Assembly: GCA_020853025.1 (NCBI GenBank)
Contig: JADYZP010000009.1
Span: 86,410-150,409 of the forward strand
Reading direction: 5' to 3'
DNA from: Burkholderiales bacterium
GTDB taxonomy: Bacteria > Pseudomonadota > Gammaproteobacteria > Burkholderiales > Casimicrobiaceae
DNA length: 64,000 nucleotides
Shown: in pieces, positions 1 to 64,000 of the stretch
Layout: the number at the start of each line of letters is the position of its first letter
Position numbering within the stretch: the stretch's first letter is position 1
Made by a program: the position numbers and the translations under genes
The notes under the pieces: generated by a model
What the model was told of the DNA's origin: nothing
The model's input: the letters and a program-made list of their open reading frames with translations, nothing else
Database searches by the model: none

Positions 1-618
1 GGGATTGGCCAGCGCCAGCAGCAGCATCTGGATGGTCAGGCGATCGGGTGTGGCTTCGGGCTGGTCGGGCGCGATCGGGATCAGGTGGATGTGGCGCTCA
101 CGGGCGAAGGCGTAGACCAGATGCGCGTCGTGCCAGGTGCGCGGCGGAACCGGTGCGTACGACAGGTAGCTGCTGACCAGCACGCGCTGCGTGCATTGCA
201 GGCAGCGATGCACGAGCGCCACCAGCAGCCGCTGACCGCCCAGCGAGATCCTTTTGTCCGCCTCGCTGGCCAGCAGATGCTTGTAGCTGACGGCAAGCTC
301 GCTGGCGAGCGTCAGTGCGGCCTTCGCCGCTTCGAGTGCGTCACCCGTGAGCGGATGCGAAGCGCGGACGAACTGTTTTTCCAGTTGCGCCCATAAGGCG
401 CTTGCGGTCTCCCAGTATTTTTCGGCGAGTTCCAGCCGTTTGCCGGCGCTCATCGCCACCCGGTTGGTCGCGGCCAGCGCGTCGCCGATCAGGCGCGCCG
501 CCTCCGCCGGCGCGCGCCCGGCGACGGCGTCGAGCCACAGGCCCACCTTCACCGGTCGAATTTCCGGTGGATTCGCCGGGCGCGAATCGACCGCAGGCAG
601 CGACAGGGCAAGTGACAT
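1..618 (-). CDS. FimW-like conserved hypothetical protein (3'-truncated at window edge)
   Basis: Hand-translated open frame from ATG at 618 (MSLALSLPAVDSRP...ELAVSYKHLL...SSYLSYAPVPPRTWHDAHLVY...MLLLALANP) runs off the window without a stop, so it is absent from the ORF track. The helical pattern and the 'Y.PVP...W...H.LY' and 'LLLALANP' segments resemble the Pseudomonas FimW family. Confidence 0.6.
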   Translation of the reverse strand, partial: MSLALSLPAVDSRPANPPEIRPVKVGLWLDAVAGRAPAEAARLIGDALAATNRVAMSAGKRLELAEKYWETASALWAQLEKQFVRASHPLTGDALEAAKAALTLASELAVSYKHLLASEADKRISLGGQRLLVALVHRCLQCTQRVLVSSYLSYAPVPPRTWHDAHLVYAFARERHIHLIPIAPDQPEATPDRLTIQMLLLALANP

Positions 619-729
619 GTGCGTTGGCTTAAGGCGGGTAGCGAAAGCGATGGGAACGCGGCGATTGTATGCGAAAGCGCCCGTGGCGCCGGTGCCGTCT
701 GGCGCCTTCAGCGCGCGCAGCCGAAGCCG

Positions 730-1593
730 TCAGCGCGCATCGCGCAGGAAGGCGATGACCGGCGCGTACTGGTCGGCTGAAAGCAGCATCGGCGCGTGGC
801 CCACACCAGGGATATCGACGACCTGTGCCTTGGGACCGCGCGACGCCATCGCCGCGGCGGTTGCCGGCGACAGGAGGTCCGATTCGGCGCCACGCAGCAC
901 CAGCACCGGGCAACCGATGGCGTCCCAGACCGGCCACAAGTCGGGCGGCGCCGGGACCGTGCGAAACGGCACGGCGATACCGGGGTCGTACGTCAGGCCA
1001 AAGCGGCCGCCTTCGCGCTGCGCGACGCTGGTTTGCGTCAGGTGCTCCCACTGCGCATCGGTCAAGGCGCCGAACGGAGCCGAGACCGTACGGATGTAAG
1101 TCTCGGCTTCGTCGTAGGAAGCGAAGGTGGGGTCCCGCCCCACGTAATCGCCAATGCGCGCCAGCGCCTCGGGTTCGATCTGTGGTCCCGCATCGTTGAC
1201 GACCAGTCGCGCCACCGGCGTCCCGGGCTGCGCCGCCATCACCATGCCGAGCAGCCCGCCCAGAGACGTGCCGACCCAGCCCACGCTTTCTGCGTCGCTG
1301 CGCGCGATCAACGCCGTGAGCGTGGCGAGGTAGGTCGGAAAGACGTAGTCGTTGGCGTCGACCAGCCAGGCGCTGGCACCGCGCCCGGGCAGGTCGACGG
1401 CGAGCACGCGGTGCGTGGGCGACAGCGCCTCGCCGAGTACGTCGAAGTCACGGCCGTTGCGCGACAGGCCGTGCACGCAGATCACGACGCGGTCGTTGGT
1501 CGGGTCGCCCCACTCGTGGTAGCGCACGCGATGGAAGCCGTGCGGCGACAGGCTGTCGAAATGGCGTGTGCGCGGCGCGGACTGGGTCAGCAT
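730..1593 (-). CDS. Alpha/beta fold hydrolase
   Basis: HGLSRNGRDF oxyanion region, GTSLGG nucleophile elbow, C-terminal GHAP His. Start trimmed to ATG 1593 (MLTQSAP). Confidence 0.9.
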   Translation of the reverse strand: MLTQSAPRTRHFDSLSPHGFHRVRYHEWGDPTNDRVVICVHGLSRNGRDFDVLGEALSPTHRVLAVDLPGRGASAWLVDANDYVFPTYLATLTALIARSDAESVGWVGTSLGGLLGMVMAAQPGTPVARLVVNDAGPQIEPEALARIGDYVGRDPTFASYDEAETYIRTVSAPFGALTDAQWEHLTQTSVAQREGGRFGLTYDPGIAVPFRTVPAPPDLWPVWDAIGCPVLVLRGAESDLLSPATAAAMASRGPKAQVVDIPGVGHAPMLLSADQYAPVIAFLRDAR

Positions 1594-1708
1594 TCGGAAC
1601 TCGTTGCGAGCGTGGCGATGAAGCGTCGATTGTGCCATCGGCGGACGCTGGCGGGGTACGGCCTGATCGTGCGACACTCTCAGGCTCGTCAACGATTGCG
1701 CCGCCGCC

Positions 1709-2050
1709 ATGCCCCGCATCCTGCTCGCCATCGCCCTTGTTGCGCTGTTCGGCGCCGGCTGTGCGCCGGAGGCGATGAACAATCGCGCGGCCACCGGTTT
1801 CGACGGCTTCGTCAACAAGATTTCGCGTGTCTGTGCGCCGATTTCGCTGGGCCGCTACTCGATGTCCAGTCCGCTGATGGGAGGTGCTGGCGACGGCTCC
1901 TACGACTACTGGCTCGACCAGACTTCCAGGCTGTATTACCAGAGGATATCGCCCGCCCAGTATCGCGAAAGCCTGAACGCCTTCTTCGGCGCGGGCAATG
2001 GCGGCACCATCGACTGCATCGTCGGCAATCTGCCGCCCGGCCCGAGCTGA
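1709..2050 (+). CDS. Hypothetical lipoprotein
   Basis: Hydrophobic signal ending in lipobox-like GAGC; non-repetitive composition with an additional Cys pair. Confidence 0.65.
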   Translation: MPRILLAIALVALFGAGCAPEAMNNRAATGFDGFVNKISRVCAPISLGRYSMSSPLMGGAGDGSYDYWLDQTSRLYYQRISPAQYRESLNAFFGAGNGGTIDCIVGNLPPGPS

Positions 2051-2094
2051 CGGAATAACGCGGCCAGCAGCAGCGCGGGCGCCGCCGCAGCGAA

Positions 2095-2724
2095 CTACGG
2101 TGCTGCGCGCAGCGTGCGGTCGAGGATCATCAGCATCGCCGCCGTCGCGCCCCAGATATAGCGTTCGCGGTAGGGGATCGCCCAGAAATCGCGGCGCATC
2201 GCACCCAGCATCCGGTAGTGCTTCTGCTGGTTCAACGGATCGAGCAGGAACGAAAGCGGTACTTCGAACATATCGGCAACTTCGACAGGATCTGGCGTCA
2301 AGGCGATTGGCGGCTCGATCCAGCCGACGACGGGCGTCACCCGATAGCCGGTGACCGTTTCGTAGGGAGCCAGCTCGCCAAGGATGGCGACGCGCTCGGA
2401 AGACAGGCCGACTTCCTCGGTCGCCTCGCGCAGCGCCGCCTGCGCTAGCGAACGATCCTCGGGTTTCATGCGGCCGCCCGGAAAGCAGATCTGGCCGGGG
2501 TGATCGGGCAGGTCCGCGCTGCGCTGCGTGAGCAGCATCGTCAGGCCCGTGGGCCGGTTGATCATCGGCACCAGCACGGCGGCCGGCCTGACCGGTCCTT
2601 CGCGCCCCGGCAGCCGGAATCCGTCGCTCAATCCGCGCGCGTCCGTCGGCACCGGCCGCGCCAGGCGTTGCGCGATCCAGTCCTTCTGGTCGGGAAGCGG
2701 CAGTGAGAAAAGCGGCAGCGACAT
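2095..2724 (-). CDS. Nudix hydrolase, CoA pyrophosphatase (NudL/PCD1-like)
   Basis: AAVLVP, LLTQRS..L..HPGQICFPGG and Nudix box AALREATEEVG; IWGATA near C-terminus. Start trimmed to ATG 2724. Confidence 0.9.
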   Translation of the reverse strand: MSLPLFSLPLPDQKDWIAQRLARPVPTDARGLSDGFRLPGREGPVRPAAVLVPMINRPTGLTMLLTQRSADLPDHPGQICFPGGRMKPEDRSLAQAALREATEEVGLSSERVAILGELAPYETVTGYRVTPVVGWIEPPIALTPDPVEVADMFEVPLSFLLDPLNQQKHYRMLGAMRRDFWAIPYRERYIWGATAAMLMILDRTLRAAP

Positions 2725-2904
2725 TGCAGATGCAAGGGCGGCGCAACCGCGCCGAAATGCGATTGATTGTACCGCCACGGCACGAACCTGCACGCCGGAT
2801 ATCGGGATGCTGGAAGCGCGATCTACGGCATCGTGCGCGACGCTGCTAACATGGTGCTGCGAAACGGCGACGGACAACGCCAGCGAACAGGCGAGCGCGA
2901 TCAT

Positions 2905-3303
2905 ATGCACGACCTGAAACATTGGAGCACGGCGAAAGGGATCAGCCGCTACGACCCCGAAGGCGAGGTTACGCTGGTCGAAGGCGTCGAACTCGTCACC
3001 GCCGCGATCGCCTATGCGCGCACGCAGGGAATTACGCGGCTGCTCGTCGATGTTCGGCGGTTGCACGGTTACACGACGCCGGAGCTGGCGGATCGGTTCT
3101 GGATGGCGCAGGATTTTGCGCATGCGGCGCAGGGCGCCGTCACGCTGGCGATCGTCGCTTGGGCCGAGCACATCCACCCCGGTAAGTTCGGCATCAACGC
3201 GGCCCGTGACGCCGGCTTGAATTGCGATGTCTTCACATCGGAAGTGGAAGCCAGCGACTGGTTGGCGAGCGACGCCGTGAAACTGAATACGGCCGCCTAT
3301 TGA
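2905..3303 (+). CDS. Hypothetical protein, STAS/SEC14 (SpoIIAA-like) fold candidate
   Basis: 'RLLVDVRRL' strand and 'FTSEVEASDWL' end resemble SpoIIAA-like proteins; start at ATG 2905. Confidence 0.5.
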   Translation: MHDLKHWSTAKGISRYDPEGEVTLVEGVELVTAAIAYARTQGITRLLVDVRRLHGYTTPELADRFWMAQDFAHAAQGAVTLAIVAWAEHIHPGKFGINAARDAGLNCDVFTSEVEASDWLASDAVKLNTAAY

Positions 3304-3325
3304 AGCCGGCTCTCGGGCGCTGCCG

Positions 3326-3817
3326 GTGATGGACGCGTGGATCGCGTCGTTGCTCGCCGCGCTGGCACTGCCGAAGGTCGGGCTGAGCACGGTCTTCGTC
3401 GTTTCCTTCGTGTCGGCGACGCTGCTGCCGATCGGCTCGGAGCCCGCGGTTTTCGGGCTGGTCAAGCTCAACCCGGAGCTGTTCTGGCCGGCGGTGCTGG
3501 TCGCTACCGCCGGCAATACCGCCGGCGGCGCGTTGACCTGGTGGATGGGCTGCGGCGCCGAGCGCCTCTACGAGCGCGTGACCGACAACCCGCGTGCCGC
3601 GCATCCGCGCGCGCTGCGCTGGCTCGAGCGCTTCGGCGCCCCCGCCTGCCTGCTGTCGTGGCTGCCGCTCGTCGGCGACCCGCTGTGCGCGGTGGCCGGA
3701 TGGCTGCGGCTTCCCTTCTGGCCATGCGTGCTGTACATGGCGATCGGCAAGTTCGCACGCTATGTGACCATGACGGCGGCGCTGCTCTGGGTATTTCCGG
3801 GCGTCTACGCTGCGTAG
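3326..3817 (+). CDS. YqaA-family (DedA/SNARE-associated) membrane protein
   Basis: SFVSATLLPIGSE, ATAGNTAGG and LLSWLPLVGDPLCAVAGWLR motifs. Confidence 0.9.
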   Translation: MMDAWIASLLAALALPKVGLSTVFVVSFVSATLLPIGSEPAVFGLVKLNPELFWPAVLVATAGNTAGGALTWWMGCGAERLYERVTDNPRAAHPRALRWLERFGAPACLLSWLPLVGDPLCAVAGWLRLPFWPCVLYMAIGKFARYVTMTAALLWVFPGVYAA

Positions 3818-3863
3818 CGCAACTCGCGGCGGCGAGCAGCCGATGCGGCTTTGCCGGCGCTGC

Positions 3864-4787
3864 CTAGTGCGCCGGCGGCGCCGGCGCGATCCGGTCGAGC
3901 GCCACGTCCTCGTAGGACGCGGGGTCCTCGCGCGGCTCGAGGTGCGTTTCTATGGTCGTGCCGGGAATTGCCGCGGCGATCTCCAGTTCCAGGCGCTCGA
4001 CCAGATCGTGCCCGCGCTTGACGGTCCAGTTGCCGGGCACCAGCACGTGCATCGACACGAAGGAGCGTCCGGCCGAGACGCGCGTTCGAATCGCGTGAAA
4101 CTCGATGCGGTCGCCGCGATAGCGGTCGAGAATCGCCGCGATACGCTGCATTCGTTCAGGCGGCAATGCCTGGTCCATCAAGCCGGAGGCGCTGCGCCGC
4201 AGCAGGGAGACACCGGTGAAGACGATATTCGCGGCAACCAGCAACGCGATGCTCGGATCGAGCCATGACCAACCGGTGAAACCGACGGCCAGCACGGCGA
4301 CCACAACGCCGACCGAAGTCCACACATCGGTCATCAGGTGCTGCGCGTCGGCTTCCAGCGCGATCGAATCGTGGCGCCGCGCCGCGCCCAGCAGCAACCG
4401 GGCGACGATGAGGTTGATCGCAGTGGCGACGATCGACACCACGACGCCGAGGTCGATCCGCTCGATGGGCTGCGGATGCAGCAGGCGGTCGACGGCCGCC
4501 CAGCCGATAGCGAATGCCGCAACGAGGATCAGAGCACCCTCGAAAGCGCTGGAGAAGTACTCGGCCTTCGAATAGCCGTAGGTGTAGCGCTCGTCCGGAG
4601 GCCTCGCGGACAGATAGAGCAGCCACAAGGTCGCGGCGGCGGCGACCACGTTGACAATCGACTCCAGGGCGTCGGAGAGCATTCCGACCGAGCCGGTGAG
4701 GTGCCAGGCGAGGAGTTTGAGGGAAATCGTGGCGATCGCCGCGACCAGCGAAAGCAGCGCGAAGCGGGTCAGGTGCGTACGGTCCAC
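3864..4787 (-). CDS. Cation diffusion facilitator (FieF-like) transporter
   Basis: GSVGMLSDALES, PPD..YTYGYSKAEY, ADAQHLMTDVWTS and C-terminal THLEP. Start trimmed to GTG 4787. Confidence 0.9.
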   Translation of the reverse strand: MDRTHLTRFALLSLVAAIATISLKLLAWHLTGSVGMLSDALESIVNVVAAAATLWLLYLSARPPDERYTYGYSKAEYFSSAFEGALILVAAFAIGWAAVDRLLHPQPIERIDLGVVVSIVATAINLIVARLLLGAARRHDSIALEADAQHLMTDVWTSVGVVVAVLAVGFTGWSWLDPSIALLVAANIVFTGVSLLRRSASGLMDQALPPERMQRIAAILDRYRGDRIEFHAIRTRVSAGRSFVSMHVLVPGNWTVKRGHDLVERLELEIAAAIPGTTIETHLEPREDPASYEDVALDRIAPAPPAH

Positions 4788-5085
4788 GTGTTTCTTGCCT
4801 TCTCGCAATCTTAACCCGCGCGTCGGAACCGGCTGCCACAGGCCGGTAGAAGCAGGCGCAGGATCATGAAGGAGTTGCCGATGCCCCCGGAACCGACGTG
4901 TGGCATACGCTGTCCATTGCCGCGCTGGAGGAGCGGCTGGCGGCGACCGCATCGGGGCTGACGGCAAGCGAGGCGGCGAGAAGGCTCGCCGAGCGCGGTC
5001 GGAACGAACTCACGGCCAGGCGGCGCGCCGCTCGCGTTCTCGGCAACTGACCGCTACTGCCATTGCGGCTCCGTATAATCCACCC

Positions 5086-5454
5086 GTGACCAAGACCGGC
5101 CTCATCCTGTTCGCGCACGGCGCACGCGATCCGCGCTGGGTGGAACCCTTCGAGAGGTTGAAACTCAAGGTTGGGGCCGCGCGGCCGGACGTGCAGGTCG
5201 CACTGGCGTTCCTCGATATCATGGCGCCGAACCTGCCGACGGCGGCCGATGCGCTGGTTACCGGTGGCTGCCAGGCACTGCGTATCATCCCGGTGTTCCT
5301 GGGGCAGGGCGGGCACGTGCGCGACGACATACCGGCGCTCATTGCCGCCATCGCGGCGCGTCATCCCGCCGTAGCGGTCGAGGTGCTCTGCGCTGTCGGT
5401 GAAGACGACGCCGTGCTGCAGCGGATCGCCGAGGTAAGTGTCGCGGGTCTATGA
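5086..5454 (+). CDS. CbiX/SirB-family sirohydrochlorin chelatase (short form)
   Basis: LILFAHGARDPRW, AFLDIMAP and PVFLGQGGHVRDDIP motifs; GTG start 5086. Confidence 0.85.
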   Translation: MTKTGLILFAHGARDPRWVEPFERLKLKVGAARPDVQVALAFLDIMAPNLPTAADALVTGGCQALRIIPVFLGQGGHVRDDIPALIAAIAARHPAVAVEVLCAVGEDDAVLQRIAEVSVAGL

Positions 5455-6398
5455 TGCACGTCTTTTGACCGGGGTACGAGCCCGCGCACCTCGACGCGCA
5501 CATGGTCGATGAACGCCTTGGCGGCGCACGACAATTGGCGGCCGACCGGGTAGACGAAGTGCCAGTGCCGCTCGAGCGGAAAGCCGATGACGTCGAGCGC
5601 GACCAGCGAATTCCGTTCGGACGCCAGCGACAGCACATCGCGGTGCAGGACTGCGACACCCAGACCCGCGAGCACCGCCTGCCTGATGGCGCCGTCGCTT
5701 TCGACTTCCATGTGCACCTTCGGTGCGAGCCCCGCGCGCTCGAAGAGCCGCAGCGCGGCGTCACGGGTTCCTGAACCCGGCTCGCGCAGCAGCAGCGGCC
5801 GCTGCGCAAGGCGCGCGAGTGGGATGTCGCGCACCTTCGCCAGCGGATCGTCGGCACGGGCGAGCACGACCAGCGGATTGGCGACGATCGCCTGGCGCAC
5901 GATTTCGCGCTCCTCCGGCGGATGCGTGAAGACGTACAGGTCGTCCTCGTTGCCGACGAGGCGTTCGACCAGCTGGCTACGATTCCGAATGCGCAGCACG
6001 ACCTCGATGCTCGGATGCACGCGGCTGAATCCGGCGAGCATGCGCGGGACGAACGATTCGCAGGCACTCCCCGCGGCTACGTGCAGTCGGCCCGTCTCCA
6101 GCACCGAGAGTTCGGACAGCGCGTCGTCCAGACGGCCGAACACGCGGAAGATCTCCTCGCAGTGCGCGTAGGCCCGTCGGCCGGGTTCCGTGAGAAAGAT
6201 CCGCTTGCCGACCTGCTCGAACAGCGGTGTCCCGAGCGTTTCGGTGAGTTTGCCGATTTGCGCCGACACCGTCGGTTGAGCAAGATGCAGTTCCTGCGCG
6301 GCGCGCGTGAAGCTGCCAAGGCGCGCACTGGCCTCGAAAACCGCGAGTTGCGGCAGCGTTCCGTGACGCAGATAGTGGCGGATTCGCGATTGCGGCAT
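5361..6398 (-). CDS. LysR-family regulator, CbbR/CmpR-like
   Basis: HTH 'QLAVFEASARLGSFTRAAQELHLAQPTVSAQI'; 'LLREPGSGTR' in the effector domain; RBS AGGAGAG before ATG 6398. Confidence 0.9.
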   Translation of the reverse strand: MPQSRIRHYLRHGTLPQLAVFEASARLGSFTRAAQELHLAQPTVSAQIGKLTETLGTPLFEQVGKRIFLTEPGRRAYAHCEEIFRVFGRLDDALSELSVLETGRLHVAAGSACESFVPRMLAGFSRVHPSIEVVLRIRNRSQLVERLVGNEDDLYVFTHPPEEREIVRQAIVANPLVVLARADDPLAKVRDIPLARLAQRPLLLREPGSGTRDAALRLFERAGLAPKVHMEVESDGAIRQAVLAGLGVAVLHRDVLSLASERNSLVALDVIGFPLERHWHFVYPVGRQLSCAAKAFIDHVRVEVRGLVPRSKDVHHRPATLTSAIRCSTASSSPTAQSTSTATAG

Positions 6399-6500
6399 GA
6401 CGGACTCTCCTGGCTGACGCCAAGACCGCCCATGCACGATGGCACGACGGCCTTCGCCTGGTTGGCAAAGGCCTCGACATGGCTAGCCTTTGCCGTTCGG

Positions 6501-6615
6501 CAAAGGTCTTGCTGGCGCGAAGCTGCGTTGCGCCGACGCGACCGGGGTCGGATCCGACCCGTATTGACGACCGCGTCGCGGCAGCATTGGCTGCTGCCGC
6601 AGCTACTCCCCTTTG
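6501..6615 (-). ncRNA. yybP-ykoY (Mn2+-sensing) riboswitch aptamer
   Basis: Minus strand reads CAAAGGGGAGUAGCU...GUCGUCAAUAC...GCAAGACCUUUG: the conserved GGGGAGUAG start, the CAAUAC loop motif, the GC(A/G)AGACC end, and a P1 of CAAAGG/CCUUUG. Confidence 0.88.
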
Positions 6616-6662
6616 TACTTCACCCTTTCAGGGATACCCGAAACTCGATCGGGCACGGAGAC

Positions 6663-6691
6663 TGTATAGCACTGGCGGCGGCTCGAAGCAA
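6663..6691 (-). promoter_or_regulatory. Sigma70-like promoter for the riboswitch-lysR transcript
   Basis: Minus strand TTGCTT (6691-6686), 17-nt spacer, TATACA (6668-6663), about 48 nt upstream of the aptamer. Confidence 0.6.
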
Positions 6692-6837
6692 TAGGTATCC
6701 GACTTGGGTGATCCACGGAAGCCAGTCGCGGCATTGGTCGCGTTTCCTGATCGTATGCATCAGCAATTTCGAATATCGCTCTTTCGATTCAGCGTTCATA
6801 CTCGCCCCGCGACTTCCCACCGGCAAACGAGGGCACG

Positions 6838-8109
6838 ATGGATCTCTGGTCGATGCAGTTTCTTTCCGCACTGATGGCGATCATCGTCATCGACCTGGTG
6901 CTGGCCGGAGACAACGCCATCGTCATCGCGCTTGCCGCGCGCAACGTCCCCAGGCATCTGCAGCGGCGCGCCATCGTCTGGGGTACCGTCGGCGCAATCG
7001 TCGTCCGCACGACGATGACGCTGATCGTCGTCTGGCTGCTGAAGGTGCCGGGCCTGCTCTTCGCCGGCGGCGCGTTGCTGATATGGATCGCCTACAAGCT
7101 GCTGCTGCCGGAGGAGGGCGGCGAGTATGGCGACAAGGTCAAGGGCGCCGATAGCTTCTGGGGCGCGATCCGTACCGTCGTCGTCGCGGACACGGTGATG
7201 GGCCTGGACAACGTGCTCGCGGTCGCCGGTGCAGCGCATGGCAACTTTCTGCTCGTTGTTCTCGGCCTGCTGATCAGCATCCCGATCGTCATCTGGGGCA
7301 GCACGCTGCTGTTGCGCTTCGTCGAGCGCTATCCTGCCTTCGTCTATCTTGGCTCCGGCGTACTGGCGTTGACCGCCGTCAAGATGATGACCGCGGAACC
7401 CATGCTGGCAGAGTATTTTTCCGCGCACCGGCCTATCGTTGCGATCCTCTACGTCGTCGTGGTGGTCGGCGTGCTCTGGGCCGGATTCGTCAAGAATCAC
7501 CGCAAGCTCGAATCGAGGATCACCGCGCGCATCGCAAGGTTCTCGCGGCAGAATCCATCCGCAACGCCCGAACCCGAAATCGCTCCCGGAGAAAGCATCA
7601 TGCTCAAGGTCCTGGTTCCCGTCGACCGTTCGCCGAACGCCGTCCATGCACTGCGCCACGTCATCGGCGAGTTTCGCAAGAGCCCCGACTTCGAGGTGCA
7701 CCTCTTAAACGTGCAGGCGCCATTCTCGCGATACGTTTCCCGGTTCGTCGCCAAGAAGGACCGCGACAGCTATCACCGCGAACAGTCCGACAAGGTGCTG
7801 GTGCCGTTGCGCAGGATGCTCGATACCGCGGGCGTTCCGCACGCCGTGCATGTCAAGATCGGCGCCAAGGCGAAAACGATCGCCGACGAGGCGCGGCGCC
7901 TCAAATGCGACCACATCGTGCTCGCCACCGCGCGCAAGAATTCGCTGACGCGGATGGTCGAGGCGTCGGTCACCAACAAAGTGCTCGACCTGACCTCGGT
8001 TCCGGTCGCGGTCGTCGTCGGCGACTCGGTGTCGAAGCTCGAGCGCTACGGCATTCCGGCTGGCATCGGCGCGGCGCTGGGCGCTCTGGCGCTGCTGGCG
8101 ATCGACTAG
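6838..8109 (+). CDS. TerC-family (YjbE subfamily) membrane protein fused in frame to a universal stress protein domain
   Basis: IDLVLAGDNAIVIALAARN and ADTVMGLDNVLAVAGAA (TerC/YjbE); from ATG 7600 MLKVLVPVDRS...DHIVLATARKNSL...SVTNKVL (USP) with a hydrophobic C-terminal tail. Confidence 0.88.
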   Translation: MDLWSMQFLSALMAIIVIDLVLAGDNAIVIALAARNVPRHLQRRAIVWGTVGAIVVRTTMTLIVVWLLKVPGLLFAGGALLIWIAYKLLLPEEGGEYGDKVKGADSFWGAIRTVVVADTVMGLDNVLAVAGAAHGNFLLVVLGLLISIPIVIWGSTLLLRFVERYPAFVYLGSGVLALTAVKMMTAEPMLAEYFSAHRPIVAILYVVVVVGVLWAGFVKNHRKLESRITARIARFSRQNPSATPEPEIAPGESIMLKVLVPVDRSPNAVHALRHVIGEFRKSPDFEVHLLNVQAPFSRYVSRFVAKKDRDSYHREQSDKVLVPLRRMLDTAGVPHAVHVKIGAKAKTIADEARRLKCDHIVLATARKNSLTRMVEASVTNKVLDLTSVPVAVVVGDSVSKLERYGIPAGIGAALGALALLAID

Positions 8110-8957
8110 CGCGAACAGCATCCCGGCGCGCAACACGACGCAGGCTTGGTGGCGCGGATGAACGCACTGACGAACTTGCCATCGATTTCGTTCGCGATGG
8201 CGTCGACATCGAGTCCTTCCGCCGCCAGGAAGGTGTGCGCGTCCTCGACCCCGTAGACGCGCGTGACTTCGACATCGATGCCGGCGAAGCCGGCCTGCAC
8301 CAGCTTGCTTCGGTAGTCGTCTTCGGAAAGCGCGCCGGCGATGCAGCCGACCCAGAGCTCCATGCTCTTCCGGATCGCCGCCGGCACTTCTGCGCGGACG
8401 ACGACATCCGACACAGCCAGCCGTCCTCCGGGCTTGAGAACGCGGAACGCTTCGCGCAGCACCCGGTCCTTGTCCCCCGACAGATTGATCACGCAGTTCG
8501 AGATGATCACGTCCACCGCGCTGTCGGGCAGCGGGATATTCTCGATTTCGCCCTTCAGGAATTCGACGTTGGCCAATCCGCTCTCCCGCTTGTTCTCTTC
8601 GGCCAGCGCCAGCATTTCGTCGGTCATGTCGAGGCCAAAGGCTTTGCCTGTGGGCCCGACACGACGCGCGGACAGGATCACGTCGATGCCGCCGCCTGAT
8701 CCGAGGTCCAGAACCGTCTCGCCCGCCTTCAATTCGGCCAACGCAGTCGGGTTGCCGCAGCCGAGCGACGCCTGCATCGCGGCGTTAGGTACTTCGCCGG
8801 CCTGGCCGGCGTCGTACAGATTGGACGTGATCGGGTCGCAGCAGCTCGCGAGGCTCGGAGCGGTCCCGCAGCAGCGGGACTTGCCGGCTTGAACTTGCGA
8901 CGCGGCCTGTCCGTATTTTCCGCGGACGATTTCCTTCAGATCACTGGTAGTAGACAT
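8106..8957 (-). CDS. arsM: Arsenite S-adenosylmethionine methyltransferase
   Basis: SLGCGNP, VLDLGSGGGID, IISNCVINL and WVGCIAGA; Cys pairs at both termini; in ars operon. Confidence 0.92.
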   Translation of the reverse strand: MSTTSDLKEIVRGKYGQAASQVQAGKSRCCGTAPSLASCCDPITSNLYDAGQAGEVPNAAMQASLGCGNPTALAELKAGETVLDLGSGGGIDVILSARRVGPTGKAFGLDMTDEMLALAEENKRESGLANVEFLKGEIENIPLPDSAVDVIISNCVINLSGDKDRVLREAFRVLKPGGRLAVSDVVVRAEVPAAIRKSMELWVGCIAGALSEDDYRSKLVQAGFAGIDVEVTRVYGVEDAHTFLAAEGLDVDAIANEIDGKFVSAFIRATKPASCCAPGCCSR

Positions 8958-9019
8958 CGATCAATCCTCGATTGGGGAAACGGCGATGGTGCGCACGACT
9001 TCGGCGGCAACCGGCGAAC

Positions 9020-10102
9020 TCACGGGCAAACGTCAGGTGCGTTGAATCCGGCGGCACGTGGTGTCTTGAAATACTTGCGCTGGAAGGCGAGGGCAACGTT
9101 GACCAGCATGATCATCACCGGCACCTCGACCAGCGGGCCGACGACCGCGGCAAACGCCTCGCCCGAGTTGATCCCGAATACCGCCACCGCCACTGCGATT
9201 GCCAGCTCGAAATTGTTGCTTGCCGCGGTGAACGACAGCGTGGTCGTCTTCGAGTAGTCGGCGCCGATGCGACGGCCCAGCCAGAACGACACGAGGAACA
9301 TGAGGACGAAATAGATGACGAGGGGGAGGGCGATGCGCACGACATCGAGAGGAATGCGAACGATGTAGTCGCCCTTCAGCGAGAACATGACGAAAATCGT
9401 GAACAGCAGCGCGATCAGCGTGAGCGGGCTGATCTTCGGCACGAAGCTGCCGTGGTACCACGCCTTGCCCTTGGCCCGCACCAGCACGAAGCGCGTCAAC
9501 GCGCCGGCGAGAAACGGGATGCCGAGATAGATGAACACGCTCCACGCGATGTCCGCAATCGTGATATCGACCTTGAAGGACTGCAGGCCCAGCCACTCGG
9601 GGAGCACCGTCAGGAAGACGTAGGCGTAGATCGAAAAGAACAGCACCTGGAAGATCGAGTTGAACGCCACGAGTCCGGCGGCGTACTCGGTGTCGCCTTT
9701 GGCGAGCTCGTTCCAGACGATGACCATCGCGATGCAGCGGGCGAGCCCGATCAGGATCACGCCGGCCATGTAGTGCGGCTGGTCGCGCAGGAACACGACC
9801 GCCAGCACGAACATCAGCACCGGGCCGATCAGCCAGTTCTGGACCAGCGAGAGCATCAGCACCCGGCCATTGCGGAACACGTCGCCCAAGTCCTCGTAGC
9901 GGACCTTGGCGAAGGGCGGGTACATCATCAGGATCAGGCCCACCGCAATCGGGATGTTCGTGGTGCCGCTCTGGAACCGGCTCCAGAATCCGGCGATCCC
10001 CGGAAGCGCATACCCAACCGCGACCCCAGCGAGCATGGCGAGGAAGATCCACAACGTCAGGTAGCGGTCGAGAAAGCCGAGTTTGCCTGTGGGCGATGTC
10101 AT
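9020..10102 (-). CDS. acr3: ACR3-family arsenite efflux transporter
   Basis: [30 protein letters not shown] and GPLVEVPV motifs. Confidence 0.95.
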
Positions 10103-10156
10103 GGTGCCTTCCGGGTGCGCGCTCAGGTCATCGCTGCGCTGGCGCGTGACAGCGCG

Positions 10157-10531
10157 TCATGCGGATTTCCTCTTGCGCCGAGCCGGCAACGCAACCGCAA
10201 CCGGGTGCGGTGCACCGGCAGGCAGGCATGCGGTATCGCAGGCGGCACTGGCGCGACAGCAATTTTCGGTGAGATAGCCGACCAGGCCATTGATCGTCTC
10301 GAGGTCGGCGCGATACCAGATGAAGCGACCGTCCTGCCGGGAGGTGATGAGTCCGGCGTGCGACAGTTCCTTCAGATGGAACGACAGCGTCGCCGGCGCG
10401 ACCGACAAGCGCTCGGCAATCGCACCGGCGGGCAGGCCTTCGGGCGCGTGTTCGACCAGCAGCCGGAACGCAGCCAAGCGGTGTTCGCGGGAGAGGGCCG
10501 CCAGGGCATCGAGTGCGCGCTTCGTTTTCAT
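10157..10531 (-). CDS. arsR: ArsR/SmtB repressor with C-terminal Cys cluster
   Basis: HTH 'LSVAPATLSFHLKEL' and C-terminal YLTENCC...C...C arsenite-binding type. Confidence 0.92.
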   Translation of the reverse strand: MKTKRALDALAALSREHRLAAFRLLVEHAPEGLPAGAIAERLSVAPATLSFHLKELSHAGLITSRQDGRFIWYRADLETINGLVGYLTENCCRASAACDTACLPAGAPHPVAVALPARRKRKSA

Positions 10532-10551
10532 GTTTCACATAATATCGAAAT
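10532..10551. promoter_or_regulatory. Candidate ArsR operator
   Basis: AT-rich imperfect palindrome GTTTCACATAATATCGAAAT directly upstream of the arsR start codon. Confidence 0.4.
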
Positions 10552-10587
10552 GTATTTCGCTGTCAATAGCGGCCATTCGTCGTCCCC

Positions 10588-11559
10588 CTATTCGGCAAGT
10601 AGCCCCGACGAACGGACGAGCGGACGCCAATACGCGGTATCGGCCGCCATGATCGACGCCAGTTCCTGTGGCGTGGTCCCGGTCGGCTCGAGTCCCACGC
10701 TGCGCAATTTCGCAGCGATCTCCGGCTGCCGTACTGCGTGCGCGATCGACTTCGACAGCCGTGCGATCACGTCGGCGGGCGTTCCGGCCGGCACATAGGC
10801 GGCGATCCAGCCGGAGCCCGAGAGCCCGGGAAAGCCTTGTTCACCGAACGTCGGAACCTCTGGCAGCAGCGCGAAACGGTGCGCCCCGGATGTCGCGAGG
10901 ATACGAATCTTTCCCTCGCGATGCAGTTCAACCAGGTTGGACAGGGCGTCGAAATCGGCGGCGACGCGTTGACCCAGCAAGTCGACACCGAGAGATCCCT
11001 TACCGGAGTAGGGGATGTGCACCATCGTTGCGCCGCTTGCCCGTCCCAATTCGGCACCGAGAATGTGCCCGGCCGTGCCCACACCCAGCGTGCCGTAGTT
11101 TGCCCGTGATGGATGGGCACGGACCCAGGCGATGAACTCCGGGACCGTATGCGCAGGATGGCTTGCTGCCACGGCCAGCCCGTACTGATACGTCGCGACC
11201 TGCGAGACGGGAGCGAGGTGCTTTTCCGGCAGGAAGCCGACGTTGCCAAAGACCAGCGGCGCGAGCACCGGGACCACGAACGGCGTCAACAGGATCGTGT
11301 CCCCGTCCGGGGCCGCGTTCTTCTCGGTGGTGGCAGCAACCCGACCGGCCGCACCTGGCCTGTTCTCGACAATGACAGGATGTCCCAGGTCGTCCTTGAG
11401 TTGATCCGCAATGAGACGGGCGATGAAATCGGTTGTGCCGCCGGCGGGAAAGCCAACGACGATCCTGACGGTGCGACCGGCGTCATGAACGCCGGCAGCG
11501 AATGCGGGGAGGCACAGCGTCAACGCCAGAGCCAGACCGAGTTGTCGAATCGACCACAT
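10588..11559 (-). CDS. Bug/TctC-family tripartite tricarboxylate transporter substrate-binding protein
   Basis: Signal peptide; VRIVVGFPAGGTTD, VENRPGAAG and HIPYSG motifs. Confidence 0.92.
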   Translation of the reverse strand: MWSIRQLGLALALTLCLPAFAAGVHDAGRTVRIVVGFPAGGTTDFIARLIADQLKDDLGHPVIVENRPGAAGRVAATTEKNAAPDGDTILLTPFVVPVLAPLVFGNVGFLPEKHLAPVSQVATYQYGLAVAASHPAHTVPEFIAWVRAHPSRANYGTLGVGTAGHILGAELGRASGATMVHIPYSGKGSLGVDLLGQRVAADFDALSNLVELHREGKIRILATSGAHRFALLPEVPTFGEQGFPGLSGSGWIAAYVPAGTPADVIARLSKSIAHAVRQPEIAAKLRSVGLEPTGTTPQELASIMAADTAYWRPLVRSSGLLAE

Positions 11560-11637
11560 CTACGTTCTCCCGAGCTTGCGCTGGCCACCAGGCAGTGCAG
11601 ATTATACTTGGCGAGGCCAATCCGACCCGTCGCCACC

Positions 11638-13545
11638 ATGGCGCTTGCCGAAACGGAACCGTCGCTTTCGCAATCGATCGAGAGAATGATCAATCCGCTG
11701 GCCATCTCCTCAGAACCCGGCGCCGCGGTCGTGCCGCGCGACGCGCACGAGCGCAACGCACTGTCGCAATTCGAGCGCCTGGTCTCCGGCTTGTCGGCGC
11801 GATTCATCAATCTGCCTGCGGCTGAAGTGGATGCGGTGTTCCGCGAAAGCCTGCGCGACGTCGTGCTGAACATGGCAATCGATCGCGCGTCGCTTTCCCA
11901 GTTCGTTGCCGGCGAAACCCACTTCCGTACGCGCCATTCGTGGGCCGTCCCCGGGGTCACGCCGGTTTCGGTGTCCAACTCCACGCGCAGCTATCCGTGG
12001 GTCCGCGCCCAGGCGAAGGCGGGGATGCCGATCGTCTTCGCGCGGTTGGCGGACCTGCCGCCGGAAGCAGGCGTCGATCGCGAAAGCTATCGGAAAATCG
12101 GATTGCGCTCGCATATCGGGCAGCCGATCGTCGTGGCTGGGCAGCTGTTCGGCATTCTCGGGTTCGGTTGCATTCTGCGCGAGCGCGCGTGGTCGAACGA
12201 CGACCTGGAGCGCACGAGGCTGCTCGCAGACATTTTTGCGCACGCACTGGCACGCGTTCGTGCGCAAGAGGAATTGGCACGAGCCGCGGGTTTCGAGCGC
12301 CTCACGTCGGGCATCCTGGCTTCGTTGCTGGTTGCACCGACTGATGCCGAAGACGACATCGTCGTGCAGGGCTTGCAACGCATTGGCGCGTTCATGCGCG
12401 CCGAACGCGTTACGCTGTGGGAGCGCATTCCAGAGCAGCGCGACTTCCGCAGGTCATACCAATGGTGCGCGACGTCGTCGCTGCCAGCGGAGCCATCCAT
12501 TCCGGGGAACCTGCCGTGGCTTGGTGGTCGATTGAGCGCCGGATGCGTGGTTCGATTCAGCGATTTGACGCAACTTCCCGTCGAGGCGCATGACGACCTG
12601 CCGTCGCTACGGGCGGCAAAAATCCGGTCGTTGCTTGCAGTTCCCATCTCGGTCCATGATGCGGTTGTCGGGGCGTTCACGATCGCCAGCACGGTCGAGC
12701 AGTGCGACTGGCCAGACAGCGCCGTGTCGGGCGCCGAACTGCTGGCCAAGGTGTTTGCAACCTTGAGCGAACGGCAATCGATGCAGGGACTGAAGCAAGC
12801 TGCGGAGATCGAGGCCGCGCTGTGGCGCGAGCGCTTGGCGCACCTCGTGCGCGTGCACACCGTCGGCGAGATGTCCGTCGCGCTTGCCCACGAAATCACC
12901 CAGCCGCTCGGTGCCATCGAAAACTATGCGCTGGCGGCGCGCCGGCGGGCCGGTGCGAAGACGCCTGATATGGCACGCATCGTGGACTTGCTGGACAAGG
13001 TCGTCGGGCAGGCGACCCGGGCCGGCGACGTGGTGTCTCGCATGCGCGGGATGGCGCGGCGGCACGATCTCGATCCGAAGGAAATCGATGTCGAACGCGC
13101 AATCGGTGAGTGCGCCGAGATGCTGAAGGCAGAATGCGAGGCTCGAGAAATCCGTGTGGAGTTCGATGTTTCCGATCACGAGCTACGTGTCGTCGCTGAC
13201 GAAATCCACCTGCAGCAGGTGATCATGAATCTTCTGCGCAACGCGATGCAGGCGATGGGCGACACGGGGTCCGGCGTGGCGAAGGTTATCACCATCGCCA
13301 TCGGATCAGATGCTTCTGATGAAGTATCGGTGCAGATCGCGGACCGGGGTCCGGGCATTGCCGACAACGACATCGAGCGCGTGTTCGAGTCGTTCTATTC
13401 GACAAAATCCGATGGCCTCGGCGTGGGACTTGCCATCTGCCGCCGGCTGATCGAGGCGCACGGGGGCCGGTTATGGGCGATACACAATCCTGGTGGCGGC
13501 GCCATCTTCCGGTTCACCCTTCCCGCGGCCCACGCCAACGCTTGA
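11638..13545 (+). CDS. Sensor histidine kinase with two GAF-like domains and a FixL/NodV-type transmitter
   Basis: Two repeats of a '...GIRSH/LLAVPI.V.G.L.G...R.W' GAF pattern; H-box LAHEITQPL, NLLRNAMQA, DRGPG, FYSTK, GLGVGL. Start uncertain (11638 or 11686). Confidence 0.88.
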   Translation: MALAETEPSLSQSIERMINPLAISSEPGAAVVPRDAHERNALSQFERLVSGLSARFINLPAAEVDAVFRESLRDVVLNMAIDRASLSQFVAGETHFRTRHSWAVPGVTPVSVSNSTRSYPWVRAQAKAGMPIVFARLADLPPEAGVDRESYRKIGLRSHIGQPIVVAGQLFGILGFGCILRERAWSNDDLERTRLLADIFAHALARVRAQEELARAAGFERLTSGILASLLVAPTDAEDDIVVQGLQRIGAFMRAERVTLWERIPEQRDFRRSYQWCATSSLPAEPSIPGNLPWLGGRLSAGCVVRFSDLTQLPVEAHDDLPSLRAAKIRSLLAVPISVHDAVVGAFTIASTVEQCDWPDSAVSGAELLAKVFATLSERQSMQGLKQAAEIEAALWRERLAHLVRVHTVGEMSVALAHEITQPLGAIENYALAARRRAGAKTPDMARIVDLLDKVVGQATRAGDVVSRMRGMARRHDLDPKEIDVERAIGECAEMLKAECEAREIRVEFDVSDHELRVVADEIHLQQVIMNLLRNAMQAMGDTGSGVAKVITIAIGSDASDEVSVQIADRGPGIADNDIERVFESFYSTKSDGLGVGLAICRRLIEAHGGRLWAIHNPGGGAIFRFTLPAAHANA

Positions 13546-13549
13546 AGCC

Positions 13550-14158
13550 ATGGCCGAACCCACCGTTTTCATTGTCGATGACGACGAAGCCTTCCGGGAT
13601 TCGGTCAATGAACTCGTAAGCTCGGTAGGCCTCGCAACCGAGACTTTCAGCTCAGCGCTGGAATTTGTCGAATCGTTCGACGCGATGCGCTCGGGGTGTC
13701 TGGTGCTGGACGTGCGAATGGCGCGCATGAGCGGTATCGCGCTGCAGGCGAGGCTCAAAGCGATGAATGCGCAGATTCCGATCGTCTTCATCAGCGGGCA
13801 TGGCGATATCGCGATGGCGGTCAGCGCGATCAAGGATGGCGCCACCGACTTCGTGCAGAAGCCCTATCGGGAGCAGCAGCTCCTCGATGCGATCAACGAA
13901 GCGCTTCGGCGCGATGCCGCATCGCGCGCAGCCCCCCATCCTGACGACGCATTGAGGGAACTCGACGCAGGCCTGACGGTGCGCGAGCGCGAAGTCCTGG
14001 AACTCGTGCTGAAGGGGTTGCCGAGCAAGGTGATTGCCAGGCAGCTTGCGATCAGTCACCGGACGGTCGAGCAGCACCGCAGCCGGTTGCTCGAAAAATT
14101 CGAAGTCGGTTCAGTCGCGGAACTGATGCATCTGGTCTTCGATCGTCGCGCCAGGTAG
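13550..14158 (+). CDS. FixJ/NodW-type response regulator (REC + LuxR HTH)
   Basis: VFIVDDD, CLVLDVRM, FISGHG, FVQKP and LTVREREVL...TVEQHR. Confidence 0.92.
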   Translation: MAEPTVFIVDDDEAFRDSVNELVSSVGLATETFSSALEFVESFDAMRSGCLVLDVRMARMSGIALQARLKAMNAQIPIVFISGHGDIAMAVSAIKDGATDFVQKPYREQQLLDAINEALRRDAASRAAPHPDDALRELDAGLTVREREVLELVLKGLPSKVIARQLAISHRTVEQHRSRLLEKFEVGSVAELMHLVFDRRAR

Positions 14159-14379
14159 CGGCGTCTACCTCTTCTGCACGCCAGCCGGGGCACCGCTGGA
14201 CCCAACGGCTGCAATGCGCAGTGTCGTCGAACGGCATCCGTGATTGTCCGGATGGTCGACCACGGCCAAGGCCATCATCATGGCTGCAAGCTAACGGCAA
14301 CTGCCGCGCCGCCGCGAAGGGCCGCAATCAGTCTGCCCGCCTCCCTTGCGGGATCTGCCCTGCCCATCGCGACTGCATC

Positions 14380-14760
14380 ATGCCAACCACCGCCTATGTG
14401 CTCGAACCCAATCCGGCGGAGCGGACCTGGATCAGGGCAGCGCTCGGTGGCTGCGTCGACACGGTAACGTTTCTCGAGGATTGCACCGCGCCGTTGGCAT
14501 GCGGGCCCGTAGCGGGTGAGGCTGTGTTCATTGCCGCCGCTGAACCCGATGACGCGCGGACGCTCAAGCTCGTACAGGACCTGCGGAGTCGAGGTGCGAG
14601 CCTGCCCGTGATCGTGCTGGGGCCGCACAGCGCGTTCCGGGCGGCGGTCGGCGTCGCGCGGCTGGATGCCACCGACTTTCTCGAGCGCCCGGCCACCGAA
14701 CGGCAACTTCGCGCCGCGGTGGGCAGGGCCTTGGCGTCATTTCAACGACGGCATGGATAG
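14380..14760 (+). CDS. Stand-alone degenerate receiver domain
   Basis: REC topology retained (LPVIVLG...AVGVARLDATDFLERP), but canonical acidic pocket, phospho-Asp and Lys residues are altered. Confidence 0.7.
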   Translation: MPTTAYVLEPNPAERTWIRAALGGCVDTVTFLEDCTAPLACGPVAGEAVFIAAAEPDDARTLKLVQDLRSRGASLPVIVLGPHSAFRAAVGVARLDATDFLERPATERQLRAAVGRALASFQRRHG

Positions 14761-14933
14761 GTGGTACCACGCAGGACCCCGGTGTGAATACCGCATCACG
14801 TTGCGTGCGTCCCACGATTCTCCAAAGCTGCGCGCAACTCTATGCTGGTGGGGAGATTCGATTTGGCGAACAACCTCGCAGGCTTGTGATTGCGACCTCG
14901 GGTGTTCTCCGACGGTCTACAAAACGGGTGGGA

Positions 14934-16652
14934 ATGAATATGAAACTTTGCAAAGCAGCAGTTCTGGCGGCCACGGTACTGATCGTGGCGTTCGTACCGA
15001 TATCGGCTGCATTGGCGCAGGCGCCGGCCAAGAAGCCCAACATCATGTTCATCATGGGTGACGACATCGGCTGGATGCAGCCGTCCATCTACCATCAGGG
15101 CGTGATGGTCGGCGAGACGCCGAACATCGACCGCATCGGCAAGGAAGGTGCGAAGTTCATGACCTACTATGCCGAGCAAAGCTGCACCGCCGGGCGCAAC
15201 GCGTTCTTCACCGGCATGCATCCGCTGCGCACCGGCATGATCCCGCCACAACTGCCCGGCAGTCCGTCGTGGCTGCGCCCCGGCACACCGGCGCTTTCGA
15301 AGTTCCTGCTCGATCTTGGCTACACCACCGGCGAATTCGGCAAGAACCACCTGGGCGATCACTTCGAGGCACTGCCGACCTCGCATGGCTTCCAGGAATT
15401 CTGGGGCTACCTGTACCACCTCGACGCCATGCAGGGTGTGAGCTTCGTCGACATCAACAAGACCCCGCTGGTGCAGGGTATCGCGCCGCCGTGCAAGAAC
15501 ACGCCGATCACCGGATTGCCCGAGGTGCCCGGCGCCGTGGATCCGAAGACGACCACCTGCCTGACCCCACCGCGCCCCGTCATCTCATGCAAGTCCAGCG
15601 ACGGCACGCAGAAGAACACCATCTGCAAGGACGAGGGCCTGTTGACGCTGGACCGCTCGCGGACCATCGACGAGGAGATCTCGGCGAAGGTGATCGATTT
15701 CCTCGACCGCAATGACCCCAAAAAGACCAACAAGCCCTTCTTCGTCTGGTACAACCCGGCGCGCATGCACATCACGACCATGCTGTCGCCGAAGTACGAA
15801 GCCATGGTCGGTGAACCCGGTGGCAAGGACTGGGGCACCAACGAAGCCGGCATGAAGCAGATGGACGATAACATCGGCTACGTCATCAAGAAGCTCGAGG
15901 ACATGGGCCAGCTCGACAACACCATCATCGTCTTCACCACCGACAACGGCGCCGAAACGATCACCTTTCCGGACGGCGGCACCACCCCGTTCAAGGGCGG
16001 CAAGCTGACAACCTGGGAAGGCGGCATGCGTGCTCCAGCGGTCATGCGCTGGCCCGGCGTCATCAAGCCCGGCACGGTGTTGGACGATATCTTCTCGTCA
16101 CTCGACTGGGTGCCGACCTTCGTCGACATTGCCGGTGGGAAGAAGGGCAACGCACTGAACGAGCAGATCATGGCGGGCAAGTATCCCGGCATCGTCAAGA
16201 CCAAGCTCGACGGTTTCGACCAGACGGATTACCTGAGCGGCAAGTCGCAAAAATCTGCGCGCGAGGTCTACTTCTATTACACCGGCTCGCAGCCGTCGGC
16301 AGTGCGCTACAAGAACTGGAAGATGTACTACACCATCGTGCCGGATACCGCGACGGGCGGGCTGTATGGAGCCACCAGCTTTCACTGGACTCAACTTCTC
16401 AACCTGAAGCGTGATCCTTTCGAGACCACGGTGGGCAGCGACACGAAGTCCCTGCTGGCTGTCGGCGGTGCGTTGGGCTCGACCGGAAACGCCTATATCT
16501 ATAACTGGAACATGCTGCCGATCGGGCAGTTGTTGTGGGAGAAGGAGCTGATGTCCTACAAGGAATTCCCGCCGATGCAGGCGCCGGAGACCTACAACCT
16601 GGACGGCATTCTCAAGGCCATGCAACGTAACAGCCACGCCGGCCACGATTGA
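14934..16652 (+). CDS. Arylsulfatase (family S1, Cys-type)
   Basis: Signal peptide; KPNIMFIMGDD, SCTAGR signature, GKNHLG, TDNG and WEGGMR. Confidence 0.92.
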   Translation: MNMKLCKAAVLAATVLIVAFVPISAALAQAPAKKPNIMFIMGDDIGWMQPSIYHQGVMVGETPNIDRIGKEGAKFMTYYAEQSCTAGRNAFFTGMHPLRTGMIPPQLPGSPSWLRPGTPALSKFLLDLGYTTGEFGKNHLGDHFEALPTSHGFQEFWGYLYHLDAMQGVSFVDINKTPLVQGIAPPCKNTPITGLPEVPGAVDPKTTTCLTPPRPVISCKSSDGTQKNTICKDEGLLTLDRSRTIDEEISAKVIDFLDRNDPKKTNKPFFVWYNPARMHITTMLSPKYEAMVGEPGGKDWGTNEAGMKQMDDNIGYVIKKLEDMGQLDNTIIVFTTDNGAETITFPDGGTTPFKGGKLTTWEGGMRAPAVMRWPGVIKPGTVLDDIFSSLDWVPTFVDIAGGKKGNALNEQIMAGKYPGIVKTKLDGFDQTDYLSGKSQKSAREVYFYYTGSQPSAVRYKNWKMYYTIVPDTATGGLYGATSFHWTQLLNLKRDPFETTVGSDTKSLLAVGGALGSTGNAYIYNWNMLPIGQLLWEKELMSYKEFPPMQAPETYNLDGILKAMQRNSHAGHD

Positions 16653-16680
16653 GTTGAAAGGCTGACGGAAGGCGTTGATC

Positions 16681-16716
16681 GGGCGGGCGGCTGGAATCAG
16701 CCGCCCGTTCGTTTCT
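16681..16716 (+). terminator. Probable intrinsic terminator or stability hairpin after sulfatase 1
   Basis: GGGCGGCTG-GAAT-CAGCCGCCC stem, extendable by G-U pairs, followed by GTTTCT. Confidence 0.5.
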
Positions 16717-16790
16717 GATGAACCTTGTTGCCGGTGAGGGCAAAGGTTTGCTGTCCGTTCGCCATCGGGGCATTTTGAGTGGGAGGAACC

Positions 16791-17822
16791 ATGATTTCGG
16801 CATCCAGCGATTTCCGACACCTACGCCGGCAGGTATTTGTCCTGCTTGCGTCCCTGGTCTTCGCGGCATCGGCGTTGGCACAAACCGACCCTCTGCCCTC
16901 CTGGAACGACGGCGCGGCCAGGAAGGCCATCGTCGAGTTCGTCAAGACCACTACCACGCAGGGCAGCCCGCAGTTCGTGGCGCCGGCCGAGCGCATCGCT
17001 ACCTTCGACCAGGACGGCACGCTATGGGTCGAGCACCCGATGTACTCGTTCGTAATGTACGCGCTGGAGCGCGTAGCGGTGCTCGCCAAGGCCAAGCCCG
17101 AGCTCACGAACGTCGAGCCGTTCAAGACGGTGCTGTCGGGCAACCGCGAGGCGATGGCCAAGCTCAGCATGGGCGATCTCGAGAAGATCCTTGCTGCCAC
17201 CTTCACCGGCATGACGGTAGACGAGTTCAGCGCCGAGGTGACCAAGTGGATCGCCGGCGCCAAGGACCCGCGTTGGAAGCGGCCCTATACCGAACTGGTC
17301 TATCAGCCGATGCAGGAAGTGCTTCAGTACCTGCGCGACAACGGTTACAAGACCTACATCGTCACCGGCGGTGGCCAGGACTTCGTGCGCCAGTACTCGC
17401 AAGCGACCTACGGCATCCCGCCGGAACAGGTGGTCGGCACCGCCGGCGTGCTTAAATACGGTTACGACAAGAGTGGCAAGCCGATACTCAGGAAGCTGCC
17501 CAAGCTCCTGCTGAACGACAACGATACCGGCAAACCCGAAGGCATCCAGCTGATGATCGGTCGCCGGCCGCATGCAGCCGTCGGCAACTCGACCGGTGAT
17601 CGGCAGATGCTGGAGTACACGGGGGCGGGCGACGGCGCGCGGCTCATGATGCTGGTCCTGCATGACGACGCGAAACGCGAATACGCCTACGGCCCGGCGC
17701 AGGGTTTGCCGAACACCAAGGTCGGGACGTTCACCCAGCAGCTCTACGACGAGGCGACGAAGAAGCGCTGGATAGTCGTCAGCATGAAGAACGACTGGAA
17801 GAAGATTTTTTCCTTCGAGTAG
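16791..17822 (+). CDS. Secreted HAD-family hydrolase (acid-phosphatase-like)
   Basis: Signal peptide; FDQDGTLW (DxD), IVTGGG, GKP and GNSTGD motifs. Confidence 0.85.
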   Translation: MISASSDFRHLRRQVFVLLASLVFAASALAQTDPLPSWNDGAARKAIVEFVKTTTTQGSPQFVAPAERIATFDQDGTLWVEHPMYSFVMYALERVAVLAKAKPELTNVEPFKTVLSGNREAMAKLSMGDLEKILAATFTGMTVDEFSAEVTKWIAGAKDPRWKRPYTELVYQPMQEVLQYLRDNGYKTYIVTGGGQDFVRQYSQATYGIPPEQVVGTAGVLKYGYDKSGKPILRKLPKLLLNDNDTGKPEGIQLMIGRRPHAAVGNSTGDRQMLEYTGAGDGARLMMLVLHDDAKREYAYGPAQGLPNTKVGTFTQQLYDEATKKRWIVVSMKNDWKKIFSFE

Positions 17823-17847
17823 CGGCCGATGGGGCCGGAAAGAATTC

Positions 17848-19437
17848 ATGAAGATTCAGGCAGGTCAACCTGGGAATGGCAACATGAAGAACATGTTTGC
17901 GAAATTGCTTGCCGTTGCGTTTGCCGCCGTGATGTGCGTGCCGGTATGGGCGCAAACCAGTGGCAAGAAGCCGAACATCCTCATCATCTGGGGCGACGAT
18001 ATCGGCTACTGGAACGTCAGTGCCTACAACCAGGGCATGATGGGGTACAAGACGCCCAACATCGATCGCATCGCCAAGGAAGGCGCGCTGTTCACCGACT
18101 GGTACGGCCAGCAGAGTTGCACCGCGGGCAGGGCGGCGTTCATCACCGGCCAGTCACCGTTTCGCACCGGCCTCTTGAAAGTCGGCCTGCCCGGCGCCAA
18201 GGAAGGATTGCAGGCGCGCGATGTGACCATTGCCGAGCTCTTGAAGGCGCGAGGCTACCTCACCGGCCAGTTCGGCAAGAATCATCTGGGTGACCTCGAC
18301 GAACACCTGCCCACCGCGCACGGCTTCCAGGAGTTCATGGGTTCGCTCTACCACCTCAACGCCGAGGACGAGCCCGAACACGAGGACTACTTCAAGGACC
18401 CGGCGCTGCAAAAGCGCTTCGGCACGCGCGGTGTGATCCACTCCTGGGCCAACGCCGACGGCACGCAGCGCATCGAAAGCACCGGCGCGCTGAACAAGAA
18501 ACGCATGGAGACCATCGACGACGAGGTCACCGACGAAACCATCCGCTTCATGCGCGACGCGAAGAAGGCCGACAAGCCCTTCTTCCTGTGGTGGAACTCG
18601 ACACGCATGCACATCTGGACGCGGTTGAAGGAAGCATCGCGCGGAAAGACAGGGCTGGGCATCTACCCGGACGGCATGCTCGAGCACGACGCGCATGTCG
18701 GGCGCATCCTCGATGCGCTGAAGGAACTCGGCCTGGACGAGAACACCATCGTCATGTACTCCACCGACAACGGCGCCGAGAAGTTCACCTGGCCCGACGG
18801 TGGCACGTCACCGTTCCGCGGCGAGAAGAACACCAACTGGGAAGGCGGCTACCGCGTGCCGACCTTCATCCGCTGGCCCGGCGTCATCAAGCCCGGCACG
18901 ATACTGAACGACATATTCGCGCACGAGGACATGCTGCCGACGCTGCTGGCCGCAGCCGGCGTGCCCGACGTGAAGGAGCAGTTGCTCAAGGGCATGCAGG
19001 TCGGCAACAAGACCTTCAAGGTGCACCTGGACGGCTACGATGTGAGCGCGGCACTGGCCGGCAAGACGCCCAGCCCGCGCCATGACTTCTTCTACTTCAA
19101 CGACGATGGTCAATTGGTCGGTTTGCGCTACGACCAGTGGAAGATCGTGTTCGCCGAGCAGAAGGCGCATGGTGCCGCGGTCTGGCGCCAGCCGTTCACC
19201 ACGCTACGTGCGCCCAAGATCTTCAATATCCGTTCCGACCCGTTCGAGATCGGTGACGTCGAAGGCATGGACTGGAACCGGTGGTGGGTCGAGCACATCT
19301 TCCTGCTGGTCCCGGCACAGCAATACGTCGGGCAGTTCATCGGTACATTCCGCGAATTCCCGCCGAGCCAGAAGGGCGGGACGTTTGCGCTGGATGCGGC
19401 GTTGCAGGCGTTGCAGACTGCCGGCGGCAGCGACTGA
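17848..19437 (+). CDS. Arylsulfatase (family S1, Cys-type), second paralog
   Basis: KPNILIIWGDD, SCTAGR, GKNHLG, TDNG and WEGGYR; alternative start ATG 17884. Confidence 0.92.
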   Translation: MKIQAGQPGNGNMKNMFAKLLAVAFAAVMCVPVWAQTSGKKPNILIIWGDDIGYWNVSAYNQGMMGYKTPNIDRIAKEGALFTDWYGQQSCTAGRAAFITGQSPFRTGLLKVGLPGAKEGLQARDVTIAELLKARGYLTGQFGKNHLGDLDEHLPTAHGFQEFMGSLYHLNAEDEPEHEDYFKDPALQKRFGTRGVIHSWANADGTQRIESTGALNKKRMETIDDEVTDETIRFMRDAKKADKPFFLWWNSTRMHIWTRLKEASRGKTGLGIYPDGMLEHDAHVGRILDALKELGLDENTIVMYSTDNGAEKFTWPDGGTSPFRGEKNTNWEGGYRVPTFIRWPGVIKPGTILNDIFAHEDMLPTLLAAAGVPDVKEQLLKGMQVGNKTFKVHLDGYDVSAALAGKTPSPRHDFFYFNDDGQLVGLRYDQWKIVFAEQKAHGAAVWRQPFTTLRAPKIFNIRSDPFEIGDVEGMDWNRWWVEHIFLLVPAQQYVGQFIGTFREFPPSQKGGTFALDAALQALQTAGGSD

Positions 19438-19489
19438 CGTGAGGAATCGACCAGTGGTCACCAACAAAGAAAGTCTAGTCTCCAACCTA

Positions 19490-20278
19490 ATGAGGGTGCC
19501 TTTCATCGCGGGTCTGCTGTTCCTGGCCGGCTGCGCGGCGAATGGCGGCGGCGGCATGACGCTCGGCAGCGGCGGTGGCGCAAACGTCGTCGCATCCGAG
19601 GCCACCGTTGCCAAGGTGGCGCGAGTCGGATTCCTGACCGACTACGACAAGCTGCGGCCGCTGCCAGGCGGCGGAGGAATCCTGTGCTGGCGCACCGGCA
19701 ACGTCGACTGGAAGAAGTATGACGCGGTCCTCATCGAGCGCATTCAGCTGTACCTCAGTCGGGCTGGCGCGCCCCGATCGATCGACCCCAGCGACCTCAA
19801 GACGCTGCTGGACTATTTTCACAATGCCGTGGTCAAGGATCTCACGCCGACGACGCGTGTGGTCAACACCACGGGACCGGGGGTGCTCCGGGTGCGCTTC
19901 GCACTCACCGATCTGACGCCTACCGATGCCGCGGCGAGCCTCGCGGGAACCGCGATCCCCTATGGATTTGTCGCCGAGATCGGGTCGGGCACGGCCACTG
20001 GCAGACCGGCCGGTTCAACCCCGTATCTGGGGCAGACCGGCATGGAAGTGCAGTTTCGTGACGGAGCGACCGGCGCCGTCGTGGGGGAGTGCGCCGATAC
20101 CGAAATCGGTCGCAAGTATGCGGCGGCGTTGAATCAAGGTGCCACCAAGGCGGCCGATGCCTGGGTCAACGGTTACCTCGATTCATTCACGAGCTGGAGC
20201 TACGCGCAGGATGCATTCAACAAGTGGGCTGCCGAGTTCGCCAAGCGCTTCAATCAGCTGCGTGGCCTGTCGGGTTAG
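19490..20278 (+). CDS. DUF3313-like lipoprotein
   Basis: Lipobox LAGC; GFLTDY..L, W..YD.V.I, GPGVLRVRFALTD and 'F..WA' end typical of DUF3313. Alternative GTG start 19454. Confidence 0.7.
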   Translation: MRVPFIAGLLFLAGCAANGGGGMTLGSGGGANVVASEATVAKVARVGFLTDYDKLRPLPGGGGILCWRTGNVDWKKYDAVLIERIQLYLSRAGAPRSIDPSDLKTLLDYFHNAVVKDLTPTTRVVNTTGPGVLRVRFALTDLTPTDAAASLAGTAIPYGFVAEIGSGTATGRPAGSTPYLGQTGMEVQFRDGATGAVVGECADTEIGRKYAAALNQGATKAADAWVNGYLDSFTSWSYAQDAFNKWAAEFAKRFNQLRGLSG

Positions 20279-20528
20279 GCGAAACTTACCGTCGATCAGG
20301 GCGCCAGCGGGAGCGATGGCGTAATCAGAAAGCCGGCTGGAGCCAGTGCTGCATTATATTTGACATAATAGCAATTATGCGACAATGAGTTCGGGCAGGG
20401 CTCTAGCCGGGCGTGCTCAATGCCGCAGTCATTGGCCGCCGATTTCGGGAAACCCGCTTTGTCGATGACGACGAGCATCCTTCTGCGCACGGTGCGACGC
20501 GAGTGCCGTTTTGGCACTCGATTTCACA

Positions 20529-20558
20529 TTGACACACATGACCAGGTCGCCCTATGGT
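20529..20558 (+). promoter_or_regulatory. Candidate sigma70 promoter for bug-uroD-like operon
   Basis: TTGACA-N18-TATGGT, preceded by the 8-bp inverted repeat CGAGTGCC-N5-GGCACTCG (20500-20520). Confidence 0.45.
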
Positions 20559-20665
20559 GTCGCAGAGTCGAATTCCACTTCCTTCGCGACACGGCAACCC
20601 GTCGCTTGATCCGAAGGCTTGCCAAAGCGGCACATCCCTTTAACCACCATCGAGGTTCCGCCATC

Positions 20666-21646
20666 ATGCTCCGTAGTCTCGCTGCAATTCTCACCGTCGC
20701 CGCCGCGTCCGCGTTGGTGGCGCCGCAACCCGCCCATGCCGAAGCATGGCCCACCAAGCCGATCCGCCTGGTCGTTCCTTATACGGCAGGCGGCTCGTCG
20801 GACTTCGTCGCCCGCGTCATGGCGCAAAAGCTCTCCGAGGAGCTCGGACAGACGGTGACCGTCGACAACAAACCCGGGGTCGCCGGCATCGTCGGCACCG
20901 ACATCGTCGCCAAGAGTCCTCCCGATGGCTATACGCTGTCGCTGGTCGGCATGACCACGCTCGCGGCCAATCCCTCGCTGTACAAGTCACTGCCCTACGA
21001 CTCGATCAAGGACTTCGCGCCGATCTCGGTCGCCATCGTGTCGCCGTTGGTGCTGGTCGTCAATCCGGAGGTGCCGGCGAAGACCGTGCAGGAGCTGATC
21101 GCCTACGCCAAGGCGAATCCGGGCAAGGTCAACTTCGGATCTGCAGGTGTCGGCAATACGTTGCATCTGGCCGGTGAGTTGTTCAAGTCGAAAGCCGGAA
21201 TCGACATCGTTCACATTCCCTACAAAGGCGCGTCGGCGGCCATGAACGACCTGATCGGCGGTCGCATCCAGATGATGATCGACCTGATACAGACTCCGCT
21301 TGCGAATATCCAGGCCGGCAAGCTTCGCCCGCTGGGGGTCACCAGTACGACGCGCGTTCCGCAATTGCCGCAGGTGCCGACGATCGCCGAATCGGGACTC
21401 CCCGGCTTCGAATTCGCCACCTGGATCGGCATTGCGGCACCGGCGGGAACGCCGAAGGCAATCGTCGACCGTATCCACCAGGCGATGGTGAAGGCGCTGG
21501 CGATGCCGGACGTCAAGGAAGCGTTTGCGAAGCAGGGAATGGTGCCTGCGCCATCGGCGTCGCCCGAAGCCTTCGCCGAGCAGATCAAATCTGAAAAGGC
21601 ACGTATCGCGGAACTGGTGAAGAATGCCGGCATCAAGCCGGAATGA
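20666..21646 (+). CDS. Bug/TctC-family substrate-binding protein
   Basis: WPTKPIRLVVPYTAGGSSD, VDNKPG, SPPDGYT and HIPYKG; ATG 20666 with signal peptide. Confidence 0.93.
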   Translation: MLRSLAAILTVAAASALVAPQPAHAEAWPTKPIRLVVPYTAGGSSDFVARVMAQKLSEELGQTVTVDNKPGVAGIVGTDIVAKSPPDGYTLSLVGMTTLAANPSLYKSLPYDSIKDFAPISVAIVSPLVLVVNPEVPAKTVQELIAYAKANPGKVNFGSAGVGNTLHLAGELFKSKAGIDIVHIPYKGASAAMNDLIGGRIQMMIDLIQTPLANIQAGKLRPLGVTSTTRVPQLPQVPTIAESGLPGFEFATWIGIAAPAGTPKAIVDRIHQAMVKALAMPDVKEAFAKQGMVPAPSASPEAFAEQIKSEKARIAELVKNAGIKPE

Positions 21647-21687
21647 TCGCCACCGCGTCGTCCCCGGGCGATCGCCCCATCGCGGAG

Positions 21688-21713
21688 AGTCGGCGCGGTG
21701 CGCCGCGCCGACT
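21688..21713. repeat. Perfect 11-bp intercistronic hairpin
   Basis: AGTCGGCGCGG-TGCG-CCGCGCCGACT immediately before the GAGGG RBS of the next gene. Confidence 0.7.
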
Positions 21714-21725
21714 TGAGGGCAATAC

Positions 21726-22679
21726 ATGAGTTCCGTTCCTGCGATGAGCCGCCGCGAGCGCTTCCTGGCCGCCGCCGACGGACGTGCCGTCGACCGGCCC
21801 CCGGTTGCCGCGTGGGTGCATTTCCTGTCCGACCATCTGCCCGGTGACGAGACGGCGCGGCTGCACCTCGAGTTCCTTCGCGCCTACGACTGGGACGTCG
21901 CGAAGCTGATGAACGATTATCGCTATCCGGTCCCGCCGGGTCTCGAGCTGCTCGATTCGGCGGAAGCGATGCGCCGCTTTCGGCCGCTTTCGCTCGACGA
22001 GCGCAGTTTCGCCGAGCAGCTGCGCGCGATCGAATGCCTGCGCCGCGAGCTGGGCCCCGACTGGCCGATTCTCGACACGCTGTTCGATCCCTACCAGCAG
22101 GTGCTGCGCAACGTCGGCTTCAACCAGGCCGCGGCGATTCCCGCGCATCGCGAGGCGGCGCTGGAGATGATCGATGCAGTGACCGATACGCTATGCCGCT
22201 ACGTCGCCGCCGCACGTATCGCCGGCGCCGATGGTTTTTTCCTGTCGATCAACGGCGCGATCCGTTCGGGCTTTCCGCGTGGCGGCGATGCCGACACCTT
22301 CCGCGATTTCCAGCGCCCCTTCGACCTGCGGCTGCTCGATGCCGCAAAGGGTTCGGTCCGCGTGCTTCATGTCCATGGCGTCGGACTCGATCTCGACCGC
22401 GTTCTCGATTATCCGTGCGAAGTATTCAGCGTCTCCGACCGCTTGCCGGGCAATCCCTCGCTCGCGGAACTACGCCGCCGCACCGATCGCTGTCTGATGG
22501 GCGGCATCGACGAGACCCGGTTCCAGGAACGTCCGTTGCCCGAGCTGCGCGCCGAAGTCGACGATGCCCTCGCGCAGGCGGGTCGCGAGCGCTTCATCCT
22601 GGCGCCCGGATGCACGCTGCCGTCGTTTTCCCCGCAGCGCTCGCTGCGGCATTTGCGCGAATACACGCTGACGCTTTGA
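21726..22679 (+). CDS. Uroporphyrinogen decarboxylase / MtaA-CmuA superfamily protein
   Basis: N-terminal 'RERFLAA..G..VDRPPV..W.H', LHVHG, LMGGID and RFILAPGC. Not called hemE. Confidence 0.8.
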   Translation: MSSVPAMSRRERFLAAADGRAVDRPPVAAWVHFLSDHLPGDETARLHLEFLRAYDWDVAKLMNDYRYPVPPGLELLDSAEAMRRFRPLSLDERSFAEQLRAIECLRRELGPDWPILDTLFDPYQQVLRNVGFNQAAAIPAHREAALEMIDAVTDTLCRYVAAARIAGADGFFLSINGAIRSGFPRGGDADTFRDFQRPFDLRLLDAAKGSVRVLHVHGVGLDLDRVLDYPCEVFSVSDRLPGNPSLAELRRRTDRCLMGGIDETRFQERPLPELRAEVDDALAQAGRERFILAPGCTLPSFSPQRSLRHLREYTLTL

Positions 22680-22874
22680 CGCACGTGCTCGTCGTAGGCC
22701 GTTCGGCACGAATCCGCGTGCACTTCTTCGCGCCGCGTCAATCGCTGCCGAACATGTTTCCGTCAGTTGGCCTTGACCTGGATCAAGCTATTCGATAGTC
22801 TCGGGACGAATGCATCCCTATTCCGCACCAAGCCGCTTTCTCGTCGCAGGAGCGGACAGCAAAGTGAAATCAGG

Positions 22875-24014
22875 TTGAAGGTCGCGAGCCTCCTTGTCGC
22901 GTTGTCGCTGTCACTTGTCATCGAAAGTGTGCCGGCGCAGTCTCCGATGCGGGCGCCCACCGCCGGTCACAGCGCGATCAGCGTCGAAGCGCTGTGGATG
23001 TGGTTCAAGGCGAGCCCGACGCCGGTGCCGATCATCACCGACTACTATCTCGACGATCCGAGCACGCAGGTGCTGCTCGGCGGCGGCACGCTGGACACCC
23101 ATCCGAATCCTGGCTTTCGCGTCACCGGCGCGCACGGACTCGACGGCGGCTGGGGAATCGAGGCGATCGGCTTCTACGTTCCGTCGCGCTCGACCAGCAG
23201 CGGCGTGGCTTCGAGCGGCAAGGACGGCTCCACCGACCTCATGCTGCCGTTCTTCGACGTCACGATCGGTACGGAGAACATCACCGAGATCTCGTACTCG
23301 CCGGAATACGCAGGCAACGCGCAGCAGACGCTGTCGAACGACCTCTGGGGCGTCGAACTCAACGCCACACGGACGCTGGCGCCGCAGGGACCGTGGCGCG
23401 TCGACCTCGTCGGCGGATTGCGTTATCTGCAACTCACCGAGAACTATACGATCACGACCAGCAGCCCCTACATTCCGCCCGAACCGGCCGATATCTGGAA
23501 CACCACCGACCGCTTCGACACCCACAACCGCTTCTGGGGCCTCCAGATCGGCGCCCGGGCGGCCTACGACTCGGGGAACTGGATCGGCAGCGGCATGGTC
23601 AAGGTGGCACTCGGATCGATGCAACAGAAGGTGTCGATCGACGGCGGCCTCGTGACCAACGACTATACGAACTACGGCGCGACGCAGACCTTTCCTGGCG
23701 GCTACTTCGCGCTGCCGACGAACATCGGCGACTACTCGCGCAACGTCTTCGCGGTGGTGCCGGAGGTCGCACTGTCGATCGGCTACCGACTGACGCCGGC
23801 CGCAACGATCTACGTCGGCTATGCGTTCCTGTACGCCAGCGACGTCGCGCGCCCCGGCGAGCAGATCAATCGCAACATCAATCCGACGCAGACCGTTTCC
23901 TACGGCAACGATCCACCGGTCAATCCGGCCGGTCCCGCGCAGCCGACCTTCAGCTTCAGCACCACCGATTTCTGGGCGCAGAGCCTGACCATCGGACTGG
24001 CCTACCGGTTCTAG
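22875..24014 (+). CDS. BBP7-type outer-membrane beta-barrel protein
   Basis: Signal peptide; EALWMWFK, DLWGVELN, GGLRYLQL.E, THNRFWGLQIG, VVPEV...IGY, GY.FLY.SDVARPGEQIN and terminal GLAYRF. Probable TTG start 22875. Confidence 0.78.
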   Translation: MKVASLLVALSLSLVIESVPAQSPMRAPTAGHSAISVEALWMWFKASPTPVPIITDYYLDDPSTQVLLGGGTLDTHPNPGFRVTGAHGLDGGWGIEAIGFYVPSRSTSSGVASSGKDGSTDLMLPFFDVTIGTENITEISYSPEYAGNAQQTLSNDLWGVELNATRTLAPQGPWRVDLVGGLRYLQLTENYTITTSSPYIPPEPADIWNTTDRFDTHNRFWGLQIGARAAYDSGNWIGSGMVKVALGSMQQKVSIDGGLVTNDYTNYGATQTFPGGYFALPTNIGDYSRNVFAVVPEVALSIGYRLTPAATIYVGYAFLYASDVARPGEQINRNINPTQTVSYGNDPPVNPAGPAQPTFSFSTTDFWAQSLTIGLAYRF

Positions 24015-24024
24015 GGACCATTTG

Positions 24025-27000
24025 ATGAACACCCGCTTCCGAAATGCCGCGACCGTCGTCGCCGTCGCCATCACGCTCTCGCTTGGCCTCGCCGCGGCAG
24101 ACGTCGCCGCGCAGAAAAAGCCCGACGCCACGACCTGTCCGGACAAGAACGAACCGACGCGCAACACATTGCGGCCGGGTACCGGCAAGGATCTGGAGGT
24201 CACCGGGGTCTGCAAGGTGCCCGCCGGAACCTACAACTACGGCGACGTCAACATCTTCGCTGGCGGATCGCTGCAGTTCGACGATGCCGCGATCGACTTC
24301 TGGGCGTCGTCGATCCTGATCGAGAACCGCGGTGCGCTGATCGCGGGCAATCCGTCGGCGCCGATCGGCACCCAGAACGGGCAGCTGACGATCCACCTCT
24401 ACGGCAAGGACCAGGGTACCGGCGTCGGCACCGCCGGCGGCCAGGGTATCGTCTGCGAAATGGATGTGCGCTGCGGCATCCCGCAGGCGGTCTGGGACTC
24501 GGACGGCACGACGCTGGTACCGATCCCCGGCATGCCCGACGACTACTTCTATACCTATGGGTCGTTGCCCTTCGACGGCGGCGGCGCCACGCCGGGATTC
24601 TTCGGCTACAAGGTGCTCGCGGTGTCGTACGGCGGAACGCTGCAGCTCTTCGGCAAGAAGGGCGCGACCTACGGCAACGTCGACTCGTCGAACTCCGGCA
24701 CCAGCTGGGTACGCCTCGACCGGACGCTGCCCATCGGCAAGAACGAGGTCGTCCTCGACCGTCCGGTCGACTGGGCGATCGGCGACGAAATCGTCGTCAC
24801 CACGACCGACTATCTGCCGGCTCACTCCGAGCAGTTCACGATCATCGGCATCAAAGGCGACTCGAAGACGCTGACCGTCGACCGCAACGCCGCACACGAA
24901 CATCAGGGCAGGAAGTACGACCTGTCCGGCGTCGGCATCAAGCTGTCGTTCAAGGAAGCCGAGACGCGCGCGGCAGTCGGCCTGCTGTCGCGGAGCATCC
25001 GCATCGTTTCCGAGGGCGACGCCTTCGACACGCCGCTGCCCGCCGACAGCTTTTTCGGTGGCCACACTATCGTCCGCCAGGGCTTCGCGAAGTTCCAGGT
25101 GCAGGGCGTGGAGTTCAGGCAACTGGGACAAGGCGGCCGTCTCGGCCATTATCCGGTGCACTTCCACATGGTGCGCGCCGCGCCGCCCGACACCTTCGTC
25201 AAGGATTCGACTGTCAACGAGTCGATGACTCGCTTCATGACGCTGCACGCGACACAGAACGTAACGCTGGCGCGCAACGTCGGCTGGAAGTCGATCGGCC
25301 ACGGCTTCTACATCGAGGACGGCACCGAATACGACAACCGCTTCCTGACCAACCTCGGCGTCTTCGCCCGCGCCGCCATCGTCAACAAGGACAACCCGCG
25401 CAAGGTGCCGGGCATCCTCGCCGCGGCGCGCGATCCGGGCTACCCGGAGAACGTGCCCTTCTATTCGGACTACGACCACCCCGCCGTGTTCTGGATCATG
25501 AACGGCTGGAACGACTTCGAGTACAACATGGCCGCCGGTGCCGGTACCTGTGGCATTTGCTACTGGCTGGTGCCCGGCGCCAACAGCGGCCACTCGCGAA
25601 ATATGAAGTGGAAATCCTACGCGTCGATGCAGGCCAATCCACCGACGGGCAACCCGCTGGCGAAGGCGGCGACGACTCCGCTCAAGCGCTTTGTCGGCAA
25701 CGGCTGCAGCTCGGCGATGAACGCCTTTAACACCATCGGCAACACGACGGCGTGCTGGGGCGTAGGGACGGGCGCGCAAGCCACTGTCGCGGTGGTTGCC
25801 AACCCGCTGGCACCGCCGTGGTGCGACCAGACCAATCCACGCGACAAGGATGGAAAGTACCTGCCGAACGCATGCATCGTGCACATGCACGGCGACGACG
25901 GCGGCAAATACGCAGTGAACGCCGACGAGTACTACCCGAAGGTCGACAAGGGCGGCGGCCGCTTCGCCACCCGCTGCGGTCCCAACGAGGACTGCAGCAA
26001 CGTGCCGCGCTGCGACGGCGGCCAGCTCGACCGCTGCATGGTCACCGCGCTGGAAGGCTTCACCACGTCGTTCAACTGGGCGGAGACCAATTTCTCCGCC
26101 ATCTGGCTGCGGCCGCAGTGGTACCTGGTCACCGACAGCGTCATCACCGACGTGCAGAACGGCGGCCTCACCATCGTCACCGGCGGCGGCTACACGGACT
26201 CCGACCTGGTCAAGGGCCATTGGGCGCTGCTGCGCAACAGCGCGCTGATCGGCAGTACGCAGCCCGGCAATCCGTATGCGTCCGACGTCGGGCCCTTCAA
26301 TCCCGGCGGACTGAAGTGCGACAACGCCGCACCCGGCAACTATTGCCTCGATGCCGATGAAGGCGTCAGCTTCCTGATCAGCAACTTCGGCACCTACCAG
26401 CGATTTTTCAACATCTACGACGGACCGGCGTACCAGGAGAACAACGCCTACCTGAACATCCGCAAGACTATCCTCGACGACTGCCAGCCGGGCGGCACCG
26501 AATGCCGTTCGAGCCGGTACCTGGTGGCACAGATCCTCGGCGTGCCGCAGGCCGACGGCAAGTGCTACGCACCCAATGCCGCGATCGGCTGGAAGCAGCC
26601 GAATGGCTTCTACTATCCACCGGCATTCCATTCGCACAACCTCTACTTCAGCGACGTCGACATCCGCCATTTCGTCATCGAGCCGCTGTTTATCACCGAT
26701 CCCGCCAAGAAGGGGAACCAGAACTACAAGACCGACGCCGCCGCAGTGCTCAAAGCCTACTGCACGTCGGCGAGCAACATGTTCGACAACTTCACCGACG
26801 TCGACCGGCAGACCGAGCTGACCGACGACGACGGCTCGCTCACCGGCTACGTGAAGACCGTGTCGGTCAATTCCGACCCGTTCTTCAACGCGCCGGTCGA
26901 ACAGACCGAGTGCGAGTCGGACGAGACCGCCAAGACCAGCCCCTACGACTACGTCACGTCGGTTGTCTATCCAGGCTGTGCGGTCAACGGCACTTGCGGC

Positions 27001-27861
27001 GCGAAGGATGGGCCTCCGCGCTGGGATTCGGACTGCACCAATGGCCAGTGCTACGGCGTGCCGCTCTACCGGCAGCTGCTCACGAAGAGCGAACAGTCAA
27101 CGGGGGTGTCGTCGATCCGCATGGCGGGTCAGGACACCTACCAGCGCAGCACACTGACGCCCAATAACGCCGTCTACTACATCGACACCACGGTCAGCCT
27201 GCAGCGGCAGATGCTAAGTTCCGGGAACGTCAACGTGTTTGGCGCTGGGCAGTCGTACTACACGTTCATGCTGTTCGCGAACGCGAAGACCACGCAGACC
27301 TACCAGATGTACGTCGGCGCCGGATTCGATCCCAATCAGGATGTCTGGGCGACGCAGGCCGACATCTCGCAAAAACGCGTGCACTTCTCGCATCTCGCCG
27401 CGTGGCCGTCCGGCTGGGGCCGCAGCTACGACGAGAAGTCGGGTGTACTCACGGTGACGATGAACATGTCGTTCCCGGAGTTCGCCGCGAACCTCGAAAA
27501 GGCGCGCGCGGGCACCTGCGGACCGGCGACGTTCTGCTCGAGCAAGGGCAGCGTTTGCAGCTGTGCGTTGTCCCCGGGTGACCCGCTCTACGCCGCCTGC
27601 AGCGCGAAGAACAGCCTCGGACAGGACGCGTGTAGCTGGTCGAACAAGGATACCGCCTGTCCGGAGGGCGGCTGCTACGGCATCGGCTTCAAGCTCGCGC
27701 CGAGCTTCAAGACCGATCCACAGACTGATCCGCGTCCGGCGGCCGCGTGTTTTCCGAAGGAAGCAGCTGCGGGCTGGAACGTCAATTTCGTGCCCGCATC
27801 GGCGCCGGTGGCCGGGTCCTGCTACAACGCGCCGATTCCGCCGAACCAGTTCTGCGACTGA
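24025..27861 (+). CDS. Secreted G8-domain / parallel beta-helix protein (CEMIP/TMEM2/fibrocystin-like), Cys-rich
   Basis: Signal peptide; G8-like 'VNIFAGGSLQF...SILIENRGALIAG...LTIHLYG'; SWVRL, VDW.IGDEIVVTTTDY, AVGLLSRSIRI, GQGGRLGHYPVHFHM and HATQNVTL.RNVGW.SIGHGFYIEDG. Confidence 0.82.
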   Translation: MNTRFRNAATVVAVAITLSLGLAAADVAAQKKPDATTCPDKNEPTRNTLRPGTGKDLEVTGVCKVPAGTYNYGDVNIFAGGSLQFDDAAIDFWASSILIENRGALIAGNPSAPIGTQNGQLTIHLYGKDQGTGVGTAGGQGIVCEMDVRCGIPQAVWDSDGTTLVPIPGMPDDYFYTYGSLPFDGGGATPGFFGYKVLAVSYGGTLQLFGKKGATYGNVDSSNSGTSWVRLDRTLPIGKNEVVLDRPVDWAIGDEIVVTTTDYLPAHSEQFTIIGIKGDSKTLTVDRNAAHEHQGRKYDLSGVGIKLSFKEAETRAAVGLLSRSIRIVSEGDAFDTPLPADSFFGGHTIVRQGFAKFQVQGVEFRQLGQGGRLGHYPVHFHMVRAAPPDTFVKDSTVNESMTRFMTLHATQNVTLARNVGWKSIGHGFYIEDGTEYDNRFLTNLGVFARAAIVNKDNPRKVPGILAAARDPGYPENVPFYSDYDHPAVFWIMNGWNDFEYNMAAGAGTCGICYWLVPGANSGHSRNMKWKSYASMQANPPTGNPLAKAATTPLKRFVGNGCSSAMNAFNTIGNTTACWGVGTGAQATVAVVANPLAPPWCDQTNPRDKDGKYLPNACIVHMHGDDGGKYAVNADEYYPKVDKGGGRFATRCGPNEDCSNVPRCDGGQLDRCMVTALEGFTTSFNWAETNFSAIWLRPQWYLVTDSVITDVQNGGLTIVTGGGYTDSDLVKGHWALLRNSALIGSTQPGNPYASDVGPFNPGGLKCDNAAPGNYCLDADEGVSFLISNFGTYQRFFNIYDGPAYQENNAYLNIRKTILDDCQPGGTECRSSRYLVAQILGVPQADGKCYAPNAAIGWKQPNGFYYPPAFHSHNLYFSDVDIRHFVIEPLFITDPAKKGNQNYKTDAAAVLKAYCTSASNMFDNFTDVDRQTELTDDDGSLTGYVKTVSVNSDPFFNAPVEQTECESDETAKTSPYDYVTSVVYPGCAVNGTCGAKDGPPRWDSDCTNGQCYGVPLYRQLLTKSEQSTGVSSIRMAGQDTYQRSTLTPNNAVYYIDTTVSLQRQMLSSGNVNVFGAGQSYYTFMLFANAKTTQTYQMYVGAGFDPNQDVWATQADISQKRVHFSHLAAWPSGWGRSYDEKSGVLTVTMNMSFPEFAANLEKARAGTCGPATFCSSKGSVCSCALSPGDPLYAACSAKNSLGQDACSWSNKDTACPEGGCYGIGFKLAPSFKTDPQTDPRPAAACFPKEAAAGWNVNFVPASAPVAGSCYNAPIPPNQFCD

Positions 27862-27892
27862 CGAGACCGGGCGCCGCGAGGTGCCCGGCGAT

Positions 27893-29026
27893 TCAGCGCG
27901 TCGCCACGACGTCGGCCAGCGCCTCGAACATCTCCTGCGCTAGGTTCAGGTCGCCACGATCGCCTACGGGTGTCGCGTTGATCGAAACGGCGATCGTCGC
28001 ACCGGTGCGCGGATCGTAGAACGCAGCGGCTTGCCAGCCGATGCCCGAGCCCGTGTGACCCCACCATCCCGCCAGAATACCGATGCCGAGGCCGTAGCGA
28101 TCGTATTCCGGTCCGTAGGTCACGACGCGCGAGCGGTCGATGCGCTCGCGCTGCAGGTCGGGGCCGATCAACCGGCCGTCGCCGAGCGCCAGCGCCCAGG
28201 TCGCGAGGTCATCGAGCGTGGACTCCATTGCTCCGGCTCCGGCGAGCGCAGTCGGGTTGATCAGCGGCAGCTCCTCGCTGGTACCGGTGACGACGTTGAC
28301 TTCGTACGGTGTCGCATGCGGAAGCGGCAGTGCCACCTGCGAGGGGTACGATGTTCCGGTCAACCGCAGCGGCGCGAAGATCCGCGCGCGCAGCACCTCG
28401 TCCAGCGGCGCTCGGGTGACGCGCTCGATGATCATGCCGAGCAGTACGGTGTTGGTGTTGCTGTACTCGTACCGCGCGCCCGGCGCAAATACCGGCGAAC
28501 CGGGAATGGAGAAGTCGACCAGCTCCTGCTCGGTGAACGCGCGCGCGACATCGGCGCCGAATTCGGCCTGGAATTGCTTGGTGGCACTATAGTCGGCGAT
28601 GCCGCTTTGCATGCCGGCCAGGTCGGCCAGAGTGATCAGCTCGCCGTTCGGAATGCCCGGAATCCAGGTCTCGAGCTTGTCCTCGAGCGACAGCGCCCCC
28701 TCACGCACGAGCTGCAGCAGCACCGTCACCGTGTACGATTTGGTGATGCTGCGGATCGAAAAATGGCTGCGCGGCTCGATCGGCGTCCTGTTGGCAATGT
28801 TGCCCACGCCAAGAGCGACCCGCCATTCGGGATCGCCGGGGTAGCGGACGCTGACCAGCGCGCCGGGCACGTGGTAGCGCTGCATCACGCTTTGCGCGGC
28901 CGCAGCATAGCGCGTCCCGACCGGCGGGAACTCGTCGCTGGTGCAGGATGAGAGCGTGCCCGCCAGTACGAATATCGGAAAGGCGCGCGTCCAGCCGCCC
29001 CGCTTCGTTGTCTTGTCTTCATTCAC
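27893..29026 (-). CDS. Serine hydrolase (beta-lactamase/penicillin-recognizing family), probable lipoprotein
   Basis: SITK (SxxK), YSN (YxN) and WWGHTG; lipobox LSSC; GTG 29026 with GGAG RBS. Confidence 0.88.
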   Translation of the reverse strand: MNEDKTTKRGGWTRAFPIFVLAGTLSSCTSDEFPPVGTRYAAAAQSVMQRYHVPGALVSVRYPGDPEWRVALGVGNIANRTPIEPRSHFSIRSITKSYTVTVLLQLVREGALSLEDKLETWIPGIPNGELITLADLAGMQSGIADYSATKQFQAEFGADVARAFTEQELVDFSIPGSPVFAPGARYEYSNTNTVLLGMIIERVTRAPLDEVLRARIFAPLRLTGTSYPSQVALPLPHATPYEVNVVTGTSEELPLINPTALAGAGAMESTLDDLATWALALGDGRLIGPDLQRERIDRSRVVTYGPEYDRYGLGIGILAGWWGHTGSGIGWQAAAFYDPRTGATIAVSINATPVGDRGDLNLAQEMFEALADVVATR

Positions 29027-29257
29027 GGTCGGACTCCGGATTCGCCTCCCGCAGTTTAAACGCTCCGCACGGCGTCGGGCGCGACCCGGCAATTGGCTCA
29101 TCGGTGCTGATCACGGCGTTCATCGACTGCGGCGGCCTTTTCATCTTCCTCGTGTTCGCGACGCTGTTCCTCGTCAACTGATCCGGCCAGCACGCGGAAT
29201 AATCCATGCCGGCCGATGTTTGCCGCAATATCGTCCCCCAACTTTGAGGAGTTCTCC

Positions 29258-29629
29258 ATGCGTTCCCAGAAATTCGCAGTGCTCATCGCCAGCTTGTTCC
29301 TCACTGCCGCCGCCTTTGCACAATCGGCGCCCGCCACCAAAAGTCCCGCCGGCGTGTGGGTCGATGCCAAGGGTATGACGCTCTACACATTCGACAAGGA
29401 CAGCGTCGGCAAGAGCGCCTGTAATGGCCCGTGCGCGGCCAACTGGCCCCCGCTCATGGCCGGCGCTGATGCCAAGGCTTCGGGCGACTGGACCGTCGTC
29501 ACCCGCGACGACGGCAGCAAGCAATGGGCCTACAAGGGCAAGCTCCTCTACGCATGGATCAAGGACACCAAGGCCGGGGACATGACGGGCGACAACTTCA
29601 ACAACGTCTGGCACGCCGCCAAAGACTAG
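29258..29629 (+). CDS. Secreted repeat protein with Y-X4-D motifs (COG4315)
   Basis: GMTLYTFDKD, CNGPCAANWPPL and QWAYKGK.LY...D; GAGGAG RBS. Confidence 0.9.
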   Translation: MRSQKFAVLIASLFLTAAAFAQSAPATKSPAGVWVDAKGMTLYTFDKDSVGKSACNGPCAANWPPLMAGADAKASGDWTVVTRDDGSKQWAYKGKLLYAWIKDTKAGDMTGDNFNNVWHAAKD

Positions 29630-29704
29630 TCCGCGCACCAGGGCCACGGCGATGGTGTTGTCGGCACAGCGGCGCGCAGCGAACGTGCAGGACCCTCGCA
29701 CGTC

Positions 29705-30253
29705 GTGAGCGCCGCTGCCGCCGACCCGCCGCTGCCGGCGCCCGAACTCCTTGCGGCAATTCCACGCATGCGGCGATATGCGCGCGTGCTCACCGGTGAC
29801 GCGACCCGTGCCGACGATCTCGTCCAGGAGGCGCTGGCGCGGGCCTGGGAGAAGCGGCGACTGTGGGCCGCAGGAACCGATCTTCGCGCCTGGCTTTTCA
29901 CGATCATGCACAACGTTTTCGTCAACCAGCGCGCACTGGCGCGTTACGAGCGCAATCATGTCTCGCTCGATGCCGAAAGCGAAGCTGCGCACGGGTGGCA
30001 AGTCCCGGTTCGCGACATGCAGTACACGCGCGTGGAGCTGTCTGAATTGCTGCAGCATGTGGGCCGGCTGCCGGTGGAGCAACGCGAGGTGCTCGTGCTC
30101 GCGGTGGTCGAGGAGCTGCGTTACGAGGAGATCGCCGCCATGCTCGCCATTCCCATGGGGACGGTGATGTCACGCCTCTCGCGGGCGCGCGAGAAGCTGC
30201 GCGCGGTGTTTGCCGACAACAGCGCGGTCCCGCCGCTCAAGATGGTCAAGTGA
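29705..30253 (+). CDS. ECF sigma factor (ECF26-like)
   Basis: IPRMRRYAR.LTGD...ADDLVQE, AWLFTIMHN and GTVMSRLSRAR. Confidence 0.92.
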   Translation: MSAAAADPPLPAPELLAAIPRMRRYARVLTGDATRADDLVQEALARAWEKRRLWAAGTDLRAWLFTIMHNVFVNQRALARYERNHVSLDAESEAAHGWQVPVRDMQYTRVELSELLQHVGRLPVEQREVLVLAVVEELRYEEIAAMLAIPMGTVMSRLSRAREKLRAVFADNSAVPPLKMVK

Positions 30254-30260
30254 GTTGCCG

Positions 30261-31151
30261 ATGAACCCGCTGCCCGTCAGTGATGCCGATATCCATGCCT
30301 ACGTCGATAGCCAGTTGGCGCCCAAACGCATGCCGGCCGTGGAGGACGCGCTTGCGCGCGATCCCGCACTCGCGGCGCGAGTGACCGAACTACGCCAGCA
30401 GAACGCGTCGTTGCGCGATGCTTTCGATCCGTGGCTCGACGAAGCCTTGCCCGAGCGCCTGGTCGCCGGCGCGGCCGCTCCGCGCGCAAACAGGCAGTGG
30501 ATGCCCTCGTGGGTAGGGATGGCGCTTGCCGCCGCCGCATGCCTCGTGGTCGGCGTGGGCCTCGGTTGGTTCGGTCGTGAAATCAGCCTCGAAAACGACG
30601 GTACGCCGATCACCTTCACGCGGCAGGCGGCGCTCGTGCACGCGCTCTATGCAAGTGACGCCAATCGACCGGTGGAGATCTGGGCGGCGGAAGAGCAACG
30701 GCTCGTGCGCTGGCTGTCGCGCCGCCTGGGCTTCCAGGTGCGCGCGCCAGATCTCAATTCGCTGGGCTTTGCGCTCGTGGGCGGTCGACTCGTGGCCGGC
30801 AACGAAAATCCCACGGCGCTGTTCGTGTACGAGAACGCCGACAAGCGGCGCCTGACGCTCCAGGTGCGCAAGCCGGTGAATGTGGGCCACGAGACCGCCT
30901 TCCGCTACGCGGTCGAAGACGGCGTGGGCGTGTATTACTGGGTCGAGGAAAACGCCACTTACGCGCTGTCCGGCAACCTCGACCGCGGGCAGCTCCTGGC
31001 GATCGGTCGCGTGGTCTACGGGCAACTCGCGACGCTGGAGGCCGCACCCGCGTCCACGGCGCCGGCGGCAACACCGGCTCCCAAGGCACCCGATGCCATG
31101 CCTGTACCTGCGAGGCCCCCAACAACAGCGCCAGTGCAAAAGCTGTCGTAG
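30261..31151 (+). CDS. Transmembrane anti-sigma factor
   Basis: DIHAYVD..L, a single TM segment (MALAAAACLVVGVGLGW) and periplasmic 'PDL..LGF.LVGGRL' typical of ECF26 partners; Pro/Ala tail. Confidence 0.88.
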   Translation: MNPLPVSDADIHAYVDSQLAPKRMPAVEDALARDPALAARVTELRQQNASLRDAFDPWLDEALPERLVAGAAAPRANRQWMPSWVGMALAAAACLVVGVGLGWFGREISLENDGTPITFTRQAALVHALYASDANRPVEIWAAEEQRLVRWLSRRLGFQVRAPDLNSLGFALVGGRLVAGNENPTALFVYENADKRRLTLQVRKPVNVGHETAFRYAVEDGVGVYYWVEENATYALSGNLDRGQLLAIGRVVYGQLATLEAAPASTAPAATPAPKAPDAMPVPARPPTTAPVQKLS

Positions 31152-31346
31152 GACAGCGCTTTCCCGCTACTCGCTCGGATGGGTCGGTATCCTGCCGAGA
31201 AAATACGTGAGCACGCCGATCACGAGCGCAAGCGAGGTGCGCGATAATGGTCCGCCCTGCATCGAGTGCGTTCTTCATAAATGACCCCGTCCCACCCGCC
31301 GATTGCCCCCACCTGTGGTGCGCGCAACGCGCGTGACAAGCGATAG

Positions 31347-31541
31347 GTGGATGCCTATCTCGCCTGGGCCGGTACCACGGGTGCTTCGTTCGTACCGGCG
31401 TGGAGTAACGCCGATATGGCGGTCGTATCGCTGCTGGTGTTCCTCGCATGTTTCACCCTGGCGGCCTTCGCGGACGCGAGTGGCTCGCCGACACGCTCAA
31501 GGCGCCTTCGTTCCCTTGAGCGCCAATGGGAACATAAATGA
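31347..31541 (+). CDS. Possible small membrane protein
   Basis: 64-aa ORF with one hydrophobic segment (MAVVSLLVFLACFTLAAFA); no family recognised. Confidence 0.3.
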   Translation: MDAYLAWAGTTGASFVPAWSNADMAVVSLLVFLACFTLAAFADASGSPTRSRRLRSLERQWEHK

Positions 31542-31544
31542 CTG

Positions 31545-31585
31545 AAAAAAGAGCCGAAACCCACGCCAGATGCGGGTTACGGCTC
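31545..31585 (-). terminator. Intrinsic terminator downstream of the abrB-like gene
   Basis: Minus strand GAGCCGTAACCC...GGGTTTCGGCTC followed by TTTTTT. Confidence 0.8.
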
Positions 31586-31822
31586 GGTCAGCAGGTCAAA
31601 GTTCTGGCTAGTGAGCGTGTCTCGCAACGACGCCTCATCGGAATACCGTGCGTCTGCTCTGAGGTGCCTCAGTACCGCCGCGCTGGCTCCTCTCGCCTTC
31701 TTGAGAATGGTGATTCGGCCGTCGTGCTCCAGAAACTCAACCTGGTCGCCGGGACCGATCCGGAGACGATCGCACAGCTCTTTGGGCAACGTTACTTGCC
31801 GCTTGGGACTCAGGATGGGCAT
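31577..31822 (-). CDS. AbrB/MazE/SpoVT-family DNA-binding protein (orphan antitoxin)
   Basis: LSPKRQVTLPKELCDRLRIGPGDQVEF swapped-hairpin signature. Confidence 0.85.
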   Translation of the reverse strand: MPILSPKRQVTLPKELCDRLRIGPGDQVEFLEHDGRITILKKARGASAAVLRHLRADARYSDEASLRDTLTSQNFDLLTEP

Positions 31823-31866
31823 CGGCGGTCCTTTTCCAGAATGACAAACAGCCAAGATACAAGGCG

Positions 31867-31891
31867 CTTTACTTTTCGTCGATGAGTAAAG
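31867..31891. promoter_or_regulatory. Candidate operator of the AbrB-like gene
   Basis: Inverted repeat CTTTACT-N11-AGTAAAG, 45 nt upstream of the start codon. Confidence 0.5.
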
Positions 31892-31998
31892 ACCGAGGCC
31901 GTCATCCCATCTATATCGCCTGCGCCTTCAGCATGGCCATCAAGCGCACCTGCGAATATCAAGACGCAAAGCCCCCTACAACAAGGGGTTGTCGTCTT

Positions 31999-32047
31999 GC
32001 GCCGGCGGCCACCATGCACGAGCCGCGGGCACGTCTGCGGACGTGGG
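31999..32047 (+). repeat. 49-bp direct repeat, copy 1
   Basis: GCGCCGGCGGCCACCATGCACGAGCCGCGGGCACGTCTGCGGACGTGGG; 44/49 identical to 34042-34090. Confidence 0.9.
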
Positions 32048-32167
32048 TGACCCACGCACCGGGGAAGAACGGCCCCACGGCGACGCCCATCCACTCCGTC
32101 TCCCCGCGGACCCGGTCGCCTCAACCCCTGCAACCTGATCCGCGGTCGCTTGGCGCGGATGAAATTC

Positions 32168-32227
32168 CTATTCGTTGTCGGCTACCTTGAAATCGGAAAA
32201 GTTCTTTGTATCGGTTGCAGCGTTCAT
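32168..32227 (-). pseudogene. ahcY: 5' fragment of adenosylhomocysteinase (first 17 codons, then NE-stop)
   Basis: MNAATDTKNFSDFKVADNE*, with an AAGGGG RBS. Matches the proteobacterial AhcY N-terminus pattern (MNA....DF/YKVAD) and lies directly downstream of an SAH riboswitch. Confidence 0.8.
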
Positions 32228-32314
32228 CGGTCACCCCTTGTCGAGCCACATCCATGCGGGGACGGAGAACATTCGGCAGCGTCTCGTCATCCCGCGCAGA
32301 GGTCGCGGTTCAAC

Positions 32315-32393
32315 GAACGCAGTTGCGAAAGATGAAACCCCGAGCCTGACAGCCCGCGCATCTGGCGGCAGGCTGTTGCAACGCTCCTCGGTG
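32315..32393 (-). ncRNA. SAH riboswitch
   Basis: Minus strand CCGAGGAGCGUUGCAAC[AGCC..GGCU]GUCAGGCUCGG...CAACUGCGUUC: the GAGGAGCG(C/U)UGC and CAGGCUC cores, P1 CCGAG/CUCGG and the pseudoknot partner of GAGCGUUG. Confidence 0.88.
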
Positions 32394-32438
32394 AGTGGCC
32401 GGGTTTTACCTCAATTTGCGGCCGGCACCATTCGACAG

Positions 32439-33990
32439 TTAGCCTGGTGCGCACATGACGACGGCGTCCGGACCGTCGCCTTCGACCAGCCAACCCTTGG
32501 CCACCATCGTGTCCCGCGTGGCCTTGTCGATCATGTAGCGGTGATTGGCGTCGACCCGGTTGCTGAACACGCGATAGACCTCCACGGTGCCGGCCGCGCA
32601 TGTGCCGAGCGTGGGTAGGAACAGCCCATGAAGTGGCTGTCCTCCAGGATGAAGTCGGGATAGGCAGCCATCGTGGAGTCGCATTCCTTGGCGCCCCGAC
32701 CGAAGAAATGCGAGTCGCCGCGCGTGGGGATGCTGTAGATGCGGCAGATGTCCGTCGTGCCGGCTTGTGCCGTAGGGTAGGCCTTGAAGCTCTTGCCGGT
32801 GCGCGTCCATCCCTTGATCGTGGTGCCGGCATCCAGCAACGCGATCTCGGCCGTGATCCACGTGATGAAGTAGTGATCGAGGCTTTGATTGCAATACTCG
32901 ACGACCGTGACCGGCACCGCAGCCTGTGTCGCGGCGACCCGGTTGAGTGCCGCCAATGCATCGAGCTTGCCGTAGCCCCAGCTGGGGTTGGGCGTCCCGC
33001 CCGTGAACGCATCCGATCGCGCCGATTGCTGGAGAATGGACTTCACCTGCGCGGCGTCCAACTGCGGATTTTTCTCGAGCATCAGCGCGATCACGCCGGT
33101 GACCACCGGCGCTGCGCCGCTGACCGCGCCGTGATAGACGTATTTGCCGTTGCCGCCGGGAATGTTCGGCGCCGCCGTGCTCCAGAACGAGTCGGCGCCC
33201 AGTGCGACGATCGTGCCTTCGCCCGGGCTGCTGATGTCGGTGCCGATACGACCGTCGTACGTCGGGCCGATGCTGCTGCCTGGCCACAGATTACCCATCG
33301 TTCCCCCTTCCCACGCCTTGAAGTAATAGTCGGTGAGCGCGATGTTGTTGCGCGCCGTCGCGGCGTCCCAGATGCTCGATCCGGCGACCACATGGCTTGT
33401 AAACTTGTTGTCCACCGATGCGGGCGCAACCGTGCGCGAGGGATTGAGACTGGCGTGGAAACGGCCGTTGACAATGCCCGTGCCGGCGAACTGGATGGTG
33501 TAGGCGTCCGGGCGGCCCGTGGATGTCGATCAGGATCCGGCGCTGACCGTTTTGCGTGAAGAACCCGAGCTGACCGTAGTGGGTGTACGTGAACTCCGCC
33601 GTGGTCTGTGTCGCCTCCGCACCGCTTGCGGGCGCCGGATAGGGGCCGAAGGAGCCCGTTGGCGTGTCCACGGTGACGTCGAAGCGATCGGCCCCGGCGT
33701 ACCCAGAGGTCGAGATGCAGCGTCGTGGTCGGATTGGCGGTGCCTTTCTGCAACTTGAGGCTCAACGGTGTTCCGGAGGTCACCACGCCGCTGGCATGGT
33801 TGTCCGCACCGCCGTCGTCCCCATTGCCCGTGACGATCACCAGACCCGGCTTCCCGGCCCCAACGGTGGAATCGATCAGCTTGGCCAGCGTGCTCGTGCC
33901 GTCAGTTGAGTCGCCGATCGATCCGAAATTCCACAGCACGACTGCGGGCATATGCAGCCGCGCCGCGGTGTCCTTCACGAACTGAGTTCG
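32439..33990 (-). pseudogene. Subtilase (S8) pseudogene, 5'-truncated, with a C-terminal 'VEYxN...HYF' secreted-protein repeat domain
   Basis: Reconstructed across three frames with shifts at about 33702 (+1), 33506 (+1) and 32625 (-1). Retains the AVSGAAPVVTGVIAL catalytic-Ser helix and WGYGKLDA; in-frame stop at about 34000; the Asp/His half is missing. Confidence 0.82.
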
Positions 33991-34041
33991 ACCAGCGCCT
34001 CACCCGGTAACCGCCATCCACGTGCGACACCGGATGGGCTC

Positions 34042-34090
34042 GCGCCGGCGGCCACCATGCGCGAGTCGCGGGCACATCGGCGCACGTGGG
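34042..34090 (+). repeat. 49-bp direct repeat, copy 2
   Basis: GCGCCGGCGGCCACCATGCGCGAGTCGCGGGCACATCGGCGCACGTGGG. Confidence 0.9.
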
Positions 34091-34095
34091 CGTTG

Positions 34096-34149
34096 TTGCA
34101 GGCAGCGCCCCGTTTTGCTACAATCAGCTAGTCGATAAGCTAGCTGATT
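34096..34149 (+). promoter_or_regulatory. TA operon promoter with overlapping operator
   Basis: TTGCAG-N17-TACAAT; perfect 10-bp inverted repeat AATCAGCTAG-N8-CTAGCTGATT (34122-34149) overlapping the -10 and +1. Confidence 0.75.
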
Positions 34150-34157
34150 GGAGTGCG

Positions 34158-34400
34158 ATGAAAGAGATCGGAGCCTTCGAGGCCAAGAATCGGTTCGGCA
34201 CGCTACTCAACTGGGTGGAACAGGGGGAGCAGATCGTGATTACGCGCCGCGGTAAGGTGGTGGCACGACTGGTTCCCAACGATCTCCGGGCCGACCGCGA
34301 GGCCGCCACCCACGCCGCAGGGCGCATCCAGGCGCGGCGGGCTGGAGTGCGGCTTTTCGGCCTGAAGATCAAGGATCTCGTTGGCGAAGGGCGCCGTTGA
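34158..34400 (+). CDS. Phd/YefM-family antitoxin
   Basis: MKEIGAFEAKNRFGTLL..VEQGEQIVITRRGKVVARLVP. Confidence 0.92.
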   Translation: MKEIGAFEAKNRFGTLLNWVEQGEQIVITRRGKVVARLVPNDLRADREAATHAAGRIQARRAGVRLFGLKIKDLVGEGRR

Positions 34401-34810
34401 GCCTGGTCATCGACAGTTCGATCGCGCTGGCGTGGCTGTTCGAGGACGAGCAGAGTGAAGCGACCGAAGCGCTCTTGCGCCGGGTCGTCGAGCAGGGTGC
34501 GATTGTGCCGTCGTTGTGGCGGCTCGAGGTTGCCAACGCCCTGCAGATGGCGCTGCGCCGCAAGCGGATCGATGCATCGTTTCGCGATGCCTCCTTGCAA
34601 GACTTCCTGGCGCTGCCGATTATCGTGGACGCGGACACGGACGCGCACGCGTTCGGTACCACACTGAGTCTTGCGCAGGCGTGCGGTCTCACTCTCTACG
34701 ACGCGGCGTATCTTGAGCTCGCGCAACGCTTGCGACTCCCGTTGGCAACGCTCGATGGCGAGCTCCGCGCGGCCTGCCGGAGCATGAAGGTGGACATCCT
34801 GCCGGATTGA
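34397..34810 (+). CDS. vapC: VapC/PIN-domain toxin
   Basis: LVIDSS..LAW...DE, LW..EV.N, YDA.YL.LA and LATLD; 4-nt overlap with the antitoxin. Confidence 0.92.
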   Translation: MSLVIDSSIALAWLFEDEQSEATEALLRRVVEQGAIVPSLWRLEVANALQMALRRKRIDASFRDASLQDFLALPIIVDADTDAHAFGTTLSLAQACGLTLYDAAYLELAQRLRLPLATLDGELRAACRSMKVDILPD

Positions 34811-34977
34811 TCTTCGGCCGAATCACGCAAAGTGTTGGCGACAGGCGAATGACCTACCGCGCCGGCAGCGCCTTCCACCCCGCCCCGGGATTGCCGACGG
34901 CCGTGCGACATGCGTTGATACAGGTTCGGCCCTGCCCGGAACAATCCCACATCACTAGGCCGTTTCCCGTGGCCTGC

Positions 34978-36336
34978 CTAACAGTCGCGCAGCGCGGCCA
35001 ACGCCTGGTCGACGCGCTCGACGGTGATCACCCTGACGCCGTCCAGGCCGTGCCGCGGCCGGTTCGCAGCCGGCAGCAGCACCGTCTCGAAGCCGAGTTT
35101 CGCGGCTTCGCGCAGGCGTTCCTGGCCGCGCTGGACCGGGCGGATTTCCCCTGCCAGCCCAACTTCACCAAACACAATAGATTTAGCAGGCAATGGCCTG
35201 TTTTTCAACGATGATTCTATCGCCAGCACTACGGCCAGATCGACGGCCGGCTCCTGGATACGCACACCCCCGACCGCGTTGACGAAGACGTCGTAACCGC
35301 CAGTGTCGACCCCGCCGTGCCGGTGCAGCACCGCGAGCAGCAGCGCCAGCCGCTGCGCGTCGAGCCCGACCGCCAGGCGCCGCGGCATCCCGCCCTGCAC
35401 CGGGTCGACCAGCGCCTGGATTTCGACCAGCAGCGGCCGGGATCCCTCGAGGGTCGCCACCACCGCCGAACCCGACACCGGATCGGCATGCTGCGCCAGG
35501 AACAGCGCCGACGGGTTGGAGACGCCGCGCAGGCCCCGCTCGGTCATCGCGAAGACGCCCAGCTCGTTGGCCGCGCCGAAGCGGTTCTTGATCGCGCGCA
35601 CCAGCCGGAAGGAGGAATGCGGGTCGCCCTCGAAATAGAGCACGGTGTCGACGATGTGCTCGAGCACGCGCGGACCGGCGATGGCGCCCTCCTTCGTCAC
35701 GTGCCCGACGAGCACGACGATCACGCCCTGCTGCTTGGCCAGGCGCGTCAACTGCGCCGCGCACTCGCGAACCTGCGCGACGCTGCCCGGCGCCGACTGC
35801 AGCGCCTCGGTGTACACGGTCTGGATCGAGTCGACGATGACGATTTCGGGCCGGGCGGCGCCGATCGCGTTCACGATGGCCTCCAACTGCACTTCCGCCA
35901 GCAGCTCGACCGGTGCGTTGACCAGCCCCAGCCGGTGTGCGCGCAGCGCGATCTGCTCGACCGATTCCTCGCCGGTCACGTAGAGTGTCCGGTGCGCCGC
36001 GCCGAGCGCTGCGGTCGCCTGCAGCAGCAGCGTCGACTTGCCGATCCCCGGATCGCCGCCGATAAGCACGACACCGCCGGGCACCAGTCCGCCGCCCAGC
36101 ACGCGGTCGAATTCCTCGATCCCGGTGGCGATCCGCGTGTTCTCCTGCGTCTTGACCGCCGACAGCGAGGTCACCGCGGCCCGGGTGCCGCTGACCGACT
36201 CGAAGCGCACGGGGTTGGGCGTGGCGATCACCTCGACCAGCGTGTTCCACGCACCGCAGCCAGTGCACTGGCCCTGCCATTTGGGCGCGCTGGCGCCGCA
36301 TTCGGTGCAGCTGTAGATGGTCCTGGTCTTCGCCAC
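34978..36336 (-). CDS. radA: DNA repair protein RadA/Sms
   Basis: C4 zinc finger, GDPGIGKS, KNRFG motif and Lon-like C-terminus. Confidence 0.97.
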   Translation of the reverse strand: MAKTRTIYSCTECGASAPKWQGQCTGCGAWNTLVEVIATPNPVRFESVSGTRAAVTSLSAVKTQENTRIATGIEEFDRVLGGGLVPGGVVLIGGDPGIGKSTLLLQATAALGAAHRTLYVTGEESVEQIALRAHRLGLVNAPVELLAEVQLEAIVNAIGAARPEIVIVDSIQTVYTEALQSAPGSVAQVRECAAQLTRLAKQQGVIVVLVGHVTKEGAIAGPRVLEHIVDTVLYFEGDPHSSFRLVRAIKNRFGAANELGVFAMTERGLRGVSNPSALFLAQHADPVSGSAVVATLEGSRPLLVEIQALVDPVQGGMPRRLAVGLDAQRLALLLAVLHRHGGVDTGGYDVFVNAVGGVRIQEPAVDLAVVLAIESSLKNRPLPAKSIVFGEVGLAGEIRPVQRGQERLREAAKLGFETVLLPAANRPRHGLDGVRVITVERVDQALAALRDC

Positions 36337-36361
36337 AATGCGTCGCGCGATTGGGTGGCGC

Positions 36362-37306
36362 TCAAGCGTCGAGCTCGTGCGGCCGCACGACCGCCGTGCC
36401 GAGCTTGCCGACGACCACGCTCGCGGCCCGGTTGGCGATGCGCACGGCGTCGGGCAGCGATGCGCCGGCCGCGAGCAGCACGCCCAGCGTCGCGATCACC
36501 GTATCGCCGGCGCCGGAGACGTCGTAGACCTCGCGGCTGTGCGCGGGAATGGTCAGCGCGGTGTCGCCGGTGTACAGGCTCATCCCCTCCTCCGACCGCG
36601 TGACGAGCAGCGCGCCCAGGTCGAGGTCGCGGCGCATCGCCTGCGCCTTGGCGGTCAGTTCGGACTCGTCGCGCCAGCTGCCAACGACCTGCCTGAATTC
36701 GCTGCGATTGGGGGTCAGCACCGTCGCGCCGCGATAGCGCGAATAGTCCTCGCCCTTGGGGTCGACGAGCACCGGCTTGCCGGCCGCGCGCGTACGCTCG
36801 ATCATGGTCGCGATATGCGCGAGGCCGCCCTTACCGTAGTCGGACAGGATCACGAGGTCGGCATCGCGCAGCAGCCGCTCGAAGTCGGCGAGCTTCGCGG
36901 ACAGCACTTCATGCGACGGCGTCGTCTCGAAGTCGATGCGCAGCAGTTGCTGCTGGCGGCCGATCACGCGCAGCTTTACCGTCGTCGGCAGCGACGGGTC
37001 GCGCAGCAGCGACGCCTTCACGTGCTCGCCTTCAAGTAGGCGCTGCAGGGTGGTCCCGGGCTCGTCGTCGCCGATCACCGAGAGCAGCATCGCCTGCGCA
37101 CCCAGCGCGACAGCGTTGCGCGCAACGTTGGCAGCACCTCCGGGCCGCTCCTCGCTGCGCGCAATTTTCACCACCGGCACCGGAGCTTCCGGCGAGATCC
37201 GCTCGACGTCGCCGAACCAGTAGCGGTCGAGCATCACATCACCGACGACCAGCACGCGCGCACCGCCGATGGCGTCGCGAAACGACGAGAAACGGGCAGC
37301 GGTCAT
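36362..37306 (-). CDS. rfaE1: D-glycero-beta-D-manno-heptose-7-phosphate kinase
   Basis: VLVVGDVMLDRY, RISPEAPVPV and DVSGAGDTV. Confidence 0.93.
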   Translation of the reverse strand: MTAARFSSFRDAIGGARVLVVGDVMLDRYWFGDVERISPEAPVPVVKIARSEERPGGAANVARNAVALGAQAMLLSVIGDDEPGTTLQRLLEGEHVKASLLRDPSLPTTVKLRVIGRQQQLLRIDFETTPSHEVLSAKLADFERLLRDADLVILSDYGKGGLAHIATMIERTRAAGKPVLVDPKGEDYSRYRGATVLTPNRSEFRQVVGSWRDESELTAKAQAMRRDLDLGALLVTRSEEGMSLYTGDTALTIPAHSREVYDVSGAGDTVIATLGVLLAAGASLPDAVRIANRAASVVVGKLGTAVVRPHELDA

Positions 37307-37326
37307 CGTGGTTCCGGTGGCGAAAA

Positions 37327-38649
37327 TCAGGGGCGGCCGATGCCGAAGTATTCGAGCCCGGCGGCACGAACCGCGGCCGGCTGAAACAGGTTGCGCCCGT
37401 CGAACGCCAGCGGGGTCGCGAGGCGCCGCTTGATCTCGTCGAAATCCGGACTGCGGAACTCCTGCCACTCGGTAACGACGACCAGCGCGTCCGCCCCGTC
37501 GCAGGCGGCCAGTGGCGAATCCGCGTAGGAGAGGAAGGGTGCCTCGCCGAAAACGCGTCGCGCCTCGTCCATCGCGACCGGGTCATAGGCGACGATGGTC
37601 GCGCCGCGCGCGGCGAGCGCCTCGACGATCACACGCGACGGCGCCTCGCGCATGTCGTCGGTGTTGGCCTTGAAGGCGAGTCCCCACAGAGCGAAGCTGC
37701 GGCCGGAGAGATCGCCGCCGAGCCGAGCCACGATCTTGTCGATCAGCACGTGCTTCTGCATCTCGTTGACGCTCTCGACCGCAGCCAGCAATTCGAGCGG
37801 ATGCCCATGCCGCGTTGCCGTATGCTGCAACGCCTTGACGTCCTTCGGAAAGCAGCTGCCGCCATAGCCGACGCCCGGATAGAGGAAGTGGTAGCCGATG
37901 CGCGGATCCGAGCCGATGCCCTGCCGCACCATCTCGATGTCGGCGCCCAGGTGATCGGCGAGATTGGCCATCTCGTTCATGAACGAGATCCGCGTCGCGA
38001 GCATCGCGTTCGCCGCATACTTGGTCAGTTCCGCCGAACGCAGGTCCATCACCAGGAAACGGTTGTGGTTGCGCATGAACGGAGCGTAAACCGCGCGCAA
38101 CGCGGCGATCGCGCGCTCGTCGCTGGCGCCGACCACCACGCGATCGGGTTTCATGAAGTCCTCGACTGCCGCGCCCTCCTTCAGAAACTCCGGGTTGGAC
38201 GCGACGGCGAAGTGCAGGTCGATCCCGCGCACGGCGAGCTCCTCGGCGATCGCCGCCTGCACGCGGTCGGCGGTGCCGACCGGCACCGTCGACTTGTCGA
38301 CGACGATCTTCGGCGCCTGCATGCGCTGTCCGATGCCGCGCGCTGCCTCGATCACGTATCGCATGTCGGCGCTGCCGTCCTCGTCGGGAGGCGTGCCGAC
38401 CGCGATGAACTGCAAGGCGCCGTGCGCCACCGACGCATCGACGTCGGTCGTGAAGCGCAGCCGGCCGGCGGCGACGTTACGCTCGACCAGCGGTGCCAAT
38501 CCCGGCTCGTGAATTGGCACTCCGCCGTCGTTCAGCGCCGCGATCTTGCGGGCGTCGACGTCGAGGCACAGCACGTCGTTGCCGACCTCCGCGAAGCAGG
38601 TACCGGTGACGAGCCCGACGTAGCCGGTGCCGATCATCGTGATCTTCAC
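37327..38649 (-). CDS. ugd: UDP-glucose 6-dehydrogenase
   Basis: [26 protein letters not shown] and [10 protein letters not shown]; GTG start overlaps the pyrF stop. Confidence 0.95.
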
Positions 38650-39380
38650 GCCCTGCCCTTCTTCACCTTCGCCAGAGTACGATTGATTTCGGCCAGCGTC
38701 GCCAGCGGATCGGCGGCCTGCGTGATCGGGCGACCGATGACGATGAAGTCGGCACCCGCGCGAACGGCAGCCTCCGGCGTGACGATGCGCGCCTGGTCGT
38801 CCTGCGCCGATTCCGCTAGGCGAATGCCGGGTGTCACCAGTCGAAACACGGGTCCGCAGGCCGTCCGCAGCGCACTCGCTTCGTGCGCCGAGCAGACGAC
38901 GCCGTCGAGATCGCAGTCGCGTGCCAGACGCGCCAGCTGCAGCGCCTCCGCCTTTGCCCCGCTCGCGTGCCCTATCTCGCGCAGGTCCGCGTCGTCGAGA
39001 CTGGTCAACACGGTCACGGCGATCAGCATAGGCGGTGTGCGCGCTGCGCCGCTCGCCGCAGCGTCGACGGCATCGCGCGCCGCGCGCAGCATTGCCCGTC
39101 CGCCACTGGCGTGCACGTCGATCATCCAGACGCCCAGGCGCGCGGCGGCCGCGCAGGCACTGGCAGCGGTGTTGGGAATGTCGTGGAACTTCAGGTCGAG
39201 GAAGACGTTGAAGCCGCGATCGACCAGCCAGCGCACGGGTTCCGGACCCGCGGTGACGAAGAGTTCCTTGCCGACCTTGACAGCGCACTCGCGCGGATCG
39301 AGGCGGTGGGCGAGCGCCAGCGCGTGCATCGGATTGGAAAAATCCAGTGCGACGATGACGCGGGGTTCCGAATTGATCAC
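38646..39380 (-). CDS. pyrF: Orotidine-5'-phosphate decarboxylase
   Basis: [27 protein letters not shown] and IVIGRPI. Confidence 0.96.
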
Positions 39381-39385
39381 GGTCG

Positions 39386-39420
39386 CCTCCGATCCTCTGT
39401 TCCCGATTTCCGAACCCTGA
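39386..39420 (-). repeat. Degenerate heptamer tandem repeat (5 units)
   Basis: TCAGGGT-TCGGAAA-TCGGGAA-CAGAGGA-TCGGAGG filling the lapB-pyrF gap. Confidence 0.5.
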
Positions 39421-40599
39421 CTAGGCGTATCCATCCGGCGCCTCCGTCCGTCGCGGCGAATACGTCTCCCACTTCAAGCACCCCGGACAACGCCAGTAGT
39501 ATTGCTTCGCCCGGAAGCCGCAATGATCGCACTTGTACATGCCCAGCCGCTTGATGTGCTGCGCGACCAAGCCGCGGACGAGCTCGAGGTCGTGGCGACG
39601 ATCGGCCGGAGCCGCGAGCAGCTGCGCTTCGAGCAGCCGGTCGAGTCCCATCAACGTCGGATTGCGGGCCAGCTCGTCCTTGATCAACGCCACCGCCGCG
39701 TCGGGGCCGTCGTGCTCGAGCACCAGCGTGAACAGCGCGTTCAACAGGTCGAGCGACGGATACTGCGCGTGGTAGTTACGCAGCAGCCGGATACCCTGTG
39801 CGGGGTCGCCCTGCTTGCGAAAGGCGTCGGCGAAGCGATCGGCGGCGAGCGCCAGAAACGAGGGACTCTGCGACTCGATCTTCTGCCAGGCGGCGATGGC
39901 GGCGGCCGGCCGACCCTGCTGCGCCTCGGAGTCGCCGGCCAGCAAGGTCGCGCGCGCGCAGCCACGATACGCCGCGTAGGCCGCATCGAGTTCGGCCGTC
40001 GCTGCCGCGTAGTCACCGCGCAGTAGCGCTGCCTGCGCGAGCTCGCAGTGGTATTGCGCGATTTCCTTGAAGTACGGCTGCTTGGCGAGTTCCTCCATCC
40101 GCCGCGTCGCGGCAATCGCCTTCGTCCAATCCTTCTCGGTCTCGTAGATCGAGATGAGATGCGACAGCGCCGAATGCTCGAAGGCGCTGCCGTTCAGCCG
40201 CGTGAACAGTTCCTCGGCGCGGTCGAGGAGCCCTGCGCGGTGGAAGTCCTGCGCCAGCTCGTAGGTCGCGATGACCCGCTTGTCGGCCGGCAGGTCGGAG
40301 CGATCGAGCAGGTTCTGGTGCATCCGGATCGCGCGGTCGATCTCGCCCTGGCGGCGGAACAGCGACCCCAGCGCGAAATGCAGGTCGATCGTCTGCGGAT
40401 CCACCTTGACCACTTCGATGAACGACTCTATGGCCTTGTCGGGCTGTTCGTTGAGCAGGAAATTGAGCCCGCGAAAATACGACAGCGGCAACGCCCGCGA
40501 TTCGCGCAGCAGGTGCTTGATGTCGATGCGGGCGGCGATCCATCCGAGCGCAAAGAACACCGCCGGAATCGGCAGCAGCCACCACAACTCGAAATCCAT
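39421..40599 (-). CDS. lapB: LPS assembly protein B
   Basis: [20 protein letters not shown] array and C-terminal rubredoxin-like CxxC...CxxC. Confidence 0.96.
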
Positions 40600-40628
40600 G
40601 CGGCGTCCGGCCTAGCGTGCGACGGACA

Positions 40629-40937
40629 TCAGACGGCGTCCGGCGGCGGGTCGTTGCGCGGCGGCACGGCGTCCGCTGCGGGCTTCAGCGCGGGTGATGC
40701 GCGGTGCTCGTGTCGGAGGCGGCTCAGTTGCCGCTTCAATCGCGATGCGCGCATCGCGCCGGCCAGCAGCCCGGCGGCGACACCGATGGCGAAGGCGACG
40801 AAAACGACCAGCACCAACGGCGCGTGCCAGCTCGCGACATTGAAGAAGCGCAGCGTAACCGACTCGGCGTTCTGCAGCGACAAGAACAGCAATGCCGCGA
40901 AGACCGTTCCCGCGACGATCCAGCGTAGCGTCTGCAT
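40629..40937 (-). CDS. lapA: LPS assembly protein A (LapA/DUF1049)
   Basis: Two TM segments with QN...V.L.F; located between ihfB and lapB. Confidence 0.88.
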   Translation of the reverse strand: MQTLRWIVAGTVFAALLFLSLQNAESVTLRFFNVASWHAPLVLVVFVAFAIGVAAGLLAGAMRASRLKRQLSRLRHEHRASPALKPAADAVPPRNDPPPDAV

Positions 40938-40961
40938 CTTTCGCGATCCCCGCGATTGGCG

Positions 40962-41258
40962 CTAGCCGGGCGCCGCGTCCGGAAAATCGACCCGCTCGCG
41001 CAGTTCCTTGCCGGCCTTGAAGTGCGGGACGTACTTCTGCGGCACCTGCACCTTCTCACCCGACTTGGGGTTGCGACCGGTACGCGGTGGGCGATAGTTC
41101 AAGCCGAAGCTGCCGAACCCGCGGATCTCGATGCGCTCCCCCTTCGCCAGCGACTCGCCCATCGCGTCGAGGATCATCTTGACCGCAAGCTCGGCATCCT
41201 TCGCGACCAGCTGCGGAAACTGCGCCGCGAGGCGTTCGATCAGCTCCGATTTGGTCAT
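40962..41258 (-). CDS. ihfB: Integration host factor beta
   Basis: [18 protein letters not shown] and GRNPKSG. Confidence 0.97.
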
Positions 41259-41280
41259 TGCCGAAAAACCTCGCTGGGGG

Positions 41281-43020
41281 TCAGCCGTTGGTCTTGTTGT
41301 CGGAAAGCTTGGCCTTGAGCAGCGCGCCCAGATTGGTCGTACCCGTGTTGGCGCTCTGGGTCTCCGCGCTCATCCGCTGCATCGCCTCGCCTTCCTCGGC
41401 GTTGTCCTTCGCCTTGATCGACAGGTTGATGCTGCGGTTCTTGCGGTCGACGTTGATGATCATCGCATTGACGGCGTCGCCTTCCTTCAGATGCGTACGC
41501 ATGTCCTCGACCCGGTCGCGCGAAAGTTCCGACGCGCGCAGGTAGCCTTCGATCTCGCCTGACAGCGTGATGACCGCACCCTTCCCGTCCAGCGACTTCA
41601 CCGTACCGTTGACGATGCTGCCCTTGTCGTGCAGTGCGACGAAGTTGGTGAAAGGATCGCCTTCGAGCTGCTTGATGCCGAGCGAGATTCGCTCGCGCTC
41701 GACGTCGATCGCCAGCACGACGGCTTCCACTTCCTGACCTTTCTTGTAGTCGCGCACGGCTGCCTCACCGACCGCCGCCCACGACAGGTCGGACAGGTGG
41801 ACGAGACCGTCGATCCCACCCGGCAGGCCGACGAACACGCCGAAGTCCGTGATCGACTTGATCATGCCGTTGACGTGGTCGCCCTTCTTGTGGTTCATCG
41901 AGAAGTCATCCCACGGATTCGGCATGCATTGCTTCATGCCGAGCGAGATACGACGGCGATCCTCGTCGATCTCGAGAATCATCACCTCGACCTCGTCGCC
42001 CAGCTGCACGACCTTGGTCGGATGGATGTTCTTGTTGGTCCAGTCCATTTCGGACACGTGGACGAGACCCTCGATACCCGACTCGATCTCGACAAACGCG
42101 CCGTAATCGGTGATGTTGGTGACCTTGCCGAACAGCCGCGTGCTCTGCGGATAGCGCCGCGACAGGCCGACCCACGGATCTTCGCCCAACTGCTTCATGC
42201 CCAGCGAGACGCGGTTCTTTTCCTGGTCGAACTTCAGGACCTTGGCGGTGACCTCGTCGCCGACCGCGAGCACTTCCGATGGATGCTTGACGCGCCTCCA
42301 CGCGAGGTCGGTGATGTGCAGCAGTCCGTCGATGCCGCCCAGGTCGACGAAGGCGCCGTAGTCGGTGATGTTCTTGACCACGCCGTTGACGATCGCGCCT
42401 TCGGAAAGCGTCGCCAGCAGCTTCTCGCGCACCTCGCCCTGGCTCTCCTCGAGTACGGCGCGGCGCGACACGACGACGTTGTTGCGCTTGCGGTCGAGCT
42501 TGATGACCTTGAAGTCGAGCGCCTTGTTCTCGAACGGCGACGTGTCCTTCACCGGCCGGATGTCGACCAGCGAGCCGGGCAGGAACGCGCGGATGCCGTT
42601 GATCATCACGGTCAGGCCGCCCTTCACCTTGCTGGTGACGAGTCCCTGCACGACGAGGCCCTGCTCCATCGCGGCTTCCAGATCGTGCCACGCCTTCAGG
42701 CGTTTGGCCTTGTCGCGAGACAGTCGCGTCTCGCCGTAGCCGTCCTCGAGCGCTTCGATGGCGACGGTGACGAAATCGCCGGCCTTGACTTCGATCTCGC
42801 CCTTGTCGTCCTTGAACTCCTCGATGGGTATGAACGACTCGGACTTCAGGCCGGCGTTGACGACGACGACGTTGAAGTCGACGCGAACGACTTCGGCGGT
42901 GATGAGTTCACCCTGGCGCATTTCCTGGCGCGACAAGGACTCCTCGAACAATGTCGCGAAATCTTCCATCGGCGGATTCACTGCGGCGGGCGTGACGGGC
43001 ATTGCGGTGGCGGTAGCCAT
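41281..43020 (-). CDS. rpsA: 30S ribosomal protein S1
   Basis: Six S1 repeats; start at ATG 43020. Confidence 0.97.
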
Positions 43021-43153
43021 GGGGTTTGGTTCCTTTGCATGTCGATTACCGCCTGCGACGAGAACCCTGTTTCTCGTACCGGCGGGCTGGTGGGTCAATC
43101 CGCACGACGCGCGCCGGCTTGAAAGCGCGTGTCCTGCGGCACTTCTGCGTGGG
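43021..43153 (-). promoter_or_regulatory. Structured rpsA 5' leader (possible S1 autoregulation)
   Basis: Two potential hairpins and a repeated TGACCCAC upstream of rpsA; function inferred from position. Confidence 0.3.
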
Positions 43154-43849
43154 TCAAGCCTTTGGATCATCGGCGCGGGTCATGGCGCCAGCGCTTCGGT
43201 ACAGCGCAAGCACGCGTGCAACGGCTTCGTCGATCGTCAGGTCGGTGGTATCGAGGAGCACGGCGTCGGGGGCGGGTTCGAGCGGTGCTGCCGCCCGGCC
43301 CGCGTCACGCGCGTCGCGCTCGCGGATATCGCGCAAAAGACCGTCCATTGTAATGGAGATTCCTTTTGCGATCAACTGCTTATGTCGCCGCCGCGCCCGC
43401 TGCTCGGCGCTGGCCGTGACAAAGACCTTGGTCCGGGCGTCGGGAAAGACGACGGTCCCCATGTCCCTGCCGTCGGCGACCAGACCGGGCGGCCTCCGGA
43501 ACGCCCGCTGCCGCTCGATCAGCGCCCGCCGGACCGCCGGATGGACCGCCACCCGGGACGCCGCCGCCGAAACGCTTTCGCTGCGGATCGCCGCGGTGGC
43601 GTCGTCGCCGTCCAGCGCGACCGTGCCATCGTGGAAAACGACGGCCAGTGCGGCGGCCAAGCGGGCGAGTGCTGCTTCGTCGTCGACGTCGGCGCCGCTG
43701 CGCGCGGCCTTCAGCGCGACCAGCCGGTACAGCGCACCGCTGTCCAGGTAGTGGAAGCCCAGCGCGCGCGCGACAGCGGCAGCGATCGTGCCCTTGCCGG
43801 ACGCCGCCGGGCCATCGACGGCGATCACCTGCGGCGGCGCGCCGGTCAC
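43154..43849 (-). CDS. cmk: Cytidylate kinase
   Basis: [21 protein letters not shown] and [13 protein letters not shown]. Confidence 0.96.
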
Positions 43850-45141
43850 GACAGGACGCGCGCCAACTCGGCGAAGTAATCGGGATAGGTCTTGCGCACG
43901 CAGCCTGGATCGTCGATGGTCACCGGCACCCCTCCCAGCGCCGCCAGCGCGAAGCACATCGCCATCCGGTGGTCATCGTAGGTCGCGATCGTTGCCGGCA
44001 CGAAGCGCGCCGGCGGCGTCACGCGCAGCCAGTCGCCGCCCTCCTCCGCGGTGGCGCCGAGCTTGCGCAATTCGGCCGCCATCGCCGCCAGCCGGTCGGT
44101 TTCCTTGACTCGCCAGCTGCCGATGTTGACCAGTGTCGTCGGCGTCTCGGCGAACAGCGCGACGATCGCCAGCGTCATCGCCGCGTCGGGAATCGCGACG
44201 CAATCGATGGTGCCGCCGGCGAGTGCGCCACCCGCGCGGGCCTCGATCCAGTCGGGACCGAAGTCGACGTCGGCGCCGCGACGCGCCAGCTCGTGGGCGA
44301 AACCGACATCGCCCTGGATCGAGTCGCGCCCGACACCGGTCACGCGTACCGGGCCGCCGCCGAGCGCACCCGCGGCGAGAAAGTAGGAGGCGCCGGAGGC
44401 GTCGCCCTCGACCGCGAGCGTGCCGGGGCTGGCATAGCCATCGCCCGCCGGCACCGTGAAGGCCGTATCGCCCGCGCGCTGCACGGGGACGCCGAAATGC
44501 TGCATCAGCTTGCAGGTGATATCGACGTAGGGGCGCGAGATCAACTCGCCGTCGACGGCGACCGTCACCTCGGTGCGCAGCAGCGGCAACGCCTGCAGAA
44601 GGCCGGTGAGGAACTGGCTCGACACATCGCCGCGAATGCGCAGCGGTGCGGCGACCGGATGCCCCGGTCCGATCAGCAGTGGCGGAAATCCGCGCGCGAG
44701 TTCGTAGCGCAGATCGGTGCCCAGCGGGCGCAGCGCATCGACCAGATCGCCGATGGGCCGCTCGCGCATCCGCGGTCCGCCGTCGGCGCGATAGTCGCCG
44801 CCGGACAGCGCGAGTGCCGCGACCAGCGTGCGCATCGACAGGCCCGACAGTCCGAGATTCAAGTCGGCATGCTTGACCGGAAACGCGCCGCCGGCGCCGC
44901 GAACTTCGAAGCGGTGGTCGCCACGATCTCGCCACTCGATGCCGAGCTGGCGCAACGCGTCGAGCATCACGCGCGTGTCGTCCGATTCGAGCAACCCGGT
45001 CAGCGTCGTCGTCCCGCGCGCCAGCGCCGCCAGCAGCAGCATGCGGTTGCTGATGCTCTTCGACCCGGGCAGTACGACGACGCCTTCGGCGTGCGTCGCT
45101 GCAGCGAGCGTCAGTTGCGGCGAAAAGGCGACGGCGGTCAT
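43846..45141 (-). CDS. aroA: EPSP synthase (class I-like)
   Basis: [21 protein letters not shown] and DHRMAM. Confidence 0.96.
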
Positions 45142-45162
45142 TGTTTCCCTCGAGCCGGCGAT

Positions 45163-46137
45163 TCATGCCTTGCCGTCGGCCGCAGGCAGCGCTTGTTGCG
45201 CCTGCCACGCACGGCGCGCGGCGCTCGCCTGCCCGAACAGCTCGGTCAGCGCCTCGCCGTCGCCTTCGTCGATCAGCGCGCGCAGCGCGCACAGCGCGTC
45301 ACCGTAGTCGTCGATTTCGGCGAGCAGCGCGTCGCGGTTGGCGAGTGCGACGTCGCGCCACATCTCCGGCGACCCGGCCGCAATGCGCGTGAAGTCGCGA
45401 AAGCCGCTCGCGGCATGCTCGAAATACACTGCGGCGTCGGTCCTTGCCGCCAGCTTGGCGACCAGCGTGAACGCGAGCATGTGCGGCAGATGCGACACCG
45501 CGGCGAAGATCGCGTCGTGGCGCTCGGCCGGAAGCATCGTGACGCGCGCGCCGCAGGCACGCCACAACGCAGACACTTTTGTCGTCGCTTCGGACAGCGT
45601 CTCGGGCAGCGGCGTCAGCACGACATTGCGGTCTTCAAACAGGGAAGGAAACGCCGCCGAGGCGCCGGTATGTTCGGTGCCGGCAATCGGGTGTCCGGGC
45701 ACGAACTGCGGCAGGCGTGCGCCCAGCGCGCCGCGCGCCGCGGCGATCACGTCCTGCTTGGTGCTGCCCGCATCGGTGACGATCGTCGACGCGCCGATGC
45801 GCGGGGCAAGCGACGTGAACAACGCTGGAAACTGGGCGACCGGCGCCGCCAGCAGCACGACGTCGGCGTCGGCGGTCTCCGGCGCCCAGTCGTCGCGCTG
45901 CAGGCAGGCGCGGTCGACGATGCCGCGGGCGATCGCCGCGTCGAGATTCGCGCGCGTGCGTCCGACGCCGACGACTTCGCCGACGACACCGGCACGCTTC
46001 AGCGCCAGCGCGAAGGAGCCACCGATAAGGCCGACGCCGACGACCACCAGCTTGCGGATGTGGCCGCCCCGTTGCGTCGCTCCGCGCCGCCTCCCGCCGA
46101 GGGGGCGAGCGCCTTGGGGCGGCGCCGCGGCGCTCAT
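45163..46137 (-). CDS. tyrA: Prephenate dehydrogenase
   Basis: GVGLIGGS, DAGSTK, GHPIAG, HD...A.VSHLPH and FRDFTRIA. Confidence 0.92.
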   Translation of the reverse strand: MSAAAPPQGARPLGGRRRGATQRGGHIRKLVVVGVGLIGGSFALALKRAGVVGEVVGVGRTRANLDAAIARGIVDRACLQRDDWAPETADADVVLLAAPVAQFPALFTSLAPRIGASTIVTDAGSTKQDVIAAARGALGARLPQFVPGHPIAGTEHTGASAAFPSLFEDRNVVLTPLPETLSEATTKVSALWRACGARVTMLPAERHDAIFAAVSHLPHMLAFTLVAKLAARTDAAVYFEHAASGFRDFTRIAAGSPEMWRDVALANRDALLAEIDDYGDALCALRALIDEGDGEALTELFGQASAARRAWQAQQALPAADGKA

Positions 46138-47252
46138 CCGGACGCGAGGTCGCGGCCGACGATCGGCGCGAGCGCGGCCAGGAAGCGGTCGTTTTCCGCC
46201 GGCAGGCCGACGGTGACGCGCAGGTATTCGGGCAAACCATAGCTCGCCACCGGACGCACGATCACGCCTTGCAGCAGCAACGCGTGGTTGATGCGCGCTG
46301 CGTCGCCGACCTTGACCAGCACGAAGTTGCCGTACGACGGCACGAAAGGAATCCCGAGCGACGCCAGTCCAGAGACAAGCTGCGTCAACCCGAGGCGATT
46401 CAGCTCGCGGCTATCCTCGACGTAGGCAATGTCCGCCAGCGCCGCGACGGCGGCAGCCTGGGCCAGCGCGTTGACGTTGAATGGCTGCCGCACGCGGTTG
46501 AGCATGTCGGCGACATCGGCGTTCATCACGCCGTAGCCCACGCGCAGCGCCGCCAGACCGTAGACCTTCGAAAACGTACGGGTCACGGCCAGGTGCGGAT
46601 AGCGGGCAGTCCAGCCGACGCTGTCGGCGCGATGCGCGGGTTCCAGGTACTCGTTGTAGGCCTCGTCGAGCACGACCAGCACGTCGCGCGGCACCGAGTC
46701 GATGAACGCCTCGAGTGCTGCCGGCTCGCTCCAGGTGCCGGTCGGATTGTTCGGATTGGCGACGAAGACAATCCGCGTCTCGCGCGTGATCGCCCTGCGC
46801 ATCGCCGGCAGGTCGTGCGCGAGGTCGCGCGCGGGAACCTCGATGCCCGTCGCGCCGCGGGCGAGCGTTGCGAGCGGATAGACGGCAAAGGCGTGTTGCG
46901 AATAAACGGCGGCGGCGCCGGGCCGCAGATACGCCATCGTCGCCAGTTCGAGGAGGTCGTTGGAACCGTTGCCGAGGACGAGCTGCTCCGGCGTCACGCC
47001 AAGCCGCTGCGCGAGCGCATCCTTCAGGCGATAGCCGTAACCGTCCGGGTAGCGCGTGATTTCGGCCGCCGCCGCAGCGATCGCGGCCAGCACGGCGGAG
47101 CTGGGACCGCGCGGGTTTTCGTTCGATGCGAGCTTGACGATCGTCGCCGGGTCGAGGTCGAGTTCGCGCGCGACGTCCTCGACCGGCCGGCCAGGCACGT
47201 AAGGCGCGATGCGGGCGACGTATTCCAGCGCGGTGGGCGTGGCTTGGGTCAT
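46134..47252 (-). CDS. hisC: Histidinol-phosphate aminotransferase
   Basis: KLASNENP, NPNNPTG, DEAY and RTFSKVYGLAALRVG. Confidence 0.95.
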   Translation of the reverse strand: MTQATPTALEYVARIAPYVPGRPVEDVARELDLDPATIVKLASNENPRGPSSAVLAAIAAAAAEITRYPDGYGYRLKDALAQRLGVTPEQLVLGNGSNDLLELATMAYLRPGAAAVYSQHAFAVYPLATLARGATGIEVPARDLAHDLPAMRRAITRETRIVFVANPNNPTGTWSEPAALEAFIDSVPRDVLVVLDEAYNEYLEPAHRADSVGWTARYPHLAVTRTFSKVYGLAALRVGYGVMNADVADMLNRVRQPFNVNALAQAAAVAALADIAYVEDSRELNRLGLTQLVSGLASLGIPFVPSYGNFVLVKVGDAARINHALLLQGVIVRPVASYGLPEYLRVTVGLPAENDRFLAALAPIVGRDLASG

Positions 47253-47271
47253 CGGTGCGTCGTGGCCTTTC

Positions 47272-48363
47272 TCAATCCAGCGCCGCCGGGTACGAGCCCA
47301 GCAGCTTCAGGAACGGCGCCTTGCCCGAAAGCTCGACAAGCGCCGACGCGACGGCCGGATCATCACGGTGCCCGACCAGATCGACGAAGAACAGGTACTC
47401 CCAGAGACCGGTGCGGGCGGGTCGCGATTCGAATCGCGACATCGAGACACCATGCCGCGCGAGCGGCTCGAGCAACGCGTAGACGGCGCCCGGACGGTTG
47501 GGGCAGGACATCACCAGCGAGGTCTGGTCGTTGCCCGACGGCGCGACCTGCGTTCGTCCCAGAACCCAGAAGCGGGTCGTGTTGTTGGGCTCGTCCTCGA
47601 CGTGCGGCGCCAGCGTCGCCAGGCCGTAGATCGCGCCGGCGTTTTCTCCGGCGATGGCGGCTGCTCCGGGCTCGCCCGCCGCCAGCCGCGCCGCCTCCGC
47701 ATTGCTCGCCACCGCAATGCGCGGGACGCCGGGCAGGTGCTGCGCCAACCACTGCACGCATTGCGCCAGCGACTGCCCGTGCGAGTAGACACGGGTGACG
47801 GCGGCGACATTTTCCGCATTCGACAGCAGGTTCTGCGCGACCCGCAGCTTGACTTCGCCGCAGATCGAAAGGTCGGTCGTGCACATGAGGTCGAGCGTGC
47901 GTCCCACCGCACCTTCGGTGGAATTTTCGACTGGCACGACCGCATGGTCGGCCTGTCCGCTGCCGACCGCGCGGAACACGTCGTCGAAGGTCGGGAAGGC
48001 AACGGCGTCGACGCAGGTGCCGAAGTGCTTCGCCACGGCGGCGTGGCTGAAGGTACCCGCCGGGCCGAGATAGGCGACGCGCAGCGTCTGCTCGAGCGCT
48101 CGGCAGGCGGACATGATCTCGCGGAAGACGCCGGTGACCGAAGCGTCGGGCAGCGGGCCCGCGTTGCGCGCGTGCAGTCCCGACAGCACCTGCGTCTCGC
48201 GCTCGGGCCGATAGGCGCCGACGGCGCCTTTGAGCGCGCCGATCGCCTGCGCGTGGCGTGCGCGCTCGTTCAAACGCGCGAGGATCTCGTGGTCGAGCGC
48301 ATCGATGGCAGCGCGGTGGTCCGCGAGGTCGGTCGATGGCGGCGGCGTGTCGTCGTGGTCCAT
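47272..48363 (-). CDS. pheA: Chorismate mutase/prephenate dehydratase
   Basis: CM domain, PVENSTEG, NTTRF and ACT domain ESRP. Confidence 0.95.
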   Translation of the reverse strand: MDHDDTPPPSTDLADHRAAIDALDHEILARLNERARHAQAIGALKGAVGAYRPERETQVLSGLHARNAGPLPDASVTGVFREIMSACRALEQTLRVAYLGPAGTFSHAAVAKHFGTCVDAVAFPTFDDVFRAVGSGQADHAVVPVENSTEGAVGRTLDLMCTTDLSICGEVKLRVAQNLLSNAENVAAVTRVYSHGQSLAQCVQWLAQHLPGVPRIAVASNAEAARLAAGEPGAAAIAGENAGAIYGLATLAPHVEDEPNNTTRFWVLGRTQVAPSGNDQTSLVMSCPNRPGAVYALLEPLARHGVSMSRFESRPARTGLWEYLFFVDLVGHRDDPAVASALVELSGKAPFLKLLGSYPAALD

Positions 48364-48382
48364 CGCGTCCCCGTGCGCCCGG

Positions 48383-50983
<2,601 letters not shown>

Positions 50984-51330
50984 GATTTTCCGCGAAGTAT
51001 GGGGTGAAACGGAGACAGGGCGGCGTTGGCTGGAGAACGCCGCCGGAGCGCGCGCTTTTCCGTCCGGCGCCCGGCCACGCGCACCAAGATGTGGCACGCA
51101 AAGCCTTGATCAAGCGCCCGGAGGCCCTTGAAATCACGTAATTTTATCACGGCGTTGTATTGCCGCGACAGTCGAATCTCCGTAGCGCCCGATGCCGGGG
51201 TTTTCTTTGCGGCGAGAAAACCCGTGTGCTATATTCGCCGCGGAGATATCGCATTCGACGCCGGGGCCATCGTGTCCTTGCGCCCAAAACCGCAGAATTT
51301 GTTCAAAACCAAAGTTAAAGGGGTGAAACA

Positions 51331-52083
51331 ATGACTCGACGTCTGGTCTCCGGTGCAGTTGCCGGCGTGCTCGCCGCGGCCTTCGCTGGCGGCGCGATCG
51401 CGCAAACCAAGGGGTACGTGCCCGGAACGGCGCCTTGCTCGCCGGGGTATGTCTGCAATTCGTTCCCGACGCCGACCGATGGGGTCGTGAAGAGTGGTGT
51501 CTACAACAGCACGAAGGGCCTGTCCGGCAACCTGTGCTACCGGCAGCTCTACTGGACCCCGGCGCAGGCCATCGTCCAGTGCGATCCCGACCTCGTGCCG
51601 AAGAAGCCTGCTGCGCCACCGGCCGCGCCGCCCGCTCCGGCCCCGAAGCCGCCGGCACCCGCGCCGAAGCCCGCTCCGCCGGCCGCGCCGCAAGTGCAGA
51701 AGGTCACGCTGGCGTCGAAGGCACTGTTCGACTTCGACAAGTACGCGCTGAAGCCGGAAGGCAAGGCCGCGATCGACACCGAGATCATCGCCAAGCTCGG
51801 CCAGGTCCAGAAGCTCGAACTGGTGCTGGTCACCGGCCACACCGACCCGATCGGCACGCAGCAGTACAACCAGAAGCTGTCCGAGCGTCGCGCCGATGCC
51901 GTTCGCGATTACCTGGTCAGCAAGGGCGTGCCGAAGGACAGGATCGAGACGCTGGGCATGGGTAAGACGCAGCCGATCCCGGGCGTGGTCTGCAAGCAGA
52001 AGAACTGGAAGGAACTCGTCGCCTGCTACGCACCGCTGCGCCGCGTCGAGGTCGAAGTGAAGGGCGAAGGCGTCCGCCGCTAG
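51331..52083 (+). CDS. ompA: OmpA-family peptidoglycan-binding protein (betaproteobacterial type)
   Basis: Signal peptide, Pro-rich linker, GHTD and NQKLS.RRA..V..YL. Confidence 0.9.
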   Translation: MTRRLVSGAVAGVLAAAFAGGAIAQTKGYVPGTAPCSPGYVCNSFPTPTDGVVKSGVYNSTKGLSGNLCYRQLYWTPAQAIVQCDPDLVPKKPAAPPAAPPAPAPKPPAPAPKPAPPAAPQVQKVTLASKALFDFDKYALKPEGKAAIDTEIIAKLGQVQKLELVLVTGHTDPIGTQQYNQKLSERRADAVRDYLVSKGVPKDRIETLGMGKTQPIPGVVCKQKNWKELVACYAPLRRVEVEVKGEGVRR

Positions 52084-52103
52084 ACTTCAAGGCGAAGCCT
52101 GAA

Positions 52104-52134
52104 GACAAAGCCCCGCCCCGTGCGGGGCTTTGTC
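52104..52134 (+). terminator. Terminator-like hairpin after ompA
   Basis: GACAAAGCCCCGC-N5-GCGGGGCTTTGTC. Confidence 0.75.
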
Positions 52135-52151
52135 GTTGGCGCGCGCGATCA

Positions 52152-53495
52152 ATGGACAAGGAAAGCGTCGACCTGCGCATCGATGCGCAGTGGATCGTCC
52201 CGATCGAACCGGCCGGGTCCTTGACCGGCCACGCTCTGCTCGTCGACGCCGGCCGTGTGGTGGCGCTGCTGCCGGCCGCAGTGGCGGACGCGGCGTATGC
52301 GCCACGCCAGGCGCTTGCTTTCCCGTCGCACGTGCTGCTCCCCGGGCTGGTCAACGCGCATACGCACTCGGCAATGACGCTGCTGCGCGGTATCGCCGAC
52401 GACGTGCCGCTCAAGCCTTGGCTGGAAGACCACATCTGGCCCTGCGAGGCCCGCTTCGTTTCGCCCGAGTTCGTGTTCGACGGTACGCTGCTTGCCGCCG
52501 CCGAGATGCTGCGCGGCGGCGTCACCTGCTGCAACGACATGTACTTCTATCCGGAGGCCGCCGCGCGCGCCTACGAAAGCACCGGCATGCGCGCGCTGGT
52601 CGGCGCGCCCGTGCTCGACTTCCCGACCCCCTACGCTGCCGACGCCGACGCCTACCTGGCGCGCGGGCTCGAGGCGCGCGACGCCTTCCGCCACGTGCCG
52701 CATTTGAGCTTCGCGCTTGCCCCGCATGCGCCGTACACGGTGGGCGACGCGGCCTGGTCCTCCATCGTCACCTACGCGCGCCAGCTCGACCTGCCTATCC
52801 AGACGCACCTCGCCGAAACGCGCGATGAAGTGGAGCGCGCGCTCGCGACGACCGGCATGACGCCACTGGCGCGCCTCGACGCGCTGGGCGCCACCGGACC
52901 GGGTTTCATCGCCATCCACGCCGTACACCTGGGTGACGCCGACATCGCCATGCTTACTGCGCAGGGTTGCCACGTCGTGCACTGCCCCACGTCGAACTTG
53001 AAGCTGGCGAGCGGCATCGCTCCCGTGTCCGCGCTGCTCGCAGCGGGTGTCAACATCGCGCTCGGTACCGACGGCGCCGCATCCAATAACCGGCTCGACC
53101 TCTTTGCCGAGATGCGGCTCGCCAGCCTGTTGGCCAAGATCGCCACCGGCGACGCCGCCGCCGGACCCGCCGCGACGGTGCTGCGGATGGCCACGCTCAA
53201 CGGTGCGCGCGCGTTGGGCCTCGACCGCGTGACCGGTTCGCTGGAGGTTGGCAAGGACGCGGACGTGATCGCCGTGGACCTGTCCGAACTCGCCACGCAA
53301 CCGGTATTCGATCCGGTGTCGCACCTGGTCAACGTCGTCGGACGCGATTGCGTCACCGACGTCTGGGTGCGCGGCGTTAGAATGCTCAGTGACCGGCGCC
53401 TGGACACGGTCGACGTGCCCGACGTGCTGATGCGCACTCGCGCGTGGCAGCACCGGCTCGCCACTGCGTGTCGACTCCCGCATCGACTCCCATGA
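52152..53495 (+). CDS. mtaD: TRZ/ATZ amidohydrolase, MTA/SAH deaminase-like
   Basis: [30 protein letters not shown] and GTDGAASNN; conserved gyrA-ubiG neighbourhood. Confidence 0.85.
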
Positions 53496-54244
53496 CCGCT
53501 CGCGAAATTTCCACACCCGCCGCGGCGCCCGCATCGATCAACGCCGACCCGGCCGAACTCGCCAAGTTTTCGGACACGGCGCACCGCTGGTGGGATCCGA
53601 CCAGCGAATTCGGACCGCTGCACGCGATCAATCCGCTGCGGATGCGCTGGATCGATGAAGTCGCCGGTGGGCTCGCCGGCAAGGACGTGCTCGATGTCGG
53701 TTGTGGCGGCGGCATTCTTTCCGAAGCGATGGCAGCCGCCGGTGCCCGCGTGACCGGGATCGATCTGTCCGGGAAGGCGCTCGGCGTTGCCCGACTGCAC
53801 CGCCTCGAATCCGGTATCGAAGTCGAATACCGGCAGATCGCCGCCGAGGCGCTGGCGCTGGAGACCCCCGCGCACTACGACGTCGTCACGTGCATGGAAT
53901 TGCTCGAGCACGTTCCCGACCCGGCTTCGATCGTGGCCGCCTGCGCCGTGCTCGCCAAACCCGGCGGCAGCGTGGTGTTCGCCACGCTGAATCGCAATCC
54001 GAGGTCGTATCTGTTCGCCATCCTTGGCGCCGAGTACCTGCTGCGCTTGCTGCCGCGCGGAACGCACGACTGGACGCGGTTCATCCGTCCGGCGGAACTG
54101 GCGGGCTTCGCCCGTCGCGCCGGACTCGACCTCGAGAGGCTCGCGGGCATGAGCTACAACGTGCTGACCCGCGAGTACCGCATCGAGGCCAATGCCACGG
54201 TGAACTACCTCGCAGCCTTTCGCAAGCCGGCGCATGCCGGGTAG
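53492..54244 (+). CDS. ubiG: Ubiquinone biosynthesis O-methyltransferase
   Basis: [25 protein letters not shown] and GAEY.L.LLP.GTH. Confidence 0.96.
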
Positions 54245-54920
54245 CGCCACGGCGCGGCGGCTGCCGGTTTCGGCGGTGCTGTTCGATCTCGACGGCACTC
54301 TGGCCGATTCCGCGGGCGACCTGGCCCTCGCCCTCAACCGCCTGCGCGCCGACCACGGGCTGCCGCCGGTGCCGGTCGCCGGCTTGCGCGCATATGCTTC
54401 GTCAGGCGCACGCGGGCTCCTCGACGCAGGCATGGGCGTCACCACCGACCATGCCGAGTACGCGTCGCTGCGCGACGCGTTTCTTGCGCACTACGCACAG
54501 TGTCTCGCCGAAACGACCCGGCTCTTCGCCGGTGTCGAAGCGCTGCTATCGACGATCGAGCAGCGTGGTCTGTCCTGGGGCATCGTCACCAACAAGCACT
54601 CGCGCTTCACGCTGCCGGTCGTCGCCGCACTCGGACTCACGCAGCGTGCGGCGGTCGTCGTCTCGGGTGATACGACGCCGAACCCCAAGCCACATCCGGC
54701 GCCACTGCTGCACGCGGCGAAGGTATTGCACGCATTGCCGGCAGCATGCGTCTACGTCGGCGACGACCTGCGCGACATCGAGGCCGGGCAGGCCGCGGGC
54801 ATGACGACGATCGTTGCCGGCTACGGCTACATGGGCAACTCCGGCGCTCCCGGCGCCTGGCCGGCAACGGGTTGGATCAGGCAACCGCTCGAGTTGCTGT
54901 CGTGGTTGCCGGAGAGCTAG
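54234..54920 (+). CDS. gph: HAD-IA phosphatase (phosphoglycolate/MurNAc-6-P phosphatase type)
   Basis: FDLDGTL, TNK, KPHP and YVGDD. Confidence 0.88.
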
Positions 54921-54974
54921 GTTCGGCTCAGGACCGGTCCCGAAGCGTGCGCAGTACCGCCCACCCTCCATGCA

Positions 54975-55035
54975 GTTCAGGCTTCAGCCCGACGGTTTTC
55001 GAGAGCCCGCAAGGCGTCCGACTGAAGCCGGACGC
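54975..55035. repeat. REP-like imperfect palindrome
   Basis: GGCTTCAGCCCGAC...GTCCGACTGAAGCCGGAC between convergent genes. Confidence 0.5.
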
Positions 55036-55080
55036 GCAATACTCGCGCCGCGGCACCCCTGCATCCCCGAAGGGCCCACG

Positions 55081-55905
55081 CTACGGACAACTCCCGGCGT
55101 TGAGCAACAGCCATTCCCGCGGCGAACCGTTGCGACTGCCGCTGACCCGAACCGGCTGCTGCGCGGCCAGCGGCTTGAGCACCGCTCTGACAACGTCGTC
55201 GGGAACGGTCAGCGCGACGCCGTTCGCCTGCTCCAGCCGGTCGCCCTTTTGCATCGCCAGCATGGTCACGAAGCCGCTGTCGTCACGGACGGCGAGCGCA
55301 CCCCGCTCCGCCACCAGCAGCGCGGTCCAGCTCTCCGGCTTTGCAATGATGCCCTGGAAGAGCTCGGCGTTGAGCCGCAGCACGCTGCCGCGGAATCCCG
55401 CCGGCGGCGCGCACGCGGCACTGCGTGCGGACTTCGCCGCAACGGGCCGCACTGGCGCCGTGCGGGCCGCCGGCTCGGCGCGCAAAGCTATCCGGTGTTC
55501 ACCGCCAGCATCACGCACGGTGATGCCGTCGGGTCGCACGGCGACCAGCGTCGCCCCTTGCGCGATCTCCTGCCCGGTAGCGACGAGCCTGGACCCTGAC
55601 GGCAACCGGAACAGCGCATAGCCGGCGCCGTCGCGCTCGGCGAACACGCCGAGCAAGCGCGTATCGCCGGTGGCGAGCGTCGCGCGGTCGTCGACGGGTG
55701 CCGCGGGCGGTGCCGCCGGTCCGGGCGTCGACCACAAGCCCGACGCGACGATCGCGGCGACAGGGTCCGCCGGCGCCGCCGGAACGATATGCACGGGACG
55801 CGGGCCCATGATTTGCCAGCCCCAGTGTGCCACCACCGTCGCCAGCAGCGCCAGCGCGAGCAGCGTGGCGATGGCGGCGGCTACGCGGACGACGGCGTCC
55901 TTCAT
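55081..55905 (-). CDS. GspC/PulC-like type II secretion accessory protein
   Basis: N-terminal TM anchor, HR-like 'RLLGVF...GYALF......V..G.EI..G..L..V..D.I' and a PDZ-like tail (MQKGDRLEQANGV). Confidence 0.7.
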   Translation of the reverse strand: MKDAVVRVAAAIATLLALALLATVVAHWGWQIMGPRPVHIVPAAPADPVAAIVASGLWSTPGPAAPPAAPVDDRATLATGDTRLLGVFAERDGAGYALFRLPSGSRLVATGQEIAQGATLVAVRPDGITVRDAGGEHRIALRAEPAARTAPVRPVAAKSARSAACAPPAGFRGSVLRLNAELFQGIIAKPESWTALLVAERGALAVRDDSGFVTMLAMQKGDRLEQANGVALTVPDDVVRAVLKPLAAQQPVRVSGSRNGSPREWLLLNAGSCP

Positions 55906-55981
55906 CGCGTCGACCCATGCCAACCGACGCCAGCGATTCCCGCGCCGCTATAATCGTCGCTCATTCGCACGGACTCCTTCC

Positions 55982-57199
55982 TTGAATCCCAGGCTCGCGC
56001 TGCTGCAACCTTACCCATTCGAAAAGCTGCGTGCGCTGTTCGCCGGCGTCGAGGCCAACCCCGCCAAGCGGGCGATTAGCCTGTCGATTGGGGAACCGAA
56101 GCACCCGACGCCGCGATTGATCGTCGACGCACTGGTCGCCGGCGCCGGCGCCTTCGCAAATTATCCCACGACGTCCGGGTCGCCGGCCCTGCGCGAGGCG
56201 ATCGCCGGTTGGCTCTCCCGCCGACACGGATTGCCGTCGCTCGATCCGGTGACGCAGGTGTTGCCGGTGCTCGGCAGCCGCGAGGCGCTGTTCGCCTTCG
56301 GCCAGGTCGTCATCGACGGCAGCCGCCCCGGCGCCACGGTCGTCGTTCCGAATCCCTTCTACCAGATCTACGAGGGCGCAGCGCTGCTCGCCGGCGCGCA
56401 GGTGCATTGTGTCAACGCCGACCCTGCCGCGGGGTTCGCGCACACGTGGCGCGAAGTGCCCGCCGAGGTCTGGGCGCGTACCCAGCTGCTCTACGTGTGC
56501 TCGCCCGACAATCCGACCGGCCGCGTGCTCGATCTCGCCGGATGGCGCGAGCTGTTTGCGCTGTCGGATCGCCATGGTTTCGTCATCGCCTCCGACGAAT
56601 GCTATTCGGAAATCTACTTCGACGAAGCGAAGCCGCCGCTGGGCGCGCTTGCCGCCGCGCAGGCATTGGGCCGCGCCGGATTTCCGCGTCTGGCGGTGTT
56701 CGGCAGCCTGTCCAAGCGCTCCAACGCGCCCGGGCTGCGCTCCGGCTACGTTGCGGGCAACGCGGCGCTGATGCGCTCGTTCCTGCTCTACCGGACGTAT
56801 CACGGCAGCGCAATGTCGGGTGCGGTTGCGGCGGCGAGCATCGCAGCGTGGAGCGACGAGTCGCACGTGCGCGCCAACCGCGCGGAGTACGCGTCGAAAT
56901 TCGCGCGGCTGCAGCCGCAGGTTGCCGCGGTCCTTCCCTGCACGATGCCCGACGCAGCGTTCTACCTCTGGGCGAGCACAACGATCGACGACACCGAGTT
57001 CGCGCGCAGGCTCTTCGCCGAGGAAAACGTGTCGGTGTTGCCCGGCAGCTTTGTTGCGCGCGACGCGCATGGCCACAATCCGGGACGGCGCCGGGTCCGA
57101 CTGGCGCTGGTGGCCCAGGAAGACGAATGCGCCGACGCGGTCGACAGGCTGGTCGAGTTTTGCCGGCGCCTGCAGGAATCCGAAGTCGCCGCACGCTGA
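55982..57199 (+). CDS. dapC: Succinyldiaminopimelate aminotransferase
   Basis: LNPRL..LQPYPFEKL, SIGEPKH, SDECYSE and SLSKRSN.PGLRSG; TTG start. Confidence 0.95.
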   Translation: MNPRLALLQPYPFEKLRALFAGVEANPAKRAISLSIGEPKHPTPRLIVDALVAGAGAFANYPTTSGSPALREAIAGWLSRRHGLPSLDPVTQVLPVLGSREALFAFGQVVIDGSRPGATVVVPNPFYQIYEGAALLAGAQVHCVNADPAAGFAHTWREVPAEVWARTQLLYVCSPDNPTGRVLDLAGWRELFALSDRHGFVIASDECYSEIYFDEAKPPLGALAAAQALGRAGFPRLAVFGSLSKRSNAPGLRSGYVAGNAALMRSFLLYRTYHGSAMSGAVAAASIAAWSDESHVRANRAEYASKFARLQPQVAAVLPCTMPDAAFYLWASTTIDDTEFARRLFAEENVSVLPGSFVARDAHGHNPGRRRVRLALVAQEDECADAVDRLVEFCRRLQESEVAAR

Positions 57200-57263
57200 C
57201 CGCCGACAGTGGGGCGGTCGCAGGCGGCACGCTATAATTCGCGCTTTTTGCGAATAGGCGCTC

Positions 57264-58094
57264 ATGTCCAATCTTGCCGCCATCATCGATGCCGCGTGGG
57301 AACGACGCGCGGAACTGACACCCGCCGCAGCGCCCGCGGAACTGCGCGAGGCGGTCGCGCAGGTGATCGCCGAACTCGACGCCGGCACGCTGCGCGTGGC
57401 GGAGAAAACCGACGGCGACTGGGTCACGCACCAGTGGCTGAAAAAGGCGGTGCTGCTGTCGTTCCGGCTTTCCGACAACGTGGGAATCGGCCTCGAGGGC
57501 CCCGTCGCACCGTTTCGCTTCTACGACAAGGTGCCGACCAAGTTCGCGCGCTACAGCGACGCCGACTTCGCCGCGTCGGGTGTGCGCGTCGTGCCTCCGG
57601 CGATGGCCAGGCGCGGCGCCTTCGTCGCCCGCAACGTGGTGTTGATGCCGTCGTTCGTGAACATCGGCGCCTACGTCGACGAAGGCACGATGGTCGACAC
57701 CTGGGCCACCGTCGGCTCCTGCGCGCAGATCGGCCGCAACGTCCACCTGTCGGGAGGCGTGGGCATCGGCGGCGTACTCGAGCCGCTGCAGGCGAATCCG
57801 ACGATCATCGAAGATAACTGCTTCATCGGCGCCCGATCGGAGGTCGTCGAGGGCGTGATCGTCGAGGCGAACTCGGTGCTCGGCATGGGCGTCTTCCTGG
57901 GCCAGAGCACGCGGATCTACGATCGCGCACGCAGCAGCGTTTCCTACGGCCGCGTGCCGGCGGGCTCGGTCGTCGTCGCCGGCAGCCTTCCCGCCGGCGA
58001 TTCCGGGTGCCACCTGTATTGCGCGGTGATCGTCAAGCAGGTCGACGCGAAGACGCGATCGAAGACCAGCATCAACGAGTTGCTGCGCATCTGA
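57264..58094 (+). CDS. dapD: Tetrahydrodipicolinate N-succinyltransferase
   Basis: [16 protein letters not shown], hexapeptide repeats and SINELLR. Confidence 0.97.
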
Positions 58095-58106
58095 CGCTCG
58101 CCGCCG

Positions 58107-58910
58107 ATGTCCGTCAACCTGAAGACGCCGGAGGAAATCGACGGCATGCGCGTAGCCGGCCGTCTCGCCTCCGAACTGCTCGATTTCCTGACGCCGCATG
58201 TCCAGCCTGGCGTCACCACCGGCACGATCAACGAACTCGCGCATGAGCACATGCTCGGCGTGCAGCAGACGAAGCCGGCGACGCTCAACTACGCGCCGCC
58301 CGGACATTCACCGTATCCGGCCTCGCTGTGCACGTCGGTCAATCATGTCGTCTGCCACGGCATCCCCGGGGACAGGAAACTCAAGGACGGCGACATCGTC
58401 AACATCGACGTTACCGTCATCAAGGACGGCTTTCACGGTGACACCAGCCGCATGTTCCAGGTCGGCAAGTCATCGATTCAGGCCCGGCGCCTGTCCGAAA
58501 CGACCTACGAGGCGATGTGGCGCGGCATACGCGCGGTGCGGCCCGGTGCGCACCTCGGCGACATCGGCGCGGCGATCCAGCGCTTTGCCGAAAGCCACGG
58601 CTTCTCGGTGGTTCGCGAATTTTGCGGCCACGGCATCGGCCGCGCGTTTCACGAGGAGCCGCAGGTGCTGCACTATGGGCGCACCGGCGCCGGACTCAAG
58701 CTGCAACCCGGCATGATCTTCACCATCGAGCCGATGATCAACGCCGGTCGCGCGGCGATCCGCTGCCTGGCCGATGGCTGGACCATCGTCACCGCCGATC
58801 ATTCGCTGTCGGCGCAATGGGAGCACACGGTTTTGGTGACACCCGACGGCTTCGAAGTGCTCACGGTGTCCGCCGGAACGCCCTCGCCGCCCGTCGCCGC
58901 GGAGCAGTAG
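58107..58910 (+). CDS. map: Type I methionine aminopeptidase
   Basis: CHGIP, DVT, GDTS, GHGIG..FHEEP and QWEHT. Confidence 0.97.
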   Translation: MSVNLKTPEEIDGMRVAGRLASELLDFLTPHVQPGVTTGTINELAHEHMLGVQQTKPATLNYAPPGHSPYPASLCTSVNHVVCHGIPGDRKLKDGDIVNIDVTVIKDGFHGDTSRMFQVGKSSIQARRLSETTYEAMWRGIRAVRPGAHLGDIGAAIQRFAESHGFSVVREFCGHGIGRAFHEEPQVLHYGRTGAGLKLQPGMIFTIEPMINAGRAAIRCLADGWTIVTADHSLSAQWEHTVLVTPDGFEVLTVSAGTPSPPVAAEQ

Positions 58911-58922
58911 TCTCCGCCTTCG

Positions 58923-61535
58923 ATGGCGCATCCCGCCCCGCCGGCAGACTCTGCGGCTACGGCTACCGCAGACGAGGCCGGTCCACGCGTCGCGTTCTGG
59001 CGCGGCGAATTGCGCGAACGCCGAGCAGTCCTGCGCGAAGCGTTCTTTGCCAGGCCCGACACCGCACGTCTGTTGCGAGAACACGCGCGGCTGGTCGACG
59101 CCGTGATCCGCGGCATCTGGTCCGAGAGCGCGATGCCCGTGGGGCTCGCCGCCCTGGCGGTCGGCGGCTACGGGCGCGGACAGTTGTTTCCGCACTCCGA
59201 CGTTGACGTGCTGATCCTGATGCCGCACGCCGACGCGCCGCCCGCCACTGCCATCGAGCGCTTTTTCGCCACGCTTTGGGACATCGGCATCGAACTGTCG
59301 CATGCGGTGCGCACGATCGAAGAATGCATTGTCGAAATGAAGGCAGACGTCACGATCGAGACCAGCCTGCTCGAGCACCGGCTGCTCGCCGGCTCGTGCG
59401 AGCTCTTCCGGCGCTTCCGCGCGCAATTTGCAGCACACGTCGACATTCGCGTGTTCTACGACGCGAAGGCTCTGGAGCAGCAGCAGCGGCACCTGAAATA
59501 CCAGGACGCGATCTACAACCTCGAGCCCAACGTCAAGGAGAGTCCGGGCGGCCTGCGCGACCTGGCCTCGGTGCTGTGGATCGCCCGCGCGGCCGGCTTC
59601 GGAAAGACGTGGCGGGAGCTGGCGCGCAATGGACTCATGACCGCAGGTGAAGCACGCGCAGCGTCGCGCCAGGAGCGCCTGATCGGGGCGTTGCGCGTCC
59701 GCCTGCACTACCTGATGAATCGCCGCGAGGACCGGCTGGTCTTCGACGCCCAGTCCGCCCTCGCCGAACAACTCGGACTCGCCGACACGCGTGCGAAGCG
59801 GGCCAGCGAACAGCTGATGCAGCGCTACTACCGCGCCGCGATCCTGGTTCGGCAACTGAACACCCTCCTGCTGCAGAACCTGAGTGCGCGCATCTACCCG
59901 ACAGCCGCCGAACCGCTGCCGATCGATGCCGAGTTCCAGCAGGTCGACGAGCTGCTCGATCTACGCGACGAGCGCGTCTTCGAGCGCCGGCCCGGCGCGA
60001 TCCTCGATGCCTTCCTGTTGCTGCAAAGACATCGCGAATTGAAGGGCATGACGGCCAGGACCTTGCGCGCACTCTGGCACGGACGGCGACTGATCGACGG
60101 TGCGTTCCGGCGCGATGCAGCAAACCGCGAGCGCTTCATCGAGATGTTCCGTATCGAGCGCGGCCTGCTGCACGGCCTGCGCCGGATGAACCTGTACGGA
60201 ATCCTCGGGCAGTACCTGCCGGTATTCGGGCGCATCGTCGGGCAAATGCAGCACGACCTCTTCCACGTGGACACGGTGGATGAGCACATCCTGATGGTCA
60301 TCCGCAACCTGCGCCGCTTCACCGAGGCGCAGCACGCGCACGAATACCCGCTGTGCTCGCGCCTGATCGCCGATTTCGAGCGGCGCGAACTACTCTACGT
60401 CGCGGGTCTTTTCCACGATATCGCGAAAGGACGTGGCGGCGACCATTCGGCGCTCGGCGCCCGCGACGCGCGGCGCTTCTGCCGGGCGCATGCGCTGTCC
60501 GCAGAGGACACCGAACTCGTCGCCTGGCTGGTCACCGATCACCTGTTGATGTCGTCCACCGCGCAAAAGCAGGACCTGTCCGACCCCGACGTCATTGCCG
60601 CCTTCGCTCGGAGGATGGGCAACGAGCGGCGGCTCATCGCGCTCTATCTTTTCACCGTCGCCGACATCCGCGGCACAAGCCCCAAGGTGTGGAACAACTG
60701 GAAGGGCAAGCTGCTCGAGGATCTCTTCCACGCCGCACGCGCCGTGCTGGCGGGCACGGCACCGGCGCGGACGGTGACCGACAGCGTCGAAGCGCGGCGC
60801 CTGGAAGCGCAACGATTGCTGCGGCTGTACGCTGTTCCCGAGGGCTCCGAGCAGAAGCTGTGGAAATGGCTCGACACGCCCTACTTCCAGCGCCATACCG
60901 CCGAGGAAATCGCCTGGCATGCGCGCCACCTGTACTGGCGGGTCGAGCGCAGCGAACCGGTGGTGAAGGCGAGGCTGGCGCGCGACGGCGCCGGCATGCA
61001 GGTGCTGGTCTACCTTCCTGACCAGAAGGAGCTGTTCGCGCGGCTCTGCGGCTTTTTCGGGCGCACTGGGCTGTCGATTCTGGAGGCCAAGATCCACACG
61101 ACGCGCAACGGCCGCGCGCTCGACACCTTTGCGCTCCACGATCCGGCGCCATCGGGAACCTCGTACCGCGATACGCTGCAAATGGTCGAGTTCGAGCTCT
61201 CGCAGCTCCTGGCCGAGCAGCCTCCGCTGGCTCCTCCCCAGGAGGGACGCATTCCGCGGCTGCTGAAGCACTTTCCCTTGACGCCCGAAGTGCAGATTTT
61301 CCCCGACGACAAGGGCACGCACTACATCCTCGAGGTAGTCGCCGGCGACCGCCCGGGACTGCTCGCGCGCGTCGCCTACACGCTGGCCCGCGCCAACGTC
61401 AACGTGGTCAGCGCCAAGATCAACACGCTTGGCGATCGCGCCGAGGACGTGTTCCTGATCGACGGCGCGCCGCTGCACGACGGGCAGGCGCTGCTGCGGC
61501 TCGAAACCGCGCTCTACGAAGAACTCAAAATCTAG
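58923..61535 (+). CDS. glnD: PII uridylyltransferase/uridylyl-removing enzyme
   Basis: GGYGR...PHSD.D, HD domain (HDIAKG) and two ACT domains. Confidence 0.96.
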   Translation: MAHPAPPADSAATATADEAGPRVAFWRGELRERRAVLREAFFARPDTARLLREHARLVDAVIRGIWSESAMPVGLAALAVGGYGRGQLFPHSDVDVLILMPHADAPPATAIERFFATLWDIGIELSHAVRTIEECIVEMKADVTIETSLLEHRLLAGSCELFRRFRAQFAAHVDIRVFYDAKALEQQQRHLKYQDAIYNLEPNVKESPGGLRDLASVLWIARAAGFGKTWRELARNGLMTAGEARAASRQERLIGALRVRLHYLMNRREDRLVFDAQSALAEQLGLADTRAKRASEQLMQRYYRAAILVRQLNTLLLQNLSARIYPTAAEPLPIDAEFQQVDELLDLRDERVFERRPGAILDAFLLLQRHRELKGMTARTLRALWHGRRLIDGAFRRDAANRERFIEMFRIERGLLHGLRRMNLYGILGQYLPVFGRIVGQMQHDLFHVDTVDEHILMVIRNLRRFTEAQHAHEYPLCSRLIADFERRELLYVAGLFHDIAKGRGGDHSALGARDARRFCRAHALSAEDTELVAWLVTDHLLMSSTAQKQDLSDPDVIAAFARRMGNERRLIALYLFTVADIRGTSPKVWNNWKGKLLEDLFHAARAVLAGTAPARTVTDSVEARRLEAQRLLRLYAVPEGSEQKLWKWLDTPYFQRHTAEEIAWHARHLYWRVERSEPVVKARLARDGAGMQVLVYLPDQKELFARLCGFFGRTGLSILEAKIHTTRNGRALDTFALHDPAPSGTSYRDTLQMVEFELSQLLAEQPPLAPPQEGRIPRLLKHFPLTPEVQIFPDDKGTHYILEVVAGDRPGLLARVAYTLARANVNVVSAKINTLGDRAEDVFLIDGAPLHDGQALLRLETALYEELKI

Positions 61536-61541
61536 GTTTCG

Positions 61542-62084
61542 CTACTCGTCCATTCCGGCGGTGCCGGCCATTTCAGGGAACAGCACGTCGGTGAAGCCGA
61601 AGCGGCGCAGGTCCCGGATTCGCTGCGGATACAAGATCCCGTCCAGGTGATCGCACTCGTGCTGGACCACGCGAGCGTGGAAGCCGTCGACATCGCGAGC
61701 GATGTGCCGACCATCGGGACCGTAGCCTTCGTAACGCAGGCGCGCGAAGCGCGGCACCAGGCCGCGAAAGCCCGGGACCGACAGGCAGCCTTCCCAGCCG
61801 TCCTCCTCGTCGTCGTCGGAGAGCGGGGTCAGCACCGGGTTGACGAGTTCGGTGTACGGCACCGGCTCGGCATCCGGATAGCGGGGATTGCGCTCGACAC
61901 CGAAGATCACGACCCGCAGCGGCACGCCAATCTGCGGCGCCGCGAGGCCGGCGCCGTCGTGCGCCTGCATCGTCTCGCGCATGTCGGCGAGCAGCGCGCG
62001 CAGTTCCGGACCGCCGATGTGCTCGACCTCGCGCGAGCGTTCGAACAGACGCGGATCGCCCATGCGCAGAATGTCGTGGATCAT
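61542..62084 (-). CDS. def: Peptide deformylase
   Basis: [13 protein letters not shown] and HECDH. Confidence 0.95.
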
Positions 62085-62108
62085 TGGTTGGACCTGACGC
62101 AGGCCAAT

Positions 62109-62846
62109 CTACGCGCGCGGGACAACGTGATCGAGCACCGTGCGGACCTTGTCCATCGCGGTTTCGAGCATCTGCGAGATGCCGTCCATCGACACCTCGT
62201 GGGTGCTGTCGCCGCGGCCTGCGGCATGGTTGACGACGACGCAGATCGCCGCGTAGGCGAGCCCTGCTTCGCGGGCCAGCGCCGCCTCGGGCATGCCGGT
62301 CATGCCGACCATCGTTGCGCCATCCCGCTCCAGCCGGTCGATCTCGGCCACGGTTTCGAGGCGCGGGCCATTGACGGCGCCGTAGACACCGCCGTCACGC
62401 AGCGCGATGCCGGCGATGCGCGCCGCGTCGAGGCAGCACTCGCGCAGTTCCGGCGAATACGGATGCGTGAAGTCGACGTGAACGACGGCGCCCTCGCCGC
62501 TGTCGAAAAACGTCGTTTGCCGCCCCGAAGTGTAGTCGATCAGCTGATGCGGCAGGACCAGGTCGCCAGCGTCGCAGGCCCGGATGCCGCCGACCGAGGC
62601 CACGGCAAGGACCGCGCGGGCGCCCTTGTTGCGCAGTGCCCAGATGTTCGCGCGGTAGTTGACGCGATGCGGAGGAATCGTGTGGCCGTGACCGTGCCGC
62701 GCGAGAAACACGGCGTCGCGGCCGCCGATCTGGCCGAACAACAACGCGGACGACGGGTCACCATAGGGTGTACGCACGACCTCGCGGTGGGCGATCGCCA
62801 AAGTCGACAGCCGCGTCAAACCACTACCACCAATGATTGCCAGCAT
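62109..62846 (-). CDS. mtnP: S-methyl-5'-thioinosine/thioadenosine phosphorylase
   Basis: AIIGGSG, TPYG, RHG..H..PPH.VNYRAN, GPRLET and VGMT.MPE. Confidence 0.92.
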   Translation of the reverse strand: MLAIIGGSGLTRLSTLAIAHREVVRTPYGDPSSALLFGQIGGRDAVFLARHGHGHTIPPHRVNYRANIWALRNKGARAVLAVASVGGIRACDAGDLVLPHQLIDYTSGRQTTFFDSGEGAVVHVDFTHPYSPELRECCLDAARIAGIALRDGGVYGAVNGPRLETVAEIDRLERDGATMVGMTGMPEAALAREAGLAYAAICVVVNHAAGRGDSTHEVSMDGISQMLETAMDKVRTVLDHVVPRA

Positions 62847-63097
62847 GAAACTTGCTTTGCCAATGAAGTTGAAAGGGCTGTCGAAGCGAGGCGCCACCGT
62901 GGCCAGCCGTGATCGGCACGCTCGACGGCCAGGTACGCTGGTGGTGGATGACACCGCCAATTCATGACATTATCATGGAAATCCACGACCTTCAGACCCT
63001 CGACGCGTGATCGCCACAAGTCGGCAATGCGCGCAGGAGGCCGGAATGCCGGCAGCGACGGCGCGGCTCGCGCGCCGCCAACGTGCAAGGGGTGCGC

Positions 63098-64000
63098 ATG
63101 TATCTCGATCGACTGTTCAAGCTGATGGCGGAGAAGCAGGCCTCCGACCTGTTCATTTCCTGCGGGGCGCCGATCAACATCAAGGTCAACGGCGTCGTGC
63201 AGCCGGTGTCGACACAGCCGATGGACATCGACACGGTCCGCCGCATCGCCTACGAGCTGATGAGCAAGGAACAGGCGCGCGAGTTCGAGAATACGCTGGA
63301 AATGAACCTCTCGCACCTCGACCGCAGCGTCGGCAACTTCCGCGTCAACATCTTCCGCCAGCGCGGCACGATTTCGCTGGTCATCCGCTACGTACGCAGC
63401 AACGTGCCGCCGTTCGAGCAACTGAAGCTGCCGTCGGTGCTGCTCGACCTGGTCATGCAAAAGCGCGGGCTGGTGCTGGTCGCCGGCGCCACCGGCTCGG
63501 GCAAGTCGACGACGCTGGCGGCGATGATCGACCACCGCAACTCGACCAAGTCCGGACATATCCTGACCATCGAGGATCCGATCGAGTATCTGTTCGAGCA
63601 CAAGCAGAGCATCGTCAACCAGCGTGAAATCGGTGTCGACACCACCGCCTACAACGCGGCGCTGCAGAATGCGCTGCGCGAGGCGCCCGACCTCATCATG
63701 GTCGGCGAGGTTCGAGACAAGGAAACCATGCAGTCGGCGCTGCTGCACACGCTGACCGGCCATCTGTGCCTGACGACGATCCACGCCAACAACAGCTACC
63801 ACGCGCTGTCGCGGATCATCAATCTCTTTCCCTACGACGCACGTTCGGCCGTGCTGTCCGACCTTTCGATCGGCTTGCGCGCGATCATCTGTCAGCGCCT
63901 GATCCGCAATCGCGAGGGCGAACAGCAGCCGGCCGTCGAGATCCTGCTCAACACCTCGCTGATCGCCGAACTCATCAAGAACGGCGAGTTTTCGCAGATC
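63098..64000 (+). CDS. pilU: PilT/PilU-family type IV pilus ATPase (3'-truncated at window edge)
   Basis: Hand-translated from ATG 63098 (MYLDRLFKLMAEKQASDLFI); GATGSGKST, TIEDPIE, REAPD..MVGEVRD and GHLCLTTIHANN; no stop before the window end. Confidence 0.88.
   Translation, partial: MYLDRLFKLMAEKQASDLFISCGAPINIKVNGVVQPVSTQPMDIDTVRRIAYELMSKEQAREFENTLEMNLSHLDRSVGNFRVNIFRQRGTISLVIRYVRSNVPPFEQLKLPSVLLDLVMQKRGLVLVAGATGSGKSTTLAAMIDHRNSTKSGHILTIEDPIEYLFEHKQSIVNQREIGVDTTAYNAALQNALREAPDLIMVGEVRDKETMQSALLHTLTGHLCLTTIHANNSYHALSRIINLFPYDARSAVLSDLSIGLRAIICQRLIRNREGEQQPAVEILLNTSLIAELIKNGEFSQI

Follow-up and report, generated by a model that had tools for sequence, protein, structure and literature searches.

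In the 64,000-nucleotide stretch of Burkholderiales DNA analysed here (the window), a compact aptamer of the yybP-ykoY (Mn2+) class lies in the leader of a gene for a LysR-type transcriptional regulator (LTTR), and that gene in turn faces a divergent gene for a TerC-Usp exporter. The same layout, a riboswitch-lysR unit facing a metal-exporter gene, occurs in dozens of related uncultured bacteria. At the level of sequence, the comparison places the aptamer in the lysR leader and establishes the conservation of the module with an operator-like motif and of both alternative sets of leader pairings. On balance, it is probable that the whole arrangement works as a relay, in which Mn2+ switches on the production of LysR, which in turn activates the exporter. 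The ligand would presumably be Mn2+, and control would be exerted on translation, possibly with reinforcement by Rho.

A compact aptamer in the lysR leader

The aptamer occupies positions 6617–6499 of the minus strand. A sequence-only reading of this DNA had delimited a complete minus-strand aptamer at 6615–6501, and those limits match the ends of P1 exactly, with C6615–G6610 paired to C6506–G6501. L1 (GGGGAGTAG) is found at 6611–6603 and L3 (TCGTCAATAC), carried on P3, at 6570–6561, together with P2 and P4 hairpins and a 3′ AGCAAGACC; the 3′ AGCAAGACCTTTG was likewise found in the window. The resulting four-way junction, in which P1 closes the P2, P3, and P4 hairpins, is backed by covariation: 98% of the cells in the aptamer alignment are paired, and 12 of the 22 pairs show compensatory changes, versus 4.1 in shuffles and 1–8 in slid controls. 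For example, P3 varies among relatives as CGCG, CACG, CATG, or CGGT. No variation is seen among the 34 relatives in L1, the L3 core CGUCA, or the 3′ AGACC, and the metal-site loops L1 (GGGGAGUAG, with AGC-AGACC opposite) and L3 (GUCAA/CA...) agree with the Rfam consensus line.

The search with Rfam model RF00080 bore out the presence of a match and not its passing of the family's cut-off. At the gathering score of 45 bits, RF00080 (Rfam 15) gave no match in the window, and below it a full-length match was obtained at 6632–6514 on the minus strand (26.1 bits, E = 2.7e-5 for 551 nt searched). Across the whole 3.65-Mb genome, the window's aptamer was the single RF00080 match (E = 4.2e-5). The gathering threshold is a curation cut-off rather than a structural feature, and it was reached by none of 20 LysR-linked aptamers tested. 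In the Rfam 15 model, which has 177 positions, those from about 97 to 177 represent a lineage-specific 3′ extension or platform, and these positions are deleted in the window's aptamer. R1, a covariance model built from four LysR-linked aptamers, scores 6617–6499 at 123.5 bits, and the similarity is reciprocal, as the Rfam-passing aptamers L002–L007 (83–112 bits with Rfam) were found by R1 at E values of 8e-6 to 5e-3. R1 was rejected as a model specific to LysR-linked aptamers because it also picks up compact, transporter-linked ones across the Burkholderiales, preceding TerC/Alx-like and CitMHS transporters. Since R1-type aptamers precede transporters in the same order, the copies linked to LysR are ordinary members of the class. 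Judged by its sequence, the element at 6617–6499 is a real yybP-ykoY-type aptamer. The usual context of a metal transporter directly downstream is lacking; the downstream gene encodes an LTTR, and the transporter gene is divergent.

The riboswitch-lysR transcription unit

The promoter of the unit spans 6691–6663 on the minus strand and consists of a −35 TTGCTT (6691–6686), a 17-nt spacer, and a −10 TATACA (6668–6663) that forms an extended −10, TGcTATACA. These are the very hexamers that had been noted ahead of the aptamer from the sequence alone; a simple promoter scan missed them because the −10 ends in A. Of 31 related loci, 22 have an equivalent TTGnnn-N16-18-TAnnnW, mostly with TGn, whose distance to the aptamer is conserved.

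The lysR gene (6398–5361, minus strand) encodes 345 aa, starting with MPQSRIRHYLRHG. Its Shine-Dalgarno (SD) sequence, GGAGAG (6410–6405), and ATG (6398–6396) follow the aptamer by 100 nt, the spacing that the sequence-only reading had given. The open reading frame finder had picked GTG 6437, and this start was rejected in favour of the MPQ start at 6398, which has the SD and is the one conserved in orthologues. The description of the protein as a "CbbR-like LysR" holds for its second half. An N-terminal HTH_1 domain (PF00126, 5e-20) and a C-terminal LysR_substrate domain (PF03466, 3e-47) identify a LysR-type regulator, for which CbbR (NF045990) is the best NCBIfam match and the nearest named LTTR; CbbR identity was rejected, as the match is sub-threshold at 185.8 bits versus an equivalog cut-off of 450.

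Leader hairpins and the direction of switching

Downstream of the aptamer, the leader folds into a chain of hairpins, all on the minus strand. In the P1-competitor hairpin (1:2; 6506–6487), present in the minimum free energy (MFE) fold and conserved at 89% of cells, the P1 3′ strand CCTTTGCC (6506–6499) pairs with GGCAAAGG (6494–6487). A second hairpin (3:4; GGCCTTTGCC / GGCGAAGGCC; 6473–6449) appears in the RNAalifold consensus with 95% of cells paired, and its 5′ arm can alternatively base-pair with element 2. For this 2:3 alternative, 87% of cells are paired, with three compensatory pairs, and forcing it in the window leader gives a fold 4.4 kcal/mol above the alternative. Finally, a start-codon-masking helix (6435–6395), seen in MFE folds and as a consensus helix, pairs GCATGGGCGG (6435–6426) with CCGTCATGC (6403–6395) and thereby encloses both SD and ATG; the consensus helix including the AUG is 87% paired in 20 leaders. 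Among long leaders, the OFF pairing set is conserved at 91% and the ON set at 89%, versus 29–56% in slid controls. The expression-platform helices show only weak covariation, owing to the close relationship of these leaders.

Two other outputs were considered. An intrinsic terminator was rejected for this window, as none occurs in 6300–6950 and the P1-competitor hairpin is followed by only 2 U of 8; just 5 of about 27 relatives have a U-run with 5 or more U in 8 after that hairpin. Hairpin 3:4 is followed by AUUU in some loci of the ATPase group, though not in the window, and an intrinsic terminator is a possible output in some relatives. A leader peptide translated after the SD-like elements 2 and 4 was also rejected, there being no conserved leader-peptide frame because loop indels shift it.

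The direction of switching is best read from five relatives with short leaders, in which the aptamer 3′ strand is predicted to pair directly with the SD or AUG. Blocking this strand in silico raised the unpaired probability in four of the five (0.25 to 0.43, 0.44 to 0.61, 0.38 to 0.56, and 0.29 to 0.53); the fifth, L032, showed no rise (0.52 to 0.45). In short leaders, the 3′ strand would thus be an anti-SD, making the switch ligand-ON, a direction to which these folding models point clearly. ON is likewise what follows from the parity of the conserved alternative helices, and the window's riboswitch is presumably of the ON type. Equilibrium folding of long leaders with P1 formed does not expose the SD/AUG (average 0.35 versus 0.35; window 0.17 versus 0.20). 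For long leaders, a simple thermodynamic "domino" that unmasks the AUG was rejected, in that forcing P1 or blocking the 3′ strand leaves SD/AUG accessibility unchanged; it is kept as a kinetic possibility only. Forcing 2:3 costs 0.2–13 kcal/mol in long leaders, and as the AUG helix persists in the window even then, folding does not explain how the signal is transmitted.

The divergent exporter gene and a candidate operator

The presumed LysR target, a terC(yjbE)-usp fusion gene of 423 aa, lies at 6838–8109 on the plus strand. Its product contains Pfam TerC (residues 14–185) and Usp (257–393) domains and matches TIGR03717 (R_switched_YjbE) at 221.6 bits over residues 12–186, versus a cut-off of 134.8. 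The observation that this YjbE/TerC gene sits on the opposite strand with no aptamer in its leader was upheld: neither RF00080 nor R1 matches the terC leader, and a second aptamer there was rejected. Elsewhere in the same genome, a second TerC gene and a P-type ATPase gene also have no aptamer, that of the window being the genome's only one. Other metal genes, namely a CDF exporter and an ars cluster, are present in the window neighbourhood.

A candidate LysR operator, GATGCATACG-ATCAGGAAACGCGA, is located at 6761–6738 on the minus strand, where it overlaps the weak −35 region of a putative terC promoter. It consists of site 1 (GATG-N6-ATC, dyad TGATnnnnnnnATCA), which is present at a conserved position in 25 of 31 loci, and a degenerate copy of a palindrome typical of the family; the window's shared intergenic region contains TGATGCATACGATCA plus the degenerate palindrome, a candidate T-N11-A-like dyad. 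A count of the full palindrome, ATYRCR-N3-YGYRAT, gave 19 occurrences in 450 kb of loci, all of them in the lysR-exporter intergenic DNA of relatives, which makes up 1.6% of the sequence searched; the background in the genome is 14 per 3.65 Mb. It is present in both exporter groups described below and adjoins or covers the weak −35 of the exporter promoter. Its confinement to lysR-exporter intergenic DNA supports binding by LysR at these sites, so that LysR may well recognize the palindrome and the window's operator.

Conservation of the layout

The layout could have been a peculiarity of one genome, and it is not. At every one of the 34 LysR orthologue loci (46–72% identity) for which upstream sequence is available, an aptamer lies on the LysR strand, 15–120 nt before the lysR ATG, and 14 further riboswitch-lysR cases were found in a sample of Burkholderiales. 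The aptamer-LysR pairing is thus conserved in at least 48 genomes, with LysR identity as low as 46%; homologues of LysR that share 42% identity or less lacked the aptamer. Divergence from an exporter gene, as in the window, was found in 31 of the 34 loci, where the exporter belongs to one of two unrelated families: TerC-Usp in 15 and P-type ATPase-Usp in 16, the latter being P2-type (Cation_ATPase_N/C) pumps of the Ca2+/Mn2+ kind. No divergent exporter was found at the other three, two of which (L020 and L040) carry other genes at that position; at the third, L037, the upstream sequence is too short to decide. Canonical aptamer-to-TerC units also exist in relatives (e.g., L019), and twin, back-to-back Mn aptamers, one on the TerC side and one on the LysR side, occur in L086, L090, L094, L107, L113, and L118.

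Proposed relay and its alternatives

In the proposed mechanism, the lysR mRNA, transcribed leftwards from 6691–6663, would carry a functional compact yybP-ykoY aptamer in its 5′ leader. At high Mn2+, P1 would be locked and its 3′ strand, CCUUUGCC, kept from the competing downstream hairpin, allowing LysR to be made; at low Mn2+, the start codon at 6398 would be buried in the leader helix and little LysR would appear. LysR would then bind the dyad operator (~6761–6738) in the 220-nt divergent region and activate the poorly promoted terC(yjbE)-usp gene, probably regulating its own gene as well. A metal signal sensed by RNA would thereby be relayed to the exporter through a transcription factor. 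This path from riboswitch through LysR to divergent terC-usp, first suggested in the sequence-only reading, finds support in the comparison of genomes and came through the sequence-level checks.

It is conceivable, if unlikely, that the logic is inverted, such that an OFF riboswitch lowers LysR at high Mn2+ and de-represses terC-usp, with the same physiological outcome. The equilibrium folding of long leaders, with no Mn-dependent unmasking of the AUG, would suit this arrangement, and an operator that overlaps promoter elements is compatible with repression too. Both the anti-SD role of the 3′ strand in short leaders and the helix parity point instead to ON. Moreover, LTTRs typically activate the divergent gene, and every characterised yybP-ykoY switch known to us is an ON switch. 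Little more can be said for a functional aptamer that senses another divalent cation (e.g., Ca2+, Fe2+, or Cd2+) and controls a Ca/other-metal ATPase or TerC response, and we give it a low probability. The invariant L1 and L3 core agrees with the Mn consensus and includes the L3 adenine after GUC, which contacts Mn2+ in solved structures (L. lactis), and TerC/YjbE proteins and P-type ATPases of this sort are the classic, established direct targets of the Mn riboswitch class. In favour of another cation are the Ca2+/Mn2+ character of one partner class, the CDF exporter and ars cluster near the locus, and a review that puts the class under the heading "MnII/CaII-sensing riboswitches" (PMC11672702).

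The two remaining explanations concern the link between regulator and exporter and the working state of the aptamer. The riboswitch could control a LysR that governs other genes, its adjacency to the exporter reflecting co-inheritance; the aptamer-LysR units with no divergent exporter (L020 and L040) and the degenerate state of the window's operator would fit such a scheme. It is nevertheless improbable, given that, at 31 of 34 loci, the divergent position is filled by a member of one or the other of two unrelated exporter families, and that the same palindrome lies between lysR and exporter and nowhere else in 450 kb. Alternatively, the aptamer might be a non-functional relic of a former riboswitch-terC unit that became inverted, as its score under the Rfam cut-off and the canonical aptamer-to-TerC units of relatives might suggest. 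Its retention in at least 48 genomes beside LysR proteins down to 46% identical, with an invariant ligand core, compensatory helix changes, and a conserved promoter and P1-competitor hairpin, effectively refutes this notion, to which we attach almost no weight. The relay, with Mn2+ as its signal and LysR as an activator, is the reading preferred here.

Relation to known systems and significance

In the textbook view, riboswitches control transport or biosynthesis genes directly, in one step. Like the yybP-ykoY Mn2+ riboswitches (RF00080; E. coli mntP and alx, B. subtilis yybP/ykoY, L. lactis yoaB), that of the window has a four-helix aptamer with invariant L1 (GGGGAGUAG) and L3 (CGUCA...), a P1 3′ strand that alternates with a downstream hairpin, and end-of-pathway families, TerC/YjbE and P-type ATPase, in common. 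It differs in that the downstream gene encodes a transcription factor, the transporter being on the other strand without an aptamer; in its compactness and its score below the Rfam 15 gathering threshold; and in its leader, which has a multi-hairpin platform and no intrinsic terminator. With classical LTTR units (CbbR-cbb, OxyR, IlvY-ilvC) the locus shares the HTH_1 and LysR_substrate architecture, a divergent presumed target, and a candidate dyad operator near a weak −35 in the intergenic region. Here, in contrast, synthesis of the LTTR, which is not CbbR (186 versus 450 bits), would itself be gated by a metal-sensing RNA.

Related cascades are the B12 riboswitch/AspocR-PocR system of Listeria and EutX/EutV of Enterococcus, where the protein regulator of the structural genes has its activity or level set by a riboswitch. 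Both sense B12 and act via antisense or sequestering RNAs, whereas the aptamer of the window would act in cis, in the leader of the regulator's own mRNA, and would sense a metal ion. Also related are the twin-aptamer Burkholderiales, which have the same LysR orthologue, LysR-side aptamer, and TerC partner. There, TerC keeps its own aptamer, for both direct and indirect control; its absence in the window would make this a pure relay. A literature search, which was not exhaustive, found no description of riboswitch-LysR-exporter wiring, pointing to a relay from RNA sensor through protein regulator to exporter that is apparently undescribed.

More tentatively, and with less confidence than in the relay itself, it is possible that in a broad range of uncultured Burkholderiales an RNA has assumed the role of metal sensor for a transcription factor. 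How much LTTR is made would depend on the Mn2+ riboswitch, and the effector domain of the LTTR would be free for a second signal, so that exporter-Usp genes, and possibly a wider regulon, would be gated by two inputs. The window's pure-relay layout might descend from a twin-aptamer unit that lost the aptamer on the transporter side, and the multi-hairpin leader might be an undescribed helix chain that carries the state of P1 over ~100 nt to the start codon. Rfam 15 overlooks the compact aptamer class entirely, detecting 0 of 20, so that Mn regulons in Burkholderiales-type metagenome-assembled genomes are under-annotated. If the relay is real, RNA sensors can form the top tier of a regulatory hierarchy, with room for amplification, delay, signal integration, or regulon expansion, and the module would provide a first handle on metal-responsive LTTRs.

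Locus layout in the window

The minus strand carries, in this order, a putative promoter (TTGCTT at 6691-6686, a 17-nt spacer and TGcTATACA, whose -10 hexamer spans 6668-6663), a short 5′-proximal hairpin near 6653-6637, a compact RNA with four helices (6617-6499), a structured linker of 100 nt, a Shine–Dalgarno (SD) sequence (GGAGAG, 6410-6405) and a lysR gene encoding 345 aa (ATG at 6398, end at 5361). A promoter TTGCTT-N17-TATACA, a ribosome-binding site and an ATG about 100 nt past the aptamer had been proposed from the sequence alone, and all are present. The gene product is an ordinary LysR-type transcriptional regulator (LTTR) with HTH_1 and LysR_substrate domains, and “LysR” stands from the earlier description “CbbR-like LysR”; CbbR itself was ruled out by an NCBIfam profile match below cut-off. 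The protein is ~30 aa longer at its C-terminus than most orthologues, and the 3′ end of its gene convergently overlaps, by about 90 nt, that of a CbiX-domain gene (5071-5451, plus strand). A CDF cation-efflux gene (3867-4751, minus strand) lies nearby.

On the opposite strand, 220 nt from the aptamer, begins terC-usp (6838-8109, plus strand), encoding a 423-aa TerC-family membrane protein joined to a universal stress protein (Usp) domain. Its TerC moiety belongs to the YjbE subfamily TIGR03717, “R_switched_YjbE” (222 bits; cut-off 135), in agreement with the sequence-only reading. Immediately beyond is an arsenic-type cluster (8109-10531, minus strand) of genes for an ArsM-like SAM methyltransferase (8109-8957), an ACR3/SBF permease (9023-10102) and an ArsR-like HTH_20 regulator (10160-10531).

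A compact yybP-ykoY aptamer

At its gathering score, the Rfam 15 model of the Mn2+-responsive yybP-ykoY family (RF00080) does not match the window’s aptamer; the sole Rfam family above threshold within the window is the SAH riboswitch aptamer RF01057 (32308-32395, minus strand; 54.4 bits, cut-off 37). A local search with RF00080 did return a full-length, sub-threshold match (6632-6514, minus strand; 26.1 bits, E 2.7e-5), the only one in the entire 3.65-Mb genome, upstream of lysR. The model has 177 positions, its 5′ P1 strand is unpaired, and its last ~80 positions represent a 3′ extension or expression platform of some relatives that is apparently lineage-specific; the low score arises because this 3′ part is deleted here. 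By eye, all core elements are there: P1 (CAAAGG/CCUUUG), L1 (GGGGAGUAG), L3 (UCGUCAAUAC) borne on P3, the 3′ segment AGCAAGACC, and likewise P2 and P4. The complete aptamer that had been read at 6615-6501 is thus borne out.

A covariance model, R1, trained on this aptamer and three relatives, scores it at 123.5 bits. Across 34 LysR-linked aptamers, 98% of cells are paired, and compensatory changes occur in 12 of 22 pairs, against 4.1 in shuffles and 1-8 with slid partners. All 34 share the same L1, the same L3 core (CGUCA) and the same 3′ AGACC. R1 also detects aptamers above Rfam’s threshold and, across the order, those 5′ of TerC/Alx-like or CitMHS-type transporters, which places the LysR-linked copies within the ordinary compact Burkholderiales form of the class. 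Compact aptamers of the order score 20-43 bits with RF00080, and none of 20 LysR-linked copies reached its cut-off. Judged by architecture and core sequence, the window’s RNA belongs to the known yybP-ykoY class, though it scores below Rfam’s operational cut-off.

Conservation of the aptamer–LysR unit

A LysR protein search of species-representative genomes returned 59 loci, and those with LysR identity of at least 46% over length and upstream sequence present were counted (n = 34, including the window and three found earlier). On the LysR strand, R1 matches all 34 of them, at 45-126 bits. The distance from aptamer end to ATG is about 100 nt (94-119 nt) in 29 loci, 70 nt in one and 15-21 nt in five, and 22 of 31 loci have a conserved sigma-70-type promoter 5′ of the aptamer. 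No aptamer accompanies LysR homologues whose identity is 42% or less (Kangiellaceae, Firmicutes and others).

In an evenly drawn, order-wide sample of 401 genomes from 167 genera, R1-type aptamers were found in 64 genomes and 30 genera. Among 50 aptamers in 40 regions fetched from it, 14 head LysR orthologues, at least 18 head TerC-family genes and 3 head CitMHS-type transporters. Two regions (L096, 1601-1720 and 3294-3409; L097, 1601-1721 and 3422-3538) each hold a pair of same-strand aptamers spaced 1.7-1.8 kb apart, both of which head an ORF of about 480-510 aa. The single ORF compared with Pfam (L096:54-1496) had no match; aptamer-linked ORFs of similar size in L082, L100 and L101 match CitMHS-type transporters, and the pairs suggest tandem riboswitch-controlled paralogues.

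Divergent exporters and a candidate operator

TerC/YjbE proteins and P2-type cation ATPases are gene classes normally under direct yybP-ykoY control. A divergent exporter accompanies the aptamer in 31 of the 34 loci: TerC-Usp in 15 (window included; 56-87% identical) and a P2-type cation ATPase carrying a Usp domain at its C-terminus in 16. Other genes occupy this position in L020 and L040, and the upstream sequence of L037 is too short to show it. The C-terminal Usp domain is common to both LysR-paired classes (for the ATPase, L023 and L041). In the sole canonical aptamer-to-TerC unit checked at full length (L019), the match covers the TerC part only. In L017, from another genome of the same genus, a compact aptamer directly precedes a stand-alone usp, with a P-type ATPase gene beyond it, by gene order a direct-control version of the ATPase-Usp unit. 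The window’s own genome encodes a second TerC homologue (C9:170315-171391, 39% identical) and a P-type ATPase (C28:99221-101887, 42% identical to the pump of the ATPase group), neither with an aptamer.

Across all fetched loci (450 kb) there are 19 copies of the strict palindrome ATYRCR-N3-YGYRAT, every one of them within the 7 kb of intergenic DNA between exporter and aptamer; the background in the window’s genome is 14 sites in 3.65 Mb. The intergenic copies are found in 16 of 31 loci, in both the ATPase group (for example, ATTACGATTCGTAAT) and the TerC group (ATCGCGAAACGCGAT). A second site, GATG-N6-ATY, is present at a fixed position in 25 of 31 loci and overlaps an apparent weak -35 of the putative exporter promoter. 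The window’s candidate operator (6761-6738, minus strand) comprises GATGCATACGATC and then a degenerate half-palindrome. Its geometry is the usual one of LTTR units, in which the recognition site lies upstream and the activation site at -35, and from these motifs LysR would bind the intergenic sites.

Leader folding and the direction of switching

In five short-leader relatives, the SD or start codon is the direct pairing partner of the aptamer 3′ strand (AGACCU..., the 3′ side of L1 plus P1). When this strand was blocked in folding to mimic a ligand-stabilised P1, the probability that the SD-to-AUG region is unpaired rose from 0.25 to 0.43 in L039, 0.44 to 0.61 in L055, 0.38 to 0.56 in L066 and 0.29 to 0.53 in L035; the fifth, L032, gave no rise (0.52 to 0.45). 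The first four thus behave in folding as plain ligand-ON translational switches.

Long leaders, the window’s included, contain a chain of elements, every one complementary to both neighbours. On the window’s minus strand these are element 1 (the P1 3′ strand, 6506-6499, CCUUUGCC), 2 (6494-6487, GGCAAAGG), 3 (6473-6464, GGCCUUUGCC), 4 (6458-6449, GGCGAAGGCC), 5 (6435-6426, GCAUGGGCGG) and 6 (including the AUG, 6403-6395, CCGUCAUGC). The set 1:2, 3:4, 5:6, which is the predicted minimum-energy fold and hides the AUG, is 91% paired over 20 leaders; the mutually exclusive set 2:3, 4′:5 reaches 89% pairing and shows compensatory changes in 2:3, and slid controls for the alternative sets give 29-56%. 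The parity of this chain, like the short leaders, predicts Mn-ON. At equilibrium with P1 formed, 3:4 and the AUG helix stay intact in long leaders, and forcing 2:3 in the window’s leader costs 4.4 kcal/mol without releasing the AUG. No intrinsic terminator was found in the window’s leader. In five ATPase-group relatives a U-run lies directly 3′ of hairpin 1:2, which could act there by classical transcription termination. Taken together, these results favour a partly inferred mechanism in which Mn2+ would turn LysR synthesis ON at translation initiation, possibly coupled to Rho.

Implications

The proposed relay from Mn2+ riboswitch to LysR to terC-usp is supported by these data at the comparative level. 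Full-text literature searches found no description of a Mn2+ aptamer–LysR–divergent exporter arrangement, and the wiring, in which the aptamer gates a regulator and the exporter is without an aptamer of its own, is unlike every described case found. LysR-linked aptamers would escape routine annotation. In eight regions (L086, L090, L094, L105, L107, L113, L116 and L118), divergent twin aptamers stand back to back with 200-350 nt between them, one heading a TerC gene and the other a LysR orthologue, and such twins would amount to a feed-forward layout.

Follow-up and report, generated by a model that had tools for sequence, protein, structure and literature searches.

A BBP7-family outer-membrane barrel gene adjoining a gene for a giant TMEM2/CEMIP-type protein in a Burkholderiales bacterium: a possible accessory channel

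Background

KdgM of Dickeya and NanC of E. coli are small, monomeric, 12-strand channels, co-encoded and co-regulated with enzymes that degrade polysaccharides or other glycans (beta-helix pectate lyases among them), whose oligosaccharide products they pass through the outer membrane. The arrangement of a barrel gene beside the gene of a large beta-helical exoprotein, probably in one operon, likewise recalls two-partner secretion (type Vb) and autotransporters (type Va), routes through narrow barrels that are blocked by disulfide-bonded or haem-loaded proteins, which fold in the periplasm. In CopA/CopB, PcoA/PcoB and MtrAB, of which MtrB has 26 strands, a barrel gene is tightly linked to that of a sizeable exported redox enzyme carrying metal or haem, as it is to the genes of the DHOR-like proteins described below.

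The barrel considered here belongs to PF07585 (BBP7, formerly DUF1551). DUF1551 is included with PomS and PomT of Protochlamydia in TCDB family 1.B.72 (PMC4827864), and PomS has been shown experimentally to be a general porin that acts as a general diffusion pore (PMC3561449), so that the statement in an earlier note on this DNA that BBP7 has no established function was overstated. The protein encoded next to the barrel shares a G8 domain, a CEMIP-type beta-helix and the motif GxYPVHFH with TMEM2 (CEMIP2; structure 8c6i) and CEMIP (KIAA1199, HYBID); for TMEM2 there is dispute over the active site, the mechanism and the activity as a hyaluronan or other glycan depolymerase (PMC10206443 versus PMC10474455). 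Pairing of such a barrel with a giant exported protein appears not to have been described before, and, within the full-text literature on BBP7, PF07585, DUF1551 or beta barrel porin-7, the loci reported here are the first to place this BBP7 subfamily in a genomic setting.

Results and discussion

Gene content of the locus

The window, which is the whole stretch of 64,000 nucleotides that was analysed, contains the following features at and around the gene pair:

21726..22679, + strand: URO-D-like gene (PF01208, E 1e-16)
22875..24014, + strand: gene for an outer-membrane beta-barrel of the BBP7 family (379 aa; starts with TTG, stops with TAG)
22875..22940, + strand: barrel signal peptide, aa 1-22, cleaved after VPA (translation KVASLLVALSLSLVIESVPA, followed after cleavage by QS)
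24015..24024, + strand: intergenic junction of 10 nt, with an AGGGA SD-like motif overlapping the TAG stop of the barrel gene
24025..27861, + strand: gene for a TMEM2/CEMIP-type protein (G8 domain, parallel beta-helix and C-terminal domains; 1278 aa, Sec-exported, 36 Cys)
24025..24111, + strand: signal peptide of the G8 protein, aa 1-29, cleaved after VAA (translation MNTRFRNAATVVAVAITLSLGLAAADVAA, followed after cleavage by QKK)
24235..24414, + strand: G8 domain, aa 71-130 (PF10162, E 1.1e-9, 38.6 bits, cut-off 22.9)
25054..25722, + strand: CEMIP-type beta-helix core, aa 344-566, including GHYPVHFH (PF24606 CEMIP_beta-hel, E 2e-45)
27893..29101, - strand: beta-lactamase-fold serine hydrolase gene, product a probable lipoprotein (PF00144, E 6e-56; LAGTLSSC lipobox, SxxK motif)

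In the public annotation the barrel gene (P0003, 355 aa) begins at an internal ATG (22947) and so loses the signal peptide, a feature also present at the N-terminus of the barrel homologue consensus; the TTG at 22875 is to be preferred as start codon. The match to PF07585 (E 3e-63; 214.6 bits in Pfam against a cut-off of 26 bits) covers residues 59-379 of the protein and positions 35-350 of the 350 in the profile, and was found again in a genome-wide search. BBP7 is the sole Pfam family on the barrel and NCBIfam assigned it to no family, while some close homologues carry a precomputed match to PF05150 (Legionella_OMP). The features by which outer-membrane beta-barrels are recognised, namely a signal peptide, antiparallel strands and a C-terminal aromatic residue (the translation ends in GLAYRF), are all present. 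An AF2 model (pLDDT 81.6) has about 12 long strands, a low-confidence helix at residues 2-11 and no POTRA- or TPR-like periplasmic domain. Foldseek matched the model exclusively to outer-membrane barrels, the closest solved folds being Legionella porin I (9nh1, the top match, with a TM-score of 0.70-0.72 normalised by target length), omptins and OpcA. Conservation in the loops equals that in the strands, with hardly any variation in extracellular loops L1, L5 and L6. L1, which is long and structured (aa 45-77), might plug the lumen. An omptin-like protease was considered and rejected, as the likeness is one of fold only, with no omptin Pfam match and no invariant His, Ser or Cys among 41 barrel sequences, whereas omptins carry a catalytic Asp/Asp/Asp-His set in the extracellular rim.

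The G8 protein matches PF24606 at 155.6 bits against a cut-off of 27.3, and the two families that the earlier note had named for the pair, PF07585 and PF10162, were thus both recovered by profile search. No barrel, lipobox, TPS or anchor domain was detected in the G8 protein by Pfam or NCBIfam, and its only Pfam families are G8 and CEMIP_beta-hel. Its GHYPVHFH aligns with GRYPVHFH of TMEM2 (phmmer to 8c6i, E 2.8e-25), and Y346, P347, H349 and H351 do not vary among 36 sequences (the numbers refer to an aligned fragment whose first position is residue 31 of the protein). The AF2 model (pLDDT 78.2) matches the TMEM2 ectodomain 8c6i over its whole length (Foldseek E 2.2e-26, probability 1.00, 1460 alignment columns; TM-score 0.48 normalised by query length; about 13% identity over the structural alignment), and the next fold matches after TMEM2 are phage tailspike polysaccharide lyases. 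At least 21 of its 36 cysteines are invariant, and 287 relatives were found in species genomes. To judge from these models and alignments, the G8 protein is most likely a disulfide-rich enzyme acting on polysaccharide. Its destination may be the periplasm, or the outside by way of a secretin system, three secretins being encoded in its own genome.

Ten nucleotides separate the TAG stop of the barrel gene from the ATG of the G8 gene (24025), as the earlier note had it: a barrel ending in phenylalanine, then a 1278-aa signal-peptide protein lacking a barrel or anchor of its own. A spacing of 10 to 16 nt recurs in seven related loci (L087, L108, L004, L006, L007 and L090 among them). The two genes are probably co-transcribed; a promoter and terminator scan, otherwise uninformative, placed 0 sites between them. 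Translational coupling is plausible from the sequence of the junction, and no more than plausible because the genes do not overlap.

Neighbouring genes and horizontal acquisition

In its 3.65-Mb genome the bacterium has a single BBP7 gene and a single CEMIP-type gene, which adjoin each other. Both are absent from same-genus genomes, and BBP7 was found in only 1 of 301 genomes of the order and 2 of 401 of the phylum, the CEMIP beta-helix in 4 of 301 of the order. In six genomes of the same genus or family, DNA matches were found to both flanks but not to the part of the window from about 21.7 to 29.07 kb. The single copies, the absence from the genus and the rarity of BBP7 in the order indicate, from genome comparison, that the module is horizontally acquired, as the earlier note had thought likely. 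No mobile-element genes flank the pair within the window. One related locus (L088) is labelled Vicinamibacterales, a label that is doubtful because BBP7 was found in 0 of 301 genomes of Acidobacteriota; otherwise the copy would be a rare transfer.

The serine hydrolase gene, convergent to the pair and likewise absent from same-genus genomes, is found at the same position in four related loci (L003, L004, L007 and L108) with 63-71% identity, and is thus often a third member of the module. Membership of the URO-D-like gene is doubtful because, although it lies inside the stretch that is missing from relatives (no DNA match in the six same-genus or same-family genomes), it is not kept beside the pair elsewhere, with no tblastn match in any related locus. 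The sulfatase, HAD and DUF3313 genes at 15.0-20.2 kb have DNA matches of 70-79% in genomes of the same genus or family without the pair, and are absent from other G8-BBP7 loci. A sulfatase-linked glycosaminoglycan locus was accordingly rejected, the upstream sulfatases being native neighbours outside the acquired unit. At one locus where a BBP7 gene adjoins a DHOR-like gene (L114), a sulfatase gene happens to be nearby. No inner-membrane transporter gene or cytoplasmic catabolic gene is kept beside the pair.

Conservation and asymmetry of the pairing

The pair recurs in no fewer than 10 other loci, one of which has the gene order inverted. In a scan centred on G8 genes, the barrel gene lay immediately upstream of the G8 gene in L004, L006 and L007, and immediately downstream of it in L003. 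Sampling centred on the barrel bore out the adjacency more broadly: in 23 of 23 informative loci a gene for a giant protein adjoins the barrel gene, the giant being of G8 type in 11 and a DHOR-like di-haem protein of about 1100-1200 aa (24 Cys together with c-type haem motifs, CxxCH) in 12. No barrel of this subfamily was found standing alone in the loci sampled, most of which come from related soil Betaproteobacteria MAGs. Two barrel genes on one contig (L089 and L108) each adjoin a giant gene of their own. The association spans barrels that are 61-78% identical and G8 partners that are 26-79% identical. Since the bacterium's own genome has at most about 122 stop-to-stop frames of 1000 aa or more, under about 4% of its genes (about 3,400, a rough estimate from genome size), a giant gene would adjoin the barrel gene by chance at no more than about 7% of loci.

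The two kinds of partner are unrelated (hhalign probability 0.15%) and have no docking domain or terminal motif in common. The DHOR-like giant was found in 0 of 301 genomes of the order. The link is asymmetric: the barrel is always with a giant partner, and the G8 family is mostly without the barrel, 35 of 40 genomes with G8 orthologues having no BBP7 at all. In one genome (G331) the G8 gene stands alone and the only barrel gene adjoins a DHOR-like gene. Whether or not a barrel is linked, orthologues of the G8 protein can be aligned over their full length and show no added module that could serve in docking. No gene, for another type of barrel or otherwise, is a conserved neighbour of the barrel-less G8 genes; neighbours in the subclade code for proteins of NHL/Vgb-lyase-like, amine oxidase and ABC ATPase type.

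The barrel tree mostly follows partner type (a split supported at 100/99; 3 changes, as against 7.8 in shuffles), yet only 7 of 347 barrel positions separate the G8-linked from the DHOR-linked clade, 2 of the 7 lying in periplasmic turns and 1 among the 96 extracellular-loop positions. As to a swapping of barrels between partners, nearest neighbours differ between the barrel and G8 trees, and congruence of the two trees withstands AU tests (p 0.10 and 0.32).

Possible roles of the barrel

The earlier note had offered, as one explanation, that the barrel is a translocator outside the Omp85 family, exporting the G8 protein in the manner of two-partner secretion or of a split autotransporter. A barrel gene beside that of a large beta-helical protein which has a signal peptide but itself lacks a barrel would fit this role, as would the grouping of DUF1551 with autotransporter-like barrels in TCDB (PMC4827864) and a size of about 12 strands, which resembles that of autotransporter barrels. 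The note's view that Omp85/TpsB is missing from the pair also holds, Pfam giving only BBP7 and no POTRA on the barrel; but TPS (haemagglutination activity) and autotransporter domains are equally absent from both proteins, as is any periplasmic domain from the barrel. Such secretion was rejected on these absences and because the link is asymmetric (35 of 40 genomes without BBP7, and the arrangement in G331), the barrel is narrow and the partners are rich in cysteine or haem (36 Cys, or 24 Cys with haem). That the barrel translocates the G8 protein is therefore very unlikely. It is improbable, too, that there is no specific link, the barrel being a general porin or a cassette hitch-hiker whose adjacency to giants reflects shared descent of a few loci. 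The origin of most loci in related MAGs, the general-porin function of PomS-type relatives, the usually barrel-free state of the G8 family and the compatibility of the AU tests with a single origin of each association would all be expected if this were so. Yet the pairing has survived considerable divergence of both proteins and the inversion of gene order in L003, two unrelated partner families are linked equally tightly, L089 and L108 each keep their own giant on one contig, lone barrels of the subfamily were not encountered and mobile-element genes do not flank the pair in the window.

Since the G8 family as a whole can do without the barrel and translocation is very unlikely, the focus shifts to channel and docking functions. 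The best reading, offered tentatively and in line with the porin alternative of the earlier note, is that the barrel is a porin-type channel serving giant envelope enzymes or exo-enzymes. The narrow BBP7 barrel would be a partner-independent accessory with no part in carrying the giant protein over the outer membrane; it would instead let small, oligosaccharide-sized substrates or products of the giant enzyme through that membrane and, by analogy with KdgM and NanC beside glycan-degrading enzymes, might serve hosts that have acquired such an enzyme. The nearness of the fold to Legionella porin I, omptins and OpcA, the generic nature of the barrel, with so few clade-specific positions and loops conserved like strands, the ability of most G8 proteins to manage without it and the placing of DUF1551 under the PomS/T porins in TCDB (PMC4827864) are consistent with a channel, and a glycan theme is suggested by the tailspike lyase matches of the G8 model and by the fusion of a DHOR domain to a secreted GH26-CBM 1,3-xylanase (PMC9638140). 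It would, however, be unusual for a nutrient-uptake locus to keep no transport or catabolic genes, the restriction of the subfamily to the company of giants does not follow obviously from a channel function, the near-invariant extracellular loops could reflect cover by a protein, and L1 might plug the pore; the division of the barrel tree by partner type would suit a lasting physical partnership as well as co-inheritance. A rival reading is that the barrel is a surface dock, the giant leaving the periplasm by another route (for example type II) and being held by the barrel on the cell surface or at the inner face of the outer membrane, as a two-gene surface-display module. This is possible but unlikely. 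The adjacency to giant exported proteins in all 23 loci, with no barrel of the subfamily seen elsewhere, the tight and conserved gene spacing, the near invariance of L1, L5 and L6, as if shielded, the lack of uptake or catabolic genes, the three secretins that could export the giant, the grouping of barrels by partner type and the two clade-specific positions in periplasmic turns would all favour docking. It is set against the lack of a common domain or terminal motif by which the partner families might be recognised, the likeness of extracellular loops across partner types (1 of 96 positions differing), the end-to-end sameness of barrel-less and barrel-linked G8 orthologues and the 35 of 40 G8-orthologue genomes that do without the barrel.

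In its broadest form, which is unlikely, BBP7 would be a hitherto unrecognised, partner-agnostic device for docking, assembling or displaying giant exoproteins that bear disulfides or haem, the TMEM2/CEMIP-like enzymes and the DHOR-like giants among them. Docking, if true, would add a new two-gene system for surface display, separate from type V secretion, from Slam and from porin-cytochrome complexes, and a bacterial TMEM2-like enzyme would then work as a membrane-tethered complex, echoing the anchoring of TMEM2 in animals. An abundant soil BBP7 subfamily is in any case tied to giant exoproteins from two families with no relation to each other, both highly conserved and uncharacterised, and a bacterial counterpart of human TMEM2/CEMIP in a compact two-gene module with a defined accessory protein could be a tractable model.

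Comparison with known systems

With KdgM and NanC, the barrel has functional logic alone in common: it belongs to PF07585 and has no KdgM Pfam match, it is in strict 1:1 adjacency to one giant enzyme, and no catabolic or inner-membrane transport genes are kept near the pair. PomS, PomT and the Legionella porin are abundant housekeeping porins not reported to be paired with giant exoproteins, whereas the barrel described here is a single and horizontally acquired copy.

Two-partner secretion differs in both components, TpsB being a 16-strand Omp85 barrel with POTRA domains, in contrast to a barrel of about 12 strands with neither, and TpsA having an N-terminal TPS domain that Pfam does not find in the G8 protein. 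There is likewise no autotransporter family match on either protein to suggest type Va secretion, and type V passengers are poor in cysteine, unlike the G8 protein with its 36, most orthologues of which have no barrel partner. CopA/CopB, PcoA/PcoB and MtrAB involve barrels of other families and sizes; no electron-transfer or metal-resistance genes are near the present pair, and the partner in the window is of G8 type rather than of the DHOR-like haem type. Compared with vertebrate TMEM2, which it resembles in domains, motif and predicted fold, the G8 protein is bacterial, Sec-exported and free of a transmembrane anchor, and it is paired with an outer-membrane barrel.

The barrel gene and the giant protein encoded beside it

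The 3.65-Mb genome encodes a single BBP7 protein and a single CEMIP-type protein, and their genes adjoin:

22875 (TTG)-24014, + strand: BBP7 barrel gene, 379 aa, signal peptide, C-terminal ...GLAYRF, TAG stop
24025 (ATG)-27861, + strand: G8 gene, 1278 aa, Sec-type signal peptide, 36 cysteines

The barrel TAG stop lies 10 nt from the G8 ATG and is overlapped by an AGGGA motif. Judged by their profile matches, both genes are genuine members of their Pfam families: the barrel product matches BBP7 (PF07585, E 3e-63), and the G8 protein matches G8 (PF10162, E 1.1e-9) and the CEMIP beta-helix (PF24606, E 2e-45), with no barrel, lipobox, TPS or anchor module detected in it by Pfam or NCBIfam. Thus the sequence and the Pfam and NCBIfam searches bear out the arrangement described in the earlier note (two same-strand genes, the second encoding a signal-peptide giant with no barrel or anchor of its own), and confirm the PF07585 and PF10162 assignments proposed there. 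The public gene call (P0003, 355 aa) opens at an internal ATG (22947), which cuts off the signal peptide; starting from the in-frame TTG (22875) gives a typical one, in agreement with the homologue consensus, which favours the 379-aa form.

The AF2 model of the barrel (41 homologues as input, mean pLDDT 81.6) has about 12 long strands with short turns on the periplasmic side and no periplasmic domain; on the extracellular side, two loops are long (L1, aa 45-77; L6, aa 326-362). Its top match among solved structures is Legionella 'porin I' (9nh1, TM-score 0.70-0.72, normalised to target length), and further fold matches include the omptins OmpT/Pla and OpcA, all matches being narrow barrels. 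An omptin-type protease was excluded, as there was no HMM match and no invariant His, Ser or Cys in the 41 sequences. BBP7, earlier named DUF1551, is placed by TCDB under the PomS/T family (PMC4827864), and PomS was found by experiment to be a general pore (PMC3561449). The model of the G8 protein (residues 31-1230, 36 sequences, pLDDT 78.2) resembles the TMEM2 ectodomain (8c6i) along its whole length (E 2.2e-26), with phage tailspike polysaccharide lyases ranking after it. The G8 and TMEM2 sequences have a GxYPVHFH histidine motif in common, and at least 21 cysteines of the G8 protein are invariant across phyla.

Conservation of the pair

There are more than 486 homologues of the barrel, the best 120 of which are all at least 61% identical. 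A giant gene adjoins the barrel in every locus with enough flank (23/23), although these loci are phylogenetically related and do not equal 23 independent events, and the pattern is established for this one BBP7 subfamily; fewer than about 4% of genes in the window's own genome reach 1000 aa. The partner is of the G8 type in 11 loci, with a gap of 10-16 nt between barrel stop and G8 ATG in seven of them, and in the other 12 is an unrelated DHOR-like protein of about 1100-1200 aa with CxxCH motifs and a C-terminal di-haem DHOR domain (PF06537), usually encoded directly upstream of the barrel (downstream, against this rule, at locus L110). The two partner families have no domain (hhalign probability 0.15%) or terminal motif in common. 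Six DHOR-like genes beside BBP7 genes are located as follows:

L088:2651-5977
L089:2702-6004
L114:1627-4953
L117:1639-4950
L107:983-4171
L111:1266-4871

Their products are exported, are 50-64% identical to each other, and each contain at least 24 Cys and two CxxCH motifs, with a weak match to DHOR (PF06537) at the C-terminus; the adjoining barrels are 61-69% identical to that of the window. The N-terminal ~700 aa of the DHOR-like proteins have no match in Pfam or PDB. The compared loci come mostly from MAGs or metagenome contigs. Three DHOR-like genes beside barrels in long-read metagenome assemblies (L109:1758-4968, L110:6172-9630, L115:1575-4940) are split over several frames, either as pseudogenes or, with greater likelihood, through homopolymer errors in assembly.

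In G331, a genome with both families, the G8 orthologue has no barrel beside it, and the sole barrel adjoins a DHOR-like gene. One contig carries a barrel beside a G8 gene (L108) and another beside a DHOR-like gene (L089), so that two barrels in a single genome are paired with separate giants. The gene order at L108:1-10248 is G8 paralogue a, DLH hydrolase (-), BBP7, G8 paralogue b and a beta-lactamase-fold gene (-); the L089 pair is ~140 kb away.

From the G8 side the association is much looser. Species genomes contain 287 relatives; the 80 best loci (43-77% identity to the query) belong to Acidobacteriota, Desulfobacterota-type lineages, Binatia, Thiocapsa, a methanotroph and others. A barrel was found in 4 of these 80, directly upstream (L004, L006, L007) or directly downstream (L003); no other neighbour is widely conserved across them, and no substitute barrel type was found beside barrel-less G8 genes. 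BBP7 is absent genome-wide from 35 of 40 genomes with a G8 orthologue. Adjacency to a giant gene thus holds at every barrel locus with enough flank, but most genomes with a G8 orthologue do without the barrel. BBP7 occurs in 0 of 301 sampled Acidobacteriota genomes; despite this, a MAG labelled Vicinamibacterales, Acidobacteriota (GCA_035278705.1, locus L088) bears a barrel, and its contig may be mis-binned or reflect a rare transfer.

In the G8 tree, 8 of 9 barrel-linked genes group in a single clade (12 rows, mostly betaproteobacterial), and the barrel-link label changes 5 times (8.3 in shuffles). The barrel tree has a 100/99 split between nine G8-linked barrels and a clade of all twelve DHOR-linked barrels, which also takes in two barrels linked to very divergent G8 proteins; the partner label changes 3 times (7.8 in shuffles). 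AU tests did not reject congruence of barrel and partner histories.

Acquisition and flanking genes

Across the order, 1 of 301 genomes encodes BBP7 and 4 of 301 have CEMIP-type genes; across the phylum, BBP7 is present in 2 of 401. Both are absent from two same-genus genomes. When 14.0-33.9 kb of the window was searched against six same-genus or same-family genomes, both flanks were matched (left, sulfatase/HAD/DUF3313, 15.0-20.2 kb; right, ECF sigma region, 29.07-31.03 kb), and ~21.7-29.07 kb (URO-D-like, barrel, G8 and beta-lactamase-fold genes) had no DNA match, which supports the horizontal acquisition thought likely in the earlier note. The features on either side of the pair are:

14784-20278: sulfatase cluster (two sulfatases, HAD hydrolase, DUF3313 lipoprotein)
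27893-29101, - strand: beta-lactamase-fold serine hydrolase, lipobox LAGTLSSC, SxxK motif
29705-31151, + strand: ECF-type sigma factor (PhyR_sigma2/Sigma70_r2/r4), then DUF3379-like putative anti-sigma protein; adjoins the acquired stretch on its right

Genomes of the same genus or family without the pair keep the sulfatase cluster at 70-79% DNA identity, so it is a native neighbour outside the acquired unit; the ECF sigma and DUF3379-like genes, conserved in relatives, are likewise native. At the DHOR-BBP7 locus L114, too, a sulfatase and a TctC gene lie within 5 kb (9105-11137), similar to the window, which is probably a coincidence in Burkholderiales-type genomes. The beta-lactamase-fold gene faces the G8 gene tail to tail, with 31 nt between the stop codons. 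It recurs in this convergent orientation at L003, L004, L007 and L108 (63-71% identity) and is a possible third component of the module, e.g. an esterase or deacylase.

Possible roles of the barrel

The two barrel clades are separated by 7 of 347 positions (1 of 96 in loops, 2 of 31 in turns, four in strands), and loops are as conserved as strands; judged from the alignment, the barrel seems independent of its partner type in molecular terms. These features favour a role that the barrel performs by itself and from which either giant enzyme would profit. Each partner type can be connected with polysaccharide breakdown, the G8 protein through the likeness of its model to TMEM2 and tailspike lyases and the DHOR-like protein through the occurrence of DHOR in a secreted GH26-CBM xylanase (PMC9638140). 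The preferred reading, held tentatively and at somewhat less than an even chance, is that the barrel would be a small porin-type channel, modelled by analogy on KdgM and NanC, passing substrates or products of the giant enzymes; the three secretins of the genome make an independent export route available for the G8 protein.

A serious rival, rated less probable, is that the barrel docks or anchors the giant protein, which would account for its exclusive association with giant proteins and for why its loops are invariant and uptake genes absent; the few positions differing between clades and the loop conservation argue against docking on the cell surface that is partner-specific. That the pair is a genuinely new surface-display device is doubtful, and that barrel and giant protein have no functional link is decidedly improbable. 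The non-Omp85 translocator for the G8 protein suggested in the earlier note fares worst and is very unlikely: POTRA, Omp85, TPS and autotransporter modules are all absent, the barrel is narrow, and the G8 family mostly exists without it. Moreover, the partners fold in the periplasm with many disulfides or covalently attached haem, which blocks secretion through type V barrels.

Comparison with known systems

No description of a BBP7-giant-protein pair was found in the literature. By their defining tests, the pair is neither a two-partner secretion system nor an autotransporter, and the barrel, although it resembles OmpT/Pla in fold, is not an omptin. Nor is it a member of the KdgM-family channels, its likeness to KdgM/NanC being one of analogy. 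We place the pair with a known arrangement, in which an exo-enzyme is encoded together with an accessory barrel of the outer membrane.

Follow-up and report, generated by a model that had tools for sequence, protein, structure and literature searches.

The SAH riboswitch carried on the minus strand of the window (the whole 64,000-nt stretch of DNA analysed here, C9:86410-150409) is probably what remains of an ahcY 5' end that was acquired horizontally, was cut off at the terminus of an IS91/ISCR-family element and is now decaying. The window belongs to a MAG of 71 contigs and 3.65 Mb (94% complete, 2% estimated contamination). A cmscan search placed a match to RF01057 (SAH) at 32308-32395 (-), covering model positions 1-78 of 78 with 54.4 bits against a gathering threshold of 37. 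This is the sole Rfam match in the whole window, and a permissive Rfam scan of 31300-34300 returned nothing beyond it. The original prediction had proposed, from the letters of the sequence, an SAH aptamer on the minus strand with a TAAAAC box, a leader, a ribosome-binding site and a short ORF encoding an AhcY N-terminus. All of these are present (Table 1), although the ORF coordinates it implied were one base off, the actual start codon beginning at 32227.

The short ORF comprises 17 ahcY codons (32227-32177) followed by AAC GAA TAG, and these three final triplets derive from the junction and the IS end. AhcY N-termini of congeners begin with MNAATETKNFSDFKVAD or MNAATDTKNFADFKVAD and continue with L(S/A)LA(A/D)WGRKE, and the stub peptide matches them at 16 of 17 residues. 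The aptamer is an SAH riboswitch and the stub is the N-terminus of AhcY. Alignments with the leaders of the genus show that the expression platform contains a conserved hairpin (CCGCGA...CGCGG-GAUGACGAG), a pre-SD box and the SD itself. The pre-SD box reads GUGGCUCGAC in the stub versus GUCGCUCGAC in functional copies, the change lying at 32247. Minimum free energy folding of the leader gave z = 0.21, which is uninformative, the method being one without pseudoknots.

Table 1. Features of the riboswitch locus and its surroundings (window positions)
Feature	Position	Strand	Basis or remark
AbrB/MazE-like gene, 81 aa	31577..31822	(-)	PF04014 2e-09, TIGR01439 1.2e-09
52-nt palindromic piece CAAGACG...CCCCT-tgttgt-AGGGG...CGTCTTG	31956..32007		87% match to C20:65725-65776
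Putative transposase-distal (oriIS-side) terminal remnant of an IS91/ISCR-family rolling-circle element	31993..32173	(+)	homologous copies elsewhere; transposase gene missing
Stub ORF MNAATDTKNFSDFKVAD-NE*	32227-32168 (ATG 32227-32225)	(-)	read from the sequence
SD / ribosome-binding site AAGGGG	32239-32234	(-)	most functional copies have AAGGAG
Leader / expression platform, 80 nt	32228..32307	(-)	alignments with leaders of the genus
SAH riboswitch aptamer, complete	32308..32395	(-)	RF01057, all helices present
-10-like TAAAAC	32408-32403	(-)	read from the sequence
Upstream intergenic piece of the apparently foreign ahcY locus, with the -10-like box	32396..32432	(-)	homology to the leaders of G086, G062 and G047 begins at about 32432
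S8 subtilase-DUF5648 pseudogene	about 32439..33978	(-)	Pfam PF00082, PF18885
Inner 52-nt piece of the IS91-like terminal region, second remnant	34039..34090	(+)	88% identity over 52 nt
Phd/YefM-type antitoxin and PIN-domain toxin pair (vapBC-like), between the debris and radA	34158..34810	(+)	PF02604, TIGR01552, PF01850

The assembly contains two SAH aptamers, namely the window copy and one at C63:60039-60128 (46.3 bits). Directly behind the latter lies the sole AdoHcyase gene of the assembly (C63:58533-59921, 475 aa), which agrees with the predicted lack of another ahcY in the window. This resident ahcY is preceded by a conserved gene for a HEXXH-motif protein and followed by metF, and no island lies beside it. 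The HEXXH-protein gene is also found upstream of ahcY in congeners, indicating that the C63 locus is the native one. The RF01057 copy in the window does not stand in the leader of an intact ahcY, metF or metH gene and has only the 17 ahcY codons behind it. The reverse arrangement, with the stub as the native remnant and the C63 copy as the newcomer, was rejected, as the C63 locus keeps both the genus-wide upstream neighbour and metF, and the stub is flanked by debris.

The ahcY homology of the stub locus is confined to 32432-32177 or 32427-32177 depending on the partner (a fragment of 251-256 nt) and stops exactly after codon 17, at ...GTAGCCGAC (32177). Within these limits, the leaders of G086, G062, G047 and one further MAG share 88-90% identity with the fragment, the first three forming a clade of congeners that are uncultured soil Casimicrobiaceae MAGs. 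Identity falls to 82-83% with the G080 leader and 78-81% with the G024 leader, and to 76-78% in local BLAST pieces (about 65-70% overall) with the resident leader, which itself reaches 69% with its own best match. Coding housekeeping DNA of this genome (radA-hldE-ugd) is 76-81% identical to that of every congener compared. A mostly non-coding fragment thus resembles one clade much more closely than the conserved genes of this genome resemble those of any congener, which argues for horizontal acquisition from that clade, and the alignments give the fragment a foreign affinity with G086, G062 and G047. A duplication of the resident ahcY leader was rejected on the same figures, since the two are about 65-77% identical versus 88-90% for another clade. 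Searches for the exact junction in metagenome contigs and for the exact stub peptide in genome contigs returned no matches, and a relaxed peptide pattern recovered only intact ahcY genes of related MAGs.

At the other side of the breakpoint, the outer terminus of the IS remnant lies at 32173, three bases past the last ahcY base. The window copy ends with ...GCGGATGAAATTCCTATTC and contains a palindrome, ATCCGCG-N9-CGCGGAT (7-bp arms), 13 nt from its terminus. Subterminal palindromes of this kind are known for IS91 and IS801 (PMC13181058). Because the window carries no transposase gene, the IS assignment rests on homologous copies elsewhere. Repeat copies in G080 (three), G011 and G042 share 69-85% identity and a common outer terminus, at which their flanks diverge, and seven IS-end copies end with ...TGAA(A/C)TTCC(T/C)AT(C/T)C and then diverge immediately. 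On two contigs of G080 (C180 and C102), the repeat lies behind a C-terminal transposase fragment ending with ...YEFDQRVAW*, and the G080 transposase fragment matches the NCBIfam model ISCR_clade_Ia (NF052416; E 8.5e-10). The presence of one terminus in independent copies, two of them behind an IS91/ISCR transposase C-terminus, indicates that the stub was cut at an IS91-family terminus. The exact breakpoints are established, and homology identifies the abutting sequence as IS91-family DNA.

In the genome itself, the IS91-like genes on C63 and C14 are followed, after the stop codon, by about 190 nt ending with ...GCGTGATTGAAATGCCTATCC, beyond which the loci diverge, and the IS91-like copies of this genome end with ...GATTGAAATGCCTATCC. 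The element is probably multicopy in this genome and probably breaks the assembly. The oriIS of IS91/ISCR elements lies downstream of the transposase gene, forms the element boundary and adjoins variable DNA, and transposition proceeds by rolling circle with no target duplication, one-ended events mobilising adjacent DNA (PMC6218425, PMC13181058). The tetranucleotide beside oriIS is GTTG in the window and GTAG, CGTC, CTCA, CCTT, TTCA or TCCG in the other copies, with no clear consensus, and the window flank corresponds to neither of the canonical IS91 targets, CTTG and GTTC (PMC13181058). Several other identities for the 160-180-nt repeat were rejected. It is too rare for a high-copy MITE, occurring in 4 of 41 genomes including this one, plus three more G080 copies. 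It is not a known RNA either, having no Rfam match even at E of 1 or less. Nor do the repeats resemble the boundaries of integron cassettes, as they are not attC-like palindromes and the junction shows no core or inverse-core motifs. In addition, C-terminal fragments of IS91/ISCR transposases lie at or near contig edges (C63:1-247, C19:1-687, C39:~230021-230164 and C14:55202-55730). In one congener, a stretch of 44 nt (G013:C1:763802-763846) some 8 kb upstream of the ahcY leader matches the IS-end region at 84%, which may be due to chance.

The DNA around the fragment consists of further remnants. In G024, radA is followed after 130 nt by a beta-lactamase-family gene whose counterpart in the window lies at 27893-29101, so this genome carries about 5.9 kb of extra DNA, made up of mobile-element debris and toxin-antitoxin genes. 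Other congeners have different genes after radA. The radA-downstream region (window 29101-34978) is hypervariable in the genus, and a Lipoprotein_15/ECF sigma/anti-sigma operon located here at 29216-31151 lies elsewhere in relatives. The second IS-end fragment is in direct orientation with 31996-32047, and the pair brackets 2.1 kb containing the subtilase remnant, the riboswitch and the stub. The S8 subtilase pseudogene lacks the first 275 residues and shows at least two frame changes relative to the intact 814-aa homologue of G086, which tblastn aligns to it in three separate frames (q276-362, q462-752 and q754-813). About 7 nt separate the stop codon of the pseudogene (32441-32439) from the beginning of the ahcY-leader fragment. 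The idea that both arrived in the same transferred block was not retained, as the donor clade gave only paralogue-level matches (about 72%), leaving the link unsupported. The DUF5648 module occurs in many copies in the congeners searched.

On the other side of the stub, the palindromic piece finds its match inside a tRNA-Arg-linked integrative island with an AlpA-like gene and an integrase. The edge of this island (C20:63512-65776) holds tRNA-Arg(ACG), a 392-aa tyrosine integrase and the AlpA-like gene. A hairpin resembling an intrinsic terminator accompanies the AbrB/MazE-like gene, for which no neighbouring toxin partner was detected in the window. Its 3' end together with the terminator (31526-31604) is duplicated at C59:385-463 with 94% identity. 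This duplicate, close to where contig C59 begins, is surrounded by debris of IS3/IS4-type transposases.

Across the genus, 76 of 81 genomes have an SAH aptamer match, and 73 of these 76 have exactly one. The two doubles other than the present genome (G017 and G079) are full-length ahcY genes and probably come from mixed bins. No orphan, split or duplicated ahcY 5' end was detected in any of the 80 congeners (0/80), and the orphan stub thus appears to be unique to this genome within the genus. One of the two ahcY loci of G079, a 50%-complete MAG, is broken into five pieces in different frames (L066, G079:C20:164000-171000). Either a true pseudogene or indel errors of long-read sequencing could explain this break-up, and the presence of two loci suggests that the bin is mixed.

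To assess constraint, the stub was aligned with 38 functional leaders of the genus, in which 70 sites are at least 95% conserved. The stub is changed at four of these 70 sites, compared with 0-2 in each functional leader and none in 25 of the 38. The first change (32403) is T-to-C at the last position of the -10 box, which is T in all 38 functional leaders. The second (32349) is C-to-U in the CCAGGC loop of the aptamer, and the third (32317) is C-to-U in the pseudoknot strand (GCGCUC to GCGUUC), turning a G-C pair into G.U; both sites are invariant in the 38 congeneric aptamers. The fourth altered site is the position in the pre-SD box (32247). In addition, the stub aptamer scores 7-11 bits below those of its three closest relatives (61.9-65.6 bits). 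That otherwise invariant sites of the promoter, aptamer and pre-SD box are changed more often here than in functional copies speaks against a maintained function. However, the aptamer is complete and well above threshold, and both of its changes are mild C-to-U transitions, one of which keeps a G.U pair, so the RNA may still function. Although the argument is one of small numbers (four changes versus 0-2), all indications run in the same direction and point to relaxed constraint on the stub.

The leaders of the 38 congeners (L003-L065) also suggest a mode of action for the module. The 3' tail of the aptamer, GCGCUCGUUGA, is complementary to the SD region CAAGGAGUGAC (CAACGGGGUGAGCG in some), and the conserved hairpin and the GAUGACGAG box lie between the tail and the SD. 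The predicted tail-to-SD duplex in functional leaders averages -10.5 kcal/mol, versus -8.5 kcal/mol for shuffled SD windows. This stronger complementarity suggests that the expression platform of the genus is a translational ON switch; the platform has no terminator. The corresponding duplex of the stub, at -5.9 kcal/mol, is the weakest of the 39.

Collectively, these features are best accounted for by a second ahcY locus, which would have been transferred horizontally from the related Casimicrobiaceae clade that contains G086, G062 and G047. An IS91-like element probably either inserted into this foreign ahcY copy or recombined with it, and later deletions may have taken the transposase and the rest of ahcY, leaving about 250 nt of the ahcY locus and the terminal 180 nt or so of the IS. 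The surviving 250 nt would run from the promoter region through the complete aptamer and the translational expression platform to the end of codon 17. The order of these events is a reconstruction, and the insertion may have taken place in the donor or in the present genome. Should the weakened promoter remain active, the transcript could fold and bind SAH, permitting translation of a 19-aa nonsense peptide. Under the putative SD-sequestering mechanism, SAH binding would free the SD from the 3' tail of the aptamer. Most likely, the fragment has no selected present function and is slowly decaying.

An alternative scenario, also raised in the original prediction, is that the promoter-riboswitch module has been exapted and gives SAH-responsive transcription or read-through into the AbrB/MazE-like gene (31822-31577), which, if true, would make a small DNA-binding regulator, or an antitoxin, responsive to cellular methylation state. 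The gene lies on the same strand as the stub with no gene between them and is the only one that read-through could reach. The aptamer is intact, a promoter scan of 31400-32600 found no sigma-70-like promoter for the abrB-like gene, and a scan of the minus strand from the stub to this gene found no consensus terminator. However, the 345-nt spacer consists of the IS-end remnant and a GC-rich palindromic hairpin, the -10 box lacks its invariant T, and the abrB-like gene is itself tied to IS debris. The platform of the genus also appears to be translational, acting on the SD of the stub itself, and thus would not gate downstream transcription. With the arrangement found in 0/80 congeners, we consider this exaptation unlikely.

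A further scenario makes the aptamer and stub transcript a stand-alone SAH-binding RNA, acting as a sensor or sponge for SAH, as a small RNA or through its peptide. Its complete, high-scoring aptamer (54.4 bits) and the promoter-like region kept in the fragment would suit such a role. However, the unit is not conserved beyond this one genome, invariant aptamer sites are altered, and the fragment boundaries are recombination junctions rather than those of a transcript-like unit, making a free-standing RNA very improbable. More broadly, it is quite unlikely that a riboswitch module moved between species beside an IS91/ISCR-type element and is now reused, whether to control the abrB-like gene or as a free SAH-sensing RNA.

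An assembly or binning artefact, in which a 250-nt fragment of a co-occurring related species was spliced into the contig, is likewise highly unlikely. The source is a MAG of 71 contigs with 2% estimated contamination, the fragment looks like sequence of a different clade within the genus, and repeats flank it, all of which would fit a mis-join. However, the fragment lies mid-way in a 240-kb contig with unique sequence on both flanks. The flanking repeats, only 88% identical over 52 nt, are too diverged to cause a mis-join. Moreover, two crossovers within 260 nt would be required for a chimera, which would not give a precise join to an IS terminus, and no sampled genome is more than 90% identical to the fragment.

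The least probable scenario is the first one of the original prediction, in which an integrative element targeting the ahcY 5' end left behind a displaced or replacement end; the present data largely refute it. A promoter, riboswitch and first codons are what such an element must supply, the fragment is apparently foreign, and mobile-element debris surrounds it. However, the stub on C9 adjoins no ahcY body, the gene being on C63, where the resident leader is only about 65-77% identical to the stub, depending on the alignment, shows no att-like repeat of the breakpoint and retains the upstream synteny that is the norm of the genus. Where att cores might have been expected, the junction partner is an IS91-family terminus rather than an island end, and neither tRNA genes, tRNA fragments nor att-like duplications were found near the stub. 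The nearest tyrosine recombinase on the contig, at C9:226375, lies about 108 kb away (PF00589 has eight matches in the genome), and islands beside split ahcY genes, which this scenario would predict in relatives, have no counterpart, as 0/80 congeners carry a split or duplicated ahcY 5' end. Given the lack of recurrence in congeners, the distant recombinase and the absence of a nearby tRNA, an ahcY-targeting element is not supported, and the locus is not a new integration system. What stands of the original prediction is an ahcY 5' end that carries a whole riboswitch and was stranded by mobile DNA.

The decaying-relic reading implies that a textbook riboswitch match well above threshold can be a dead relic, its aptamer still recognisable after the loss of its own gene. 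Regulon reconstructions that count Rfam matches will therefore mis-assign targets in such cases, for example the abrB-like gene here. It also suggests that a regulatory RNA module can cross species boundaries within mobile-element mosaics. If the fragment were transcribed and SAH-responsive, it would represent a rare natural case of riboswitch re-wiring by a mobile cassette.

Every proteobacterial genome studied has the SAH riboswitch upstream of ahcY, and each has one or two operons under its control (PMC4239095). Like the RF01057 riboswitches of ahcY-metF operons in beta- and gamma-proteobacteria, the window copy has a full-length aptamer with the conserved core and pseudoknot strand, save for the two C-to-U changes described above. 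Its leader architecture matches that of the genus's 38 functional ahcY leaders, and it shares their first 17 codons. Unlike the usual SAH riboswitch, it lacks the ahcY body, its 17 codons ending in a stop supplied by foreign DNA, and it is a second, apparently xenologous copy where one per genome is the rule, with four changes at sites conserved in the genus.

Integrative elements such as dusA-associated islands and SXT/R391 in prfC insert into the 5' ends of genes and supply a replacement 5' end. The window resembles these islands in presenting a foreign promoter and the first codons of a gene away from the gene body, but differs in lacking an integrase, att repeats and adjacency to the target, and in the native 5' end of the resident gene.

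A further parallel is with IS91/ISCR elements. Unlike intact members, the window holds remnants only, with no transposase; its flank is GTTG instead of the CTTG or GTTC of IS91, and its host is an uncultured soil betaproteobacterium. Unlike in IS91/ISCR arrays, the neighbour is a dead, convergent gene fragment and not a resistance gene driven by outward promoters. As in IS91/ISCR elements, however, a region of about 180 nt, found downstream of a transposase gene in homologues, has a sharp terminus and a subterminal palindrome with no inverted-repeat partner, and a foreign gene fragment begins right at that terminus. As in ISCR arrays, the same end recurs 2 kb away as another fragment in direct orientation. 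IS91/ISCR-family elements of an uncultured soil betaproteobacterium thus appear to abut gene fragments that are captured or foreign, a situation known from clinical resistance arrays.
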